From NCBI GenBank assembly GCA_963675745.2, contig CAXXWX010000003.1, positions 1 to 64,000 on the forward strand: a stretch of 64,000 bases of DNA, written 5' to 3'. The notes below the pieces were generated by a model. That model worked only from the letters and a program-made list of their open reading frames with translations. It ran no database searches and was not told the origin of the DNA. Of this stretch, positions 1 through 64,000 are shown piece after piece. The position numbers and the translations under genes were made by a program. Source of the stretch: Phycisphaerae bacterium (GTDB taxonomy: Bacteria; Planctomycetota; Phycisphaerae; UBA1845; Fen-1342). Numbering within the stretch: position 1 is the first letter of the stretch; every line of letters begins with the position of its first letter.

Positions 1-392
1 GGTCACGAGCAGCGAGCGCACGATTGCCCAGCAAGCCGAACTGATGTTCGACAAGGTCAACGGCAAGGGGCGCCGGCAGGCTTTGGCGATGTCGCGCCTG
101 TATGCCACGCCCGCGGCGGCCCCAGCGCGTGCTGGAAATCGGCTGGCTGAATCGTGAGGCCTCGCGCGAGAAAGCAGTGCAACTGATGCAAGAACAGATC
201 AGTCATGTCGGCGCCGCGGCCATCTCGCCGCACTGCGACGTCCGGATCCTGGCGATCAACATCGACCCCGCCTCGCTGGACGACCAGGCGGCGTTTGTAG
301 CGGCGGCGGGCAATCAGGCCGAGGTGACCAAGAGCCTCGCACCACAAGGCTCGGAACATCCGGAAGTGCACCTGGAGATCACGCGCAGCTAG
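1..392 (+). CDS. Partial CDS (5' truncated, +1 frameshift near 120); possible M15/LAS-fold zinc peptidase-like protein
   Basis: Frame 2 from base 2 reads VTSSERTIAQQAELMFDK...LYATPAA and joins the 102..392 frame (QRVLEIGW...SPHC...AINIDP...HPEVHLEITRS) if one C is removed from the CCCC run near 120. The S/T-R-x3-Q, SxH and HLE pattern resembles M15-type peptidases. Confidence 0.4.
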
Positions 393-396
393 CAAC

Positions 397-424
397 AACG
401 GCCGACTCGGGGGTCGGCCGTTAC
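397..424. repeat. REP-like palindrome
   Basis: AACGGCCGAC-TCGGGG-GTCGGCCGTT-AC; reverse complement of the family copy at 31768-31794. Confidence 0.75.
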
Positions 425-427
425 ACG

Positions 428-3122
428 ATGACGGAGACGTTTGAGATGCCAACCCCGACGGTTACGGCGCCCGACCCGGTCTACCAGGAGTGGCCCGCGA
501 AGCCGGCCAATCCGGAGAATCTGCCGGAAGACAAATACGAGAAGTACCCCTACACAGCCGGCGAAACTCTGGAGAGCATCGCCCGACTGATCTCACTGCC
601 GGAACGCACGGTCACCGAGAACGAGATCGCCCGGCTAAACTGGGGCACGAGCGCTGAGGAGCATCTCAATTGACTACCTGAAGAACAACAACGGTTGTCG
701 CGTGAATGCCCAGGGCACGCGCTATGTGCTCGCCGATGAGGACACGCAGCCCTGGCTGTGGATTCCCAAGGTCGAACCACCCGTGCGCATCGGCCGGTTT
801 CGGACACCCGGCAAACACGAGGTCGGTCGACGTCGCGCCCGACGACGCCGAGTCGGATGTGCACATCAACACGTTGCGCGTGCCGCCCGTGTACGCAATC
901 ACGCTGCGGCTTGGTGACGTGGATGCCCTGTTTGATCCACTGGATGAGCCCGGCAAATCACCGTGGCAATGCAAGGGCATTCAGCAGCCGACTTCAGGTG
1001 CTGGGGTATTTGTACGCACCGCTGGACCCACGCCAAAATCGAGGAAAATCACCGGAGCAGGTTTGGCGGCACTACGTCAAGATTCACACGCCGGCAGGGC
1101 GAAGCCGCCCCGGCGCCGGCACGCTGGCCCGAGTTCAAGGCGCTGCTCAAGGGAGGAAGTACAAAACAACCTGCTCTGCCGATGTCGATTCGGTACCCAC
1201 CAAATCCGGCAAGATCTACAAAGGCGGCCTGCCGCGCAAGGGGCGAGTTCGCGATGATCCGGCTTCCCGGCGGCTACGCGGTCACCAAGGGAACATCACC
1301 AGGGCGAGTATCATACGGATGCGAAGTATTACTACGATATCGGCCACGACCGGCACGCGGCCGAAGACGACGTTTTGGCGCAGAACCCGCTGATGCACAA
1401 GCTGCCGCTGGTGGCGACCGTACACCGGCTGTTGCCCCGACGGCAGCCGCATCCCGGCCGAAGGTGCCTCCGTGTATTTCCAACTCGTCAAGCCCGATGC
1501 GCTACCCGATGCGCACGCGCTGCCGCGCTGCCAGAAACCGCGCCAGACCATCATGGAGTATGGCCAGGATCATGCGACCGATCCGGGCCCGTTCGAGCTT
1601 GGTGATGACGTCAATCCCGAGGGGGCCGCGGAAGTTCATCAAGGAGGCTTTCGCCGGACAGGACGCGGTTGACGACGATGACCCGCAAAAGGACAACGTC
1701 GATCGCAAGTACGCCGGCAAGCGGCGTATCCCGGTTGCGGGCGAGCAGGCCGGCGGCAGCGCGGTTTCCGGTGTTTTTGAAGTGGCAACCAAGCGGGTGG
1801 GGCTCCACACGCGGCGCAGCCCGCGTCATGCCGACTATGGCAACCTGATACCCGCGCGCGTGGTCGAGCCGGACGTTGACGGTTCGACGGCGCCGCCGAC
1901 CAAACGGCACGGCTATGCGGTTTGCGCAAAGGCGAACGAGAAAGGCAACGCCGGCGTGATCTTCATGCCGTCGCGTTGTGGCGGCGACACGTACAAGCTG
2001 CGCGCGTATGTCGGCCCAGAGAGCCTGGAGTTTGCCGGCGAGGATGAGAACGGGCCGGTGGTGGAAACCGGTACGATGGTCGTGTGGCGCAATCTGCGAC
2101 TCTACAAGTACTACCAGCGTCCCACGCCGGCCAGCAACGCGGTACACGCCAACGTCGCCGGCATCTTCACCGACGGTGACCCGAATACGCCGAAGAAGGC
2201 GATTACCGACTATGTCCCGGCGGCCGGCGCCGGCGCGCGCACGCCGACGGTGGACATCACCGATGCCGGCGGCGCCGAGGCGGTACACAACGAAACCCCC
2301 TTTGAGCAGTGGTGGGACGGCGCGCTGAACCCCAATTACCGCTCGGTCGATCATCGCCCGAGCGGCGTGATTCAGCAGTACAAGCAGTGCTACTGCGAGA
2401 TGATCGTGGAAGCCGCGGCGCGCGCGCCGGAGCAGTTGACCGAGGCGCAGTGGCAGGCGGCGCTCGACGAGGCCATCAAGGCGGCACAACGCAGTTTTCC
2501 GAAGCGTGTGGACTGGGACGAGCTGTTGGTGCGCGAGCCATCCCCGTATCTCCTCGCGATCCGGCACTGGAAGAACTACAACAAGCGTATCCAGACCAAG
2601 GCCTATGCCGCCCCCGCGACCAAGCCGCCGGACATGACGCCGACCGACATCCTTCCGGTCGCCGATGCACTCGGCTACTACGGCGTGGAGGCGTTGATGA
2701 TGCACCTGGCCGGCGGCGGCGTGTTGCCGGGCTTCACCATTGTCCAGACGCTGGCGGCGACGCCCTGGGATGACTGGGGCGTGGCAACCGTGGCGACCAG
2801 TGGTCTGGCCGCGGCCGGCCGCGCGGTCGTGCTGAGCTACTCACAAGACACCTACGCGGGTGACTGGTTCTGTTACTCCGTGTCATCGAACGCCGTCCAC
2901 GAGCTGTCCCACGTGTTGATGCGAACGCACCAACAGCCGAACCCCAACAACGGCGACTGGGATCTGCACCAGGATCAGTCGCAGCAGGGCGTAGCTTCAG
3001 TCTCGGGGGAGTGTACCTGCGTGATGTCATACATGGGTTGTTACGGCGAGTTGTGCGGGCGGTGTGTGCTGGCGCTTCGCGGGTGGAAAGCCAAGAGCGC
3101 GACGTGCGCTGATGGAGTGTAG
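428..3122 (+). CDS. Large (~890 aa reconstructed) putative secreted effector with a C-terminal HExxH zinc metalloprotease; 5' third broken by multiple +1 indels
   Basis: Protein-like segments continue across ORFs 428..673, 702.., 706.., 758.., 1375.., 1472.. and 963..3122. The N-terminus has a LysM-like GETLESIAR segment. The C-terminus has AVHELSHVL..H, a CVMSY Met-turn and LCGRC. Confidence 0.6.
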
Positions 3123-4698
3123 CGAGGTGCGCCGGCGTCCGGATCACGGTGCGACTGCTCGATTGAAAGCACGTGCTGCGCGGCACCGCCGCGCGGCGCT
3201 CATGGTGCTCGGATTGCTGGGCACGCTCGCTTGGAATGTAAAGGCGGATGAAATGGCGGTTACAGCGACAATCTCACTCGACGAGCATGATCTACTGTAC
3301 CAACAGGTCGCAATCTGCACGGCGGAACTGCGGAATGCGGACAAAGCCGCCGTGCGCAACGTGAACCCGCGCAACCTGGGCGGTGGACCGACGATACTCT
3401 TGACCAATGTTGACACGGGCGATGTGTCGAGATTCAGCCAGCCGCGAAAACAGGGCGTGCCGCCGCAACTCGTGGATCTGGCCGGCGGCGCTCAGCTCAC
3501 GCGTGAATTCGCCCTTTCGGATTTCATCGAGTTTCCCGGGCCGGGCAAGTATGACTTGCAGGCCTATTACGAATGGGACGGCGGTGCGGGCGAGGCAACT
3601 TCGCCGCCGGTGCGGCTCACGTTGCGCCCCTCGAATCCACGTACTGCATGGGTCGAGTCAACGCACGGCGGCGCCGCGCCGTATTACGCAATCGCATGGA
3701 GCGGGCCGCGCGACGCGACTGACACCAGACACGAGCTTTATCTGTCGACCATCAGCACCGTGAAACGCCCCCGGGTGATCGAGTGCTCGCTGCTGGAGGA
3801 GACCGCCGGCCCTGTTCAGCCGTATGTCTCAGTGCCGCCCAACGCGGCGCCGCATGTGCAATGGGTGGCGTGGGTCGCGGACAGTTCGCTGCACTACCTG
3901 ATTCACCAGAGCGGACGGGTGTCGAACGCCATGAAGGCGCGTCTGCCGAGCGCGCATTGCCGCATCGTGCCGCCCTTGCTCCAGAATCCGCCGAAACGCG
4001 GAAAAAACGTGCCAGGCGCGAGTGTGGTCTTGTACGAGCGGGCGCCGGAGGCCACGGAAGGACACCTGCTCGTGCTGCACCTCTCGGCTAACGGCACGGT
4101 GCGCAGCGAGGCCCCCATGGTGCTGCTGGGGCCGGCACCCCGCTGGGCGGAAACGGCGTACTTGTCGAACCAGGAGCGGTATACGTTCGTAGCGACGCTG
4201 TCCGAGCGCAAGACGGCCTTGCAGGTGCTACCCTGGTCCGCACACGCCGGGTTGAAGGCTCCGGTGCCGCTGGCAGATTGGCCGGGTCGCTGCGTGGCCG
4301 GTGACCTCTGGCTGACGGAAGACGATCAGGTTGTCGGCGCGCTCCTGCTGGAGAGCGGCCCGGATACGGCCCGCACGTACGCGTTTCAGACGTGGAAGTA
4401 CCGGCATCCGAACCAGTTTGACGCCGTCGGCAAGATCGACCTGTCCGTGCCGACGGACATGGGGCTCGAATATGCCAACGTATCGATCAACGCGGCCGGC
4501 CGGCCGTATGCCATGGTCCGTGGCAACGGCAAGGGCCGCCCGTGGTTTTATTGTGACGCCAAGGGCTCGGTCATGCCGATGCCGCGCGCCGCTGAAGAGT
4601 ATCAAGCGCCGATGCAGGTGCTGTTCCGCCGTACGACCGACCCCACGATCATGTATACGGTGGCCGGTCGCGGTTTTCAGTTTGCCAAGCCTGATTAG
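3112..4698 (+). CDS. Hypothetical beta-rich protein (start uncertain: 3112, 3202 or 3252); possible immunity or accessory partner
   Basis: Long intact ORF abutting the protease gene. Ig-like N-terminal part (PGKYDLQAYY); the remainder is propeller-like. Confidence 0.65.
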   Translation: MECSEVRRRPDHGATARLKARAARHRRAALMVLGLLGTLAWNVKADEMAVTATISLDEHDLLYQQVAICTAELRNADKAAVRNVNPRNLGGGPTILLTNVDTGDVSRFSQPRKQGVPPQLVDLAGGAQLTREFALSDFIEFPGPGKYDLQAYYEWDGGAGEATSPPVRLTLRPSNPRTAWVESTHGGAAPYYAIAWSGPRDATDTRHELYLSTISTVKRPRVIECSLLEETAGPVQPYVSVPPNAAPHVQWVAWVADSSLHYLIHQSGRVSNAMKARLPSAHCRIVPPLLQNPPKRGKNVPGASVVLYERAPEATEGHLLVLHLSANGTVRSEAPMVLLGPAPRWAETAYLSNQERYTFVATLSERKTALQVLPWSAHAGLKAPVPLADWPGRCVAGDLWLTEDDQVVGALLLESGPDTARTYAFQTWKYRHPNQFDAVGKIDLSVPTDMGLEYANVSINAAGRPYAMVRGNGKGRPWFYCDAKGSVMPMPRAAEEYQAPMQVLFRRTTDPTIMYTVAGRGFQFAKPD

Positions 4699-4719
4699 CA
4701 GGCTCTGAGGAGTAGCCGC

Positions 4720-5361
4720 ATGCCACCTGCCGCACGTCTGACCGACACAACTCAACACGGCCCACCACTGACCCCCGGCCCGGGTAGTCTCACGGTCAGC
4801 ATCGGCTACCTGCCGGCCTGGCGCGCATTGCCGGCCAACGTCGGTTCGGGCCTTGAGCAAGCCAGCAACACGATGAACACGTTTATGAAGTCGCCCGCAC
4901 TGACTCCGCCGGATGCGACGGCGAAGCTCGTACAGGTACAGACTGGCCTGACACTGGCGGCGGGGGCGGCGGCCAACGGCAACCCCGCCGCACCGGGGGC
5001 GGTGACATCCGGCTTTGCCACGCTGACCGCAACCAACGCCGGCTTAACCGCGGCGTATGCGGCGGCATCCGCGGTCCCCGGTGGGCAGCCGGCGGCCACG
5101 CAGGCCTACACGCAGGGCATCAAGGCCGCCGCCGCGGCGACGGCCAGTGCGGCGGTTTCCGCGATTGTCGGTCAGGCTGACATGCACATGTGTCCACTTC
5201 CCTGCCCGATTCCCCCACACGGACCGGGCGTCGTGACACAGGCCAGCACGACCGTCGAGATCGATGGGCTGCCCGCCGTCCGACAGGGCGACAAGGTCTT
5301 CGAAGCCTGCGGCGGTCCTGATCCCATCGCAAAGGGCGATCCAACGGTGGACATCGGCTGA
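4720..5361 (+). CDS. PAAR-domain spike-tip protein with an Ala-rich insertion
   Basis: MPPAARLTD...GSLTVSIGYLPAWR at the N-terminus; HMCP...PPHGPG...STTVEIDGLPAVRQGD...CGGPDPIAKGDPTVDIG at the C-terminus; GAGGAG RBS. Confidence 0.9.
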   Translation: MPPAARLTDTTQHGPPLTPGPGSLTVSIGYLPAWRALPANVGSGLEQASNTMNTFMKSPALTPPDATAKLVQVQTGLTLAAGAAANGNPAAPGAVTSGFATLTATNAGLTAAYAAASAVPGGQPAATQAYTQGIKAAAAATASAAVSAIVGQADMHMCPLPCPIPPHGPGVVTQASTTVEIDGLPAVRQGDKVFEACGGPDPIAKGDPTVDIG

Positions 5362-5583
5362 CCTTTGTCAGTGACATGTCACTACCGCTGACACCGGTGG
5401 GCGTGCGGCTTGCCGCACCTTCTCTCTGTGCGGGCGAGGCCGCCGATCCAACACCCACGCGTAGCATCGTTGCATCAAGTCGTCGAACTTGACAGAATGG
5501 GTGAAGCCTCAAAGGCTCGCCGAAGGTCACCGTATTGCCCTGCTGACCGGCGTGTCGCTGGCGGCAATGGAAGGAGCGGATGG

Positions 5584-7248
5584 ATGCGGAATCGTGGACA
5601 CCTGGTGGTGAGCCCTCACCTTTATTCAATCTCGGCCGCTTATGTAATGTTCGCGGTCGCCGTGGCAGCGGCGGACGTCGCGCCGATCAACATGAACGGT
5701 CCGCTGGATGATTGGGACACGGTAAGCGTGGCGTATCTCGACCCGGCGGGTGATGGGGGGGCCAGCGGCGTCGACCTGGGACGCTTGTGGATAGCCGACG
5801 ACGATGACTTCCTGTTCCTGAGGTTTGAACTGGGTACCGAAATCGATCTGAGTGAGAACAACGATCTGCGCCTGTACCTCGACACGGACGCCAACAGCGC
5901 AACCGGCCTGGCGGTCGCCGGGATCGGGGCCGAGTTGGAATGGCGTTTCGGCGACAAGATCGGGACGTTTTACCACGCGTCCGGTTCGACGACGGTATAC
6001 CAGTGGAATCTCAATCTGCGGGGCGCGCCGACCGTTAGCGCCGATGAGTTCGAGTTCGCCGTCGGGCGTAACGTTTTGCCAGACGACACGAACCCCCTGT
6101 TTACCGGCTCGACGATCCGAGTTGCAATGCGGGAGGTGGGCGGAGACCAACTGCCCGACACCGGCGACGTTGTGGACTACACGCTCGACCAGGGGCAATT
6201 GCCGCCAGAGACGGTAATCCCGTTCGCGCGGGACGATCCGACCGACCTGCGCATTATCACCTACAACGTCCTGGTTGACTCACCTTGGGTTCCGAATATC
6301 GAGCCCAGGTTCGGCCGTCAGTTTGCCGCGGTCGTACCTGACATTCTCAATTTCCAGGAGATTTACGAGCACTCCGCCACGGAGGCCGCCGAGCTGGTCG
6401 GGCGGTGGATCGCCCCCGAACCCGGTGAAGACTGGTATGCGGCCGGCAATGCCGACTGCAAAACAGTCAGCCGCTACCCCATTCTGGGATCATGGGGGCT
6501 GGACGGCAACCTCGCCGTTCTGATCGACACTTCGGCCGCTTTGGGCAGTCAGCTACTGGTGATCAACGCACATTTGCCCTGTTGCGAGAACGACTCGGGC
6601 CGACAGAGCGAAGTCGACCGCATCATGGCCTTCATCCGCGATGCCAAGCAACCCGGTGGCTCTCTCACTTTGGCCGCCGACACGCCGATCATCATCGCCG
6701 GCGACCTCAATCTTGTGGGCTATGCCCAGCAACTGACCACCCTGCTCACCGGCGACATAGTCAACAACGGCCCGTTCGGGCCCGACTTCTCACCCGACTG
6801 GGACGGGAGCGCGCTGTACGACCTGATTCCGCGCCACACGGAAATACGCATGGGCTACACGTGGCGCGACCGCACGACTTACTTCTGGCCCGGCCACCTT
6901 GATTACATGATCAGCTCTGACGCCGTCATCGAGGTCGGCAACTACTTCACCGTTGACACCGACAACATGTCGCAGGAAAGCCTCGACGCCTATGGGTTGC
7001 AGGCTATCGACTCGCACAGTTTCGACCACCTGCTGTTCTGCGCCGACTTCCGGCCGGTATCCCCAGACCCCGGCGATTGTGATGGCGATGGCTATGTGAA
7101 CTTTGACGACTTCGTTGATCTGGATGCGTGCCTGGCAGGCCCGGACGGCGGCTTGCCGCAGCCGGATTGCTCCTGCTTCGATCTCGACGAAAACGGCGCC
7201 GTCGATCTGCGGGACTTGGGCGATTTTCAGATGCTGTTCACGGGCTGA
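5584..7248 (+). CDS. Secreted endonuclease/exonuclease/phosphatase (EEP) family protein with an N-terminal beta-sandwich domain and a C-terminal dockerin/EF-hand-like tail
   Basis: RIITYNV, PDILNFQEI, INAHL, IIAGDLN, LDYM and FDHL motifs; signal peptide; GDCDGDGYVNFDDF...DLDENGAVDLRD tail. Start uncertain. Confidence 0.8.
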   Translation: MRNRGHLVVSPHLYSISAAYVMFAVAVAAADVAPINMNGPLDDWDTVSVAYLDPAGDGGASGVDLGRLWIADDDDFLFLRFELGTEIDLSENNDLRLYLDTDANSATGLAVAGIGAELEWRFGDKIGTFYHASGSTTVYQWNLNLRGAPTVSADEFEFAVGRNVLPDDTNPLFTGSTIRVAMREVGGDQLPDTGDVVDYTLDQGQLPPETVIPFARDDPTDLRIITYNVLVDSPWVPNIEPRFGRQFAAVVPDILNFQEIYEHSATEAAELVGRWIAPEPGEDWYAAGNADCKTVSRYPILGSWGLDGNLAVLIDTSAALGSQLLVINAHLPCCENDSGRQSEVDRIMAFIRDAKQPGGSLTLAADTPIIIAGDLNLVGYAQQLTTLLTGDIVNNGPFGPDFSPDWDGSALYDLIPRHTEIRMGYTWRDRTTYFWPGHLDYMISSDAVIEVGNYFTVDTDNMSQESLDAYGLQAIDSHSFDHLLFCADFRPVSPDPGDCDGDGYVNFDDFVDLDACLAGPDGGLPQPDCSCFDLDENGAVDLRDLGDFQMLFTG

Positions 7249-7328
7249 CGCGGCAACGGCGCACGCGGCCGTCCGGCGGCGGCCGCCGTTACATCTGACC
7301 ATAGCGCGATGCTATATGCGGGGCCCGA

Positions 7329-9822
7329 CTACTGGCCGGCAGCCTGTAGCACGACGCCACCGACTGCGGGGACACTCACCGTAAGCTGACCATCGTCGGC
7401 CGCCAGCGTCTCGTCAGAGCCGAACACGCCTTGCCAGCTCTGCGGCAGGTCGTCCGTCAGGGGGATGCCGACCTCGCGCGGCGTGTCAGACGCGTTGAGC
7501 ACCACGAGCACGCGTTCACCTTCGCCACTGCGCAGGAAGGCCCAGACGTCGGCTTCGTCATCGGTGAGCAGTGTGTCAAAGGCGCCGGTGGCCAGCGCGG
7601 GATGTTCGCGGCGCAGGGCTATGACCCGCTTGTAGAATTCGAGGTGGTCCTGCATCACCGCGTTTTCCGTCGGATTCTCGTAGGGCTCGAGGTCTTTCCA
7701 GAGCATCGGCTTGCGGTTCGTCGGGTCATCGGCGCCCCACATGCCGACCTCGTCACCGTAATAGATCATCGGCGCGCCGACATATGTCATCTGGAGCAGG
7801 ACCAGCAAGCGGGCCCGCGCATAGGCGGCGGCTGACGGCTTGCCATTGTCATAATCCGGGCCGTTGTCCTGGACGCGGTTTTTGCGGTCGTACTCGCGGT
7901 CGGGGTTTTGGGCCATCGATGCCAGCCGATCGGTGTCGTGGCTGTCGAGCAAGGTCTGCAAGGCATAGGTCGCCGCGATCGGGTAGACCAGGCGCAACTC
8001 CTCGAGGCGTGTGGCGGCCTCCGAGGCGCTGATCTTCAACTTGTGATCGATGATCCACTTCACCGCCACTTTGGCGAACTCGTAATTCATCACCGCGTCG
8101 AAATGGTGGCCGTCCAGCCATTGATCGGCCCGGTACCAGATCTCCCCGGTCAAATACGCATCCGGGTTGATCGATTTCACATGGCGCCGCCATTCCGCCC
8201 AGAACGGCCGCGGGACTTCGATGGGCACATCCAGGCGCCAGCCATCAATCCCGTCACTCGGGTCACCATCACCATCAGGGTCCATCCAGCGGCGTGTAAT
8301 GTCGAAGAGATGCTGCCGGACCGCGGCCGCCGCGAACCCGTTATAGCTCTTCTTGAACACGGGCATCTCGGCGACATCCGCCCAGCCGGCAATCACAAGC
8401 GGTTCCCACGACGTAACGTCGAACCAGTCGGCGAACGGCGAAATCTTGCCGTTGCACACGATGTCGACATACGCCGGGTGCTCAGCGCCAACGTGGTTGA
8501 AAACCCCATCGACAATCACTTTGAAGCCCATCTCATGGGCCTTGGCGATGAAGTCCAGGAAGCGGCGGTCTGACTTGGTCCATTGCCAGGTGCCCGGCGC
8601 CATCAGGTCTTCTTCGCTCAACAGCTCCTCGTAGCGATCCGGCGTGCCAAAGTGCGGATCGATGTGCAGGTAGTTGCCCACATCATACTTGTGGTTCGTC
8701 GGTGCGGCGAAAACCGGGTTCAGATACAGGGCGTTGACGCCCAGCGCCTTGAGGTAGGGCAACTGCTCTTCGATACCGGCGATATCTCCGCCGTAGAACC
8801 GATTGAAGGCATACTCGTCGTAGAAGGTCTCGCCGCTGGACTCTTCCCAAGGCGAGGGCGTAAACCACTCGCTGGTCCAGGGGCGGGTCTGCTCGGGGTC
8901 GTTTTCTTTGTCACCATTACGGAAGCGCTCGGGGAAGATCTGGTACCAGACGGCGTGTTTGGCCCACTCGGGGATGTCGAAGACCGCGCGGTTGGTGAAC
9001 GTGTAGGTGTAGGTGTCGGAGGCGCTGGCGCGCTTGTCGCCGTCTTCCAGCACAAAGGTGTACTTGATACGCCGCAGTCCGGGCGCGGTGTCATCAGAGC
9101 TGGTGGGCACATGAATCTGCCAATAGGTGAACAGCGGCCCGACCGAGACGGGTTCCATCGGAAGCTCGTCGCCGTCGCGCACCGCCAGCCAGACGCGCTG
9201 AACGTCATGCGACAATGTGCGGTAACGCAAGAGCAAATCGTCCATGTCGAGCACCTGGAGATAGAGCGGCTGGCGCGGTTGGTGCTCGAGGCCGATCGCG
9301 TCAATCTCGCCGTCACCGAGCTTGGCATTACTGGACGGCGTGGTAGCCAGACGCCCGAGGCGCAGCAGCGAGTTGAAGCCGCCGAAGCCGTCAGATGCGA
9401 GATCCTGGTTCAGCGGGTCGTTATGCCATTTGTCGTCCACGACAGAACTTGTATTCATGTACTCCGGTCTGGAGTTCAACCTCCGCGGACCAGGCGCCGG
9501 TCTCATCCGGACCGCGCATGGGGTTGGCCAGGCGATCCCAGCTATTGAAAGACCCCGTCAGGATAACCTGCTGCACCTCACCCTTGGGGCGGAAACTGAA
9601 GGTGCACAGCCAGGTGCCTTGACCCCGCGGTACGGCTGATACTGAGCTGGGCAGCGGCGCCATATCTTCCACCGCCAACACCGGTGCGATCGGCGGAGCC
9701 GGTGGCCATGTCTCTTGCGCAACTGTCAAGCAGGTGACGGCCGTCAACGTACAAAACGCAACCAGCCGGCGGGCCCATGTTATGTGGTTTGAACGGGTGG
9801 GGTATGCCTTTATCGTATTCAT
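7329..9822 (-). CDS. Secreted GH13 alpha-amylase/neopullulanase-cyclomaltodextrinase with an N-terminal CBM48-like domain; one +1 frameshift near 9445
   Basis: WYQIFPERF, GGDIAGI, NHKYD, DGVFNH, DGWRLDV, GEIW and DSHDTDR motifs. The N-terminal part (signal peptide, VILTGSFNSW...GVHEYKF) lies in ORF 9421..9993 and joins VVDDKW after removing one T (AAG TTC t GTC GTG). Confidence 0.85.
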
Positions 9823-9886
9823 GGTTCGTAGTTTACCAACCGGCCAACGGACCGCAACGCCGCCGGCGCGGCAGGAGAGGGAAGAA

Positions 9887-10002
9887 GAATGCAGAATTAG
9901 GAATGCAGAATGCAGAATGCAGAATGCGGGATGATGGATGCGGACACCCTGGGCCCGGCGAAGGCAGCGGCGCGGTGGTTCTGCATTCTGCATTCTGCAT
10001 TC
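9887..10002. repeat. Inverted heptamer tandem repeats, (GAATGCA)~6 and (TGCATTC)3, around a ~50-bp spacer
   Basis: Read directly: 9887-9928 and 9979-10002. Confidence 0.9.
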
Positions 10003-10006
10003 ATTA

Positions 10007-11905
10007 CTACGGCGCGGCGGGTTCCTTCACGGCTTCGTCCATGATCGACTCCAGCACCGACTCCCCCTGGCGTTGCCAGCGCGGGACACGCCGGCCGTTG
10101 ATGAAGACGGTCGGCACGGCGCGCAGACCGACGCGTTTGCCGGCCGCGGCATCGCTGGTGATGGCGTTTGCAACGGCGGAGGTGTCCAACGCGGCGAAGA
10201 ACGCCGACGCGTCAAGCCCCATTTCATCCGCCGCGGCGCGCAAACGCTCGTCACTGAAGTCCGCCAGATTCTCGAATAGCCACACGTGCATGCGCCAGTA
10301 GGCGTCTGTGCCACCGAGAATTCCCGCGGCTGCGGCCGCCTGGTGCGCCCGGCAGGCGTGCTCATGTTTGGTGACACCCGACTGCGGGTTGCACTCCTGG
10401 TTCACCGGGTAGTGCCGGAATGTGTAACGCGCGTCATCGCGGACTGCTATGTAGTCGCGAATGATCTGGTCGACACGCGCGCTGAACGGTTCCTGGTAAT
10501 CCCCCCAGGCGACGATGTCCAGCTTCGGCGTCGGGCTGCCCATCTGTCGCGCGGGGTTGTCAGGCGGAAGCGCGAACTTGCGCTGCTCACGCCAGTCTTC
10601 GACGTACTTAACCGCCGCCGGCACCGGATGATCGTTCTCGGCGGTCAGCGGGGGCGGGTTTTCGGCGGCAACCTGCCTGATCGCACGCGCGACCGCGTCG
10701 CGGGCGTACCACCCCTTGAACTCGACCCCGTTTATGAAAATCATCGGCGTATAGTGCAGGCCGAGCTCAAAACCCTCGTCTATGTCGGCCTGCACCAGCG
10801 CCAGCGTCTCGTCGCCCATCATGATGCGTTGAAACTCGGCCACGTCATAGCCGAATTGCTGGAGGGCCGTGTGTAGTTGCGCACTGGTGAACCCGCCGCC
10901 GCGCTTGAACAGCCAATCGTGCATCTCCCAAAAGCCGTCGTTGCCGCGCAGAATACCGGCCGCCTCGGCGGCGCGCGCTCCCCAGCAGGAATTGGGGTGC
11001 GGATTGGTCGTGAAGTACGGATTGCAGTCCGGGCACATCGGGAAGTGCTTCATCGAGATCGACATGTCGTCGCGCTGCTCGAATACGCGGTGCAGTTCCG
11101 CCTCGACTCGCCGACAGTCCTTGCACTGAAAACTGCTGAAGACCACGACGCGGATGGCGGCCTTCTCCGGGCCGCGCCGATAGCGACCGGTGAACGGCGG
11201 GGTGACCGGCTCCGGGGACGCGGCCGTGGTGCTTGATTCATTGGCTGGCTGCGTATCAGGCACCTCGGACGGCGCGGTCGTCACCTCGATGTCGGTGCGT
11301 TGAGTAGTGGCGGCGATGATCTTACCTATCGACTCGTTAAGCTCAGTCTCGCCGCGTTGCTGGCGCGCGGCACGCTGGCGCCCGTCGGCGATGCCCAGGC
11401 CGGCGGAAACGACGACAAATGCCAGCAGGGCGAGCACGATCGGCCGGGCGCCAGTGCCGTCACCGCGCTTGCCACCCGCCTCGACCAGCAGCCAGAACAC
11501 CAGGTTTCCGGCGTGGGTCGCGAGGCAATAGCTGCACACCTGCTGCTTGGCAATCATCACAATGACGAACAGCACCGAAGCGAGCGCACCGGCGCGCGTC
11601 ACGTTACGGAGGAGGGCGGGCAATCGACTGCCCGTGGCAAACCAGGCGACCAGCGCGCCGGCGAAGTAAGCCACGCCGAGATAGGCCACGGGCCAGTTGA
11701 GTATGGGGATTTTCGACCAGGCGCTGTCGGCCAGCTCGGCGCAGGCGCTACCCTCGCCGCAACCGGGCAGCGCGATGCCGCCCAGATGCTCCAGCGCCAT
11801 CATCACCGCCGCGAAGGCGCTGACCAGCAGCGCCGCGACGCCCAGGGAGAGACGCGTCGGGGAACCACCACCGGAGTTACGACGATTTTCAGTGTGTGAC
11901 TGCAT
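10007..11905 (-). CDS. VKOR-DsbA-DsbA fusion (disulfide bond formation)
   Basis: VKOR loop Cys pair (GCGEGSAC), S.WS and CSYC motifs with TM helices; DsbA domain 1 FSSFQCKDC...HFP...YTP; DsbA domain 2 WGDYQEPFS...HYP...VPT. Confidence 0.85.
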   Translation of the reverse strand: MQSHTENRRNSGGGSPTRLSLGVAALLVSAFAAVMMALEHLGGIALPGCGEGSACAELADSAWSKIPILNWPVAYLGVAYFAGALVAWFATGSRLPALLRNVTRAGALASVLFVIVMIAKQQVCSYCLATHAGNLVFWLLVEAGGKRGDGTGARPIVLALLAFVVVSAGLGIADGRQRAARQQRGETELNESIGKIIAATTQRTDIEVTTAPSEVPDTQPANESSTTAASPEPVTPPFTGRYRRGPEKAAIRVVVFSSFQCKDCRRVEAELHRVFEQRDDMSISMKHFPMCPDCNPYFTTNPHPNSCWGARAAEAAGILRGNDGFWEMHDWLFKRGGGFTSAQLHTALQQFGYDVAEFQRIMMGDETLALVQADIDEGFELGLHYTPMIFINGVEFKGWYARDAVARAIRQVAAENPPPLTAENDHPVPAAVKYVEDWREQRKFALPPDNPARQMGSPTPKLDIVAWGDYQEPFSARVDQIIRDYIAVRDDARYTFRHYPVNQECNPQSGVTKHEHACRAHQAAAAAGILGGTDAYWRMHVWLFENLADFSDERLRAAADEMGLDASAFFAALDTSAVANAITSDAAAGKRVGLRAVPTVFINGRRVPRWQRQGESVLESIMDEAVKEPAAP

Positions 11906-12173
11906 GCGGGCGTGCTCCGCGTAATCTTCGCGCTGATTGCTCGGTGCCGGGGACAATCGATGTGCAGGCTAGCACGATGTAACAATCATGCGATTATATA
12001 GCAACACAGCAACGCGGTACGGTACTGCGTGGCAATCAGAGCGGGGAATCAAAGACCGACGTGCCGGTCGCAGATCATGCCAAGCCGGACTTTGGCACAC
12101 ATCAGACCGCATACGGCGCTGTGGTGTCGTCACATGCCACATCGAAGCATGACGTTCGGAGCGCCGCAGCCGA

Positions 12174-12584
12174 TCATGGTTGCCACTTGGGCAGCCTGGC
12201 GTCCTTCCTTTTCAACTCTTGTCGGCGATCTTCCGGCTTAAAGGCGGAGTAAGACTGACTGCCGCAGGCTGGACAAGCAGGGTAGGGTGGCATCCGCAGT
12301 ATCCCCTGGCTGTCGCGATCGAGCTTCGGCACGAAACGCCGCTGGCAATCGAAGCAATACAGCCACGGATACACAGCTTGTTCGCCACACTCTGGGCAGG
12401 TCCACGGAGCGACCTCGTCCAATTCGTGCGTGATCTCGACGTCCTTGCCGTTCGCGAGGCAGACGCCAAGTGTGTGTACCGTGGTTGGCAACGGCTTCTG
12501 CCGGCCATAGCCCGAGAAGGTGAAATACGCCGCCGCGGCAATCGCGACAATCGCAACCCCACCAAGAACCGTGTTCCTTTGCAT
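12174..12584 (-). CDS. Small membrane-anchored protein with Cys pairs (zinc-ribbon-like)
   Basis: N-terminal TM helix; CPEC, CFDC and CPAC motifs; directly downstream of the DUF1559 gene. Confidence 0.75.
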   Translation of the reverse strand: MQRNTVLGGVAIVAIAAAAYFTFSGYGRQKPLPTTVHTLGVCLANGKDVEITHELDEVAPWTCPECGEQAVYPWLYCFDCQRRFVPKLDRDSQGILRMPPYPACPACGSQSYSAFKPEDRRQELKRKDARLPKWQP

Positions 12585-12593
12585 TGGCGCGTC

Positions 12594-13673
12594 CTAATGC
12601 CGGTCATGCGAATTGTTGGGCAGTTTCACCCAGCGGTCATTGTTCGTGCGCCAAGTGGCGCTGAGTTCCTCTTCCATCGCGTACGGATGGAAGTTTGGCG
12701 GGCCATCCACTGGAGCGTCACGGTTGCCGAGAAACTTACCGCGGCCATGGACAAACGACTTGATCCAGTCGGGGCGGCGGTTGCGGTACTCCTCGATGCC
12801 CCATGGGCTCTCGTACGTTCCTGAGTAGTCGCCCTGGTAGAAACCGGCAACGGTCCTGGTGGTGCATTCGCCGGGCAGCCAGGTGAAGGCCTGAGTCGTA
12901 TCCACTGTTGCGGAGTATGCCTCGTCGAGGTCGGCAGCCGGCCGCGGAACGATTTTGGCGACGTGCCCATCGCGGAAGAGTGTCTGTGCCGCGCGCTGCG
13001 AGCCATGTCGCCAGGCAACCATTGTGCCTCCCTTGCTGGGCTGAGTGAACGGATTGTCGCCCGCCCCAGCGCCGTAGACGACGTAGGCCGCGTTCAGTGA
13101 GCTAAACCACGTCCACCAACCGTCGATTGCGTACACCTGCCTGGCTGCGTCCGGGAAGCGGTCCTTTGGGAAGTTCATGTGCATTATCAGGTTCAAGGCG
13201 TAGCTGTGGCGCACCCCATACTCGCCCTCCAGACCTAGCCCCATCTCATGCTTGGCGAATTTGAACCCCCAATTCGCGCCATCTGGCGGGGGGGCGCTGC
13301 GTAGCCGTGTCAAGCTGTCCGGCCGTTTGTCGTCCGGGCAGATGCCGATGTCAGGATTGCCGATATACCCAGCGTCAAACAGCACATCAATCCACGTCAG
13401 CATGTACTCCTGTCGCCCTTTAGGGGGGCCTGGGTCGCCGTCATCGTACGTCGGGCCGAACTCCTCATGATCCACACCGGCCGACATCACGCCCTGGCCG
13501 AGGCCGCGCAGGTGGGCGCCGCATTTGACCATCTTGGCCTGGGCGCGGGCCGAACTGAGGCTGGGTAGCAGAATCGAGATCAAAAGGGCGATAATCGCGA
13601 CGACCACAAGCAGCTCTATGAGCGTAAATGCTCGACGCGAACGGCGGAATCCGGCAGTTGGCATGATCGTCAC
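12594..13673 (-). CDS. Prepilin-type N-terminal cleavage/methylation protein (DUF1559 / H-X9-DG family)
   Basis: [35 protein letters not shown]...TLFRDGHV. Confidence 0.92.
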
Positions 13674-14079
13674 TCATTCTGCGGGCGACCAGGCTGGCCC
13701 TGGAGACCCTGGCATGGATGGACCTTGGGCGGCGCGACAAAGAAGCGATCACGCAGCGTCCGGGAACCAATTATAAGCCCACAAGTCGTGGCGGCAACCA
13801 TCTTTCCTTTACTCAATCGGCCGGTTTCAATACAATGCGTAGTGGCGGTCGGGTGCCGCCGGCATTGAATGACCCGGGTGGGGTGGAGCGCGAGGAAGCA
13901 ACTCGTAGCAGGACAAGTGTGTGTAATCCGTGCGTCGACGGGCGCGCTGCGGTTGGGGTACGCAGGTGCTCGTGGCATTCTAATGTGCCTTTGCTGCACA
14001 GGCGCATCCGGCGACGCGGGGTTTTGGACCGTTTTTTAAGGACGCCTCTGGAACAGGACAGGGACAAGGAGACCCAAGT

Positions 14080-16050
14080 ATGACAAGGATTTTGGTTGGT
14101 GGTCTAGCGCTGGTTGCGCTCGTGGTTGCCCCGGCGATGGCCGCCCCGGTCGTCGACGGCTCGGCCGCGGATGCCGAATACGGACCCGCGCTGGCCGTTC
14201 AGGACAATCAGACCGGATACGGAACCAACAAGAGCGCCAGCCCGAACTGGGGCGGCGGCTCGCAACTTGACCAGGTTTTCGGCTGTGTCGCCGATGGCTC
14301 GCTCTACCTCGTTTTCGCGGGCAACCTCGAGACAAACGGTAACCACCTCAATCTCTTCTTCGACACGCGCGCCGGCGGCCAGAACACGATTCCCGGCGGC
14401 GGACTGAACCCCGTGCTCGGCTTCAACGACCCGCTCGAGCGCATGGGCCCCTACACCGGCGATCCGAACGATCCCAACGACCCCAATGGGCCCGGATTCA
14501 CCTTCACCACCGGCTTTGGCGCCGACTACTTCCTGACCATCAGTCTGACCGGCCAGGCGGGCAGCTACACGGACTTCGCCGAGCTGTACATGGATCCGAA
14601 CAACCCCGGCGCCGGCTACTACATTGGTGCCGGCTCGTCCGCATGCGCCTATAACGGCGGCACGTTGATCGGCGGTGACCCCAACGCGCCCATCATCCTG
14701 GTGACGTTCGATGACAGCAATCTGTTCGGCGTGACCGGCGGCGAAGGTGTCAGCGACGGCACCGGAACCTACACCGGCGTCGAGATCGCCATTCCTCTCG
14801 CCGACCTCGGCAATCCCAGCTACATCGATTGCATCGCATTCATCGGCAACCAGGACTACGGGAACGTGTCCAACCAGTTCCTCGGCGGACTGGGCGGCGG
14901 CGGCGGAATGGCCAACCTCGGCGAGCCGGGCCTGATCGACCTCAGCACGACCAGTTGCGCGCCGTTCACCGTCCCGATGACCGGCACCCCCACGCCGGAA
15001 GTCGTCGGTGCTTGCGTGCTTCCGGATGGAACCTGTCAGCTCACCACAGAGGCTTTCTGCGGTGCGCAGTTCGGCACCTACCAGGGCGACGGCACTGACT
15101 GCCTCACCGGTCTGTGCTCTGATACCGCAGCCTGCTGTGTCCCCGAGATGGCCTGCCAGGTCCTGACCGAGTTCGATTGTCTCACGCAGGGTGGAACCTG
15201 GTACGCGGACGTAGAGGTGTGCGACCCGAATGATGATATCTGCACGCCCGACGTCTACTACGCACCGGGCGAGGCCAATGGTTGGGACAACACCACGCCG
15301 ATGGTCGATCAGGGCGGTGGCATCCACCACTACGTCGTCGACGGCTTCGTCGACCCATCGCCGGCAACTACGCTCTTTGACATTCTCAGCATTGAGGGCA
15401 ACTGGGACTCGAAGGTCTGGGCGGCGGGCAACCAGTGGCTGATCCTCGACCCGAACGGCGACAACACGCTGATTCTGGACACCAACACCTATGCCGATGG
15501 CTGGTCGCCCGACACAAACCGCGTGGGCGTGGCTTACGAGCCGTCCACTTCGTGGACCGCGGTCGGTGACTGGCAGGACCAGGTTGGTGGCGGCAACTGG
15601 GATCCCAGTAACCCGAACACAACCATGACCGACGAAGGTGGCGGCCTCTACTCGTTCTCGGCGACGCTGACCCCGGGTAGTTACAACTACAAGGCTGTCG
15701 TCACCGGCACGTGGGAAGCGATCGCCGGCAGCAGCCGCAATGTCAACTCTGACAACTTCCCGTTCACGGTTGATGCCGCGCGCGGCACGGTTGTCATGTG
15801 GGTGGACGTCCTCAACGGCGCCATCAAGGTTGACGCCGGCACGCCGTGTCTGGCTGCTGGTGACTCCAACTGCGATGGGTTTATCAACAACGGTGACATT
15901 GATCCGTTCGTGCTCGCACTCGGCGCTACCGGTCAGGCCGACTGGGAAGCCATCTACAGTTGCGACTTCATCTGCGCCAACGACATCAATGGCGACACCT
16001 TCGTGAACAACGGCGACATCGACCCGTTCGTGGCGCTGTTGGGTAGTTAA
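14080..16050 (+). CDS. Secreted multidomain protein: N-terminal beta domain, Cys-rich GAC repeats, Trp-rich putative starch-binding (X25/SusE-like) domains, C-terminal dockerin-like tail
   Basis: Signal peptide; GACVLPDGTC and ACCVPEMAC repeats; WTAVGDWQ...WDPSN...MTD.GGGLYSF..TLTPGSYNYKA; GDSNCDGFINNGDIDPF-type motif twice. Confidence 0.75.
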   Translation: MTRILVGGLALVALVVAPAMAAPVVDGSAADAEYGPALAVQDNQTGYGTNKSASPNWGGGSQLDQVFGCVADGSLYLVFAGNLETNGNHLNLFFDTRAGGQNTIPGGGLNPVLGFNDPLERMGPYTGDPNDPNDPNGPGFTFTTGFGADYFLTISLTGQAGSYTDFAELYMDPNNPGAGYYIGAGSSACAYNGGTLIGGDPNAPIILVTFDDSNLFGVTGGEGVSDGTGTYTGVEIAIPLADLGNPSYIDCIAFIGNQDYGNVSNQFLGGLGGGGGMANLGEPGLIDLSTTSCAPFTVPMTGTPTPEVVGACVLPDGTCQLTTEAFCGAQFGTYQGDGTDCLTGLCSDTAACCVPEMACQVLTEFDCLTQGGTWYADVEVCDPNDDICTPDVYYAPGEANGWDNTTPMVDQGGGIHHYVVDGFVDPSPATTLFDILSIEGNWDSKVWAAGNQWLILDPNGDNTLILDTNTYADGWSPDTNRVGVAYEPSTSWTAVGDWQDQVGGGNWDPSNPNTTMTDEGGGLYSFSATLTPGSYNYKAVVTGTWEAIAGSSRNVNSDNFPFTVDAARGTVVMWVDVLNGAIKVDAGTPCLAAGDSNCDGFINNGDIDPFVLALGATGQADWEAIYSCDFICANDINGDTFVNNGDIDPFVALLGS

Positions 16051-16165
16051 TCTCTAAAAACCGACCGGTGGGTGCCGCCGACCATGAGGAGGCGGCGGCA
16101 TCCGCCGGCCGGCTTGATGTGCTCTGTTCAACAATGCGTATTCAAACGAGGAGAAGGAGAAGATC

Positions 16166-16867
16166 ATGAGGAAAGCTGTAGTTTTGTTTGCGGTCACGGC
16201 GATGTTCGCCGCGCCCGCCATGGCTGACATTGCCATTCCCGGCAATTTCACCGGCTGGGATGCCAACGTCACGATGACCGAGGGCCCGGCAGGTGTCTGG
16301 TCCTATGACGTCTCGGGGATGGCCAGCAACGAATGGCTGCAGTGGGTGTTGCTGTGGACCCCGAACGACTGGGGCACCAAGGTTCACCCGGCGGGCGACC
16401 AGTGGGGCTACGCTGATCCCAGTGGCAATAACACCATCACGCTCGACACCAACCCCGCCGGCGACGGCTGGTTCCCGGATTCTAATCGTGTCGGCGTCGC
16501 TTATGAGTTCATCGACTCATGGACGGCAGTTGGTGATTGGCAGTCGCAGATTGCCGGCGGTGACTGGGACCCCAGTAATGCCAACACCCTGATGACGTCG
16601 CTCGGCGGCGGCATCTACGTCTTCGAGGCCACGCTCACGCCTGGCGATTACAATTACAAGGCCGTGCAGAGCACGACGTGGAACTCAATCGGTGGCAACA
16701 GCCGTAACGTGAACGCCGACAATTTCCCGTTCACCGTGACGGCCGAGAACCCCACCGCGCAGATGTACGTGGACGTTCTCACCGGCGTTGTCAAGGTTGA
16801 CGTAGTGCCCGAGCCGGCATCACTGTTGCTGCTGGTGCTGGGCGGCACGCTGCTGCGACGGCGTTAA
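16166..16867 (+). CDS. PEP-CTERM surface protein with Trp-rich putative starch-binding (X25/SusE-like) domains
   Basis: Signal peptide; VPEPASLLLLVLGGTLLRRR terminus; body is clearly paralogous to the C-terminal half of 14080..16050. Confidence 0.85.
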   Translation: MRKAVVLFAVTAMFAAPAMADIAIPGNFTGWDANVTMTEGPAGVWSYDVSGMASNEWLQWVLLWTPNDWGTKVHPAGDQWGYADPSGNNTITLDTNPAGDGWFPDSNRVGVAYEFIDSWTAVGDWQSQIAGGDWDPSNANTLMTSLGGGIYVFEATLTPGDYNYKAVQSTTWNSIGGNSRNVNADNFPFTVTAENPTAQMYVDVLTGVVKVDVVPEPASLLLLVLGGTLLRRR

Positions 16868-16899
16868 GCCAAGACGTAGCGTAGTCTGACTTTCAGTTT

Positions 16900-16941
16900 C
16901 CAAAGAGGCGTCAGGTCCAGCCGGGCTTGACGCCTCTTTGG
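16900..16941. terminator. Hairpin, probable terminator between convergent genes
   Basis: CCAAAGAGGCGTCA ... TGACGCCTCTTTGG, 14-bp stem. Confidence 0.6.
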
Positions 16942-16980
16942 CTGCGCGCCGCGGGCATGGGCGAACGCGAGCGGACATGC

Positions 16981-17064
16981 GTCGCGGCGGCCTGCGCCTC
17001 GCGGACCATGGGACAATCGTGGGCACTCTGTCATGACGACGGCCTGCGAGGCGCAGGCCGCTAC
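16981..17064. repeat. REPIN-like inverted pair of REP palindromes
   Basis: GCGGCCTGCGCCTCGCGGACC ... GACGGCCTGCGAGGCGCAGGCCGCTAC; the second element is identical to 22334-22360. Confidence 0.7.
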
Positions 17065-17117
17065 GATGCGGTGCCGCTGCTACGGTACCGTGGGCCGCTG
17101 CGTTTCTGAGGAGTGAC

Positions 17118-19638
17118 CTATGGCGCCAGCAGTGCTACGAACGGGTCGATGTCGCCGTTGTTGACCTGGCCGTCGCCATTGCAATCTGCCAGCAGATAAT
17201 CGCAGTCCGGATAGGCGGCGGCGTATGCAAGCTGGTCATTGAGCGCCAGCACGAACGCATCAATGTCGCCGTTGTTCACAAGACCATCACAGTTGAGATC
17301 ACCGGTCAGTCCGCACACGCCATACACCGACAGGTCGCTCTCCACAAAGTCCGGCGGCGTGTTGAGCCCCTCCGACAAGCCGACGACCGCGTCGGTACAC
17401 GTGAGACCCAGATAGCTCAGCACGATGGTGCCGTCGAAGTGCAGCTCAATCTGGAACGTGTTGGCCCCAATGGTCTGATACTCCGGGACGTTCTCGTAGG
17501 TCACGACCATGCGGTCGGCCAACTGCTGGTAGCTGACCGTGCCGCCGTTACGTGTGCTGAAGTCATCGAACAGGGCCGAGATGCGCGGCATGTCGAAATG
17601 ATCGTCGATCGACTCCGTGTAGTCCGCGTCCGTGCCGGTAAAGGTGAGGTGGCCGTTATCGGCAATATAGAACTCCGTGTAAGCGACGCCATACAAAGAC
17701 ACGGATGCGCCGCTGACCGGCACGAGCTGGCTCTCATCCTCATCAAGACTCACCGGGATACCGCCTGAGGGGTCAATCGGCAGCGCGGTTATTGACTCCA
17801 CGCAGGCATCGTATTCGCTGAGAGTGGCGGCCGGCGTAAACGTCAGACTCAACCCGTCGAGATCGATGCCGGAGAAGAACTGTTGAGTGAAGTAGTCCGG
17901 CACGTCGGGGGTGGAAAATGAGTAGCACTGCCCGCCGTTATCGTCGGTGCCGGTGTTTTCGGCTTCGTCAGCGGCATCGACCGCATAGAAATACGTCGTA
18001 TTCGAGTCGAGTCCGGCAAGTTCCACGGCGTGATTCTGGGCAAACACCACCGTCGAAGCGCTTTCGGTCAGCGCGCCGCATGACAATCCGTAGCGCACCG
18101 TGGCCGTGGCCGGCTCATCGGTGTCCAGCGTAATCGTCGCCCTGGTGGCCCCAACGGCGCCGGTCTGCACATTGGAGATGAGCGGCGCCGTGCAATCAAC
18201 CGACGCCGTGTCGAATACATCGATCGTGTACTCCGCGGTGACCGTGTCGTACTCACTGACCTGGAGAATCCCGGTGCCGGCCGAGGTGCTTAGCACCAGC
18301 GTCCCTTCGAAGCGCGCGGTGTTTACGCCGGTCTCGGTGAGCAGAACGACCTCACCCGTTGGGTCGGTATTCGAGGTAACGGTAACCGACACGGTCTCGA
18401 CAGACCCGCCATCCGCATTGGCGTACCAGTCCGTAACCGTGATGGCGGCGGTGCTCTCGCAACCATAGCTGCCGGAATCAAGCGCGATTGTCGGCTCGAT
18501 ATCCGTCGACGGAATGTGCATGACAATACAGTGGATCGCGCCGGCGGCGTGGATGATGCTGGAGCAGTCAACCTGAATGACCGTGTGGTCCGGCATGGCG
18601 GTCTGGAACACCTGCCGGGCCTGGCTGTCCTCGAAGGAGTACTGGAACGCCGGGATCAGGACCAGGTCGTTTATGATGACGGCGTTGGTGTATGTGTAGT
18701 GCGTGCCGCCGGAGTTCCATCCCGGCGTGCGGTACACCGTATAGCCGCGCGAGGTGAAGTCGGCGACGGCGTTCTCCGTAATCGTGTAGGGCTGGCCGGT
18801 GGAGGGCGCGTACTCACCAATGATGACCTTGTCGTCGCCCACCGGCAGCATCCACATATCGATATGCTGCGTGGAGTCAAAAGACGTGGGAAAACCGGGG
18901 TAGATCGTCAGATCCACGCCCTGATACTCGGCGTACAGGTCGATCACATCTTGCTCGCTCAGTCCCGGGTTCTCGGTGAGAATCAGGTCCGACATGAACG
19001 CTTCGCCGTTGGTGAACAGGTGGAAGTTGCCACCGCCGTGCGTGAGCGGTATGTCATACTGCGGCTCACCCCACGTGGAGGCGACGTAATCGGGGAAGTC
19101 GTTGTCGTTATACCGGGGGCGGTTGTAGGTGTGGTCGATGATGGTTCGTGTGCCGTCTTCAAAGACGAAACGCGGGCCATAATCGCGCATCCACACCGTA
19201 TCCGTCGTACACACCATGAACTCGACCTGGTCCATGTCGGCCCCCGCGCTGGTCAGCGTGCTGGTAACGTTGTTCTGTTCGGCGGTGGTGTCGACGGCGA
19301 TGTAGACGATGGCTTCGGGATCCTGGTTTGTAATCTGCACCGCCAGTTCGGTCAGCACGGTTGTGTAGCCGTCCCAGGCGATAAACAGCCCCTCGTTACG
19401 CTCGTACTCCGCCGGGCAGCGCACCGCACCGCTCGGCGCTGCGCGATTGGCAACGATCCCATGGCGTCGGCTTCGGAAACGGCACCAATCGCTCGGCGGG
19501 AGTCATGTACTTCGGGAGCGGGGACGCCACTTCACCAGCGTCACCCGAGGCGGAGACCGGCGGTAGTGCGGCGGCGAGTGTCCCCATCCAACACAGGACC
19601 AGCGTTGTGGCAAGCGCAAATCGGGACACGCGGATCAC
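17118..19638 (-). CDS. Secreted agmatine/peptidylarginine deiminase family protein with an FN3-like domain and dockerin-like tail; one frameshift near 19455
   Basis: PAEYE, VWMRDYGP, HGGGN, HIDMW, YTN and GAIHC motifs. A GTG start at 19638 after GAGGAGG gives a signal peptide in the frame of ORF 19396..19884. GDLNCDGLVNNGDID tail. Confidence 0.85.
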
Positions 19639-19957
19639 GGCTTCCTCCTCCTCAGTCTCAGGGGACGCGGCGGCGAATTTGCCGACGCGTGATGTCGATC
19701 GTTGCCTCCAGTGTAGCAGCTTGGCACGCGTATAGAAACAACATCCGAACTTCCGATAGCCACACGGCGATGCCGCGTGACAAAGGCGAATCAGCGTTCT
19801 CGCGCCGCAACTCCGGCTCATCCACTGCACGGATGTGTGGATTTGTCGGGATTTGCGCGGCATGGACATGACCGGTCGTGGCACATGGCGTTACGTGGTA
19901 TAGTCGCAGCCACGACACCGAGTATTCACATTATCGTTGAGCACGGGAGACTGACGA

Positions 19958-20911
19958 ATGATCGAGCATGTTTCCGTATCACGGCTAGCGCTGGCTTGCG
20001 TGGTCGCAGCCGGTGTGGCGCTGCTGGGTTGTGCGGGCCAACGGGCGACCGATAAGGTCACACCAACTCCACAACCATCAGTCGTAGTGGCATCGGAGAC
20101 GTCCAGCGCGCCGGCCGAGCTTAATCAGGAAATCGCCACGGAAGAACCCGCCGAAACCGCCGATACCGCGGTGACCGACGACAAGCCGGCGGACGAAGCC
20201 GATGACGCCGAGGCCAAGGCCAAGGCCAAGGAAAAGGCCAAGCGTGAAAAGCAGAAAGCCAAGGAGGCTCGCGAGAGGGCCCAGCGCCGTCGCAAGCTGG
20301 ACCACGACCTGCGCGTGGCCAGGATGCGGGTGGAGCGCGCCCAGATGGATCGCGAATCCAGCCAGGTACGCAATGAACAGGCCGCCGAAAGCGCCGAGTT
20401 CGACCTGCACACGGCCGAGACACAGTTATCCACGCTGCGCGAGCGGGATATCCCGGCTCGGCTGGCACGGGCGGAGCTGAATCTGGCCCGGGCCCGCGAT
20501 GGACTCAAGGAGGCGCGCGAGGAGTTGGAGCAACTCGAGCTGATGTACGCGGAAGAGCAGATCGCCGATAAGGCACGTGAGATCGTGCTCGAACGGGCGC
20601 GCGTGCGGATCGAGCGCAGCGCGCAGCAGGTCGAGCTTCAGGTCGCCGATCTGGAAACTCTCAGAGAGCACACCATTCCCGCCGAACTGCGCGATCACGA
20701 AAACCGTGCGGATCAGAAGCGCCGGGCGCTCCAGCACGCCCGCGAAGACGCCGTCGTGTCGCGGATCGACAAGGAGATAGGCCTGCTGAATGCCGAAGCC
20801 GAGATCGTGCGTCTTGAGTACGAGCTGGACAAGCTCGCCCACGAGGAAGCCGATGCCGCCGAAGAGGCGGAGCAGGAGCGGGCCGAGCAGTCAAAGGCGG
20901 AAGACGCGTGA
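19958..20911 (+). CDS. Coiled-coil lipoprotein (hypothetical)
   Basis: LLGC lipobox; long E/R/A-rich helical region. Confidence 0.75.
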   Translation: MIEHVSVSRLALACVVAAGVALLGCAGQRATDKVTPTPQPSVVVASETSSAPAELNQEIATEEPAETADTAVTDDKPADEADDAEAKAKAKEKAKREKQKAKEARERAQRRRKLDHDLRVARMRVERAQMDRESSQVRNEQAAESAEFDLHTAETQLSTLRERDIPARLARAELNLARARDGLKEAREELEQLELMYAEEQIADKAREIVLERARVRIERSAQQVELQVADLETLREHTIPAELRDHENRADQKRRALQHAREDAVVSRIDKEIGLLNAEAEIVRLEYELDKLAHEEADAAEEAEQERAEQSKAEDA

Positions 20912-22086
20912 GCCGCTGGTTATCCGCAGCCCTGACGTTGATCATCGCGGCCTCGAGTGCCTGGGCGGCTGACCTGACAGGCAACGTCTCGTCCGAACAG
21001 GCCGAGGCGGCAATCGAGAGGGCCATCGACTTCCTGCTGCGCGATCAGAACGCCAACGGGTCCTGGGGCGGACCGCGCGCGTCGGTCTACTCGTTCGGCG
21101 GCGGGATTTTCTCAAACCCCGAGGCCCATCGCTCCTGGGTAGTGGCAACGACCGGATTGGCAACGCTGGCACTGTTGGAGGCGGGCGACACACCCGAAGC
21201 CTACGCCGCGGTTGATCGCGCGCTTGACTATCTGACTGCCAATGCCGATCTCAAGCGGCCCAGTGAGTTCGAGACGTGGAACAACTGGGGCCACATCTAT
21301 GGGCTTCAGGGGCTGGTGGCCGCTTATGCGCACCCGCGCTACGCGAACTCCCCGCGGCGTGACGCGATCAAAGCCGCCGCCGAACTTCATTTGCACAAGT
21401 TGGGCGAGTACCAGGCGCTCAGTGGCGGCTGGGGGTACCTGGAGGGCGCTCTGCCGCGCACCCGCACGCCCCAATGGTCGGCGAGCTTCATGACGGCGGC
21501 GGCGGTGGTGGCGATGTACGAGGCCCGCGAGGCCGGCTTCGATGTTGATCAGCGGATGTTCGGCCGCGCGGTGCGGGCGGTCAAACGCGCGCGTCTGCCG
21601 AGTGGGGCCTACACGTATACCGTGCGCGCCGTGCCAACGCCGCGGCGCTGGGTATCCATCAACAACATCAAGGGCTCTCTCGGGCGAATCCCGCTGGGTG
21701 ACCTGGCGCTGCGCTTCGGCGGAGAAGACGTGCCGCTGGAGCAGTTTCGCACCGGAATAGCCCATTTCTTCCGCGAGCATCGCTTTCTCGATATAGCGGT
21801 ATACAAGCCGATCCCGCATGAGGCCTATTACCAGAACTCCGGTTACTTCTACTACTTCGGGCATTATTACGCGGCCCGCGTGATCGAGCTGCTACCCGCC
21901 GAGGAACAGGCACTCGCCTGGCCGCGGCTGCGCTGGGAGGTGCTCAAATACCAGGGCGCCGATGGGGCGGCATGGGATTACGGGATGCACGCGTACCACA
22001 AGCCGTACGGGACCGCCTATGCGTTGCTCGCGCTGGACCGGTCGGTGCGTGCAGAGACCCCGCCGGTCGAGGCTGCGCAACCGTAG
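20908..22086 (+). CDS. Prenyltransferase/squalene oxidase (alpha-alpha toroid) repeat protein
   Basis: FLLRDQNANGSW, Q..SGGWGY and QGADGAAW repeats; GTGA overlap with the upstream gene. Confidence 0.8.
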   Translation: MSRWLSAALTLIIAASSAWAADLTGNVSSEQAEAAIERAIDFLLRDQNANGSWGGPRASVYSFGGGIFSNPEAHRSWVVATTGLATLALLEAGDTPEAYAAVDRALDYLTANADLKRPSEFETWNNWGHIYGLQGLVAAYAHPRYANSPRRDAIKAAAELHLHKLGEYQALSGGWGYLEGALPRTRTPQWSASFMTAAAVVAMYEAREAGFDVDQRMFGRAVRAVKRARLPSGAYTYTVRAVPTPRRWVSINNIKGSLGRIPLGDLALRFGGEDVPLEQFRTGIAHFFREHRFLDIAVYKPIPHEAYYQNSGYFYYFGHYYAARVIELLPAEEQALAWPRLRWEVLKYQGADGAAWDYGMHAYHKPYGTAYALLALDRSVRAETPPVEAAQP

Positions 22087-22107
22087 TGGAGATATCGATA
22101 ATCTGAT

Positions 22108-22416
22108 GTAGCTCCCGCGGCAGGCATATCCAGCGACGGCGGCATGCCAATGCAGCGGCCGGCGGCAAGCAGATGTAGCGCCCGGCGCCCCACCAATGTA
22201 ACGGCCGGCGCCTCGCAAATGTGACGGCCGGCGCCTCGCCGGCCGTGGAATGTTGATAACGTCATTTCACGCCGACTGGCCGCGAGGACCAGGCTCGCGC
22301 GCAAGGTTGGCGTGACTGTGGCAACTCGACGGCGACGGCCTGCGAGGCGCAGGCCGCTACACGGATAGGGGTCCGCTGCACGGATGGGGGGCCGGCTACG
22401 GGGTGGCGGCCGGCCG
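22108..22416. repeat. Cluster of REP-like GT(A/G)(G/A)C-led palindromes between convergent genes
   Basis: GTAACGGCCGGCGCCTCGC, GTGACGGCCGGCGCCTCGCCGGCCG, GACGGCCTGCGAGGCGCAGGCCGCTAC. Confidence 0.65.
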
Positions 22417-24120
22417 TTACGGCGCCGGCGGGTAGGTGAAGTTCACGTGGCGCACGCCGTGGCAGGTCAGCGTGCATGAGCCGGCAAAGCGGCCCTGATC
22501 AACAAAGAATCGCTCACCGCCGACGATCGACACATCGAAATTGATCAAATGACTGTGTTGCGAAGTGTTGCCGGACACGCCGTGGGCCGTGTGGCAGGCG
22601 CTGCACGGCGTGCGCCCGTTGACCACGTGCCGGCGATGGAAGCTGAAGCTCTCGTCGTTGAGAATCGAGTTGCGGTCGTGGCAATTGTAGCACAGCGCGT
22701 ATGACCGGGCTGACTCGATCGTGAAGTCACGCGTCTCGTAGGCGTCCACCAGCAGGTAATCGAATCGTGAGCCGTGTGGACCGTTGACCTGCGTGCCGCC
22801 TTCGGCCAGCGCATCCGGGTTGTTGTGGCAGTCCTGGCAATTGACGTAGCGCCGGCCGCGCTGCTCCGGTAGCAGGCTGGGCACCTGGTCAAGATTGCGG
22901 CTGGGTATGGCCACCGGGTGGGCGGACGCCGCGGTCGGCACAAACTGACGCCGCACATTACCGCCGGAGTCGCGCTGCCGAATAATGCGGTCAGGTACGA
23001 TGGCCGGGCGGTCGGCATGGCAGCGGAAGCAGACCTCGTAGTACAGCCGCGCCGTCTCGACCGGCGCGCCCGAGATGTTGACGCCCGGAACAGCCCGCAT
23101 GGCGGGAGGGATCTCCGGGCCGCGCAGCGCCGCGCGCAGGTTGCCCTGGAGCTTGTTGCGTCCGACGGCGTGGGGGTTGTGGCAATCGGCGCACTCGACG
23201 AAGCGCGCGACGCGGAAGCGCCGCCGTGGATCACGCCGATCCTCCCATAGCTTGTTCACGCGATGGCCGGAGCGCTGGTCGAGCACGGGTGCGATGTCGG
23301 CGCCGGCGATGCCGTTGTGGCAGTTGATGCACAACTGTGAGCTGCGATCGTAGAGCAGTCGCTCGCGCTGGGGCGCGCTGTGTGGCAGATGGCAGGCACG
23401 ACAGGCGTTGTCGGCCATCGAGCGGTAGGGGAGCTGCTGGCCGGCGGTCGCCGTAATCGGCACGCCGCGCGGACTGACCGCGTGGGCGCTATTGCGCCAG
23501 CCGGTCATGTCGTGGCAGGTCATGCAAAGGGCGCCGGTGCGCTCGGTAATGCGCAGAAAGTCACCGAGCTCGTTGTTGTGTGGATCGTGGCAGGCGACAC
23601 ACTCCAGTTCGCCACGCTCGCCGAGATGCACGCGGTGGTCAACCAGTTGCGGCGGCCGCAGTTGTGGGTCGCGGTTTGAAAGCGTGCGATCGAAGCGAAA
23701 CCCGATGGGGTGATCGTCGGACAGGTCATTGGTGAGGTCGCTGGGACCGGTGGGCATGTACACGTGCGTCATGGGGATCGGGTCGGCGCGGTGCAGCGTG
23801 AGGCCCAGCGCGATACTGCCATCGTGACAGCTCAGGCACTGTTTGCTTTCGGGACCGGGTTGATCAATGCGGGCATCGGTGGTGCTGCTGCGGTAGATGC
23901 GATAGTAGGTCGTGGGGTTGTGGCGATTCCACAGCGGCGCGGCCGGGCTGGCATTGTGCGGCACGTGACAGAAGATGCAGACGCGGCTGTCGTTGACCGC
24001 GCGCACGGGGCCGGGTCCGAACGATGAGAGATCGTGCTTCGAGTTGAGCACGGTGTCGTCGGCATTTGCGCCCGCGGCCCCCGCCAGCAGGCAGATCAGC
24101 GTCACGTACGCGAACTTCAT
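22417..24120 (-). CDS. Multiheme cytochrome c (11 CxxCH + 1 CxxxCH) with an N-terminal OmcE-like tetraheme module
   Basis: Signal peptide; NSKHDLSS...CIFCHVPHNA...PLWNR...CLSCHDG...DLSDDHPIGF...LECVACHDPHNN...FLR...LCMTCH, then 8 further heme motifs. Confidence 0.92.
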   Translation of the reverse strand: MKFAYVTLICLLAGAAGANADDTVLNSKHDLSSFGPGPVRAVNDSRVCIFCHVPHNASPAAPLWNRHNPTTYYRIYRSSTTDARIDQPGPESKQCLSCHDGSIALGLTLHRADPIPMTHVYMPTGPSDLTNDLSDDHPIGFRFDRTLSNRDPQLRPPQLVDHRVHLGERGELECVACHDPHNNELGDFLRITERTGALCMTCHDMTGWRNSAHAVSPRGVPITATAGQQLPYRSMADNACRACHLPHSAPQRERLLYDRSSQLCINCHNGIAGADIAPVLDQRSGHRVNKLWEDRRDPRRRFRVARFVECADCHNPHAVGRNKLQGNLRAALRGPEIPPAMRAVPGVNISGAPVETARLYYEVCFRCHADRPAIVPDRIIRQRDSGGNVRRQFVPTAASAHPVAIPSRNLDQVPSLLPEQRGRRYVNCQDCHNNPDALAEGGTQVNGPHGSRFDYLLVDAYETRDFTIESARSYALCYNCHDRNSILNDESFSFHRRHVVNGRTPCSACHTAHGVSGNTSQHSHLINFDVSIVGGERFFVDQGRFAGSCTLTCHGVRHVNFTYPPAP

Positions 24121-25205
24121 GATGACTCCTCGGGCAGATACTGGAAGACCTGCACGCGGCGATTGTAACCATCCGCGACCCAGATGCGATCGCGCTCGTC
24201 AATTGAGATGCCGGCCGGAAGCGAGAACTCCCCGGGGGCTGGCCCGCCACGACCGAAGGCCATCAGCAAGTGGCCGGATTTGTCAAAAATCTGCACGTTT
24301 TCGAATTGGTTGTCCAAGACGTAAACGTGTCCCGCCGAGTCGATGGCCACATCGCGCGGGCGGGCGAAGTCGCCGGCGGCGTCACCGCGCTGGCCGAACA
24401 CCACCTGCGGTTGATCGTCGGCTCCCAGCACCTGAATTCGGAAGTTCATCGCATCAGCCACCACGACGCCGACCAGCGGATGGGCCGCGACGGCCGAGGG
24501 GTAGTTGAACTCGCCCGGAGCTCCGCCGCGCCGCCCGACCGCACGCGGTACGCTGTGAGCATCCGGCATGTCAAAGCAGGCGTGGGCCTTCGCATCGGCG
24601 ATCCACACGGTTCGGCGCTGGTCGTCCCACGCGATGGCCACGGGAGCGACAATCTCGGGCCGGCGTACTGTTTCGCGCCAGTTGCCGTCAAGGTCAAACA
24701 TGTCGATCGCCCCCCGCGCGCGATCCACTACCAGCAGCGTGTCGCCGTGCGCAATTGCCACATCTAGCGGGGCGTTGAGAGGGTCTTGTGGCGTACCGCT
24801 GATCAGACGGTATTCCCGCGTGTTCAGGTCAAGCAGGTGTACGGCCGCCAGCCCGGTATCGGCAACGTAGACGCGCTCACCCGAGATGGCCACGGCGACC
24901 GGCTGGGAAAACTCTATCTTTGGGCGTGGGCCGGCGATGACCTCGCGTAGTGCTCCCCAGCCGCTTTCCCTGACGCCAAGACTGGCCTCGCCGCGCAGTT
25001 CACCGATGTAGCGAATACGCGGGCGATCTGGGGGGGATGGCCAGACGATTGGGGGGGTGATCGGTGGGAAAATCTGCTTGGGGGTCGATTGACATCCGCC
25101 GGGAGCGAGCAGTGCGGCGAGCACAACAAACAACGTCAGTCCCCCACGGCAAGCCGTGGGGCACCCTGGTTCCCTCCCCGGTACACGGATCGGCGTGCGT
25201 GTCAT
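24117..25205 (-). CDS. NHL-repeat beta-propeller lipoprotein
   Basis: GGC lipobox; WPSPPDRPRIRY; repeated GEFNYPSAVA, GDFARPRDVA and GEFSLPAGIS; ATGA overlaps on both sides. Confidence 0.92.
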   Translation of the reverse strand: MTRTPIRVPGREPGCPTACRGGLTLFVVLAALLAPGGCQSTPKQIFPPITPPIVWPSPPDRPRIRYIGELRGEASLGVRESGWGALREVIAGPRPKIEFSQPVAVAISGERVYVADTGLAAVHLLDLNTREYRLISGTPQDPLNAPLDVAIAHGDTLLVVDRARGAIDMFDLDGNWRETVRRPEIVAPVAIAWDDQRRTVWIADAKAHACFDMPDAHSVPRAVGRRGGAPGEFNYPSAVAAHPLVGVVVADAMNFRIQVLGADDQPQVVFGQRGDAAGDFARPRDVAIDSAGHVYVLDNQFENVQIFDKSGHLLMAFGRGGPAPGEFSLPAGISIDERDRIWVADGYNRRVQVFQYLPEESS

Positions 25206-27316
25206 CGCCGGTTCCTCGCGAGCAGCGGGATCTCGCGTTTCAGCTTGATCCAAAACGCCGCCCCATCATCGCGCGAATCCGGCAGATACAGCAGGTCATA
25301 CTCGGCCTCAAAGAGCAGCGAGAAATGGCCGATCTCCCACTCCACGGCCCCGCTGAAATCCACGCCGTGCGTATCGCCATACAGCGAGTCATCTTCAAAG
25401 CGATACATGGCGGTCGCGCTGGCCTCCAGGTCGCGCGTCAGCAGGTAGCGATATGACAGCCCCAGATCGAGCAATGATGTATTGCGCGGCTCGAGCCCTT
25501 CGGAACCGTCGAACCAGAAGCGCGAGAAATTGGCCTTGCCATCGAGCTGCTGGCGCGCGTCGTGGAGGATCACGACATCACCATTGAGGTGCATGGCCTG
25601 GTAGGGATCGATCGCGTCGTCGTTGAATTCATACTCGGCGCCGACCGACCAGCGCCTTTGCTTGTACGTCGCCCCGATGCGGTGGCGGTTGACGTTGCGC
25701 GCCCGGAAGTGCAGATACGCCGAGTCGTCGAGATCCTCGTTCTGAATCGAGCCCGCATAGTATGGCGACAGCCCGAAGTCGAAGTCCTGCTGGAGGCGCC
25801 AGTCCAGCCGGTGCCGCACGAGGTCGTAGTTGCTGAACACGCGGTAGGTATATGTGACCAGGACAGTTTCGCGATCGGCAATCTGCCCGGTGGCGACGCG
25901 TTGTAGCGCGGTGTAGCGTCCCAGCGTGACGACGACATAGTCGCGCCCGGGGAGGTATGTGCGTGTGCGGCGCGCGTCTGAAACGACGACGCTGGCCATA
26001 TCGACGTCCATGTGCGCGAGATAGCTGACCAGCGGATCACGGAACGTGACGGACTCACCGATGATCACGCCGTGCTGCTCGCCGTCATCAGAGCTTATCG
26101 AGCTGTAGTTATACGAGAGATTGGCCCGAAACCGCCCGAGATCGTTGGGTTTGGAAAAAGCGGCGCTGGCCAGCACGCCCCATTCGTCAAGGTCGGCGTT
26201 CTCGTCGGCCAGCTCGTGCATGCCGTAGCCCTGGAGGGTGGTGGTCAGCATGTCATCGAGCTGGTGCGTGAGCCCGGCTTCGCCGCGCCAGGTGGTGGTG
26301 GTGAGCTCTTCGAACGACTCGCGCAGGAACTGAAAACGGTAGTTGGTCTGGAGCGCGTCGGTGTGTTGGAGACGCAGCAGCGATGAAACCTCGGCGACAT
26401 CGCGGGCCAGATCGCCCGACTCCTCCTGAAAGCGCGCCAGGGTCTCCAGCGAGCTGCGCTTGTCAGCGCCGAAACGCAGCGTGTGGTTGAGCGTCAGGTA
26501 GTGCCGGCGCGTGTCGAAGCGCGTATCGCCGCCGGAGTATTGCTCACTACGATCCTCGTATTGATACTCGAGGCGCAACGCGTGGCTGTCACTGATCTGC
26601 CAGGTGCCTTCGTACGAGAAACGATCCTGGCCGCGCTCTTCGTCATCGTGCAGATCGCGCGTGCGACTGGTCAACTCATCCCAGGCGTGCTCGAACGAAA
26701 ATCGCATGGGAAACGTGCGGTCGTTGAACAAAACGTCAACGCCGTAGCGCTCGTAGGTGCGGTCGAGACTGGGCAGGAAAGCGCGCGGCACGCGGCTGTC
26801 CTGGCGTTTGGCATACATGGTTGCGGAAAGCTTGCCGCGCGGGAAGAGCGTGATGAGGGCGTCGTATTCGAGCAAGTCGCCGTTTGCGGCGTCCCGGCGA
26901 TCGGGGCCGGGCACTATCTCGGTGAAGCGCTCCTGCGTCAGTCCCCAGTCCAGGCCCAGGTCGAAATCGAGCACATCTTCGCCGAGCAGCGTGCCGGCCG
27001 CCCGCAGTCCGATGGTCTCCTCGAAGCGCCGGTTGCGGTTGGTCTGGTAGTAGGATCGGTTGGAACCGGTCGGCGCGCCGGTGCGCACGCGGCGCTGGTC
27101 GTAAGCGGCTTCGAAGCCCAGCTCCAGCGCCAACTCGTCGAATTCCAGCAACGAGGATTGCGTTGCGCCCGGTGGGGCGTCGGCGGCGGAGGTCGAACTC
27201 GGCTGAGTGGTCGGCTGTGTGCTCGGCTGAGTGGTGGCATTGGCGTCAGCCATTGCCCCTGCTTGGCAACACAGCACACTGAGAACTGCCGCTAGGAGAA
27301 CCGCGCGTCGCAACAT
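25202..27316 (-). CDS. Putative outer-membrane beta-barrel (porin-like) protein
   Basis: Signal peptide from ATG 27316; TTQP linker; alternating hydrophobic/aromatic beta-strand pattern over ~650 aa, ending FWIKLKREI. Confidence 0.7.
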   Translation of the reverse strand: MLRRAVLLAAVLSVLCCQAGAMADANATTQPSTQPTTQPSSTSAADAPPGATQSSLLEFDELALELGFEAAYDQRRVRTGAPTGSNRSYYQTNRNRRFEETIGLRAAGTLLGEDVLDFDLGLDWGLTQERFTEIVPGPDRRDAANGDLLEYDALITLFPRGKLSATMYAKRQDSRVPRAFLPSLDRTYERYGVDVLFNDRTFPMRFSFEHAWDELTSRTRDLHDDEERGQDRFSYEGTWQISDSHALRLEYQYEDRSEQYSGGDTRFDTRRHYLTLNHTLRFGADKRSSLETLARFQEESGDLARDVAEVSSLLRLQHTDALQTNYRFQFLRESFEELTTTTWRGEAGLTHQLDDMLTTTLQGYGMHELADENADLDEWGVLASAAFSKPNDLGRFRANLSYNYSSISSDDGEQHGVIIGESVTFRDPLVSYLAHMDVDMASVVVSDARRTRTYLPGRDYVVVTLGRYTALQRVATGQIADRETVLVTYTYRVFSNYDLVRHRLDWRLQQDFDFGLSPYYAGSIQNEDLDDSAYLHFRARNVNRHRIGATYKQRRWSVGAEYEFNDDAIDPYQAMHLNGDVVILHDARQQLDGKANFSRFWFDGSEGLEPRNTSLLDLGLSYRYLLTRDLEASATAMYRFEDDSLYGDTHGVDFSGAVEWEIGHFSLLFEAEYDLLYLPDSRDDGAAFWIKLKREIPLLARNRR

Positions 27317-27494
27317 GCATCCTGCCGTGAAATGCCCGCCAGACCGCGTGCGGGACGTGATGCTGGGCAGGCTACCGGGCAATTCGCACGCTGTCCAGTT
27401 GACGGGAGTTTCCTGTCGCCAGCGTTGTGGGTGGCTCGCGGCGCGGCTATAGTCATGGCCGCAGTCTGGCCCCACATTCGTGAGGAGAGCGCCT

Positions 27495-28202
27495 ATGAGA
27501 CGCGGGTGGGCAAACGGCTTTCCCCGATCAGCTCTGGTTGTTGTGGGCATAGCGGTCGCAGCCACCGGAATGTTGATTGCTCAAGATGCCGAACGCACGA
27601 CGGATGCCAACTCCACACGGGAACAACCCACAACGCAGCCCAGTGCCGCGGCCCAGCCTGATCCCGTGCCGGCCGACGCGGCGCGCCAGCGGCTGCTGAG
27701 CGGGCTCATCAGCAGCAAGCACGACTTTTCAGGCGCTGGCGAAGATGGGCGGGCGCTCTGCCTGCCCTGCCACGCGCCACACCGTGTCGATGCCGAAGCG
27801 CCGCGCCTGGATCAGCGGGCGCAAACCGCGCAACCGTTGACACCTTACCGAGCGCGGGATGTGGAGCTGGACGGCTGGTCGCTGCTATGCCTCGGCTGCC
27901 ACGATGGTGTGACTGCCGTAGGCGTGTACTCTACGGGCCACGCGATCACGATTGCGGGTCAGTTGGGCAATTCGCGGCTGGGCACCAGCGGGCTGCGCAG
28001 CCACCCGGTGGGCAACAAATACCCGGAAGGTCGGCCCGACTATCAGCCGCGGGCCGCGGTTGAAGCTGCGGGGTTGCTTATGCCCGGCGGTCACATCCAG
28101 TGTGGCACTTGCCACGATGCGCACAACACGTACGGCTATACGGGGATGCTGAAGATTTCGAACGAGCGAAGCCGCCTGTGTCTGACATGTCATCGTCTCT
28201 AG
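27495..28202 (+). CDS. Tetraheme cytochrome c, OmcE-like
   Basis: GAGGAG RBS; signal peptide; SSKHDFS, CLPCHAPH, SLLCLGCHDG, SHPVG, IQCGTCHDAHN, SRLCLTCH. Confidence 0.92.
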   Translation: MRRGWANGFPRSALVVVGIAVAATGMLIAQDAERTTDANSTREQPTTQPSAAAQPDPVPADAARQRLLSGLISSKHDFSGAGEDGRALCLPCHAPHRVDAEAPRLDQRAQTAQPLTPYRARDVELDGWSLLCLGCHDGVTAVGVYSTGHAITIAGQLGNSRLGTSGLRSHPVGNKYPEGRPDYQPRAAVEAAGLLMPGGHIQCGTCHDAHNTYGYTGMLKISNERSRLCLTCHRL

Positions 28203-30214
28203 GGAATCACCGGCGCGGGCCGTATCGCACGATTTCGGTCGGCGCTGGAGTGGCGCTGCTTTCCGCCGGCGCGCTGTTGGGCCCGCTCATGTGCGGTTGC
28301 CACGACGGCCGGCCGGAGTGGGGGGCGCGCGACACGTGCCTGTATCCTCCCGCGCCCCAGACGCCACGCGTGGTGAGCCTGGGCACGTTGCGCGGCGCGC
28401 CGCCGCCGAGCGACACGGAAGTGCAGGTGGCGCTGTTTCTATTCGGGACTCAGCCGCCGACACCGCTGGCGCTGGCGAATCCCACGGGGTTGGCAGCCAC
28501 TGATGACGGACTGCTGGTTTGCGATGCAACCTTGCGAGCGGTGTTCCACTGGGACGCTGCCAGCGGCGAAGTCAGCGAACCTAGTTGGGCCGGCGCGGTG
28601 CAGGCACCGCTGGCAATCGACGTGGCGTCCAACGGTGATCGGCTGGTGTGCCACGACGGCGGCGTGTTGCGGATCGACGGAGCCGGGCATGCCGTACAAT
28701 CCTACGCGCTCGCGGACGATTCGCTTCGTCCGGGTGGCGTACTCGCAGTCGGCGAGCAGGTGTGGGTGACAAATCTCGCATTGCACCGGATTGAGATCTT
28801 CGACGCGGCGTCCGGTTCGCATCTTCAGTCAATCGGCAAGCGCGGCAGCGCGCCGGGGGAGTTTTCGTTTCCGCGCGGGATGGCGCTTACGCCCGAAGGC
28901 AACATCTGTGTCGTCGATATGCTGAACGGCCGCGTGCAAGTGCTTTCGCCGATGGGTGATTTCGTGCGCATGATTGGTCAGGCCGGCAACGTTGTCGGCA
29001 CGTTCGGCCGCCCGAAAGACATTGCCGTCGGACCGGACGGGACGGTGTTCGTCACTGACGCATTCTTGCAGCGCGTCCACGTGTTTGACGCGCGCGGTGT
29101 GCCGCTGATGGCCTTTGGCGAGCCGGGATGCGGGCGCGGCGCGTTGTCACTGCCGCACGGCATCACGATTGCGACCAGCGCGCCGCACACAGAGTACGAG
29201 CCCCCCGACGATCTGACGCCACAGTATTACGTGCTCGTGGCCGAGCAACTGGAGAATCCGGGTGTGCGCGTCTTCGGCTGGTTGGGGGCCGATGAGCCGG
29301 CACGGCACGCCGCACTCCCCTCGGGAGAACGGCTCGAATGGCAACCACACTTCCCGGACTCGGTCGCCATCAACCCCCATTGGCGGGCTGACCGTTGCAC
29401 AACGTGCCACGAAAGCCAGGGTAGCGGTCTTGTGCCGATCAGACCTGCGGATAGCGACGCGCTCTGCCTGTCGTGCCACGACGGCGTGCAGGCACCCGCC
29501 GACCCGCATCCCATCGGGCGACCGGCCAACACCGACCTGGTGAAGTCGCCGGACAACTGGCCCACCATCAAAGGGGCCATCGGCTGCATCACTTGCCATG
29601 ATGTCACGCCACACTGTAACAAGGCGGCCAAACGCCCCGAGACGAACTACGTGTTGCTGCGCGACTACGACCCGCGCGAATCGCTTGACTACTGCACCAT
29701 CTGCCATCAACCCGACGCCGGTGGACGCTTCAGCCCGCACCGACAGCGCGACCCGGGCGGCCAGGTGCGCGAAGAGGCGTGTTTCTTTTGTCACACGCGG
29801 AAACCCGAGATCCCCACAGACGGCCGGCGTCAATTCAGGCCCCACTTGCGCGTCGAGTCGTCGGACTTGTGCTTGAATTGCCACAGACAGCACTGGGACA
29901 TGTCGCCGCTGGGGCATGTGGACCGACCGGTGACGCCGGCGATTCGCCAGTGGATGTTGATGCGCGAATTGGCCCGCCAGAGCGACGCGTCGCGCGAGAC
30001 ACTCGCCAAGCTGGCCCGCGATTCGAGCCGCCAGCCGGCGCGCCTGCCGTTGGCCGACAACAAGGTAACCTGCTATACGTGCCATAACCCGCATTACATG
30101 GGCCTTTTTCCCGCCAACAGCGAGCTTGGCGCGTTGGCCCACAATCCGCGCGATCGCGCGGTGGCTCTGCGGACTGACTGGGTTGATCTGTGTTCCGAAT
30201 GTCACAATCGGTGA
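28187..30214 (+). CDS. NHL beta-propeller / octaheme cytochrome c fusion lipoprotein
   Basis: MCGC lipobox-like; YPPAPQTPRV; NHL repeats; CTTCH, CLSCH, CITCH, CTICH, CFFCH, CLNCH, CYTCH, CSECH. Confidence 0.88.
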   Translation: MSSSLGNHRRGPYRTISVGAGVALLSAGALLGPLMCGCHDGRPEWGARDTCLYPPAPQTPRVVSLGTLRGAPPPSDTEVQVALFLFGTQPPTPLALANPTGLAATDDGLLVCDATLRAVFHWDAASGEVSEPSWAGAVQAPLAIDVASNGDRLVCHDGGVLRIDGAGHAVQSYALADDSLRPGGVLAVGEQVWVTNLALHRIEIFDAASGSHLQSIGKRGSAPGEFSFPRGMALTPEGNICVVDMLNGRVQVLSPMGDFVRMIGQAGNVVGTFGRPKDIAVGPDGTVFVTDAFLQRVHVFDARGVPLMAFGEPGCGRGALSLPHGITIATSAPHTEYEPPDDLTPQYYVLVAEQLENPGVRVFGWLGADEPARHAALPSGERLEWQPHFPDSVAINPHWRADRCTTCHESQGSGLVPIRPADSDALCLSCHDGVQAPADPHPIGRPANTDLVKSPDNWPTIKGAIGCITCHDVTPHCNKAAKRPETNYVLLRDYDPRESLDYCTICHQPDAGGRFSPHRQRDPGGQVREEACFFCHTRKPEIPTDGRRQFRPHLRVESSDLCLNCHRQHWDMSPLGHVDRPVTPAIRQWMLMRELARQSDASRETLAKLARDSSRQPARLPLADNKVTCYTCHNPHYMGLFPANSELGALAHNPRDRAVALRTDWVDLCSECHNR

Positions 30215-30252
30215 GCCGGCCGGGTGCCAGTTCGCCGGCTTGGGAGAGTCGC

Positions 30253-31575
30253 ATGGTTTCGCATCGAGTGCCATTGCCAATCCTGCTGAAGGTGAGCACG
30301 ACGGCGGCCATCATCATCGCCGTGTCATCACTGACTCTCGTCGGCGGCTGTCCGGCGCGCACTGGAACCGATGGGCCCAATTCGCTTGTGTTCAACAACA
30401 GCACCGATCCCACCAATGGCGGAGCGCGCTATATCGGATCGAGCGCCTGCATCGCGTGTCATGCGCAGATCTGCGAGACGATCTGCAAGCACGGGCACTC
30501 GCACGCGCTAACCCCGACCGAGGGCCTCGCGCCGGTGTACTCGCCGGCCGGCACGCGCGCCGGCGTGCCTGATCCACCGGCCGGAAAGACATGGAGCGAC
30601 GTCAGCTATGTGATCAGCGGCTACCTGCTGAATGCGTTCTTTGTCGACGCGTCCGGGTTCATCATGACCGACGGCGTGGATGGTGTGAACACGCAGTGGA
30701 ATCTGGACTTCCCCGCCAACGGCACCGCCGCCGGTTTCGTCGCGTATCATCCCGAGCAGACAACGCCGTTGCCGTACGATTTCGCGACCTGCTTCCGTTG
30801 CCACACGACCGGCCCGCAGGCACAGGATCCCAACAACCCGCGATCCCAGGACGGCCGACCGGGCATCCTCGGCACCTGGGCCGAGGCCGGCGTCAGGTGC
30901 GAAGCCTGTCACGGCCCGGGCTCCTACCACGCGCCCAGCCCCCAGGCACGCAACATCTTCGTCGACTCAACCTCCAAAACGTGCGGACGCTGCCACACCG
31001 CCGGCGACGATCCCAACACCATCCTGGCGACCGATAGCGGCTACATCCGCTCGAACTCACAATACCCCGAGCTGCGCGCCAGTGGCGGGCACGCGCAGTT
31101 CAGTTGCATGGTGTGCCACGACCCACACGCGTCAATGGCCTATGACCAGGGCAATGGTTGGCGTAATCGCTGCAACGTCTGCCACACCGACAACAACATG
31201 GCCTTTCACAGCGGCCTCGTCTTCCGTTGGGGTGACTACGAAGAGGAATTGAGCTGCAAAAGCTGCCACATGCCGCTCGCCGGGCGCAACGGCTCAAACG
31301 CGTCGGTTGATGTGGTCGGGCGCGAGGCGCGCGTCGGCGACGTACACTCGCACATCTTCCGCATCGACGCCCAACACGGGCGTTATGCGGCCATGCTGAG
31401 TCAGGACGGAACCAGTGTCGTGAAAGACGCGTCGGGCCGGGCGGCGTTGACGCTGGATTATGTGTGTTTGCGTTGTCATCACGGCGCGGGCAATGCCTTC
31501 ACGCTATCAGCCGACGGAGCACCGGTGATCGCGCGCGGCATGCACGAAAACGCCGCCGCCGCGAACCGTGACTAG
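30253..31575 (+). CDS. Octaheme cytochrome c lipoprotein (c554/c552-like)
   Basis: VGGC lipobox; YIGSSACIACH, CFRCHTTG, GVRCEACHGPGS, CGRCH, CMVCHDPH, CNVCH, CKSCHMP, CLRCH. Confidence 0.9.
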   Translation: MVSHRVPLPILLKVSTTAAIIIAVSSLTLVGGCPARTGTDGPNSLVFNNSTDPTNGGARYIGSSACIACHAQICETICKHGHSHALTPTEGLAPVYSPAGTRAGVPDPPAGKTWSDVSYVISGYLLNAFFVDASGFIMTDGVDGVNTQWNLDFPANGTAAGFVAYHPEQTTPLPYDFATCFRCHTTGPQAQDPNNPRSQDGRPGILGTWAEAGVRCEACHGPGSYHAPSPQARNIFVDSTSKTCGRCHTAGDDPNTILATDSGYIRSNSQYPELRASGGHAQFSCMVCHDPHASMAYDQGNGWRNRCNVCHTDNNMAFHSGLVFRWGDYEEELSCKSCHMPLAGRNGSNASVDVVGREARVGDVHSHIFRIDAQHGRYAAMLSQDGTSVVKDASGRAALTLDYVCLRCHHGAGNAFTLSADGAPVIARGMHENAAAANRD

Positions 31576-31715
31576 CGCGGTTTCAGTAATGACGCGGTGG
31601 CTTACACTGTCGGGGTGGGTCGGGCGTCTCGCCCGACTTCGACGAAAGCAGTACATAGGCGGGCGGGACGCCCGCCCCACCCGCGTATGGGCAACGGACT
31701 GTTGTTGAAACCGCG
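31576..31715. mobile_element. MITE-like element (copy 1) carrying a REPIN
   Basis: Terminal inverted repeats CGCGGTTTCA...TGAAACCGCG; preceded by CTAG and followed by CCAG; near-identical to 42988-43120. Confidence 0.75.
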
Positions 31716-31767
31716 CCAGCCCGGGTCACCAGTTCCCGCACAGCAGTAGCGGCCAACCCGCACAGCG

Positions 31768-31794
31768 GTAGCGGCCGACCCCCGAGTCGGCCGT
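31768..31794. repeat. REP palindrome
   Basis: GTAG-CGGCCGAC-CCCCGA-GTCGGCCG; truncated copy at 31746. Confidence 0.8.
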
Positions 31795-31847
31795 AGAGCG
31801 CCCACATGGCCACCGCGCCCGCTCAAACCGCGGTCCGGCCCGCTGAT

Positions 31848-32285
31848 TCAACCCTCATACACAAAGTCAATCTTCACATCGACGCGCGGGTCGAGGCTCT
31901 GCTTAACCGGACACAACTCGGCGGCACGTTCGAGCCGCTGGCGGTTCTCCGGCGACAGCGGGCCACCGTTCGGAATCACCACCGTTACTGTCAGCGAGCC
32001 GATACGCCGTCGCGGGTCGGCGACCATCTCCTTTACGACGTTTACGCGTGTACCGCTGATGTCCAACTCGTGCCGCGTCGCGATCAGCCCCATGATCGTG
32101 ACGATGCAGGTGCCCAGGGCCGTACCGACCAGGTCGGTCGGCGAGAATGCGGCGCCTCGGCCACCATTATCGAGTGGAGCGTCGGTAGTCAGCACCTGCC
32201 CGGATGGCGCGTGCGTCGCCGAACAGTGCAGGTCGCCCTCGTACGTGATATCAACCTCAACCGCCATGTGCCATCTCCGATTCAA
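31848..32285 (-). CDS. OsmC family protein
   Basis: TTDAPLDNGGRG.AFSPTDL...LGTC...CPVKQSL; likely start MAVEV. Confidence 0.92.
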   Translation of the reverse strand: MNRRWHMAVEVDITYEGDLHCSATHAPSGQVLTTDAPLDNGGRGAAFSPTDLVGTALGTCIVTIMGLIATRHELDISGTRVNVVKEMVADPRRRIGSLTVTVVIPNGGPLSPENRQRLERAAELCPVKQSLDPRVDVKIDFVYEG

Positions 32286-32412
32286 TCGATTGCGCAGTAT
32301 TCAGGACACAGTATACCGGAGTTACGCGCGTAGCGAGCCGGCCGCACGGGTGTCATCTAAATTGCGGGGGGATACGCCGCTTATCGCTCTTGTGCAGCGG
32401 GCAGTGATGAAC

Positions 32413-32707
32413 ACTCGGCCGACGGGTGCGTAAGCTGGTCGAGGAGTATGATGCGACGCAGCGGCAGTGGCAGACGGCCGCTGACGTGAAGTTCGTCTAC
32501 CACGGCTGGCGGCTGCTGGTCGAACTCGACGGGGCGAATAGCGACGTGGTCACGCACAAATACACCTGGGGCCTGGATCTGTCCGGTCAATTGGGATGCC
32601 AGGCTTCCTTCTCCCATGTGGGACCGACCTCCGGTCGGTCATCAGGCCTCGACAACGCCGGCGGCATCGGCGGCCCCGTCGCACATAGAACACTCAGGCC
32701 ACTATGA
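32413..32707 (+). pseudogene. RHS-repeat core fragment
   Basis: LGRRVRK...KFVYHGWRLLVELD...KYTWGLDLSG...AGGIGG; no N-terminal RHS body and no RHS-CT cleavage motif. Confidence 0.75.
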
Positions 32708-32889
32708 CAGCTTCCGACGACCAGAAACACCTCTGCTTCTACGATGTCACCATCGACACAACTACGTCGCATCAAGAGCAGGCCGGCAAAGCCGGCCAGC
32801 TTCTCGAGCTCGAAAACACGTCGTCTGTCCCTCGTTGTCCGTCCATCGTTGTCCCTTGTTGTCCCGAACCCCCTGTTGGGTACGAGTGA
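32704..32889 (+). CDS. Small Cys-containing ORF, possible toxin-tip remnant
   Basis: ATGA/TGATG coupling with both neighbours; no recognisable motif. Confidence 0.3.
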   Translation: MTASDDQKHLCFYDVTIDTTTSHQEQAGKAGQLLELENTSSVPRCPSIVVPCCPEPPVGYE

Positions 32890-33497
32890 TGAAAGATACT
32901 GAGACGATACTAGATCCGTTCGTGAACGGCTTACTGGAACTGCTCAGCTCATCTGTCGATGAGTTGATTCAGTGCAAGCGCTTTGCCTTTGCGCTCGCCA
33001 TCCTCCGGAATCTCGAGACACTGAGCAAGCACGACGGTTGCCCCGAGCAACGGCGCGTTGGGCTGCGCGTCATTGAATTACGGCTCCAATTGGCGTTTGC
33101 CCGACGGGAATTCCGCGAAGCATGCGAGGTTGCAAGGATGGGTATTGCCGCCGCGTTCGGCGCCGATGGGCGGCAGTACTGGTACGTGGCCGATTTGCTC
33201 TACGCCCAGCTACTGGCCGGTGACGTCACGGGAGCCACGCGCACACTGACTCGCCACTGCCACGAGGCGCTGAGTACGCCGCGGGCAAACCGGGAGTACG
33301 TCGCCGCGCCGCTTCGGGCATTCGAACGGGCTCACGCACATGGGATTCCCCTCGACGATGAGACCCACTCTAGCATACGGATGCTTGTCGAGCAGTTCGC
33401 ATCGGAGCATTACCACAATGCGGTCGCTGACGTGGCTTCAACACTCGAAGTGGCAGCGATGGCCGCACACCGCGCTATAATGGCGGATGCCAGTTGA
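32889..33497 (+). CDS. Hypothetical helical protein, candidate orphan immunity protein
   Basis: ATG overlaps the upstream TGA; less GC-biased codon usage; flanked by RHS fragments. Confidence 0.55.
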   Translation: MKDTETILDPFVNGLLELLSSSVDELIQCKRFAFALAILRNLETLSKHDGCPEQRRVGLRVIELRLQLAFARREFREACEVARMGIAAAFGADGRQYWYVADLLYAQLLAGDVTGATRTLTRHCHEALSTPRANREYVAAPLRAFERAHAHGIPLDDETHSSIRMLVEQFASEHYHNAVADVASTLEVAAMAAHRAIMADAS

Positions 33498-33499
33498 TC

Positions 33500-33690
33500 A
33501 GTTTGCACTCGCTGGTGCAGCGAGAGCGGGTACGAAAGTCGGCTGCCACGGGTGTACGCAGGGCAGCGCGTTGCCGCCGACATCACCAACGACGGAACCG
33601 TCAACAACGGCGGTCTCGACCCGTTCGCCTACAACCGCGAGAATCGACTGACCGCCGTTGATCCGTTTGGCGACCGGGTTCTGCAACCGG
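33500..33690 (+). pseudogene. Remnant of a dockerin-like motif joined to an RHS YD-type repeat
   Basis: ADITNDGTVNNGGLDPF followed by AYNRENRLTAV-DPFG. Confidence 0.55.
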
Positions 33691-33691
33691 G

Positions 33692-35398
33692 TCAATACTC
33701 AAGGCGGGTGAAGTGCCGGGCGCCGATCACCAGCGCGGACGCCGCCACGATCGGGCCCAGGCACGTCAACGCGATGACCATTTGCCAGCCTTCCGGCGTC
33801 AGCGTGTTGGGCACGTTCACCGCGCTGCGCAGCTCGCGGATGCTGAGCATCAGCATGCCGAACATCTCCACGCCGACGAAGATCATGCTGGCGATCAGGT
33901 TGAAGCTGCCGCCCAGACCCGAGGCGATGCGGGCCGGGTTACGCTGGCCGAGCACCGGGTAGCGCGCCCCGAGACCGACCGACAGGCCGCACAGCCCCAC
34001 GCAGATCGACATGCACACCGCCAGGTTGACCCGCGACCAGAGCACGGGAAGTTCGAGCATGTGTACGGCGATGCCCATCACGACCAGCCCGGAGAGCCCG
34101 GTTACGGTCAGCGCGAACAGGAACTTGACGAGCAGCAGCGTCAGGCGTTCCAGCGGCAGCAATCCCAACAGCCACAACTGCTGGCTCTCCAGCGAGAGCA
34201 GCGGGTATACAAACCGACTGGTGAAGGTCGCCAGTATCAGGCTGACCGTGGTGAGGTTGAGGAAGGCGACCACAGTCTGCATGGTCGAGTTATGCACATT
34301 GATGGGCAGCCGATCGAGATTCAATGCGTATACCACGAGCAGCCCGAGCATGATCACCATCTGGGTCCACTGGGTGGCGTCGCGCGTGAAGGTGCGGATG
34401 TCCTTGAGCATGAGCATGCGCAGCCGGCGCGGCAGATACCAGAACATCATCACGCACATGGATTCGGTGATCCAACCATCCTTGATCACCGGCTGAACCC
34501 GGCTGTGCTGTGCCCGGTTGAACGCCTCGGCCCAGGTGCCGCCGATGAGATTCACGGTCAGCCATACCAGAAAGATGCCGTTGCCGGCCACCACTGACAG
34601 ATAGATCAGGCTGTCCGCGACATCGTGACGCAGCAGCGCGATAACGCCGCGCGCCGTCCAGGCGCTGGGCAGCAGGGGCGAGCGCGTAAACCCGAGGTCG
34701 TCGATCATGCGGCGCAGCCACTGGTCAGCGTCGGGTGCGGCCTGGGAGATTCTCCAGAACCAGACCAGAATCACGACAATCGCCAGGGCGCCCAGCCACA
34801 ACGCGATCGTCAGCGGCCGGCGTGGTGCAAACATGGCCACCAGCCAGGCGGCGAGGATACCCGCCGTCGCCGGTATCACGGCGAACCCCACGAAATGACC
34901 GGTGAACAAAACGTAGAAGGTCCAGTCGACCTGCTGCTGGTAGGCGACCGCCAGCATCATCGGAAAGCCCAGCAGCAAAAACGACCAGCTCGACAGTGCC
35001 AGGCCCTCAAGCCACTTGACCAGGATCACCTGGCGTGGTTCGGTGGGCATGGCGAGCAGGTGGCCGGCTTCCTCGCGGCCGTAGAGGCTGCTGAATGCCA
35101 GCACCGCGTTCGAGAACGCCAGCATCAGCCCGAGTATGAAGAAGAAGTGCATGAACACATGCTGCTGCGCGACAACGCCGATCAGCGGCCAACTGCGCAC
35201 CTGTTGCAACACCGCCAGCAGCAGCGCGTACAAGGCCACCCAGATCAGCGCCAACATGATCACGACGGCGAGCGTTTGGATGGGGGCGTCGCGCAACTGC
35301 TGGTCCAGCGCGTTGAGCAATTGGCGGCTCCGGCAGCGCAGCAACGTCCAGCCGTGCGCGCCGTTGGCGGTCAGGTTATCGCGCGGCGTGGTGCTCAC
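33692..35398 (-). CDS. ABC-2 type transporter permease
   Basis: Many TM helices; LLAMP...KWLE, KDIRTFTRD and SLESQQLWLL motifs; GTGA-coupled to the ATPase. Confidence 0.88.
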   Translation of the reverse strand: MSTTPRDNLTANGAHGWTLLRCRSRQLLNALDQQLRDAPIQTLAVVIMLALIWVALYALLLAVLQQVRSWPLIGVVAQQHVFMHFFFILGLMLAFSNAVLAFSSLYGREEAGHLLAMPTEPRQVILVKWLEGLALSSWSFLLLGFPMMLAVAYQQQVDWTFYVLFTGHFVGFAVIPATAGILAAWLVAMFAPRRPLTIALWLGALAIVVILVWFWRISQAAPDADQWLRRMIDDLGFTRSPLLPSAWTARGVIALLRHDVADSLIYLSVVAGNGIFLVWLTVNLIGGTWAEAFNRAQHSRVQPVIKDGWITESMCVMMFWYLPRRLRMLMLKDIRTFTRDATQWTQMVIMLGLLVVYALNLDRLPINVHNSTMQTVVAFLNLTTVSLILATFTSRFVYPLLSLESQQLWLLGLLPLERLTLLLVKFLFALTVTGLSGLVVMGIAVHMLELPVLWSRVNLAVCMSICVGLCGLSVGLGARYPVLGQRNPARIASGLGGSFNLIASMIFVGVEMFGMLMLSIRELRSAVNVPNTLTPEGWQMVIALTCLGPIVAASALVIGARHFTRLEY

Positions 35399-36243
35399 CT
35401 GGGATGCTCCTGGCGCATGGCCGGTGGCGGATCGACGCCGGGCGCCTCGTGCTCTTCTTCGGTGAGTTTCAGGAAAATGTCCTCGAGCCGGCCGCCATGC
35501 GCGGCCTGACGGCGCAGCTCATCCAACGTTCCCAGCGCGATCAGCCGGCCCTGGTTGATGATGCCGATGCGATCAGCCAGTTGTTCGGCGACGTCGAGCG
35601 TGTGCGTGCTCATGAACACGGTTCCGCCCTGTTCGGCCAGTTCGCGGAAGATCAGCTTGCAAACGCGGATGGTGCGCGGGTCGAGTCCGACCATCGGCTC
35701 ATCGACCACCAGCAGGCGTGGGTCGTGGATCAGGGCGGCGGCCAGCGCGACTTTCTGCTTCATGCCGTGACTGTACGTCTCGCTGAGCTGGTCGAGAAAC
35801 CCGTTCATGTCGAGTCGCTGCGTGAGGTGTTCCAGCCGCTCGCGCGCGCGCGTCTCGGGCACGCCATACATCTCGCGTGTGAAGCTGATGAATTCGCGTC
35901 CGGTCAACTTGTCGTAGAGGAACGGCTGGTCGGGGACGTAGGCGATGCGTTGCTTGGCCAACCTGGCGGCGCGACCCATCGCGTGACCACACACCTGAAC
36001 GGTGCCGGTATCGCTGCGCAACAGGCCGGTGGTCATCTTGAGTGTCGTCGTTTTGCCGGCCCCATTGGGCCCGAGGAATGCGAACACCTCGCCGGCGTGC
36101 AAACTCAGCGTCAGGCCCGCAACAGCCTGTTTTGTGCCGAACCGCTTCGAAACGTCGTCAAGCGCAACGATCGTCTCGCGCGCCGGGCTCATGGCGTCCA
36201 CGTTCGGGTTGGGGTTGCCTTCGTCTGACAACACGCTGATCAC
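35395..36243 (-). CDS. ABC transporter ATP-binding protein
   Basis: GPNGAGKTT, YSHGMKQK, VVDEPMVGLDP, STH. Confidence 0.96.
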   Translation of the reverse strand: MISVLSDEGNPNPNVDAMSPARETIVALDDVSKRFGTKQAVAGLTLSLHAGEVFAFLGPNGAGKTTTLKMTTGLLRSDTGTVQVCGHAMGRAARLAKQRIAYVPDQPFLYDKLTGREFISFTREMYGVPETRARERLEHLTQRLDMNGFLDQLSETYSHGMKQKVALAAALIHDPRLLVVDEPMVGLDPRTIRVCKLIFRELAEQGGTVFMSTHTLDVAEQLADRIGIINQGRLIALGTLDELRRQAAHGGRLEDIFLKLTEEEHEAPGVDPPPAMRQEHPR

Positions 36244-37151
36244 TCCTCGTTTTGCCAGGAATCAAGCACGGCCTGCTCGTAGCTCGCTTCGTCAAACGGC
36301 TCATCGACCAGCGTGAGTGTGCCGACAATCGGCAGATCGACTTCCTGCAAGAGCACACGTCCATCGTGCGCGACCCAGGCACGTGCCTCGGGTGCTTCGA
36401 CCACGAAGACTTCGACATCCGCGCCGGTGTGCGGGTGTTTGATAACTTCCGACCGCGTGACATGGACCAGAATGGCTTCAACCGACGGCCGCCAGCCGAG
36501 CCCGGGCAAAACTTGCGACAGCGGGTCAAACAGCCTGACCTCCCACGACATGCCCTCATAGAGACCGGGCAGCCGATCAAACGGGCGAATCACGTCGCCG
36601 AGCGTGCTGATCTGCTGGCTGTCGAGCAGAAACGCGCCCTCCATTTGCCCCAGCTTCCACTCGCACGGGAAGTCGCCAGAGAAGTACTCACCTCTCACAA
36701 TCAGGGGCATCGGCAGGCCGCGGAACTGAATCTCCAACTGGTCGGGATAGGCTGGAGTTTCGTAGGTGATTCTCATCTCCAGGCTCAGCGGCAGCGGAAC
36801 CGTGTGGCCCAGGTTGTGGGGCAATCGCAGGTGTTCGATGACCACCAGCGACCGAAAGTCGAGCGTCTGGCCGTACTTATGGGCGACCGTCCAACCGCGG
36901 CCGACCTCGTAACCGCCGGGCCCGAAGATGCCGTGCTGCACGCGGCGTTCCTGGCCGCTGCGCAGCAGCTCGGCGTCGGTTTTGGGCGGCGCGCCGGCAA
37001 GCCACTGGGGAAGATAGACTTTCCAGACCAGCGCGCCGTTGACGCTGAGCATGAACAGCAGACTCAGGATGCCGATCCAGCGGTTCAGCACGATCAATGA
37101 CCTCGTGGCGGCCTGAAAGCCTCTCCCGTTTTCATTGTACGGCGTCGGCAA
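36240..37151 (-). CDS. Hypothetical membrane-anchored protein in the ABC operon (start uncertain)
   Basis: N-terminal TM helix and beta-rich body; GTGA overlap with the ATPase. Confidence 0.75.
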   Translation of the reverse strand: MPTPYNENGRGFQAATRSLIVLNRWIGILSLLFMLSVNGALVWKVYLPQWLAGAPPKTDAELLRSGQERRVQHGIFGPGGYEVGRGWTVAHKYGQTLDFRSLVVIEHLRLPHNLGHTVPLPLSLEMRITYETPAYPDQLEIQFRGLPMPLIVRGEYFSGDFPCEWKLGQMEGAFLLDSQQISTLGDVIRPFDRLPGLYEGMSWEVRLFDPLSQVLPGLGWRPSVEAILVHVTRSEVIKHPHTGADVEVFVVEAPEARAWVAHDGRVLLQEVDLPIVGTLTLVDEPFDEASYEQAVLDSWQNEE

Positions 37152-37224
37152 ACAGGGGCCAATCTCACGTCACTTAGGTGGGTACGCGCGCGGAGGCGCG
37201 GTGGTTGCAGTGGGGGGGAGTCAT

Positions 37225-37717
37225 CAGTGCGCAGTTTTCAGTTTTCAGTTTTCAGTTCTCAGAGTTCAGCCTTCAGCTTCAGCTCTCAGCGTTCAGTGTC
37301 CGGTGTTCAGTGTTCCGTGTTCCGTGTTCGGTGTTCAATGTTCAGATGTCAGATTGCAGATTTCAGATTGCAGACTTCAGATTGCAGACTTCAGATTGCA
37401 GACTTCAGATTGCAGACTTCAGATTGCAGATTTCGGAGCTCAGATTTCAGAGCTCAGTTCTCAGTGTTCAGCTTTCAGTTTTCTGGAGCGGCAACAGAAA
37501 CAGACCACCGGAGGCTGGCCGCCCGGTTGGGAGGTTACGGATGGCGACTGTTTTGTCTCCCTGAAATCTCAAATCTGAAATCTCAAATCTGTAATCTCAG
37601 ATCTTTAATCTCAAATCTGACATCTGAGATCTCTCATCTGACATCTGAGATCTCTCATCTGACATCTGAAATCTCACATCTGAAAACTGAACACTGAAAT
37701 CTGAACACCGAAATCTG
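37225..37717. repeat. Inverted degenerate heptamer array: ~37 x CAGNNNN, 77-bp spacer, ~22 x CT(G/C)NNNN
   Basis: Left arm 37225-37483 (CAGTTTT, CAGTGTT, CAGATTG/CAGACTT); right arm 37561-37717 (CTGAAAT, CTCAAAT, CTGACAT, CTGAACA). Confidence 0.95.
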
Positions 37718-37749
37718 GCGCCGGCCATTGCCGTCGCCCGTTCGGCAAC

Positions 37750-38520
37750 TCAGGCCGGCATGCGCCCCAGGCCGCGCAGGTAACCGACGGACTCGGCTAT
37801 GCGGTCACAAACAAGACGCTCGGTGGGTGTCTCACCTTCGATGCCCTCAATCTCGAGCGTATATGGTCCGTTGAAACCGGTGGCATCCATGATCCGAAAG
37901 ATCTCGGCGAAGTCGACGACACCCCGGCCCAGGGCTGGGAAGTTCCACGCGCGATAGCCGCCGGTCGTGTCCTTCAGGTGGATAGCGCGAACGAATGGTG
38001 CGATCTTGCGCAGTTCGGCGGGCGCGCTGGTGTTCTGGTTGTAGAAATACACGTTGGCGGTGTCGAAATTCACGCGCACGTTGTTGTGGGCGACTGCCTG
38101 CATGGTCTCGCCGGCCACGTCGGCGTTGGTGATCAGATCGGGGTGCGTCTCAAGCACGATGGTCACCCCCTGTTTGGCGGCCAACCCGCCGGCGGCGCGC
38201 AACCGGGCATACGCCGTCGCGCGCGGCGTGTCTCCCGCCTTGCAGGAGACGAACAGCAACGTCGTGCCAAACGCCGCCAGTACCGGCAGTTGGGCGGCCA
38301 CCTGTTCGGCGCAATCCTCGCGCGAGACATCGCACTCACCGTGCAGTGTCGAGGCCGTCAGGTTGTGCCGTTCGAGATCCGCGATGGTGTCGGCGACGCG
38401 GTCGGCGGCCGGCAGCGGAATCTCTACGTGCCTGATGCCCAATGATGCAAGATGAGCGCAGGCGAGCGACTCAAACGGTCCATAGCTCGCGGTGCGGCAG
38501 GCGATAATCGGCTGTGGCAT
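37750..38520 (-). CDS. Sugar phosphate isomerase/epimerase (xylose isomerase-like TIM barrel)
   Basis: LETHP, NFDTAN, IHLKD, LGRGVVDF, TLEIE. Confidence 0.9.
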   Translation of the reverse strand: MPQPIIACRTASYGPFESLACAHLASLGIRHVEIPLPAADRVADTIADLERHNLTASTLHGECDVSREDCAEQVAAQLPVLAAFGTTLLFVSCKAGDTPRATAYARLRAAGGLAAKQGVTIVLETHPDLITNADVAGETMQAVAHNNVRVNFDTANVYFYNQNTSAPAELRKIAPFVRAIHLKDTTGGYRAWNFPALGRGVVDFAEIFRIMDATGFNGPYTLEIEGIEGETPTERLVCDRIAESVGYLRGLGRMPA

Positions 38521-38713
38521 GCGTTGCTCCTGTGTGCGACACGGTTGTGTGTGGCATTGTAGCGGAACGGCAGCCAAGCAGGGGGCGGCTCGCCGCGCGG
38601 TTTTCCTTTTGCCTCGGCGCCTTGCCTCACAGCGCTGATCTGGTTATTTCTGCTGATCGCTTCGCTACAATACGCGCCCGATTACGGCGCTGTCACAACT
38701 CGCGAGGAGAGCC

Positions 38714-40774
38714 ATGCAACCCATCGCCATGACGCTTCTGTTGGTCGTTTCGCTGGCTGTTTTTGCATATACCGCGCAACGCCGTTGGCGCCTGATGATG
38801 GTGGCCCGGGCGCCGGACAATCGTGCCGACCGCATTGGCGAGCGGATCAGTGGCGTGTTGGTGTACATGTTCGGCCAGGCACGCATGATGCGTTACACAT
38901 GGGCGGGTCTCGCACACATCGTCGTGTTCTACGGCTTCCTGGTACTGCTATTGAATTCGCTGATCCTGTGGGGGCGTGGGTTTGATCCGCACTTCGACTT
39001 CTGGATCTTCGGGTTGGACAATCCGCTCGGACGAATCTACGCCTGCTCGCGCGACCTGGCAACGATGGCCGTGATTCTGGGCGTGCTCATCTTCTACTAC
39101 AACCGCCTCGTATTGCGCCTGAAACGCCTGACACTGAACCTGGAAGGCGTGCTGATCCTGACGATCATTTTCGTCATGATGCTGGCCGACTTCGTGTACG
39201 AAGGCGGCGAGATGGTGCTTGCCGCGCGGCAGGCCGGCGAAGAAGGGGCCCACACGCACGCTTACATGCCGTTCGGCTCGCTTGCGGCGATCATCATGAC
39301 ACCGCTGTCCGACGGCGTGTTGAAGTTCTGGTGGCACGCCGGCTTCTGGACGCACTCCGCGCTGGTGCTGTTCTTTCTGAACCTGCTGCCGTTTGGCAAG
39401 CACTTCCACATCATCACCGTTCTGCCGAACGTATTCTGTCGCGACCTGACGCCGCGCGGGCGTTTGAAGCCGATCGAGGACATTGAGGGACGCCTGGAAC
39501 GTGAGGAGACGCTGGGCATCAAGACCGTGCGTGATCTCGGTTGGAAGGACGTGCTGGACCTGTACACCTGTACCGAATGTGGGCGCTGCACCGACCAGTG
39601 TCCGGCGGCCAGCACCGGCAAGCAACTCTCGCCCAAGCACCTCACCATCGACCTGCGCGACTTCATGTACGAGCACGAACGTCGCCTGATTGCACCGCAG
39701 GCCAAAGACGCCGATACCGACACCGGAGACGGTGACGATGACAAGGATATTCTGGTGCCGGCGACGCTCCCACCGGAGGTGCTCTGGGCTTGTACGACAT
39801 GCGGCGCATGCGAACTGGAGTGTCCGGTGTTTGTTTCGTACATCGACACGATCGTCGGTGTTCGCCGGAATCTCGCGATGGAGCAGGGGACGTTCCCCGA
39901 CGAACTTCAGCAGATGTTCAACGGGCTGGAACGCGCCGGGAATCCCTACAGCATACCCAACGATCAACGCGCCGAGTGGGCCGAAGGTCTCGATGTGCCG
40001 CTGATTTCGGAGAATCAGGACGTCGAGTACCTTTACTGGGTCGGTTGCGCCGCTTCCTTTGATGATCGCTCAAAGAAGATCGCACAGGCGACGGCTAAGC
40101 TCCTCAAAGCCGCGGGCGTCAGCTTCGCCATCCTCGGCCCCGAGGAGATGTGCAACGGCGATCCGGCCCGCCGCGCCGGCAACGAGTATCTGTTCGAGAT
40201 TCTGGCCAAGGGCAATGTGGAGATTCTGAACGGCTACAACGTCAAGCGGATCGTCACGACTTGCCCGCATTGCTACAACACGTTGAAGAACGAGTACGGC
40301 GACTTCGGCGGGAATTACGAGGTCGTGCATCACACAGAGCTGTTTGCCCGGCTGATTCGCGAAGGCCGGCTGACGCCGCGTAAGCCAGTCGCGACACAGC
40401 TCGCCTATCACGACGCCTGCTATCTGGGCCGGCACAACGACATCTATGACGAACCGCGCGACATTCTGCGTTCGATTCCAGGTCTGAGGCTGGTCGAACC
40501 GGAGCAGGCGCGCGATCGCGGCATGTGTTGCGGTGCGGGCGGTGCCCAGATGTGGAAAGAGGAAGAGAAGGGCGATGCGCGCATCAACCATACGCGCGCA
40601 AACCAGTTGCTGGCCGTTCTCCCCGAGGCCGGGCAGCCGCGCGCCATCGCCAGCTCCTGCCCGTTCTGCAAGACCATGCTAACTGACGGTCTGATCGACC
40701 AGAACCACGAAGACGTGGATCAGCTTGATATCGCCGAGCTGCTGTGGCAATCGATGGACGGCGAGGCCGGCTGA
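38714..40774 (+). CDS. Membrane Fe-S oxidoreductase (FadF / HdrD-like, CCG domains)
   Basis: N-terminal TM domain with KHFH; CTECGRCTDQCP; CTTCGACELECP; WVGC, TCPHC, YHDACY, CCGAGG, CPFC. Confidence 0.93.
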   Translation: MQPIAMTLLLVVSLAVFAYTAQRRWRLMMVARAPDNRADRIGERISGVLVYMFGQARMMRYTWAGLAHIVVFYGFLVLLLNSLILWGRGFDPHFDFWIFGLDNPLGRIYACSRDLATMAVILGVLIFYYNRLVLRLKRLTLNLEGVLILTIIFVMMLADFVYEGGEMVLAARQAGEEGAHTHAYMPFGSLAAIIMTPLSDGVLKFWWHAGFWTHSALVLFFLNLLPFGKHFHIITVLPNVFCRDLTPRGRLKPIEDIEGRLEREETLGIKTVRDLGWKDVLDLYTCTECGRCTDQCPAASTGKQLSPKHLTIDLRDFMYEHERRLIAPQAKDADTDTGDGDDDKDILVPATLPPEVLWACTTCGACELECPVFVSYIDTIVGVRRNLAMEQGTFPDELQQMFNGLERAGNPYSIPNDQRAEWAEGLDVPLISENQDVEYLYWVGCAASFDDRSKKIAQATAKLLKAAGVSFAILGPEEMCNGDPARRAGNEYLFEILAKGNVEILNGYNVKRIVTTCPHCYNTLKNEYGDFGGNYEVVHHTELFARLIREGRLTPRKPVATQLAYHDACYLGRHNDIYDEPRDILRSIPGLRLVEPEQARDRGMCCGAGGAQMWKEEEKGDARINHTRANQLLAVLPEAGQPRAIASSCPFCKTMLTDGLIDQNHEDVDQLDIAELLWQSMDGEAG

Positions 40775-40809
40775 CCGCACCCGGTACGAATCCCACGGGA
40801 CCCATACAT

Positions 40810-40893
40810 GTGGCGTCCGACCCCCGAGTCGGACGTGTTTAGCCAGCATGCATTCCCTAGGGGATGACGGCCGACAGGGGCGTCGGCCGCTAC
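40810..40893. repeat. REPIN: inverted pair of REP palindromes
   Basis: GTGG-CGTCCGAC-CCCCGA-GTCGGACG ... ACGGCCGAC-AGGGGC-GTCGGCCG-CTAC between convergent genes. Confidence 0.8.
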
Positions 40894-40911
40894 GTTGTGC
40901 GTCACACGGTT

Positions 40912-41661
40912 CTAGCGCTTGCCGGCGATTGCCGTGGCCAGTGGCTGCACAATATTCGGCACAACGGCATCGGCGGCCAGGCGCGCCCCGGTGTTCAGCA
41001 GGTCGGCGTGCAGCGTGTGCAAATCACGAGGCTGTTGGAATCCCCAGTACCGCCGCAGCGTCAGAAACACGCTCAACGCCGCCCCGTCATACTCATTACA
41101 GCGCAATTCGTAGGCTGACGTGCGGCTCTTGACATCGAGATATGCTTGCAGGTCACAATCGTCGGTCAGCGAGACCCCCACCATGGGCTGAAAGTCAATA
41201 ACGCGTCCGGTTTCGCCGGCCAACGCGTGCATGAAGGGGTGGCCGTCGAAAAGCGTGTCGGCGATCAGCTCGTCGTGATTGCCTTTGTATTCCAGGTCAA
41301 ACCCGAAGACCATCTCCATGTCGTCATAGTCGAGATCACTGAGGCTGAGATGACACGGGGCCAGATCGAGCACCATATCGGCCAGTGCCGAGATGCCCGC
41401 CGGCCCTTGCGCGCCGCACACGCCGATTTTCAGCATATCCGGGTCGAGTCGAATGAAACGTCTCTCGTAGCCCTCCCGCGGTTGTTCGTCGAGGATCACG
41501 CCACCATCATCGCGCCGGCGCAGCCGGGTCAACTCAGGATGCTGACGACGAATCTGCTCAAAGAAGTGCAGCAGCGTCTCCCGCGACGGCGACAAGTCCA
41601 GTTTGAAACGCAGCCGTGTGCTGACGAAGAATCCATCGCAAAGAGCAGCGAACGACCACAT
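40912..41661 (-). CDS. Conserved hypothetical protein
   Basis: GAGGAGG RBS before ATG 41661; intact ORF (RETLLHFFEQ, FGFDLEYKGNHD). Confidence 0.8.
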   Translation of the reverse strand: MWSFAALCDGFFVSTRLRFKLDLSPSRETLLHFFEQIRRQHPELTRLRRRDDGGVILDEQPREGYERRFIRLDPDMLKIGVCGAQGPAGISALADMVLDLAPCHLSLSDLDYDDMEMVFGFDLEYKGNHDELIADTLFDGHPFMHALAGETGRVIDFQPMVGVSLTDDCDLQAYLDVKSRTSAYELRCNEYDGAALSVFLTLRRYWGFQQPRDLHTLHADLLNTGARLAADAVVPNIVQPLATAIAGKR

Positions 41662-41808
41662 GTATTGGTAACCTCCTCGCCGGCCGGTTGCGGCAATACT
41701 CCCATGTCTGAATACTATGGGTAAAATCGGTGATAGCCAGTGGCAAATTCTGCAAACCTCATTTTCAGCCACGTACCCAGCCGACAGACCTAGGCGCAGG
41801 AGTCAGCC

Positions 41809-42987
41809 ATGAGCGTGACGATTCTGAAACAGGCCCAGGCTATTGCGGATGATCTCGTCGACTGGCGGCGACACCTGCACGCACATCCCGAACTCAGCGG
41901 CCAGGAGGAACAGACGGCCGGCTTCGTTGCCGAACAGCTTCGCGCCATGGGCTTTGCGCCGATCGAGCGCTTTGGCGATTCGTGGGGTGTCGTGGCCGAC
42001 CTGGCGGTCAACGATCAACCGCTGGTCGCGCTGCGTGCCGACATGGATGCACTGCCGGTTACCGAGGAAAATAACGTCCCATATGCCTCGCGCACGCCCG
42101 GTGTCATGCACGCGTGCGGCCACGATGCCCACACCGCCATGCTCCTCGGCGCCGCGCGGCTCTTGCGCGAGCGGCAAGCCGAGTTGAAACGCTCGGTCCG
42201 CTTTATCTTTCAGCCACACGAGGAGTATTTCCCCGGCGGGGCGGCACCGATGATCGCCGCCGGTGTGCTCGACGGCGTGGAACGCGTCTTTGGCCTGCAC
42301 GTCTGGTCGCAGCTCGCGTCCGGAACACTGGGTGTCTGTGATGGGCCGTTCATGGCCAGCCCCTCCGACATGAGCATCACGGTCACCGGCGCCGGTGGAC
42401 ATGCCGCTCTGCCGCACGAGTGCGTGGACCCGATTGTCGCCGCCGCCGGCATTGTGGTCGAGCTGCAATCAGTGATCAGCCGTTCGGTATGCCCCAACGA
42501 TGTCGCGGTCGTTTCGGTAACGCAGTTTCACGCGGGCAGCAGCTTCAATGTCATCCCGTCCGAGGCGCAGATCGGCGGCACCATCCGGACGTTTGATCGC
42601 GCCGTACGTGACCGCATTTGTGAGCGCGTCGAGACCATCGCGCGCCAGGTTGCCGCGGCCCACGGTGCGCAAGCGGAGGTGAAGATCGAACATGGTTACC
42701 CGACGCTGGTGAATGACACGGCGGTTATGCGGCAGGCAATCCAGTCCGCCAAACACGTGGGGTTCAAACCGGACCAGATAGAGACCATGTCACCAATCGG
42801 TGGTGGCGAGGATTTCGCGTACTACTGTCAGAAGGTGCCGGGGGCTTTCGTGTTTCTCGGCAGCGGCAACCCGGATAAAGGAACCGATCACCCGCATCAT
42901 CACCAGTGCTTTGACATCGACGAGCGCGTTTTGCCATGGGGCAGCGCGCTGCTCGCTCAATTCTGTCTGGACTGCGCCGGCGCCTAG
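41809..42987 (+). CDS. M20D family amidohydrolase
   Basis: RRHLHAHPELS, LRADMDALP, MHACGHDAH, FQPHEE, GGEDF. Confidence 0.95.
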   Translation: MSVTILKQAQAIADDLVDWRRHLHAHPELSGQEEQTAGFVAEQLRAMGFAPIERFGDSWGVVADLAVNDQPLVALRADMDALPVTEENNVPYASRTPGVMHACGHDAHTAMLLGAARLLRERQAELKRSVRFIFQPHEEYFPGGAAPMIAAGVLDGVERVFGLHVWSQLASGTLGVCDGPFMASPSDMSITVTGAGGHAALPHECVDPIVAAAGIVVELQSVISRSVCPNDVAVVSVTQFHAGSSFNVIPSEAQIGGTIRTFDRAVRDRICERVETIARQVAAAHGAQAEVKIEHGYPTLVNDTAVMRQAIQSAKHVGFKPDQIETMSPIGGGEDFAYYCQKVPGAFVFLGSGNPDKGTDHPHHHQCFDIDERVLPWGSALLAQFCLDCAGA

Positions 42988-43120
42988 TGCGGTTTCAGTA
43001 ATGATGCGGTGGCATACACTGTCGGGGTGGGTCGGGCGTCTCGCCCGACTTCGACGTACATAGGCGGGCGGGACGCCCGCCCCACCCGCGTATGGGTAAC
43101 GGACTGTTGTTGAAACCGCG
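42988..43120. mobile_element. MITE-like element (copy 2) carrying a REPIN
   Basis: Same as 31576-31715 apart from a 7-bp indel (AAAGCAG) and a few substitutions; preceded by CTAG and followed by CGAG. Confidence 0.75.
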
Positions 43121-43133
43121 CGAGTGCATCACG

Positions 43134-44471
43134 TCACGGGTTCCTGAAGAACTCTGGCGGCGGCTTGTCGTCCTTTTCCTTCTCACGCGATCGCTCGCGC
43201 TCCTCGGCGGTGTCCTCGTCAGAATCTTCCTCGGCTTCGGCCTCCAACTCTTCCTCTGACGGCTCCGTTTGCGGCGGCTTGATGTAATTGGCGACGACAC
43301 GCTTCAGGTCGTCAGGGGCGCGCGACTGTTCCGCCAGCCAAACGGTCAGATACTCGTCATCGACATCCTCCGCGTCAGCTTCCATGAGCATGACATCGAT
43401 GATCGGCAGAAGCATGCCATTGTCGGTGGCATACGTGCAGAGCTCGTCAAACGCCTTTCTCAGCTCGGCAGCCATTTCCTCGCGCTGCTCGGAGGACATG
43501 CTTGCGCGCGCAGAGCGTCCGCCGCCTCTGCCCGGTTTCTCACTGGGGGCAAAGGTCTTCCACAAGCGGCGATATGTTGATGTCAGCGCCGTTGCGTCCT
43601 TGTCGCCAGGTTCGATGACTTGCAGAATGCGATGTGCCGTGCGCAGCATATTGCCGATGCGTCGATCGGCGTTTTGCACGGCGCGGCGGAACTTCCGTTG
43701 CTCGCCGGTAAGTTTCGTGAGTGCCGCCGCGTTGGCATTGTTGGCGTAGCGAACCTTGCCGGTTGACTCGATCTCCAACTCATCAAATGCCTTGGCATTA
43801 CCGGCTTGATCGTTACCACGCATGCCCCGGCTGCCAGATGAGCTGCGGCCGCTTCGCGACCCCCGGCTGCTTCGGCTGCCACGGCTGCTCCGGCTACTCG
43901 TGCGCGAACGATCCTCGCGTTGCTCTTCCAGGCTGCGCTCCCGCCGTCCGCCACCCGAGTTCGACCAGACCGGCGTTGGTACCACCTCGAGGAACGCTCC
44001 CTGCCAGATTGCAGTCGCGCGCGCCGGGTCGGGGTCGTCATTATCCTCGATGCGGTTGAGATCGTCTTCCGTGGCGTCGATCGCGCCGCGCACAATCCGC
44101 TGGGCCAGCTCCAACTGCACGTCCTGATCACCCTCATGCCACTTGAGCATCATGGCGAGCGTCTGGCGATGGTAGTCGGTGGCCACACGCTGCGCGACGA
44201 GTGTGCCGAGCTTCAAGCGCTGCGGTTTGTATGCGATGCGCTCGGCCGGATCTGGATCCGACTCCTCCAGTTCGCCGGCCAGCTCGGCAATCTCGGTATC
44301 GAGCTTGGCGATGGCGGCCTCTGCATCGGCGATCTCCTTCTTGAGCAACTCCGCCGGCTCGGGCTCGTCCGCGGCGGCCCCGCCCGAATCCGGTGGCGCG
44401 GCATAAGCACCGCCAACACCGATTAGCAGGCAGAATGCGAGGATGAATGAACAATCGAATAGTCTGCGCAT
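43134..44471 (-). CDS. Secreted hypothetical helical protein with an S/R/G low-complexity segment and acidic tail
   Basis: GAGGAG RBS, signal peptide, intact 445-aa ORF. Confidence 0.75.
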   Translation of the reverse strand: MRRLFDCSFILAFCLLIGVGGAYAAPPDSGGAAADEPEPAELLKKEIADAEAAIAKLDTEIAELAGELEESDPDPAERIAYKPQRLKLGTLVAQRVATDYHRQTLAMMLKWHEGDQDVQLELAQRIVRGAIDATEDDLNRIEDNDDPDPARATAIWQGAFLEVVPTPVWSNSGGGRRERSLEEQREDRSRTSSRSSRGSRSSRGSRSGRSSSGSRGMRGNDQAGNAKAFDELEIESTGKVRYANNANAAALTKLTGEQRKFRRAVQNADRRIGNMLRTAHRILQVIEPGDKDATALTSTYRRLWKTFAPSEKPGRGGGRSARASMSSEQREEMAAELRKAFDELCTYATDNGMLLPIIDVMLMEADAEDVDDEYLTVWLAEQSRAPDDLKRVVANYIKPPQTEPSEEELEAEAEEDSDEDTAEERERSREKEKDDKPPPEFFRNP

Positions 44472-44829
44472 AGCAATCTCCTCGACGGCGTGTAATCAAC
44501 CAACGCCACGGCGCGCCATCATCGCCGATAGTGCCCCCGCGCGACAAGTCATCGGCCTCGCGAACCGGCAATTCGCGTTGCCGGCGTGAGTCCTCGCGGT
44601 TGCGGGGCGCATTAGCCGCGCACCTGCCGGCGCGCCTCGGTGTAGTCGGCATACACTGCGCACAAAGGGGAATACGGCAAGGTTGTTAGGTTACTATTCG
44701 GGTGTCAATAGCGTGCGTCTCAGGGTAAACCCGGTGCTTGCACAGCATGTGGGGGTCGGGGGGCGGGCACAGCGCAAGCTATTGTGTAGCATGGCTTTAC
44801 GGAAATGCCAGATTTATCGCATTGTGGGT

Positions 44830-44858
44830 TTGACCGCCACCACATATTGTGTTATTCT
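44830..44858 (+). promoter_or_regulatory. sigma70 promoter of nrdJ with an NrdR box in the spacer
   Basis: TTGACC-17 bp-TATTCT; CCACCACATATTGTGT (44837-44852) matches 13/16 of the NrdR consensus acaCwAtATaTwGtgt. Confidence 0.75.
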
Positions 44859-45000
44859 AATGATTGCCGCCCAAGTGATGGGGTAGGGGCACGCACCCCA
44901 ATCAGCGACGGCCGGGTTGATTAATGTAGTCGTGGTAACACGTCTGCGCGGGAATTCTGCGCGCTGTTGGCACGTCATCGTACGGAAAGGAGTTCGAACG

Positions 45001-47880
45001 ATGTCCCCCCCCTCCAACGGCCCCCATAGCTCCGCCGAGAACAGGAAGTTCGCCGAACCGGTGCTTACGGAAAACGCCCGTGAGGTGCTTGCGGCACGCT
45101 ACCTCAAGAAGGATGAGGCCGGCGGGTGTTGCGAGGATGCCAAGACGCTCTTCAGGCGGGTCGCCGAGACGATCGCCGACGTCGAGCTTCAATACGGCTG
45201 CGCAACAGTGGATCGCGATAAGTGGACCGCGCGATTCTATGACCTGATCGCAAGTGGGCGGTTCATGCCGAATTCACCCACGCTGATGAACGCGGGGCGC
45301 GAAATGGGCATGCTCTCCGCCTGCTTCGTCCTGCCGGTCAGAGACTCGGTCGACGAGATCTTCGACAGCATCAAGCACACCGCGCTGATCCAGAAGGCCG
45401 GCGGCGGGACGGGCTTCGCTTTTGACGAACTGCGGCCGACCGGCGACTACATCCAGAGCAGTGGCGGAACAACCAGCGGCCCGATCACCTTCTGGCGGGC
45501 CTTCAGTGAGGCGACCAACGCGATTCAGCAAGGCGCCTTTCGACGCGGCGCGAACATGGGGATGATGTATATTCATCACCCCGACATACTGAAGTTCCTG
45601 CACTCGAAGCAGGATCTCGGGCAGTTCACCAACTACAACATCTCGGTCAAGATCACCGACACCTGGATGGACGAGTTTCTCGCCGATCCTGATGCGCCCC
45701 ATGTCGTGCGCAATCCGCGCACCGGCAAGTCGTACGTCATCCCGCGTGATGTCGATATCGAAGCGTACAACATGCGCTCGTTGATCCAGATAGAGTGTGT
45801 CGCCCCCATCGATCGCACGGGGTTGCAGCGCTATTACGAATCGCCGCGGATCGTGGGGCCGTTGCCCGAGACGCTGTGCGGCGACGTCTATACCAAGCGC
45901 GACATCTGGCAGATTATCATCAAGAACGCCTGGCAAACGGGCGAGCCGGGCGTTGTCTTCATCGACCGCATCAATGAGCACAATCCCACACCGCAGGTTG
46001 GTCGCATCGAGGCGACGAACCCGTGCGGCGAGCAGCCGTTGCTGCCGTACGAAGCATGCAATCTGGGCAGTATCAACCTGGGCAGCTTCGTGCGGGATGT
46101 GAGCAAGCCCACGGCTTGGGTGGACTGGGACGGCTTGCGCGAGACGGTTCACCTCGCCGTGCGGTTTCTGGACGATGTGATAGACGCCAACAACTACCCG
46201 CTGGCGGAGATCGAACGCATCTGCCGCGCGAACCGCAAGATAGGCCTGGGCATCATGGGTTTCGCCGACGCGCTGTTCAAGCTGGGCGTCGCGTACAACA
46301 GTGACCAGGGCGTTGAGTGGGGCGGGCGTTTCATGGCGTTCATAAACGAAGCGGCTCACAGCGCCAGCGAAGCTCTGGCCCGGGATCGTGGCTGCTTCGA
46401 AAATTGGCGCGGCAGTGTCTGGCGGACGAAGCACAACCGCATGATGCGCAACGCCGCCGTCACCACCGTCGCGCCGACCGGTACGATCAGCATTATCGCC
46501 GACTGCTCCGGCGGCATTGAACCGCTGTTCTCACTGGCGTTTGTGCGCAATGTGCTGCGGGAACAACGGCAGGGCGGCAAGCCGCTGGTGGAAATAAACG
46601 ACACGTTTCGGCAGGTTGCCGAGGCCGGCGGGTTTCTCTCCGACGAATTGCTGGAGCGGTTGGCAAACGAGGGTTCACTGGCGCATATCGAGGGCGTGCC
46701 GGACGAGGTCAAGCGCGTCTTCGTATGTGCTCATGACATATCGCCGGAATGGCACGTGCGCATGCAAGCCGCGTTTCAGCAACATTGTGATTCGTCGATC
46801 AGCAAGACGATCAACTTCCCGCACCGGGCGACGCCGCCCGACGTTGCGCAGATCTACACGTTGGCATACAAGTCCGGCTGCAAGGGGGTGACCGTGTATC
46901 GGGATGGATGTCGCGAATTGCAGCCGATGTCGCTGAAGCGCGATCAGGCACCGTCTGCCGACAGCGAGACGCCGGCTGAGAGCGCCGCCGCGCCCGTGGC
47001 GGTCCCGGTTGTGGAACAGCCGGACGACTTGGGCGGGATCCTGCCGCCGAAGGTCGAGCCGTGTGATCTTCCGGCGATTGTCAGCGGTCTGCGGATTCGG
47101 CAGCTCACCCCATTCGGCAACATGCACGTAAAAATCACGGTCGACCCGCGCACTGAGCGCGAACTGGAGGTGTTCGCCCAACTCGGCAAGGGTGGTGATG
47201 TTGCGAACAGCGATCTGGAGGCCGTGTGCCGCATCACCTCGCTCCATCTGCGCAGCGGTGGCATGCTACGCCATGTCGTGAAACAACTGGAGGGGATCGG
47301 CTCGTCGCTACAGATCCCCACGCGCGGCGGCCGCATCATGTCGTTGGGGGATGGCCTGGCCAGCGCGCTCAAGAAGTACATGCGTGCGAAAGAGCGTTTC
47401 GGTTTGCGCTCTCTGCTGCTTGGGGAGGTCGATCCGGCCGAAATCGACAATCCACGTCCCGCCCCGCATTCGACAAAGAGTGTGCTGGTCGATCGCAAGC
47501 CCACTCCGGCGGAACCACTACCGGTCGCGGCCCCCGCGCCATCAGGCAAGAACGGCAATGGCAACGGAAAGGGAAATGGTAATGGCCGGCGCCATGACGG
47601 GATTGACGTTGCGGCGCAGCTCGTGAACCAGACAGGGATGGACGCCGGCCATGACCCAGCCGTCGGCACGCTGTTCGCGCAGCAGCTTGTCGCGGTCGCG
47701 GCTCCCGCGTCAAAAAAGAGTGAGCCGGTGCCTTCACCGACTTCGTCTGCCTGGGCCGCGACACGCAAGACACACGATGCCGCGGCATACTACAAACTGC
47801 ACTGCCCCGAATGTGATAGCGTCTTGCAGACACAGGAAGGCTGCCGTAAGTGCCAGGGATGCGGCTGGTCCGCGTGCTGA
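45001..47880 (+). CDS. nrdJ: Class II (adenosylcobalamin-dependent) ribonucleotide reductase with TSCPD domain and C-terminal Zn ribbon
   Basis: FMPNSPTLMNAG, LSACFV, GGGTG, ATNPCGEQPL..EACNLGS, APTGTIS, SISKTIN, GVTVYRDG, CPEC...EGCRKCQGCGWSAC; AAAGGAG RBS. Confidence 0.95.
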   Translation: MSPPSNGPHSSAENRKFAEPVLTENAREVLAARYLKKDEAGGCCEDAKTLFRRVAETIADVELQYGCATVDRDKWTARFYDLIASGRFMPNSPTLMNAGREMGMLSACFVLPVRDSVDEIFDSIKHTALIQKAGGGTGFAFDELRPTGDYIQSSGGTTSGPITFWRAFSEATNAIQQGAFRRGANMGMMYIHHPDILKFLHSKQDLGQFTNYNISVKITDTWMDEFLADPDAPHVVRNPRTGKSYVIPRDVDIEAYNMRSLIQIECVAPIDRTGLQRYYESPRIVGPLPETLCGDVYTKRDIWQIIIKNAWQTGEPGVVFIDRINEHNPTPQVGRIEATNPCGEQPLLPYEACNLGSINLGSFVRDVSKPTAWVDWDGLRETVHLAVRFLDDVIDANNYPLAEIERICRANRKIGLGIMGFADALFKLGVAYNSDQGVEWGGRFMAFINEAAHSASEALARDRGCFENWRGSVWRTKHNRMMRNAAVTTVAPTGTISIIADCSGGIEPLFSLAFVRNVLREQRQGGKPLVEINDTFRQVAEAGGFLSDELLERLANEGSLAHIEGVPDEVKRVFVCAHDISPEWHVRMQAAFQQHCDSSISKTINFPHRATPPDVAQIYTLAYKSGCKGVTVYRDGCRELQPMSLKRDQAPSADSETPAESAAAPVAVPVVEQPDDLGGILPPKVEPCDLPAIVSGLRIRQLTPFGNMHVKITVDPRTERELEVFAQLGKGGDVANSDLEAVCRITSLHLRSGGMLRHVVKQLEGIGSSLQIPTRGGRIMSLGDGLASALKKYMRAKERFGLRSLLLGEVDPAEIDNPRPAPHSTKSVLVDRKPTPAEPLPVAAPAPSGKNGNGNGKGNGNGRRHDGIDVAAQLVNQTGMDAGHDPAVGTLFAQQLVAVAAPASKKSEPVPSPTSSAWAATRKTHDAAAYYKLHCPECDSVLQTQEGCRKCQGCGWSAC

Positions 47881-47965
47881 ACCTCCGCGCAAGATCCGGC
47901 AACCTGCAAAGCGCCGCCGGCCTAAGCCCAATTGCTTGTTGGGAATGTCCTGACCGGCGCGAGCA

Positions 47966-48511
47966 TTACGGCGCTAATTCATCCGACACGAGGTCATCCT
48001 CCGTATCGAACTTGCCGTCAAAGCATGCGCTGCGCAGGTCGAAGGTTCCGTCATCGTTTGGTGTGTAGCGTAGTTCGCGATCCCAACCATCGACGGTGGC
48101 CACGCCGCTCTGCTCCAACACAGTCTTCCAGTTGTCGGAATCGGGGAGCTGTCCGCTATTCGCGCCCTGATGTGCCACAATAGCTTCATGCCCCGCTTGC
48201 AGGATCATGACGGTGTTCATCAAACGCATCCCCTCGCGTGGAAGGGGCGATAGGGCTACGGCGATGATCCCCACCGTCCCGAGAAATCCGATCACCAGCC
48301 CGGCGATCGCAAACCCGCGCGGCGGCTTGAACGCCGCAATCAAGCTCACCAGAAGCCCGATCGGGCATAGCAGCCCACACGTACACAAGAGGCCGAAAAG
48401 GGAGACGATGAACCCGACAAGCCCGAGGATATTGCGGCGTTTCGTTGGGGCCATCTCTTCGAGTGGCGGCGGCTCAAAGCCGGGCGCGGTGTATTCGGGG
48501 ATCGTGGACAT
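47966..48511 (-). CDS. Membrane protein with DUF4190-like TM pair and GspG-like C-terminal domain
   Basis: Two hydrophobic segments; DGWDRELRY...LRSACFDGKFDTEDD. Confidence 0.75.
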   Translation of the reverse strand: MSTIPEYTAPGFEPPPLEEMAPTKRRNILGLVGFIVSLFGLLCTCGLLCPIGLLVSLIAAFKPPRGFAIAGLVIGFLGTVGIIAVALSPLPREGMRLMNTVMILQAGHEAIVAHQGANSGQLPDSDNWKTVLEQSGVATVDGWDRELRYTPNDDGTFDLRSACFDGKFDTEDDLVSDELAP

Positions 48512-48715
48512 GCGTGTTCCTTTGTTCGGGCCCTGAGCATTCGTGTGGGCTGAGATGGATTCGGAGCCTCAACAGCCCCGCGTATGGTCAGGTAGACAGG
48601 CGCGAATATCAAGGGGGGCTTGCCGCGCTTACGTCTTGCCTGCGACACATCGTCGCAGCGTAGGTCGAGCTTGGTGAGACCCGCCATTGCAACTGCGAAG
48701 CGGCTGCCCGTAGGC

Positions 48716-50038
48716 TCAGACCACACGTAGCTTCGCTTTCGACTCGCGAGGGTACGACAGGCGCAAGAGGACCGCCCAGGCGATCACGACAGTGGTCAGT
48801 TGCGCGCCGGCTGCTCGCGCTGCCGGCAGGGCCAACAGTGCCAGGCCGACCAGCCAGGCGAGCAGCGCCACAATCGCCAGGCGGTACTCAATCGAGCGCG
48901 CGGCCTCGGCGCGCTGCGCGCGATCCGCCAGGTAGGCCACCGGCCAATACATCAGCACGAAGTAATGCGTCCACACCAGCGGCGACGCGAGCAGCATCAC
49001 ACAACACCACAGACCGAACTGTGCCCGCACGGCGTTGATCGATGCCGTCTCCGCCGGTGGCCAGCGTGACGGGCCGGACAGCGTCGCCATGACCGTTGCT
49101 CCGAGCAGGCCGGCCATTCCCAACAGGTACAACCAAAAGACCACGCCGCGCGGCAGATCCACGATGTTCACATACATATCGCTGCCGGGCCGGCCGCTGG
49201 TGTGGGTCAGCAGACGGCGGAACACGATGGGCAACGACTGGTTGCTGTAATCCGCTTTGCGCGGCGCCGCGGCGGTGATCGTCGTGCGCGCGGAGTGCTC
49301 AAAGAGCGCGCCCCTGATGAAACTGTCGTGTTGCCGCAGCGCCTCGCCGTAGCCAATGGTGATCGCCGGAAAGCCCCATCCGCCGACGAGGCTGACGATC
49401 GCGGCGCTTGCCGCCACGCGCCAACGCCGCTTCAGCAGGAAAAATACCAGCAGCGCGCCGGGTAGCAGCTTGATCAAGAGCGCCAATCCCAGGGGCACGC
49501 CCGCCAGCCACTCGCGCTGCTGTTCGAACAGCACCCAGGTGGCGATGATGAGAAACAGCAACAGGATGTTCACCGTCCCGAGCACCGCACTGGCGCAGAC
49601 ATATGCCAGGATCAGGCCCAGCGCCGCAAGCGTCGCCCGGCGTGGTCGGCGGTCGAGCCGCTGGTTCAACAGCATCTCGACCAGCACCACGGCCAGCGCG
49701 CACAGCCCCAACGAAAACAGCGTGAAGACACCGGCGGCCAGCGGCAGCGGCAGGAGGCTCCACGGGAGCATGAAGATCGTGAAAAACGGCAAGTAGTTGT
49801 GTACGCCGAACTCGCTGCTGATCTCGCCGGTCTGGCGGAAGTGACGAGCGGTGAACCAGAAGTCACGAAAGTCGCTTGTCGACGCTTCGCGAGCGGCCGC
49901 ATAGTCGTCCATGTCGCTTAAGCCGACGGTGCGGACAGTGGCGATTGTCGTCAGCACGGCGACCACGGCCACCGCGGCGACAATGAGTGGCAGCCAGCCG
50001 CGCAGCTTGCCGTTCGGCTTGTCCAATCCGGCGATCAA
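48716..50038 (-). CDS. GT87/DUF2029 (GT-C) membrane glycosyltransferase
   Basis: SDFRDFW, NYLPFF, IKLLP, NQSL, SPLVWTHY; multi-TM. Confidence 0.85.
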   Translation of the reverse strand: MIAGLDKPNGKLRGWLPLIVAAVAVVAVLTTIATVRTVGLSDMDDYAAAREASTSDFRDFWFTARHFRQTGEISSEFGVHNYLPFFTIFMLPWSLLPLPLAAGVFTLFSLGLCALAVVLVEMLLNQRLDRRPRRATLAALGLILAYVCASAVLGTVNILLLFLIIATWVLFEQQREWLAGVPLGLALLIKLLPGALLVFFLLKRRWRVAASAAIVSLVGGWGFPAITIGYGEALRQHDSFIRGALFEHSARTTITAAAPRKADYSNQSLPIVFRRLLTHTSGRPGSDMYVNIVDLPRGVVFWLYLLGMAGLLGATVMATLSGPSRWPPAETASINAVRAQFGLWCCVMLLASPLVWTHYFVLMYWPVAYLADRAQRAEAARSIEYRLAIVALLAWLVGLALLALPAARAAGAQLTTVVIAWAVLLRLSYPRESKAKLRVV

Positions 50039-50039
50039 A

Positions 50040-50771
50040 TCACGCCCGCCTGCCGCGTGTCAGCACATAGCCGTACAGTCGCACAAGGTGGCGCATGTAG
50101 CGCAACTGTTCGGCCAGGCTGAGCTTGGTCTCACCGGCGGCGCGATCGGAAAATGTGATCGGAACCTCCACGACGTTCGTCCAACCGTGCCGCACAATCA
50201 ACTCCAGCGCTATCTTGTAGCCGATCGGCGCCAGACGCTCCATGTCCAGGTCGGCGCGGCGCACACAGAAGAAGCCCGCCATCATGTCGCGCACCGGCGT
50301 CAGTGGGCGCGCCAGCATCCGACCCACCCAGCTATTCAGCCGACGGTGCAGCGGCCACTTGAGATCGACCCGGCCGCCCCTCACAAACCGGCTGCCGATG
50401 ACCATTTGTACCTCGGGCGCGCGGAGATTCTCGAGCAGCACGGGGATCGCCTCGGGGGGATGTGACAGGTCGGCGTCCATGCTGACAATCATCGCGCCAC
50501 GCGCCGCCGACATGCCGTGAAGGACGGCGGTAGCCAGGCCGCGCTCCGCCTTGCGCACGATACACCGCAAAGGGTAACTCTGCGCCAGACGCTCGGCCTC
50601 CTCCGCCGTACCGTCGGGAGAGGCATCGTCGATCACAAGCAATTCGGTGTCCCGTGGGTCCAATACCGCAAAAACGCGCTCCACCAGCGGCGCCAGATTG
50701 GCGCGCTCGTTATAGGTAGGGATGACGATGCTGACCGCCGTTGCCGCGTTGCTGTTGTGCCGGGGCGTCAT
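50040..50771 (-). CDS. Polyprenol monophosphomannose synthase-like GT2
   Basis: IPTYNE, IDDASPDGT, RGLATA, MDADLSHPP, GSRFV, FSDRAAGETKL. Confidence 0.92.
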   Translation of the reverse strand: MTPRHNSNAATAVSIVIPTYNERANLAPLVERVFAVLDPRDTELLVIDDASPDGTAEEAERLAQSYPLRCIVRKAERGLATAVLHGMSAARGAMIVSMDADLSHPPEAIPVLLENLRAPEVQMVIGSRFVRGGRVDLKWPLHRRLNSWVGRMLARPLTPVRDMMAGFFCVRRADLDMERLAPIGYKIALELIVRHGWTNVVEVPITFSDRAAGETKLSLAEQLRYMRHLVRLYGYVLTRGRRA

Positions 50772-51472
50772 CAGTTTGTGAAGGCGAAGCGGACAATTGC
50801 GAACATGGCGGCGATCCCGTCGCGCCAGGTGATCTTCTTGCCCTCGTCATAACAGCGGCCCGAGTAGCTGATGCCAATCTCGTAAATGCGCCACTTGCCG
50901 CGGGCCACCTTGGCGGTCATCTCCGGCTCGATGCCAAAGCGGTTGCTCTTCAGCTTCAGGCTCTTGACGACTTCGGCGCGAAAACACTTATAACACGTCT
51001 CCATGTCGGTCAGGTTCAGGTTGGTGAACATGTTGCTGACCGTTGTGAGAAAGCGGTTGCCGAGATAATGCCAGTAGTACAGCACGCGGTGCTCGTCACC
51101 GCCGACGAACCGTGAGCCGTAGACGACGTCGGCGCGACCATCGAGGATCGGTCGCAGCAAGCGCGGATAGTCGCGCGGATCGTATTCGAGATCGGCGTCC
51201 TGAATCACCACGATATCGCCGGTGAAATTGGCGAACCCCGTGCGGACAGCGGCCCCTTTACCCTTGTTCACGTCGTGCTTGACGACCGTAATGCGCGCCC
51301 CGGGGAATTCGCCGTCGAGTTTCTCGTATAGCTCGCGCGTGCCATCGGTGGAGTAGTCATCAACGACGATGAGTTCCAGGTCGAGCTCGACCGGAGCCGC
51401 CAGCACACGGCGAATCAGCTCGACCAGGGTCTCTCGCTCGTTATAAACCGGAATGACGATGGACAGCACCAT
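50771..51472 (-). CDS. Glycosyltransferase family 2 (DPM1-like)
   Basis: [49 protein letters not shown]. Confidence 0.93.
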
Positions 51473-51519
51473 GGCAGCGGTAACCTCCCGAGCTAAGCGC
51501 GACAAATTGTGCCGGGCCT

Positions 51520-52023
51520 TCAGGCTGGCAGCACAAGTAACGGATGTGCCTCGGCGTCACAGGTGATCAGCGCCTCGCGCAACTGCGCCCGCAGCGTCAG
51601 GATCGGCAAGCGCCACAACTGGTGCGCCAGGCGTGACACTCGTTTCAGGCCGGGCTCGGGTTCGGCGAAGGCATCAAGCAGGGCGCGTTCCTTCGGGAAA
51701 CAGTCGAATTCTGGGCGACGAAACTCCTCCCACGTATCCAACAAGACGGGCAGGTGCAGCTCGTCGCGCCGGCGCACCCAGCTCAGACCGGCAAAAACCA
51801 GCAGCGCCGCGGACTGCAACTGCCCCTCAACCCGGTGCGCCACCATGAAGTGCCGCACCGCCGAGGCGACCCTGCCGCGTTCCCAACACTGGCAGCCCAA
51901 CAAGTAAGCGGTCACCGGGCAACGCGGGTTGCGCGGGTGTTGCTGACACAGCAGATCCCACAACGCGCCGCGCTCGCAACGCGCATACTGTGAGACTGCC
52001 TGCATAAACCGCTTGGTACGCAT
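51520..52023 (-). CDS. Hypothetical TPR-like protein
   Basis: Fills the gap in the minus-strand operon; helical A.YLLGC motif. Confidence 0.6.
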
Positions 52024-52095
52024 GGTACTACCGCTTCCACGATGGCGTCCCGATGGCGCCGAACTGACGTACGCTAAAGGCGCCGCCAAACCGCG

Positions 52096-53079
52096 TCAAC
52101 TGCCGGTGGCGTTGTGCGCGGAACAGGCCCGCGCAAGCGCCGCGGCTCCTATCGTGCCCGCATCGGTGCCCAAGGTCGCGAAGACGATCTGCGGACGATC
52201 GTCGGCGATTCGCCAACTTGCGGCGTCGAAGTGCGCGCGGGTGGGGCCCAGCAGGCGTTCACCGGCGTTGATCAGGCCGCCGGCCAGCACGACAAGTTGC
52301 GGGTTGAACGCGTGCTGCAAGTTGGTGCAGGCCAGCGCCAGGTAGTAGCAGGTCTCGTCCCAGATCCGTTTTGCCAGAGAATCACCTTCGTTGGCCGCTT
52401 CGAGGACGTCAACCGACGTGACCGCGTCACCGCGCTCGACGCGCGATTTCAGCAGCGACGGCTCGCCGGCCAGAATTGCCTCGGCGAAGCGCTCGGCCAC
52501 GGCGTTGGCCGACGCGTAGCGCTCCAGGCAGCCATTCTGACCACAGGGACACGGCCGGCCGTTGGGGACAATTATGCAGTGACCGATTTCGCCGGCGTTT
52601 TCAAAATGGCCGCGCCACAGGTTGCCGTTCAGTACGACACCACCGCCGATTCCGGTGCCCAGCGTAAGCAGCACGATCGAACCCGCATCGCGTCCCGCGC
52701 CCGCGACAAACTCGCCAAAGGCGGCCGCGTTCGCATCGTTCTCGAGATCGACGGACAGACCGGCCGCTTCACCAAGCCGATCGCGCAGGGGGATGTCATG
52801 CCAGCCCGGCAGGTTCGGCGCGTGGAAGATCACGCCGCGCTCGCGGGAAAGCGGCCCCGGCGCGCCGATCCCGATTCCGGCGACCTGAGTCCTGTCGAGC
52901 TTGGCCTGGTCAAGCAGCATGTCGGCAAACCCGACCAGGCGGGCAAACACGTGCTCAAAGCCCCGGTCAGCCTGCGTTTCGATCGAATCCTGCACGACAA
53001 GCTGATAGTGCTCGTCGCAGACGCCACCCTTGATATTCGTGCCACCGAGGTCAATACCGATTGTGTACAGTGCCGCCAT
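52096..53079 (-). CDS. ROK family sugar kinase (glucokinase-like)
   Basis: IGIDLGGTNIK, ENDANAAA.GE, TLGTGIGGG, GEIGH, CPCGQNGCLE. Confidence 0.95.
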   Translation of the reverse strand: MAALYTIGIDLGGTNIKGGVCDEHYQLVVQDSIETQADRGFEHVFARLVGFADMLLDQAKLDRTQVAGIGIGAPGPLSRERGVIFHAPNLPGWHDIPLRDRLGEAAGLSVDLENDANAAAFGEFVAGAGRDAGSIVLLTLGTGIGGGVVLNGNLWRGHFENAGEIGHCIIVPNGRPCPCGQNGCLERYASANAVAERFAEAILAGEPSLLKSRVERGDAVTSVDVLEAANEGDSLAKRIWDETCYYLALACTNLQHAFNPQLVVLAGGLINAGERLLGPTRAHFDAASWRIADDRPQIVFATLGTDAGTIGAAALARACSAHNATGS

Positions 53080-53184
53080 GCGTACCTCCCATGTGCTGCC
53101 CGCCGGGACCGCGGCTGCGGTCGGCGTTCCGCGCATTCTACCGCTCGACGGCTGCGACGCACCACGCGCCTGGTGAGTCTGCCG

Positions 53185-54804
53185 TTATGCGTCGGTATCG
53201 GTGTCGGCGATTCCACCGATGACCACGCCGGCGATGCGCAAGCTGAGCAAGTCTTCCACCGAGGCAGTGTGGGGATTGTCGCGCCAGATCGTCAGATCAG
53301 CGGGGGCCCCGGGGCTGATCGTGCCGTATGGCGTTGGCATACCGACCGATGCCGCTGCCCCACGCGTAAACGCGTGCAGCGCTTCGGCCACGGAGATGCG
53401 CTGCTGTGGAAACCAGCCGCCGGCGGGGTTGTGCGCCGCGTCGGTCCTCGTGACGGCTCCGTGCAGACCGCGGCGCGGGTCGATCGATTCAATCGGCACA
53501 TCCGAACCCATCGCCAGGGTTACGCCGGCGTCGAGCAACGCCCGCAGGGGATATGCGTGACGCCGGGCTCTCGGCCAATGACGATCGGCGGTAGCTATGT
53601 CACCAAGTACGTGCGCCGGTTGAACCGAAGCGACGATCGCGCTTCTTGCCATGCGCCTGATGTCGGCGGCACGTACGCACTGGGCGTGTTCGATGCGATG
53701 CGGCAGGGGGGCGCGACCGATGCGACGCGTCGCCGCGATGGCGGCGATTACGTCGTGTACGGCCTGATCGCCGATGGCATGCACCCAGAGCGCCCAGCCG
53801 TGCCGAACCGCGTGGATCGCGATCTCCCGGAGCTCATCGGCGGGGATACTGGCCACACCGCGATAGCCGGGTCGCCGCGGATACTCGTCGAACATGTGCG
53901 CGGTTTGCGAGCCGAGCGCGCCGTCGGCGAACACTTTGACGGCACCAAGTCGCAGCCAGTCGTCACCCAACCCGCTGCGCAAGCCCAGGCGGCAGGCATC
54001 GTCAAGCCGGTCCAGCGGAATCGCGTGTACGACCCTCAACCCGAGCACGTCCTCATGATGATGGCGCTGCAAGTGCGTCAGTGATGGTGCGTCGTCAACC
54101 GAATGAACGCCGATAATCCCGTGACGCCGGGCGATGCGATAGGCGCTGGCCAGCGCACGGTCGATCACGCGCAGCGCCGCCACATCGGTGCGTGCCGCGA
54201 ATTCGGACACCGGGTCGGGCAGCAGCGCGATGGCCTTCTCTTGAAGCACGCCGGTGGGGGCGCCGTGCTCATCGCGCAGATAGCAACCGCCCGGTGGATC
54301 ATGCGTTAGCGCCGTGATGTCGAGTAGTCGCAGCGCCGCGCTGTTCAGCCACACGCTGTGGCCGTCGCGACTGTGTACCATCGCCGGGTGATGGGGGACT
54401 GCGCTGTCCAGGTCGCGGGCGTTTGGAAATCCGCCCTGCCAGAGATTCTGATCAAACCCGCGCGCGACGACCCATTCGCCCAGGCGCTTGCGCGCGCGCT
54501 CGCGGCTGATCCGCGCCAGCGTCTTCTTCAACGTGTCGAGTCCGGTCACGTCGATGATCAGCTCGCGGTTGAGCGCCCAATAGAAGAAGTGCGTATGGGC
54601 ATCCCACAAGCCGGGGGTGATTGCGGAATCCGGTACGTGTAAGATCTTGGTGCCCCGGCTTTTTGCCGCACGCAACGAACGTTCGCTTCCGACCGCCAGC
54701 ACACGTCCATCGCGCAGCAGCACGGCGTTGGCGCGCGTCCGACGGGCCACGCCGGTATAAACCCGGCCGCCGATAACCAGAGTGTCTACAGGCGTGTGCT
54801 TCAT
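53185..54804 (-). CDS. Amidohydrolase 3 family (YtcJ-like)
   Basis: PGLWDAHTH, DGHSVWLNS, KVFADGALGSQTA, HAIGD, RIEHAQ, GSDVP. Confidence 0.95.
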   Translation of the reverse strand: MKHTPVDTLVIGGRVYTGVARRTRANAVLLRDGRVLAVGSERSLRAAKSRGTKILHVPDSAITPGLWDAHTHFFYWALNRELIIDVTGLDTLKKTLARISRERARKRLGEWVVARGFDQNLWQGGFPNARDLDSAVPHHPAMVHSRDGHSVWLNSAALRLLDITALTHDPPGGCYLRDEHGAPTGVLQEKAIALLPDPVSEFAARTDVAALRVIDRALASAYRIARRHGIIGVHSVDDAPSLTHLQRHHHEDVLGLRVVHAIPLDRLDDACRLGLRSGLGDDWLRLGAVKVFADGALGSQTAHMFDEYPRRPGYRGVASIPADELREIAIHAVRHGWALWVHAIGDQAVHDVIAAIAATRRIGRAPLPHRIEHAQCVRAADIRRMARSAIVASVQPAHVLGDIATADRHWPRARRHAYPLRALLDAGVTLAMGSDVPIESIDPRRGLHGAVTRTDAAHNPAGGWFPQQRISVAEALHAFTRGAAASVGMPTPYGTISPGAPADLTIWRDNPHTASVEDLLSLRIAGVVIGGIADTDTDA

Positions 54805-55249
54805 GGTTGCCTCGTGGGTCACAGCGGTGCGGATCGCAGTGTTAGCCCAAAAAAGAACCCGCAGCGGAGAACGCCACGGGCAGTATCATAAACCGGTCGG
54901 GCCGGTCTTGGATACAAAGGGTGGAGCAGGCAAGCGGCGACCAGGGTGTTCGGGCCGAAGGGAGGGGGTGGCCACCGCGTTGCATGCCTGCTCCCCTTAC
55001 TTCTACTATAGAGTACTAGCATCCGCCGTACCAGTTCGTAATACGCATTTTTTTCTCCGCTAATAGGCGTTCGGCCATTTGCCAGCACAAATCCCCGGTA
55101 AACTCGCGCACCGCAACGCGCAAAACTCCCCACGCGGGCGCCGCGCCACCATGGTACTACCGGGGTTTCTTCACCCGGTCAGCTTGATTCTCCAACGCCC
55201 GCATTTTAGACTGCCCGGCTGTGGGCACTTGACCGGTGCTTGACCTGTC

Positions 55250-55321
55250 GCCGATGTAGCTCAATGGCAGAGCACGGCTTTCGTAAAGCCGAGGTTGTGG
55301 GTTCGACTCCCACCATCGGCT
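55250..55321 (+). tRNA. tRNA-Thr(CGT)
   Basis: Acceptor GCCGATG/CATCGGC; anticodon arm CGGCT-TTCGTAA-AGCCG; T arm GTGGG-TTCGACT-CCCAC; CCA not encoded. Confidence 0.96.
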
Positions 55322-55840
55322 TCCTTTCCGAAGTGACCACCACCCCGATTCACCAACGCCTGTTTCGCCGCGGATCATCGCCGCGCGCTGAACACTTCGT
55401 GCATCGGCGGCGTTGGTATCGCGCGCCGTGATCACATCGCGCGCATGACGACGCACCCCGGTTTGGCGGCGCCGCCGATACGCGGTTCGACGACGCGTCA
55501 TCGAAGTCATCAGCGCGCGCATGTGGTGTCGCACAACCAGCGCGCTGCGCGCTTCTGGTGCGGCGCATTGGTGGCATGAACGCGCTTCGCGCTGCGCTGT
55601 GATTGCGGTGCGCGCGCCGCAGAGCCGGCCGCGCGTTGGCATGACGGGCTTATGCCGCCGGGTAATGCGCTCGATCGCACGATTCGACGCGCGTGATTTT
55701 TTTTGAGAAATATCTGATAACGCTAGTGGCGATGTGTCGATGATGCTATACATTAATAACAGTCGCGGGCACCATACGCTGCGTGATCCGCGACCGGCAA
55801 GGAAATAGATCGCGGCTTGATGTTTGAGCCGGTTCAAAGT

Positions 55841-55889
55841 GATGGAAGGTCTTCGAAGCGCGCCACGGCTGGACCTTCCATCTTTTTTT
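55841..55889 (+). terminator. Rho-independent terminator
   Basis: GATGGAAGGTC...GACCTTCCATC followed by T7. Confidence 0.75.
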
Positions 55890-55995
55890 GCGCGCCGCGC
55901 AAACCAGCGCGGGCACGATCGCGCCCGCGCGTGGGTGTCCTGTTTGCGGCTTATACAAGCTGTGAATCGGTCCGCGGTGCGGTCAGCGTCACGTG

Positions 55996-56655
55996 TCACA
56001 CGAGTGACAGCGTTTCGTCAACCAGCTTGCGAATGCCCTCGAACACTTCAGCCGGACCTTGACCGATCATGTACGCCGGCGTCGTGACGATCTTGTGCGC
56101 CTTGTCGACCACGAACTCGGTGACTGCGCAATCCTGATGCGCGCAGCCGGTTTTCGTGATCGCGCCGGCGGTCTGCGCATCGTTGCCGATCGTCACGGTG
56201 GCCGGAATACTGCGCTTGCCGGCGATGCGGGCCAGTAGCGCCGGCGCGATGCAGATCGCCGCCACGGGTTTTGCGGCCGCGAGCATATCACCAACCAGCT
56301 TCTCGACCGCGGCGTTGACGTTGCAGTCGGGGCCCTTGTCAGCGAAGTCGCAGAGATTCTTGGCAGCGCCGAAACCGCCGGGGATGATCAGCGCATCAAG
56401 CTCCGCTGCGCTGACCTCGGCGGCGTCGCGAATCTCGCCGCGCGCGATGCGCGCCGCCTCACGCAGCATGTTGCGTTTCTCGGATGTCGGCTGCCCGGTG
56501 AGATGATCAACCACGACCGACTGGTTTGCGTTGGGCGCGCAGCAGACGATCTCGGCGCCCTTCTGGTTGAGCGCCAGCAACGTCAGCACCGACTCGTGGA
56601 TCTCAGCCCCGTCATAGACGCCGCAGCCTGACAGTAACACTCCCACTCTGGGCAT
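55996..56655 (-). CDS. elbB: Glyoxalase ElbB (DJ-1/PfpI family)
   Basis: LSGCGVYDGAEIHE, EAARIARG, PGGFGAAKNL, ICIAP, TTPAYM. Confidence 0.95.
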   Translation of the reverse strand: MPRVGVLLSGCGVYDGAEIHESVLTLLALNQKGAEIVCCAPNANQSVVVDHLTGQPTSEKRNMLREAARIARGEIRDAAEVSAAELDALIIPGGFGAAKNLCDFADKGPDCNVNAAVEKLVGDMLAAAKPVAAICIAPALLARIAGKRSIPATVTIGNDAQTAGAITKTGCAHQDCAVTEFVVDKAHKIVTTPAYMIGQGPAEVFEGIRKLVDETLSLV

Positions 56656-56781
56656 GATGGTCTCCGTTTGACTTGTGAGCGACAGGCGACCGGCGCCCTC
56701 GGCTGTCGAGGATGCCGGTCGCCTGCCTGGCGGAAGCGCCTTCCGATCGGCACAACCGCCAAGTTTGCCTGCACGATTCTA

Positions 56782-58963
56782 TCAGGGCCGATACTGCGCC
56801 GGCAACTCGTCCTCGCGGCCCAGACGCTCGTACGTCTGCTGCAGAAAGCGCCTGAACTCGTCGGGTTTGAGCCACTGGGCATGGCCATCCGCAAACACGG
56901 CGGCCACGCCTTCATCCCCGCGCGGAATCTCATACATCAGCACGTTGCGCGGGTCGACGTTGGGTGACTGCCCGGTGATGTAAATGTACGCCTCCTCGCC
57001 CGGTCCGTGCCGGGGCGAGACGAGCATCTTTGGCAGGGCCAGATCCTCCTCTATCAGCACGGCCAGACTGTCGGGGAACTGCTCGTCGTGGTCATTCGAG
57101 TAGATGTAGCAACCCTGCACCAGGCCGCGCAGATTGGCCAGCGTCACCGCGCGCTTGGCCAGTTCGCGGGCGCGTACGAGTGACGGAATCAGAATCGACG
57201 TCGCCATGGCGGTCGTCGTCACACTGGTCCCTCCCGACAGCAATGGCATCACGACGCCGCGCGATTCGAACGTGATCCACTCCTCATCAGCCGACCAGCT
57301 ACTGACGCCGTCGTGTGTTTCCGCCAGGGTCTCGGGCAGTGTCGATAGCAGGCCCGGGTTCCACTCGCGCGACGGTGCAAACGACGCGGCGGCCGTCTCG
57401 AACAGCAGTTTCAACCCGTACGTTGAGCGCACCACGTACTCGTTGTCGCTGAAGTAAAAGCTCTGGGGTTGGTCTTGGCAGTTCGCGCAACGCCGCCTGT
57501 ACCGATTGCTCGTCCAGGATGCTGTCCTTCCGCAGCTTGGGATCGGCCTGTTCGAGTGCGAGTCCCACCACCTGCGGCGACAGCCCGCAGACAACACGCC
57601 CATCGACAAAACACGCCGCCGGGGATACCGGTATCGGCAGCCCCGCGATGACCAGATAGTGAATATCGTGCTTGCCTTTCTTGAGCGTCATCTGCCGCAA
57701 CTCGGCCTTGCCTTGCGCGGCCATGGGCGTAGTGATCTCAATCAGGCGATTCCAGACATTCTGCAGCGTCACCGCGTCCTGAACATCAACCACCAGGGCC
57801 ACGCCCGTGATAAGAAATCCGCCGTGGTCGGGGGCGTCATAAAGCACCCATGTGTCACCGAGGGCCGGCAAGGCATCGTCGAAAATGGAAAAGCCGAGGA
57901 TTCCCTTGGCGGCGCCCATGGCCGCCTGAAACCCGAGTTGGGCGTCCGGTGCCAACGCGTCGAGCACGCGCATGGCCTCATCGTGCAGCATCGGCCAATC
58001 CATGTTGGCCGCCACGGCCCAGTGTGCGTCACGCGGGATCAACGCGAGGTCTTCTTTCGTGAGCGGCGCGTGATCCCACAGCTTCAGGATGCCGCGCATA
58101 GGGCCGTCGAGCTTGAGCAGTGCGCATGTGGCCAATCCCAGCGAGGATTCATCGACCGCCACATAGAATGCGTCGATCGAGCTCAGCCCCGTCTCGGGCA
58201 GGACCGAGTCGAGCATTATGGCGGCTTCGGGTTCTTCGCGGGCGGCCAACTCGCGCAGTGACGACAGCACCGTGTCCATGTCGGCGTACGCACAGAACTT
58301 CGGCGCGGCGGTGGTCTTGGCCTTTTCGCGGCAGGCCTTGAACTTCTCTTGTGATGCCAGCTTTGCCCCATCGCCGAGCAGACGCGTCATTTCGTCCGCC
58401 GTATTCGCTGTGCCGAAAACGAGGTAGAAGATGTCATCGCGCGTGTTCCAGAGCACTTCCATCTTGTCGTCAACCTGGTGGGCGTGTTGGAACGTCTGCC
58501 CCTCGATGGTGTCACGCTTGACCTCAAATTCCTCCGTGCTCTCCAGGAATTCGCGGACCCGCGCGGAGAGCTTCTGTGTATCGGCCCCCGCATCGACGAT
58601 CACGGCGACGTTGAGCACCGGCGGATCGAATGCTTCGGCGGGGGGGGCCAGGCCCAGCAGGGCGACGCCGCCCGAGGCATTGCTCAACAGGGCGGCGGTC
58701 TCGAACAGCTCCTTCAACGGACCCATTTCCGCCGCGTCAGCCTCGTCACGCGCCACAAGCTGGTTAACCATGCCTTCAAAGAACCCGCGCCACTGTTTGC
58801 TCTCGTCCTTGTCGAGCACTTGTGACCAGCCGACGTATAATGGCACGTCGGCCGGCATCAGCTCAGCCGCGTCGGTCGGCTGTGCGTGGAGGTGGGTGAC
58901 GGGAGTTGCCACGCAGATAAGCGCGGCAAGGACCGGCAGAGAGCGTCGCAGTTGGATCATCAT
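56782..58963 (-). CDS. Secreted DUF3352-like protein with a C-terminal pilin-like/H-X9-DG (DUF1559-like) module; +1 frameshift near 57475
   Basis: ORFs 57299..59023 and 56782..57609 join as LRELP-DQPQSF after removing one A; C-terminal SILIPSLVRARELAKR...NLRGL...AVFADGHA. Confidence 0.75.
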
Positions 58964-59133
58964 GGTTTGCACTCCTTGCGGAACGGTTTGTGGGGACGTG
59001 TTGATTCCGAGGCTGCTGTTCATGTGTAATGAAAGTTCAGAAGGTGCTGTCGCGCTCGTTGGGGCGGCCGCTATTTAACAGTATACTCCAGATCAGTCAC
59101 AAGTGTGAATTCAATAACAGGAGTTTTCCCTTT

Positions 59134-59958
59134 ATGCACCGTTTGGGCGTCGTGTCGTTCCTGAATTCCCGCCCCCTGGTGGCGGGTTTGGCCGGCCAAG
59201 CCCGCGTGACGCTTACGTTCGACGTCCCGTCGCGACTGCCGGCGTTGCTCGATTCCGGCGCCGTAGACGTGGCTCTGCTGCCCGTCGTCGATGTCTTGCG
59301 CGCCGGCGGGAAGTACGCCGTTGTATCTGATGCGTGCATCGGCTGTGACGGCGAGACGATGACCGTACGCGTGTTTTCGCAGGTGCCCCCCGACCGCATT
59401 ACAACTTTACACGTCGATCCGGATTCGCACACATCGGTGGCGCTCGTGACGGTCTTGTGGCGCGAGCTGTATGGCCGATCGTTGACGCTCGCGCCGCTGG
59501 TGGATGCGCCGGATCGAGCGCGGTGCGAGGCCGTGCTGCTGATTGGCGACAAGGTCGTGGACCCGCAGCGCGGCAGCTTCGCGTACGAAGTGGATCTTGG
59601 CGGAGCCTGGCGGCAGCAGACGGGATTGCCGTTTGTGTTCGCGGTTTGGGCCTGCCGCCGCAGCGAGGGTGTCGGCGCGCAGCCTGACGTCGCGTCGCTC
59701 GCTGCGCTGCTCTCCGCCGCGCGCGACCGCGGTGTGGCCGAGGCGCGCGAGATTGCCGTCGAGTGCGGCCCGCGTCTGGGATGGTCGCCGGACCTGGCGG
59801 TCAGGTATCTCACGCGCTGCCTCCAATACAATCTTGACCAGCGGGCGATCGAGGGTGTCAGACGTTTCGCCGCCCTGTGCGCCCGGGCCGATCTGATTGA
59901 CCCCGGCGTGGAAATCGACTGGCCCGACGCGCTGGCGCCGCACACGCTCGGCACGTGA
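59134..59958 (+). CDS. mqnA: Chorismate dehydratase (futalosine pathway)
   Basis: LGVVSFLNSRPL, SHTSVAL, LLIGD, DLGGAW...TGLPFVFAVW. Confidence 0.92.
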   Translation: MHRLGVVSFLNSRPLVAGLAGQARVTLTFDVPSRLPALLDSGAVDVALLPVVDVLRAGGKYAVVSDACIGCDGETMTVRVFSQVPPDRITTLHVDPDSHTSVALVTVLWRELYGRSLTLAPLVDAPDRARCEAVLLIGDKVVDPQRGSFAYEVDLGGAWRQQTGLPFVFAVWACRRSEGVGAQPDVASLAALLSAARDRGVAEAREIAVECGPRLGWSPDLAVRYLTRCLQYNLDQRAIEGVRRFAALCARADLIDPGVEIDWPDALAPHTLGT

Positions 59959-61259
59959 CACCTTCACACCGCACACCGACTTGCGAGACCATGAGCGTTT
60001 CAGACCCCGCGGCTACTGCTGATCGCCTTTCCGATGCCCAGGCGCTCGAGCTCTACCATGATTGCTCGATCCATGAACTCGGGCGCAAGGCGTTTGCGCG
60101 GCTGTCCGAGCTGCACCCCGAGCCTTACCGCACTTACGTCGTCGATCGCAACATCAACTACTCCAACGTCTGCACGGCGCGTTGCACGTTCTGCAATTTC
60201 TACCGCAAACCGGGCAGCCCGGATGCGTATACGCTCACCTATGAGCAGATTGGACGCAAGATTGAAGAGCTGCTCGCGATCGGCGGCACGCAGATCCTAA
60301 TGCAGGGCGGGCTGGTCCCCGATGCTGGCCACCCCAGCGGCCAGGGCCTGCCGTTCGAGTGGTATCTCGACCTGCTGCGCCACATCAGGCGGCGCTACCC
60401 GACCATTCACATTCATGCGCTTAGTCCGCCGGAGATCTGGGCCTTTCACCGGGTGTTCGGCATGCCGCTGCGCGACGTGCTGCTGCGGCTCCAGGAAGCC
60501 GGGCTGGACACCATCCCCGGCGGCGGCGGCGAGATTCTCGTCGATCGCGTGCGCCACATAATCGGCCGCGGCAAAGCGACGACCGACGAATGGCTCGCCG
60601 TTATGCGCACGGCGCACTCGATCGGCATGAAGACAAGTTGCACGATGATGTTCGGCCACATCGAGACGGTCGCCGAGCGCATCGAGCACCTGCGCCGCCT
60701 GCGCGACCTTCAGGACGAAACCGGCGGCTTTACGGCGTTTATTCACTGGCCGTTTCAGCCGGAAGGTACGCCGCTGGGGAGGTGGAAGGGGAGAGGAAGG
60801 GAACTGGGAACGGGGAACGGGGAACAGGGTGCTGTGCCACTGCTCTTGAGCAGTGCCGAAGGCGCGGGATGCGACAATCATCCGACCGACGCGTGTGAGA
60901 ATCGGACGAGCCGGGCGCGGCGTATCCCGGATGGTGAGCACCTCTACCTCGCCGACGCGCACGAGTACTTACGTATGCTCGCGATCGCCCGGCTGTACCT
61001 CGACAACATCCCGAATATTCAATCGAGCTGGGTGACGATGGGACCGAAGATCGGCCAGCTCGCGCTGCTGTTCGGTGCCAACGACATGGGTTCGGTGATG
61101 ATGGAGGAAAACGTGGTCAGCGCCGCCGGCACAACGTACCGCCTCGACGAAGCCATGATCCGCCGCCTGATCACCGACGCCGGCTGGCAACCGCAGCAAC
61201 GCGACCAACACTACCGCCCGATCAACACCCAGCGCGGGAAACCCAGCCCCCCGGATTGA
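59955..61259 (+). CDS. mqnC: Cyclic dehypoxanthine futalosine synthase (radical SAM)
   Basis: VDRNINYSNVCTARCTFCNF, MQGG, PGGGGEIL, TMMFGH, NIQSSWVTMG, GANDMGSVMMEENVVSAAG. Confidence 0.93.
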   Translation: MTPSHRTPTCETMSVSDPAATADRLSDAQALELYHDCSIHELGRKAFARLSELHPEPYRTYVVDRNINYSNVCTARCTFCNFYRKPGSPDAYTLTYEQIGRKIEELLAIGGTQILMQGGLVPDAGHPSGQGLPFEWYLDLLRHIRRRYPTIHIHALSPPEIWAFHRVFGMPLRDVLLRLQEAGLDTIPGGGGEILVDRVRHIIGRGKATTDEWLAVMRTAHSIGMKTSCTMMFGHIETVAERIEHLRRLRDLQDETGGFTAFIHWPFQPEGTPLGRWKGRGRELGTGNGEQGAVPLLLSSAEGAGCDNHPTDACENRTSRARRIPDGEHLYLADAHEYLRMLAIARLYLDNIPNIQSSWVTMGPKIGQLALLFGANDMGSVMMEENVVSAAGTTYRLDEAMIRRLITDAGWQPQQRDQHYRPINTQRGKPSPPD

Positions 61260-61262
61260 AAC

Positions 61263-61286
61263 ATGGGACCGACCTCCGGTCGGTCA
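61263..61286. repeat. REP-like palindrome
   Basis: TGGGACCGAC-CTCCG-GTCGGTCA, also present at 32619-32641. Confidence 0.7.
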
Positions 61287-61306
61287 GCCGGTGACCGCGT
61301 ACGCTG

Positions 61307-61723
61307 TCAATGCTCTTCGCGCGCCAGGTTGCGGTTCCAGGTTGGCACAATCACGCGCAGATCCTTCTCGCCGGTCGGCACACACTGGCAGGCCAGCCGC
61401 GATTGCGCCGTCAGCCCATAGGCGTCGTCGAGCCGGTCTTCCTCGTCGTCCGTCGACTCGCCGCACGCGTCAAGTCCCTCCTTGACGATGACGTGACAGG
61501 TGCTGCACGCGCAAACTCCGCCGCAGGCGTGGTCGATCTCCACGCCGTGGCCCAGCGCGATATCTAGAATGCTGCCCGGCTGTCCGTGTGTGCCATAGGG
61601 AATCCGCGCGGGATCAACCTCGATTACGTGCTCCTGTCCTTGCTCGTCAACTATCGTGATCATGAACTTTCGCGTCGGCTTGTCGGCCTTGGCGTCCTCG
61701 ATGTAGGGATTCTGATTACCCAT
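61307..61723 (-). CDS. fdx: 2Fe-2S ferredoxin, ISC type
   Basis: HACGGVCACSTCHV...SRLACQ; NRNLAREEH. Confidence 0.93.
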   Translation of the reverse strand: MGNQNPYIEDAKADKPTRKFMITIVDEQGQEHVIEVDPARIPYGTHGQPGSILDIALGHGVEIDHACGGVCACSTCHVIVKEGLDACGESTDDEEDRLDDAYGLTAQSRLACQCVPTGEKDLRVIVPTWNRNLAREEH

Positions 61724-61785
61724 CGCGTGTTCCTCTGGCGCGCTTCACCTTGAAGCGTAGCGGCCACCGGCTAAAGCAATTCCCT

Positions 61786-63732
61786 CTAAGCCCCGGTCTG
61801 CTCGTCCTTCGACGCTAGTGCCTCGCGAATGCCCAGCTCTGCCAGCCGCAGCGTGCTCTTTCCGAATCTGTCGAGCGCCTGGTGCAGCGCATCGAGGTCA
61901 TCGGTCGTCCTGGCCAGCTCGCGCAGCTCGGCAACATCGCGCTCGATGTGTCTGCGCTCATCCGCGTCCATCAAACCGCCGACCTTGGCCAGCATCTCCT
62001 CGGTCTTATGTGTGTCAAACTCGACCTGGTTGACCAGATCGATCCGCCGGTGTGCATCGATATCATCCTGGGCAAAAGCGACGCTCTCACGCGCGATGCG
62101 GGCGACTTCGTCCGGCGTCAGCCCGTGATTGGGCATGATCTGAATGCTGGCCTGCTTCCCGCTGCGCTGTTCCTTGGCCGCCACGTTCAGAATGCCGTTG
62201 GCGTCAATCAGAAACTCGACTTCGACCTTGGGCATGCCGGCCGGCATCGGCGGAATCCCGCGCAGCTCGAATTGGCCGAGCAACCGGCAGTCTCTGGCGA
62301 GTTCGCGCTCGCCCTGCAGGACATTGATCTTGATGCCGGTCTGATTGTCCACGAATGTCGTGAACATCTCGGTCGCGCGGCACGGGATGGTCGTGTTGCG
62401 CATGATGAGCTTACCCATCGCGCCGCCCATCGTCTCGATGCCGAGCGACAGGGGGGTGACGTCGAGCAGCAGCATGTCCCATTTGCCGCCCGACAGCATC
62501 GCCGCTTGAAGCGCCGCCCCGATCGCCACGACCTGGTCTGGATCGAGCGCGGTATAGGGCTCGCGGCCGAAATACTCGCGCACACGCCGGCGCACCAACG
62601 GCAGACGCGTCGAACCGCCGACGAGCACCAGTTGTGCCAGGTCGTCGGGTTTCAGCCGCGCATCGCGCAGGGCGTGATCGATCAGTTTGATTGTGCGCGT
62701 CACCAGGTAGTCCACCAGCCCCTCGAACTCGGTGCGCGTGATTTGTCGCGTGTACAGGCGCCCATTGCCGATATCGAGTTCGAGGTCGGCGGTTTCCTGA
62801 TCGCTCAGGCGGATCTTGACCGCCTCGGCCAGCCCGCGCAGCGCCTGTCGCGTTATGGGTGATTCGATTTGGACGCCAAACTGATCCTCGATCTCGCGCG
62901 TGACCAGCTTGATGATCTCGCGGTCAAAATCGTCGCCGCCCAGGTGTGTGTCGCCCGCCGTGCTGAGCACCTGAAACACGCCGTCTTCCAAACGCAGGAT
63001 AGACACATCAAATGTGCCGCCGCCAAGATCGTAAACGGCAACGGCCTGGCCGACCGCGGTCGTGGCGACGTCGAGTTCCTGGTCCGAGCAGCGGGCCATG
63101 GGCAGGGGGCTGTGGCCGCGCGGCGGCTGTTGTTGGCGGCGGCCTGACGCCTGCTCGCGCAGCCCGATGCCATAGGCGACCGCTGCCGCCGTGGGCTCGT
63201 TGATGATGCGCACCACGTCAAGACCGGCGGCGGCGCCCGCCGCCCGCGTCGCCTGGCGCTGAGCATCGTCGAAATAGGCCGGGACCGTGATCACCGCCTT
63301 GCATACCGGACGGCCAAGCTGCTGCTCGGCGCGATCGCGCAAAGCCCGCAATATCACCGAGGAGATCTCCTCCGGGGAGAACTCGCGACCGTCGATATTC
63401 ACGACCACGGTTTGTCGTGGACCGGGTTTGACGGCGTATGTCAGAAACGGCAGCTCCCGAGCAATGTCCTCCGGCCCCTTGCCGATCAAACGCTTGATCG
63501 AATACACCGTCGCGCGGGGGTTTGCGACGGCCTGGTTCCGGGCCGGCCAGCCGATTGTCACACGCGGCTCTGCGCCGTCCGTACCGCCCACCACGCCAAT
63601 GACTGACGGGAGGCGCGCATCGCCGTCGGCGTCCGTGAGCACGCGCGGCCCGCGCTCGTCGGCGACGGCCACCAGAGAAAACGTCGTTCCGAGATCAATC
63701 CCAATGACCGGCTCTGGATCGGGCTGGCTCAT
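61786..63732 (-). CDS. hscA: Fe-S cluster chaperone HscA (Hsp70 family)
   Basis: GIDLGTT, TVPAYFDDAQRQAT, YDLGGGTFD, LLDVTPLSLG; lies between hscB and fdx. Confidence 0.9.
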   Translation of the reverse strand: MSQPDPEPVIGIDLGTTFSLVAVADERGPRVLTDADGDARLPSVIGVVGGTDGAEPRVTIGWPARNQAVANPRATVYSIKRLIGKGPEDIARELPFLTYAVKPGPRQTVVVNIDGREFSPEEISSVILRALRDRAEQQLGRPVCKAVITVPAYFDDAQRQATRAAGAAAGLDVVRIINEPTAAAVAYGIGLREQASGRRQQQPPRGHSPLPMARCSDQELDVATTAVGQAVAVYDLGGGTFDVSILRLEDGVFQVLSTAGDTHLGGDDFDREIIKLVTREIEDQFGVQIESPITRQALRGLAEAVKIRLSDQETADLELDIGNGRLYTRQITRTEFEGLVDYLVTRTIKLIDHALRDARLKPDDLAQLVLVGGSTRLPLVRRRVREYFGREPYTALDPDQVVAIGAALQAAMLSGGKWDMLLLDVTPLSLGIETMGGAMGKLIMRNTTIPCRATEMFTTFVDNQTGIKINVLQGERELARDCRLLGQFELRGIPPMPAGMPKVEVEFLIDANGILNVAAKEQRSGKQASIQIMPNHGLTPDEVARIARESVAFAQDDIDAHRRIDLVNQVEFDTHKTEEMLAKVGGLMDADERRHIERDVAELRELARTTDDLDALHQALDRFGKSTLRLAELGIREALASKDEQTGA

Positions 63733-64000
63733 GATTCCTCAAGATCGGCGAGCAGTTTCTGGTAGTAGCTGATGGCGTTCAGCACGGCGCGCAGCGTCGT
63801 ACGCGTCTGTTCGTCACCCGGTAGCGTCCGGGCGAGCTCGGCAATCCGCTGCAACGTGTCGTCATAGCGTTGCTGAACCCGCCCGCGGCATGCGTCGATT
63901 GTCGCCCGATCATCTGACTCACGCGCCTCCTCGAGCTCTTCACGCAACGTGAGCATGTCCGCCAGTACATCGTTCGGCACGCTCTTGTCATCGGCCGAGC
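63729..64000 (-). CDS. hscB: Co-chaperone HscB, C-terminal part (runs off the window)
   Basis: DKSVPNDVLADMLTLREELEE...LNAISYYQKL; ATGA overlap with hscA. Confidence 0.75.
   Translation of the reverse strand, partial: SADDKSVPNDVLADMLTLREELEEARESDDRATIDACRGRVQQRYDDTLQRIAELARTLPGDEQTRTTLRAVLNAISYYQKLLADLEES

Follow-up and report, generated by a model that had tools for sequence, protein, structure and literature searches.

Within the window, a 64,000-nt stretch of Phycisphaerae DNA, six tightly packed genes form two divergent arms, with A, B and C on the minus strand and D, E and F on the plus strand (Table 1). All six ORFs are present where the earlier note had placed them. The true starts of B, C and E are likely internal to their ORFs (in C, the ATG at ORF residue 84), and with these starts the genes within each arm overlap by 4–16 nt. 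The gap between the arms, previously put at about 180 bp, measures 163 bp, or 178 bp if D starts at the ATG at 27495. It is presumed to be a shared promoter region; a sigma-70 scan of the gap returned no site, a scan that is uninformative for the host phylum. Codon third-position GC is 0.71–0.82 in all six frames, like the remainder of the window. Glycosyltransferase genes are absent beside the cluster, the nearest lying 17 kb off at 48716–51505.

Table 1. Positions of the cluster genes and their parts in the window
Feature	Position	Strand	Description
Gene A	22417–24120	−	ORF; 567 aa secreted dodecahaem cytochrome
A, C-terminal octahaem part	22420–23508	−	residues 205–567
A, N-terminal OmcE-like tetrahaem domain	23509–24057	−	residues ~22–204
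Gene B	24117–25205	−	NHL beta-propeller; ORF to 25253, likely start ATG 25205
Gene C	25202–27316	−	outer-membrane beta-barrel (modelled), 704 aa from ATG 27316 (likely start); ORF to 27565
Divergent intergenic gap	27317–27479		163 bp, from the start positions of genes C and D
Gene D	27480–28202	+	OmcE-family tetrahaem cytochrome, 240 aa precursor
Gene E	28187–30214	+	NHL and octahaem fusion; ORF from 28100, likely start ATG 28187
Gene F	30190–31575	+	octahaem lipoprotein-like cytochrome; start uncertain (30190, 30199 or 30253)

The earlier count of 31 CxxCH motifs and one CxxxCH was exact: gene A carries 11 and the single CxxxCH, D carries four, E and F eight each, and B and C none. Reading the translations by eye, we found a hydrophobic stretch at all six N-termini, in agreement with the suggestion that every protein has an export signal. 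In B, E and F a cysteine comes right after this stretch, as in lipoproteins (in B, '...LLAPGGC').

The contig that carries the cluster (274 kb, GC 0.631) is in line with the other 27 contigs of the genome (GC 0.626–0.645), and the nearest relatives of the cluster, at 62–79% identity, come from records labelled Phycisphaerae, Phycisphaerales or Planctomycetota; the contig is no chimera. Together with the presence of the 12-haem gene in 16 of the 18 genomes of the window's own family, these observations rule out a misbinned Desulfobacterota fragment. Among sampled genomes, the window's order had the dodecahaem gene in 38 of 44, the remainder of the class in 21 of 256, and a set drawn from the whole phylum, G000 included, in 16 of 401. 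The host genome contains 22 ORFs with at least three CxxCH motifs (226 motifs in total). Genes for cytochrome maturation and the quinol side were expected outside the cluster, where we indeed located a CcsA-type gene (contig C26:778375-779106) and a weak NapC/NirT match (contig C16); the genome, which is 91% complete, yielded no ResB.

OmcE homologues, barrel and propellers

At the level of sequence, gene D and the N-terminal third of gene A are homologues of both solved OmcE filament subunits, the Geobacter sulfurreducens OmcE nanowire (7tfs) and the D. soudanensis OmcE bundle (9YUQ). In phmmer searches, residues 8–204 of A aligned with residues 11–231 of 7tfs_A (E 2.7e-29, 105 bits) and the N-terminal part of A matched 9yuq_N (E 5.3e-24); by comparison, an OmcE of the G. 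sulfurreducens type reaches 118 bits with 9yuq. Gene D matched 9yuq (E 1.2e-9) and 7tfs (E 1.8e-9), and is 29% identical to the N-terminal domain of A (E 1e-15). The kinship with OmcE proposed in the earlier note is therefore borne out by plain search and not by fold alone; a Foldseek search with the model of A also returned a single significant match, 7tfs, entitled 'OmcE nanowires from Geobacter sulfurreducens'. In an alignment of 20 sequences the invariant columns are the four CxxCH motifs and H29, H55, H137 and H181, all of them kept in A and D. Four CxxCH motifs with four distal histidines are the stated hallmark of the OmcE family (PMC13712944).

Like OmcE, gene D ends right after its fourth haem motif. 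It also has an unusual T/P/Q-rich linker of about 45 aa between the signal sequence and the first conserved histidine, and falls in a clade from the window's order whose branch is long and whose members have lost PLWN, a motif kept in other OmcE relatives. Given the linker, the long branch and the loss of PLWN, gene D may be non-polymerising.

The CxxxCH of gene A (CTLTCH, residue 549) is invariant in 35/35 aligned homologues from many phyla, and so is no chance motif; all 12 haem motifs and 11 further histidines are invariant in the same 35 sequences. No other part of the module described below is as well conserved as A, which shows 34–45% identity across phyla compared with 21–28% for the barrel. 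The predicted model of A is poor (mean pLDDT 65, and below 50 over residues 45–138). Residues 191–567 had MtrA (6r2q_A) as their best VIA-align match (Z 6.8, rmsd 4.8 Å, 213 aligned residues), with a Z score in the range where the tool warns of a mere common arrangement.

Gene C has no Pfam family. In its AlphaFold2 model (mean pLDDT 87.2, pTM 0.76) it is a very large, all-beta barrel of about 30 long strands, as the earlier note had supposed. Foldseek matched LptD (1.9e-9) and, at rank two, MtrB (6r2q_B; 6.4e-9), and many large barrels matched structurally with Z scores of 15–18. The protein has a conserved insert of about 70 aa (residues ~425–495), 28 of 42 homologues end in F or W, and its relatives comprise 2007 cluster representatives at E <= 1e-30.

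The assignment of NHL propellers holds for gene B (Pfam PF01436, E 1.1e-22) and for the N-terminal half of gene E (Pfam NHL, E 9.3e-12). The propeller of E takes up its N-terminal ~385 aa and is followed by an octahaem cytochrome of ~290 aa, with eight CxxCH motifs at ORF residues 433–702; the same type of fusion occurs in seven related loci (L026, L029, L041, L042, L043, L047 and L051). In almost every related locus the dodecahaem gene is immediately preceded by a B-type propeller. Gene F matched 6i5b_A, the 'Outer Cell Wall Cytochrome OcwA' of Thermincola potens (phmmer E 3.5e-11), over less than half its length (residues 79–274), and 6qvm (E 8.1e-5). Unlike OcwA, which has nine haems, F has eight CxxCH motifs and resembles a lipoprotein, in a diderm host. 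OcwA acts as a terminal reductase exposed at the cell surface (PMC6703420). Among the related loci, F-like genes are found in the closest relatives only.

A module shared across phyla

The cluster is a variant of a cross-phylum module of OmcE-like tetrahaem, NHL, pentahaem, barrel, NHL and dodecahaem genes, whose loci span at least 12 named phyla, Desulfuromonadia among them, in nearly identical order. In the best 80 loci from a search of genome contigs we counted 67 with the barrel, 76 with an NHL propeller, 73 with the dodecahaem and 55 with the OmcE-like tetrahaem; 48 had the barrel, at least two NHL genes, the dodecahaem and the tetrahaem together, and 32 had the pentahaem just upstream of the barrel. 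The six-gene order is found in the Desulfuromonadia loci L096, L154 and L155, and the L096 barrel was matched over its full length (E 1.2e-52) by a profile built without it. This D12-type module, present in these three loci and in 11 other named phyla, resembles the window's cluster in its OmcE-family tetrahaem, two NHL propeller lipoproteins, ~680-aa barrel without a Pfam family, and ~565-aa dodecahaem with an OmcE domain as its N-terminal third. Barrel, NHL and dodecahaem follow in the same order in both, and the five shared parts all give pairwise BLAST or profile matches to their counterparts in the window. In contrast to the D12-type module, the window's cluster is split into two divergent operons and lacks the pentahaem lipoprotein upstream of the barrel, of which a search of the genome found no true homologue. 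Its first NHL propeller is fused to an octahaem (E), an OcwA-like octahaem (F) has been added, and its tetrahaem (D) is fast-evolving.

A cluster of similar make-up was described in 2026 for Desulfuromonadia (PMC13712944), and the module is consistent with the smallest omcE clusters reported there by Petersen et al.; Planctomycetota are outside the five phyla named in that work. The earlier note knew of no characterized equivalent in a Phycisphaerae-like lineage. What is new here is the host lineage, along with a layout of two operons that lacks the pentahaem, fuses NHL to an octahaem and adds an OcwA-like octahaem; the module itself is neither an orphan nor an invention of this lineage.

One verified filament has a locus laid out differently, which counts against reading the window's cluster as filament-forming. 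This G. sulfurreducens-type omcE locus (L151), the tetrahaem of which equals 7tfs (518.9 bits over the full length of 7tfs_A), likewise places an OmcE tetrahaem by an NHL propeller, with further multihaem cytochromes and a large protein without a Pfam family. Its order is resB, ccsB, 11-haem, 8-haem, NHL, OmcE, a 755-aa ORF and then glycosyltransferases; unlike the window's cluster it has no dodecahaem, and its 755-aa ORF gave an hhalign probability of 1% against barrel C in a single-sequence comparison, which is a weak test. By description, the conserved 'porin-scaffold-cytochrome' clusters EET1 of Acidobacteriota and EET3 and EET4 of Verrucomicrobiota, which are expressed in peat, are also similar, combining a porin, a scaffold and OmcE-like, MtrA-like and OcwA-like cytochromes of 8–13 haems (bioRxiv 10.64898/2026.05.27.727921), in phyla other than the window's. 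Limisphaerales loci L084 and L113 carry the D12-type module.

Candidate routes for electrons

We propose that the six genes are the Phycisphaerae variant of an OmcE-type outer-membrane module, which would route periplasmic electrons through the ~30-strand barrel to OmcE-like haem proteins that assemble into an extracellular wire, and we give this reading an even chance. Barrel C would be the outer-membrane pore or anchor, with the NHL lipoproteins B and E helping in assembly or serving as a scaffold. A would place its C-terminal octahaem rod within or beneath the barrel and its OmcE-like head against D, and D would polymerize like OmcE through His-to-haem links between subunits. The OcwA-like lipoprotein F would serve as terminal reductase at the surface, and the octahaem tail of E would take the place of the pentahaem lipoprotein that other versions have just upstream of the barrel. 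Genes outside the cluster would provide for haem attachment and quinol oxidation. Electrons could flow out, or in as in Desulfovibrio ferrophilus. As our boldest lead, we suggest that the filament's missing root is the dodecahaem, with its OmcE head set on a rod like MtrA.

A porin–cytochrome conduit without a filament is a tentative but serious competitor. A would then sit in C as MtrA does in MtrB; D and F, together with the haem tail of E, would be monomeric partners at both faces, and electrons would exit only at the cell surface. The MtrCAB system of Shewanella and Pcc of Geobacter similarly encode a large barrel with a Sec-exported multihaem rod and lipoprotein cytochromes, and MtrB ranks among the best structural matches to C, as does MtrA for the C-terminal part of A. 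However, barrel C matches MtrB no better than it does a TonB-dependent transporter, and MtrB has 26 strands compared with ~30 in the window's barrel. Neither family model passes its cut-off in the cluster (NCBIfam MtrA/DmsE, 54 against 192 bits; MtrC/OmcA, 15 against 209 bits), and both NHL propellers and OmcE domains are absent from Mtr and Pcc. Gene A has 12 haems and 12 conserved candidate distal histidines (the 11 invariant ones plus the near-invariant H495, H498 and H558), so a closed monomer is possible, and the divergence of D also favours a conduit; against this, every haem ligand is kept in A and D, and both solved members of that family are filaments. A 12-haem and a 14-haem cytochrome of the NHL-containing clusters of D. 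ferrophilus were found in the outer-membrane fraction and read as MtrA-like (PMC5815863), which would suit a conduit. Those clusters (DFE_448-451 and DFE_461-465; seven multihaem cytochromes and two NHL propellers), which resemble the window's in a description that mentions no barrel, are induced by electron-donor starvation in strain IS5 and are linked to uptake from electrodes (PMC5815863). The same machinery run inwards, taking electrons from minerals, Fe(0) or partner cells, is unlikely here. Sequence cannot tell direction. FeGenie's 'DFE' models, which flag 'DFE variants' in Phycisphaerae MAGs, derive from the DFE clusters, but the preprint reporting the variants classes them as reductive extracellular electron transfer (EET) and assigns putative oxidative EET proteins to just 3 of the 139 OTUs of Phycisphaerae (10.1101/2022.03.26.485925).

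We regard it as very improbable that the cluster encodes a multihaem enzyme system of the periplasm whose substrate is a soluble nitrogen or sulfur compound, with F as the catalytic octahaem and the barrel as an unrelated porin. The resemblance of F to OcwA, a member of the NrfA/octahaem reductase lineage, points that way, and so does the weak VIA-align similarity of A to HAO and to proteins of the NrfA type (Z 2.3–3.7). However, no NrfA, HAO or OTR family model scored above its cut-off, the barrel, NHL, dodecahaem and tetrahaem genes travel together across phyla whereas F does not, and the strongest signal is the homology to OmcE. Of the haem-wire module first suggested, the OmcE-type parts are present in sequence, while we still infer a filament over a mere conduit.

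As this Phycisphaerae genome has a rearranged version of a cluster common in other phyla and centred on OmcE relatives, these common yet little-studied bacteria likely pass respiratory electrons through their outer membrane.

Gene layout and host genome

The earlier note had read 22417-31575 as six genes in two divergent three-gene arms that share 31 CxxCH motifs and one CxxxCH motif, and both the ORF map and a script count over the six ORFs bear this out (see the table). The true starts of the barrel gene C, the NHL gene B and the NHL-octahaem gene E are likely to be internal to their ORFs, at 27316, 25205 and 28187, respectively. These starts give overlaps of 4-16 nt between adjacent genes and a divergent gap of 163-178 bp, against approximately 180 bp in the note. 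A scan of 22000-32200 for sigma-70 promoters and terminators placed none in the divergent gap and was uninformative (one site versus 1.6 expected). The export signal claimed for every protein is matched by a hydrophobic stretch at all six N-termini, with a Cys behind the stretch in B, E and F, both features being judged by eye. The NHL propellers assigned to lipoprotein B and to the fusion E were recovered by Pfam (1.1e-22 in B and 9.3e-12 in the first half of E), and generic multihaem models match A, D, E and F. The source gene call for the barrel (P0241) is 683 aa long and begins at the ATG at ORF residue 105, so that the signal peptide given by the residue-84 ATG is lost.

Features of the cluster, with the split dodecahaem genes of two other loci
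Feature	Location	Strand	Haem motifs (script count)	Remark
C, barrel ORF	25202-27565	-	0	Long ORF, first of minus-strand arm
B, NHL ORF	24117-25253	-	0	Long ORF, second of minus-strand arm
A, dodecahaem ORF	22417-24120	-	11 CxxCH + 1 CxxxCH	Long ORF, third of minus-strand arm
D, tetrahaem ORF	27480-28202	+	4 CxxCH	Long ORF, first of plus-strand arm
E, NHL-octahaem ORF	28100-30214	+	8 CxxCH	Long ORF, second of plus-strand arm
F, octahaem ORF	30190-31575	+	8 CxxCH	Long ORF, third of plus-strand arm
Split dodecahaem	L039:9359-11181			Halves in different frames
Split dodecahaem	L040:8703-10540			Halves in different frames

A 274-kb contig, of which the window forms the opening 64 kb, belongs to an assembly of 5.2 Mb (28 contigs, 91% complete, 6% contamination). 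GC content is 0.626-0.645 across all contigs and 0.631 on the cluster's contig, and the flanks are ordinary housekeeping genes, among them futalosine-pathway menaquinone genes and genes for ribonucleotide reductase, DnaK and a prepilin-type N-methyl protein. Records that their sources label Phycisphaerae, Phycisphaerales or Planctomycetota supply the nearest homologues of A, 62-75% identical over the full length, and of C, 49-64% identical, as well as the best genome-contig loci (72-79% identity). Taken together, the matching GC, the flanks and the labels of the nearest relatives rule out a chimeric or misbinned Desulfobacterota fragment, which the note had named as a possible refutation.

The genome contains 22 ORFs with at least three CxxCH motifs (226 motifs in total), including ORFs with 46, 23 and 20 haems. 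Maturation and quinol-side genes, which the note expected to lie elsewhere in the genome, are represented by a CcsA-type assembly gene on contig C26 (97.6 bits) and by a weak NapC/NirT match inside a seven-haem ORF on contig C16; ResB was not found in this 91% complete genome. The CcsA-type gene, in a 636-aa ORF, is part of a second multihaem island (contig C26:778375-794130), which also holds four ORFs with 6-8 CxxCH motifs and a 1063-aa ORF with 20 CxxCH motifs matching NHL and OmcE-domain profiles. Elsewhere, a 1799-aa ORF with 46 CxxCH motifs lies at contig C26:165480-170879, and a 932-aa ORF with 23 such motifs at contig C6:156945-159743 has a weak OmcE-domain profile match (1.5e-12).

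The window itself holds several other loci of note. At 59029-61259, genes for a PF02621 protein and a radical SAM enzyme of the MqnC/CofH kind form a futalosine-route menaquinone pair, which would fit an anaerobic respiratory chain that runs on menaquinone. At 10007-11956, a VKOR domain is joined to two thioredoxin/DsbA-like domains in one protein of 649 aa, a disulfide-forming system on which exported proteins could draw. Four large plus-strand ORFs at 963-7248, one with a PAAR motif (4720-5361; 1.7e-8) and the other three (719, 544 and 612 aa) matching no Pfam family, may be a secreted-toxin or Rhs-like locus.

The barrel and the multihaem cytochromes

The model of C (mean pLDDT 87.2) is all-beta, with about 30 long antiparallel strands. 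Its best Foldseek matches are LptD, MtrB, TonB-dependent receptors and the FimD usher (E approximately 1e-9 to 1e-8), and VIA-align gives Z values of 15-18 to many large barrels with none preferred; C is, therefore, a generic very large outer-membrane barrel. The usual barrel-assembly signal, a C-terminal F or W, is present in 28 of 42 homologues across phyla. A PDB sequence search with C gave no match, and its nearest clusters in the ESM Atlas are unnamed hypothetical proteins, with Porin_4 on 33% of one cluster (score 0.88) as a lead only. The barrel family is large (2007 cluster representatives among 1.84 billion at E <= 1e-30), yet it has no Pfam model. The best-conserved stretch of the family is an insert of approximately 70 residues with short strands (about residues 425-495 of the 704-aa form of C, window 25838-26047), in which D459, Y460, R473, G477 and Y489 are near-invariant across phyla. 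This insert, on which an NCBIfam phage tail-tube model scores below threshold (28 versus 60 bits), may be the domain at which a partner docks.

Residues 8-204 of A align with residues 11-231 of the 232-residue chain 7tfs_A, the Geobacter sulfurreducens OmcE filament (phmmer E 2.7e-29), and likewise with the whole of chain 9yuq_N (5.3e-24), from the Desulfuromonas soudanensis OmcE bundle described in the available text of Petersen et al. (PMC13712944). D matches 7tfs and 9yuq at approximately 1e-9 each, and the sole significant Foldseek match of the model of A is 7tfs, 'OmcE nanowires from Geobacter sulfurreducens'. Both the barrel and the OmcE-related cytochromes supposed in the earlier note are thus supported. 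According to the same text, the hallmark of the OmcE family is four CxxCH motifs with four further conserved haem-ligating His. In a 20-member alignment the invariant motif columns are C48/C51/H52, C95/C98/H99, C174/C177/H178 and C199/C202/H203, the further invariant His are H29, H55, H137 and H181, and the N-terminal domain of A and D both retain all eight ligands. D agrees with the stand-alone form of OmcE (approximately 200-230 aa, ending just past the fourth haem motif) down to its terminus, CLTCHRL, whereas A runs on for 363 more residues with eight haems past the OmcE domain.

Against G. sulfurreducens OmcE, the OmcE domain of A reaches 105 bits, not far below the 118 bits of the proven D. 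soudanensis filament-former; the small tetrahaems score lower, at 77 bits for that of locus L154, 49 bits for that of L096 and 41 bits for D. A quick IQ-TREE phylogeny of 85 OmcE domains unites the dodecahaem heads in a single group within the tetrahaems, and this group is adjoined, with weak support, by G. sulfurreducens OmcE (SH-aLRT 86). D is placed with others of its order in a long-branched clade (SH-aLRT 99) in which the PLWN motif is lost. The number of His residues was considered as a means of telling an anchor from a subunit and does not discriminate (9 in the domain of OmcE itself, 10 in D and 13 in the N-terminal domain of A).

The 12 haem motifs of A and 11 further His are invariant in 35 of 35 sequences, and H495, H498 and H558 are near-invariant, a pattern that would fit a closed monomer or a swap of His between chains alike. 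In the model of A, which is poor (pLDDT 65), residues 191-567 best match the MtrA chain of the Mtr complex (Z 6.8; 213 residues at an rmsd of 4.8 Å). OmcE comes next, at Z 5.0 over residues 14-204, and then OmcS at Z 4.8; all these values lie below 8, where, by the tool's own warning, a match may mean a common arrangement. Between the window and six distant loci, A is better conserved than any other part of the module, with 34-45% identity against 29-39% (second NHL protein), 25-35% (tetrahaem) and 21-28% (barrel). Two loci of family f83 of the phylum, L039 and L040, encode the dodecahaem as two genes, an OmcE-like one of approximately 250 aa and a 394-aa octahaem. Either A is a fusion, therefore, or the L039 and L040 genes are a fission, and the split offers a natural pair for probing the role of each half.

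F matches OcwA (6i5b) over part of its length (phmmer 3.5e-11), and the octahaem tail of E gives E values of 3e-4 or weaker against A, D and F in pairwise BLAST. Run against the cluster and the genome as a whole, a profile of 20 pentahaems met motif-level repeats and nothing truly homologous. An origin of the haem tail of E by enlargement of a pentahaem is unsupported.

A module found across phyla and its Phycisphaerae layout

One genome per species was scanned with the OmcE-domain alignment, which gave at least 625 confirmed stretches; the best 80 were kept, a choice biased towards relatives of the N-terminal domain of A, and many missing parts fall at contig ends. In these best 80 of at least 625 loci, local profiles located the barrel in 67, an NHL propeller in 76, a dodecahaem of approximately 565 aa with an N-terminal OmcE domain in 73, an OmcE-like tetrahaem in 55 and a small cytochrome encoded immediately upstream of the barrel gene in 36 (a pentahaem in 32). 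Barrel, at least two NHL proteins, dodecahaem and tetrahaem occur jointly in 48. The usual order, here called D12-type, is tetrahaem - NHL - pentahaem - barrel - NHL - dodecahaem. By label, the best 80 loci span 12 named phyla: Planctomycetota (46), Pseudomonadota (9), Verrucomicrobiota (5), Ignavibacteriota (4), Bacteroidota (4), Myxococcota (2), Calditrichota (2), Thermodesulfobacteriota (2), and Kiritimatiellota, Chlorobiota, Lentisphaerota and Ca. Eiseniibacteriota (1 each), with two unlabelled. The same genes are thus present well outside the Phycisphaerae, and the module, for which the note named no characterised equivalent in this lineage, is not an invention of the lineage. ORFs with 20-24 haems that match the OmcE-domain profile lie a few kb from the module in four loci (L045, L052, L053 and L069), and three of them match NHL as well.

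The six-gene order is exact in a Geobacteraceae MAG (L096) and in two further genomes of its order (L154 and L155). The barrel C is homologous to the barrels of these Desulfuromonadia loci; that of L096 was recovered over its full length (E 1.2e-52) by a barrel profile built without it. A second layout is seen at the G. sulfurreducens-type locus L151 (G693:C1:645000-664999), where the tetrahaem equals 7tfs (518.9 bits, full length) and the order is purD, purE, trihaem, resB, ccsB, 11-haem, 8-haem, NHL, OmcE, a 755-aa ORF and glycosyltransferases, a setting that Petersen et al. describe for omcE in the available text (PMC13712944). This locus has no dodecahaem, unlike the window, and its 755-aa ORF has no Pfam family and shows no detectable relation to the barrel alignment (hhalign probability 1%, a weak test with a single-sequence template). 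Desulfuromonadia therefore hold two layouts, and the window is of the dodecahaem type. The 11-haem and 8-haem proteins of L151 match the pentahaem profile strongly (1e-46 and 5e-32) and look like expanded relatives of the D12-type pentahaem lipoprotein.

Compared with the minimal omcE cluster of PMC13712944, the window agrees in having a barrel (C) and two beta-propeller lipoproteins (NHL in B and E, the Cys recognized by eye). Of the two further multihaem cytochromes of that cluster, which in the D12-type are a pentahaem lipoprotein and a dodecahaem, it has the dodecahaem A; the pentahaem was not found in the window, which has F and the octahaem tail of E in addition. As regards MtrCAB and other porin-cytochrome conduits, the window stays below the cut-offs of the MtrA/DmsE model TIGR03508 (best 54.3 versus 192.2 bits) and the MtrC/OmcA model TIGR03507 (at most 15 versus 209.3 bits), and the sole link is the likeness in structure between MtrA and the C-terminal part of A (Z 6.8).

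The available text of PMC13712944 names five phyla with omcE cluster contexts, from which Planctomycetota is absent. As far as their accessible text goes, other sources have proposed related clusters in Acidobacteriota and Verrucomicrobiota (2026 preprint, 10.64898/2026.05.27.727921) and in D. ferrophilus IS5 in 2018 (PMC5815863), and have reported 'DFE variants' in Phycisphaerae MAGs (2022 preprint, 10.1101/2022.03.26.485925). A description of the cluster in the phylum was not found in the accessible literature on OmcE or multihaem EET in Planctomycetota or Phycisphaerae.

Scored at E <= 1e-30, the dodecahaem is present in 16 of 18 genomes of the window's family, in 12 of 12 and 9 of 12 of its two main sister families, and in 38 of 44 sampled genomes of the order, against 21 of 256 in the rest of the class; of 401 genomes sampled evenly over the phylum, 16 have it, G000 counted. 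In a synteny comparison, which the note had called for across Planctomycetota, the barrel - NHL - dodecahaem core is together in all 15 relatives examined. A is 62-75% identical across the best-ranked 119 other 90%-identity clusters, which are mostly metagenomic. The window's own layout, with two divergent operons, no pentahaem, the first NHL protein fused to an octahaem (E) and an OcwA-like F added, is shared by seven loci of its closest relatives (L026, L029, L041, L042, L043, L047 and L051), most of which have F.

Reading of the cluster and its significance

The best reading of the cluster is an outer-membrane electron-transfer module. Homology, fold and synteny are the basis of this reading, and from them we infer the following roles. 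The barrel C would act as pore or anchor and the NHL lipoproteins as scaffolds, and A would have its MtrA-like rod inside the barrel or beneath it. D and the head of A, both OmcE-type haem domains, would lie outside and polymerise, and F would serve as a surface reductase. The wire itself may be formed by D or by the head of A.

The main rival keeps the same conduit and dispenses with the filament; it would share the barrel and the MtrA-like rod with our reading and part from it over the polymerisation of the OmcE-type domains, and we regard it as possible rather than probable. A bolder proposal, which we consider unlikely, makes the dodecahaem the missing root of OmcE-type nanowires. Its rod would sit in the approximately 30-strand barrel, its N-terminal OmcE module would be the first membrane-anchored protomer, and free tetrahaems would polymerise on it via His-to-haem ligation, one protein thereby wiring periplasm to filament in Phycisphaerae and in every module-carrying phylum.

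With regard to the outer-membrane electron-transfer module, the observation made in the earlier note is real and its interpretation essentially right. The cluster is a lineage-specific variant of a recently described, widespread module and not a new kind; what is new here is the lineage and the layout. In the module's most conserved protein an OmcE domain is joined to an MtrA-like rod, which suggests, in testable form, how OmcE filaments may be anchored and supplied with electrons.

Anoxic sediments, soils and wastewater commonly contain Phycisphaerae, which are mostly uncultured and usually read as fermenters or polysaccharide degraders. The presence of the module in 38 of 44 sampled genomes of the order, the conservation of A and the 22 multihaem ORFs of this genome make the lineage a candidate for respiration of minerals, humic substances or partner cells, and the genes of the cluster are markers to seek in metatranscriptomes.
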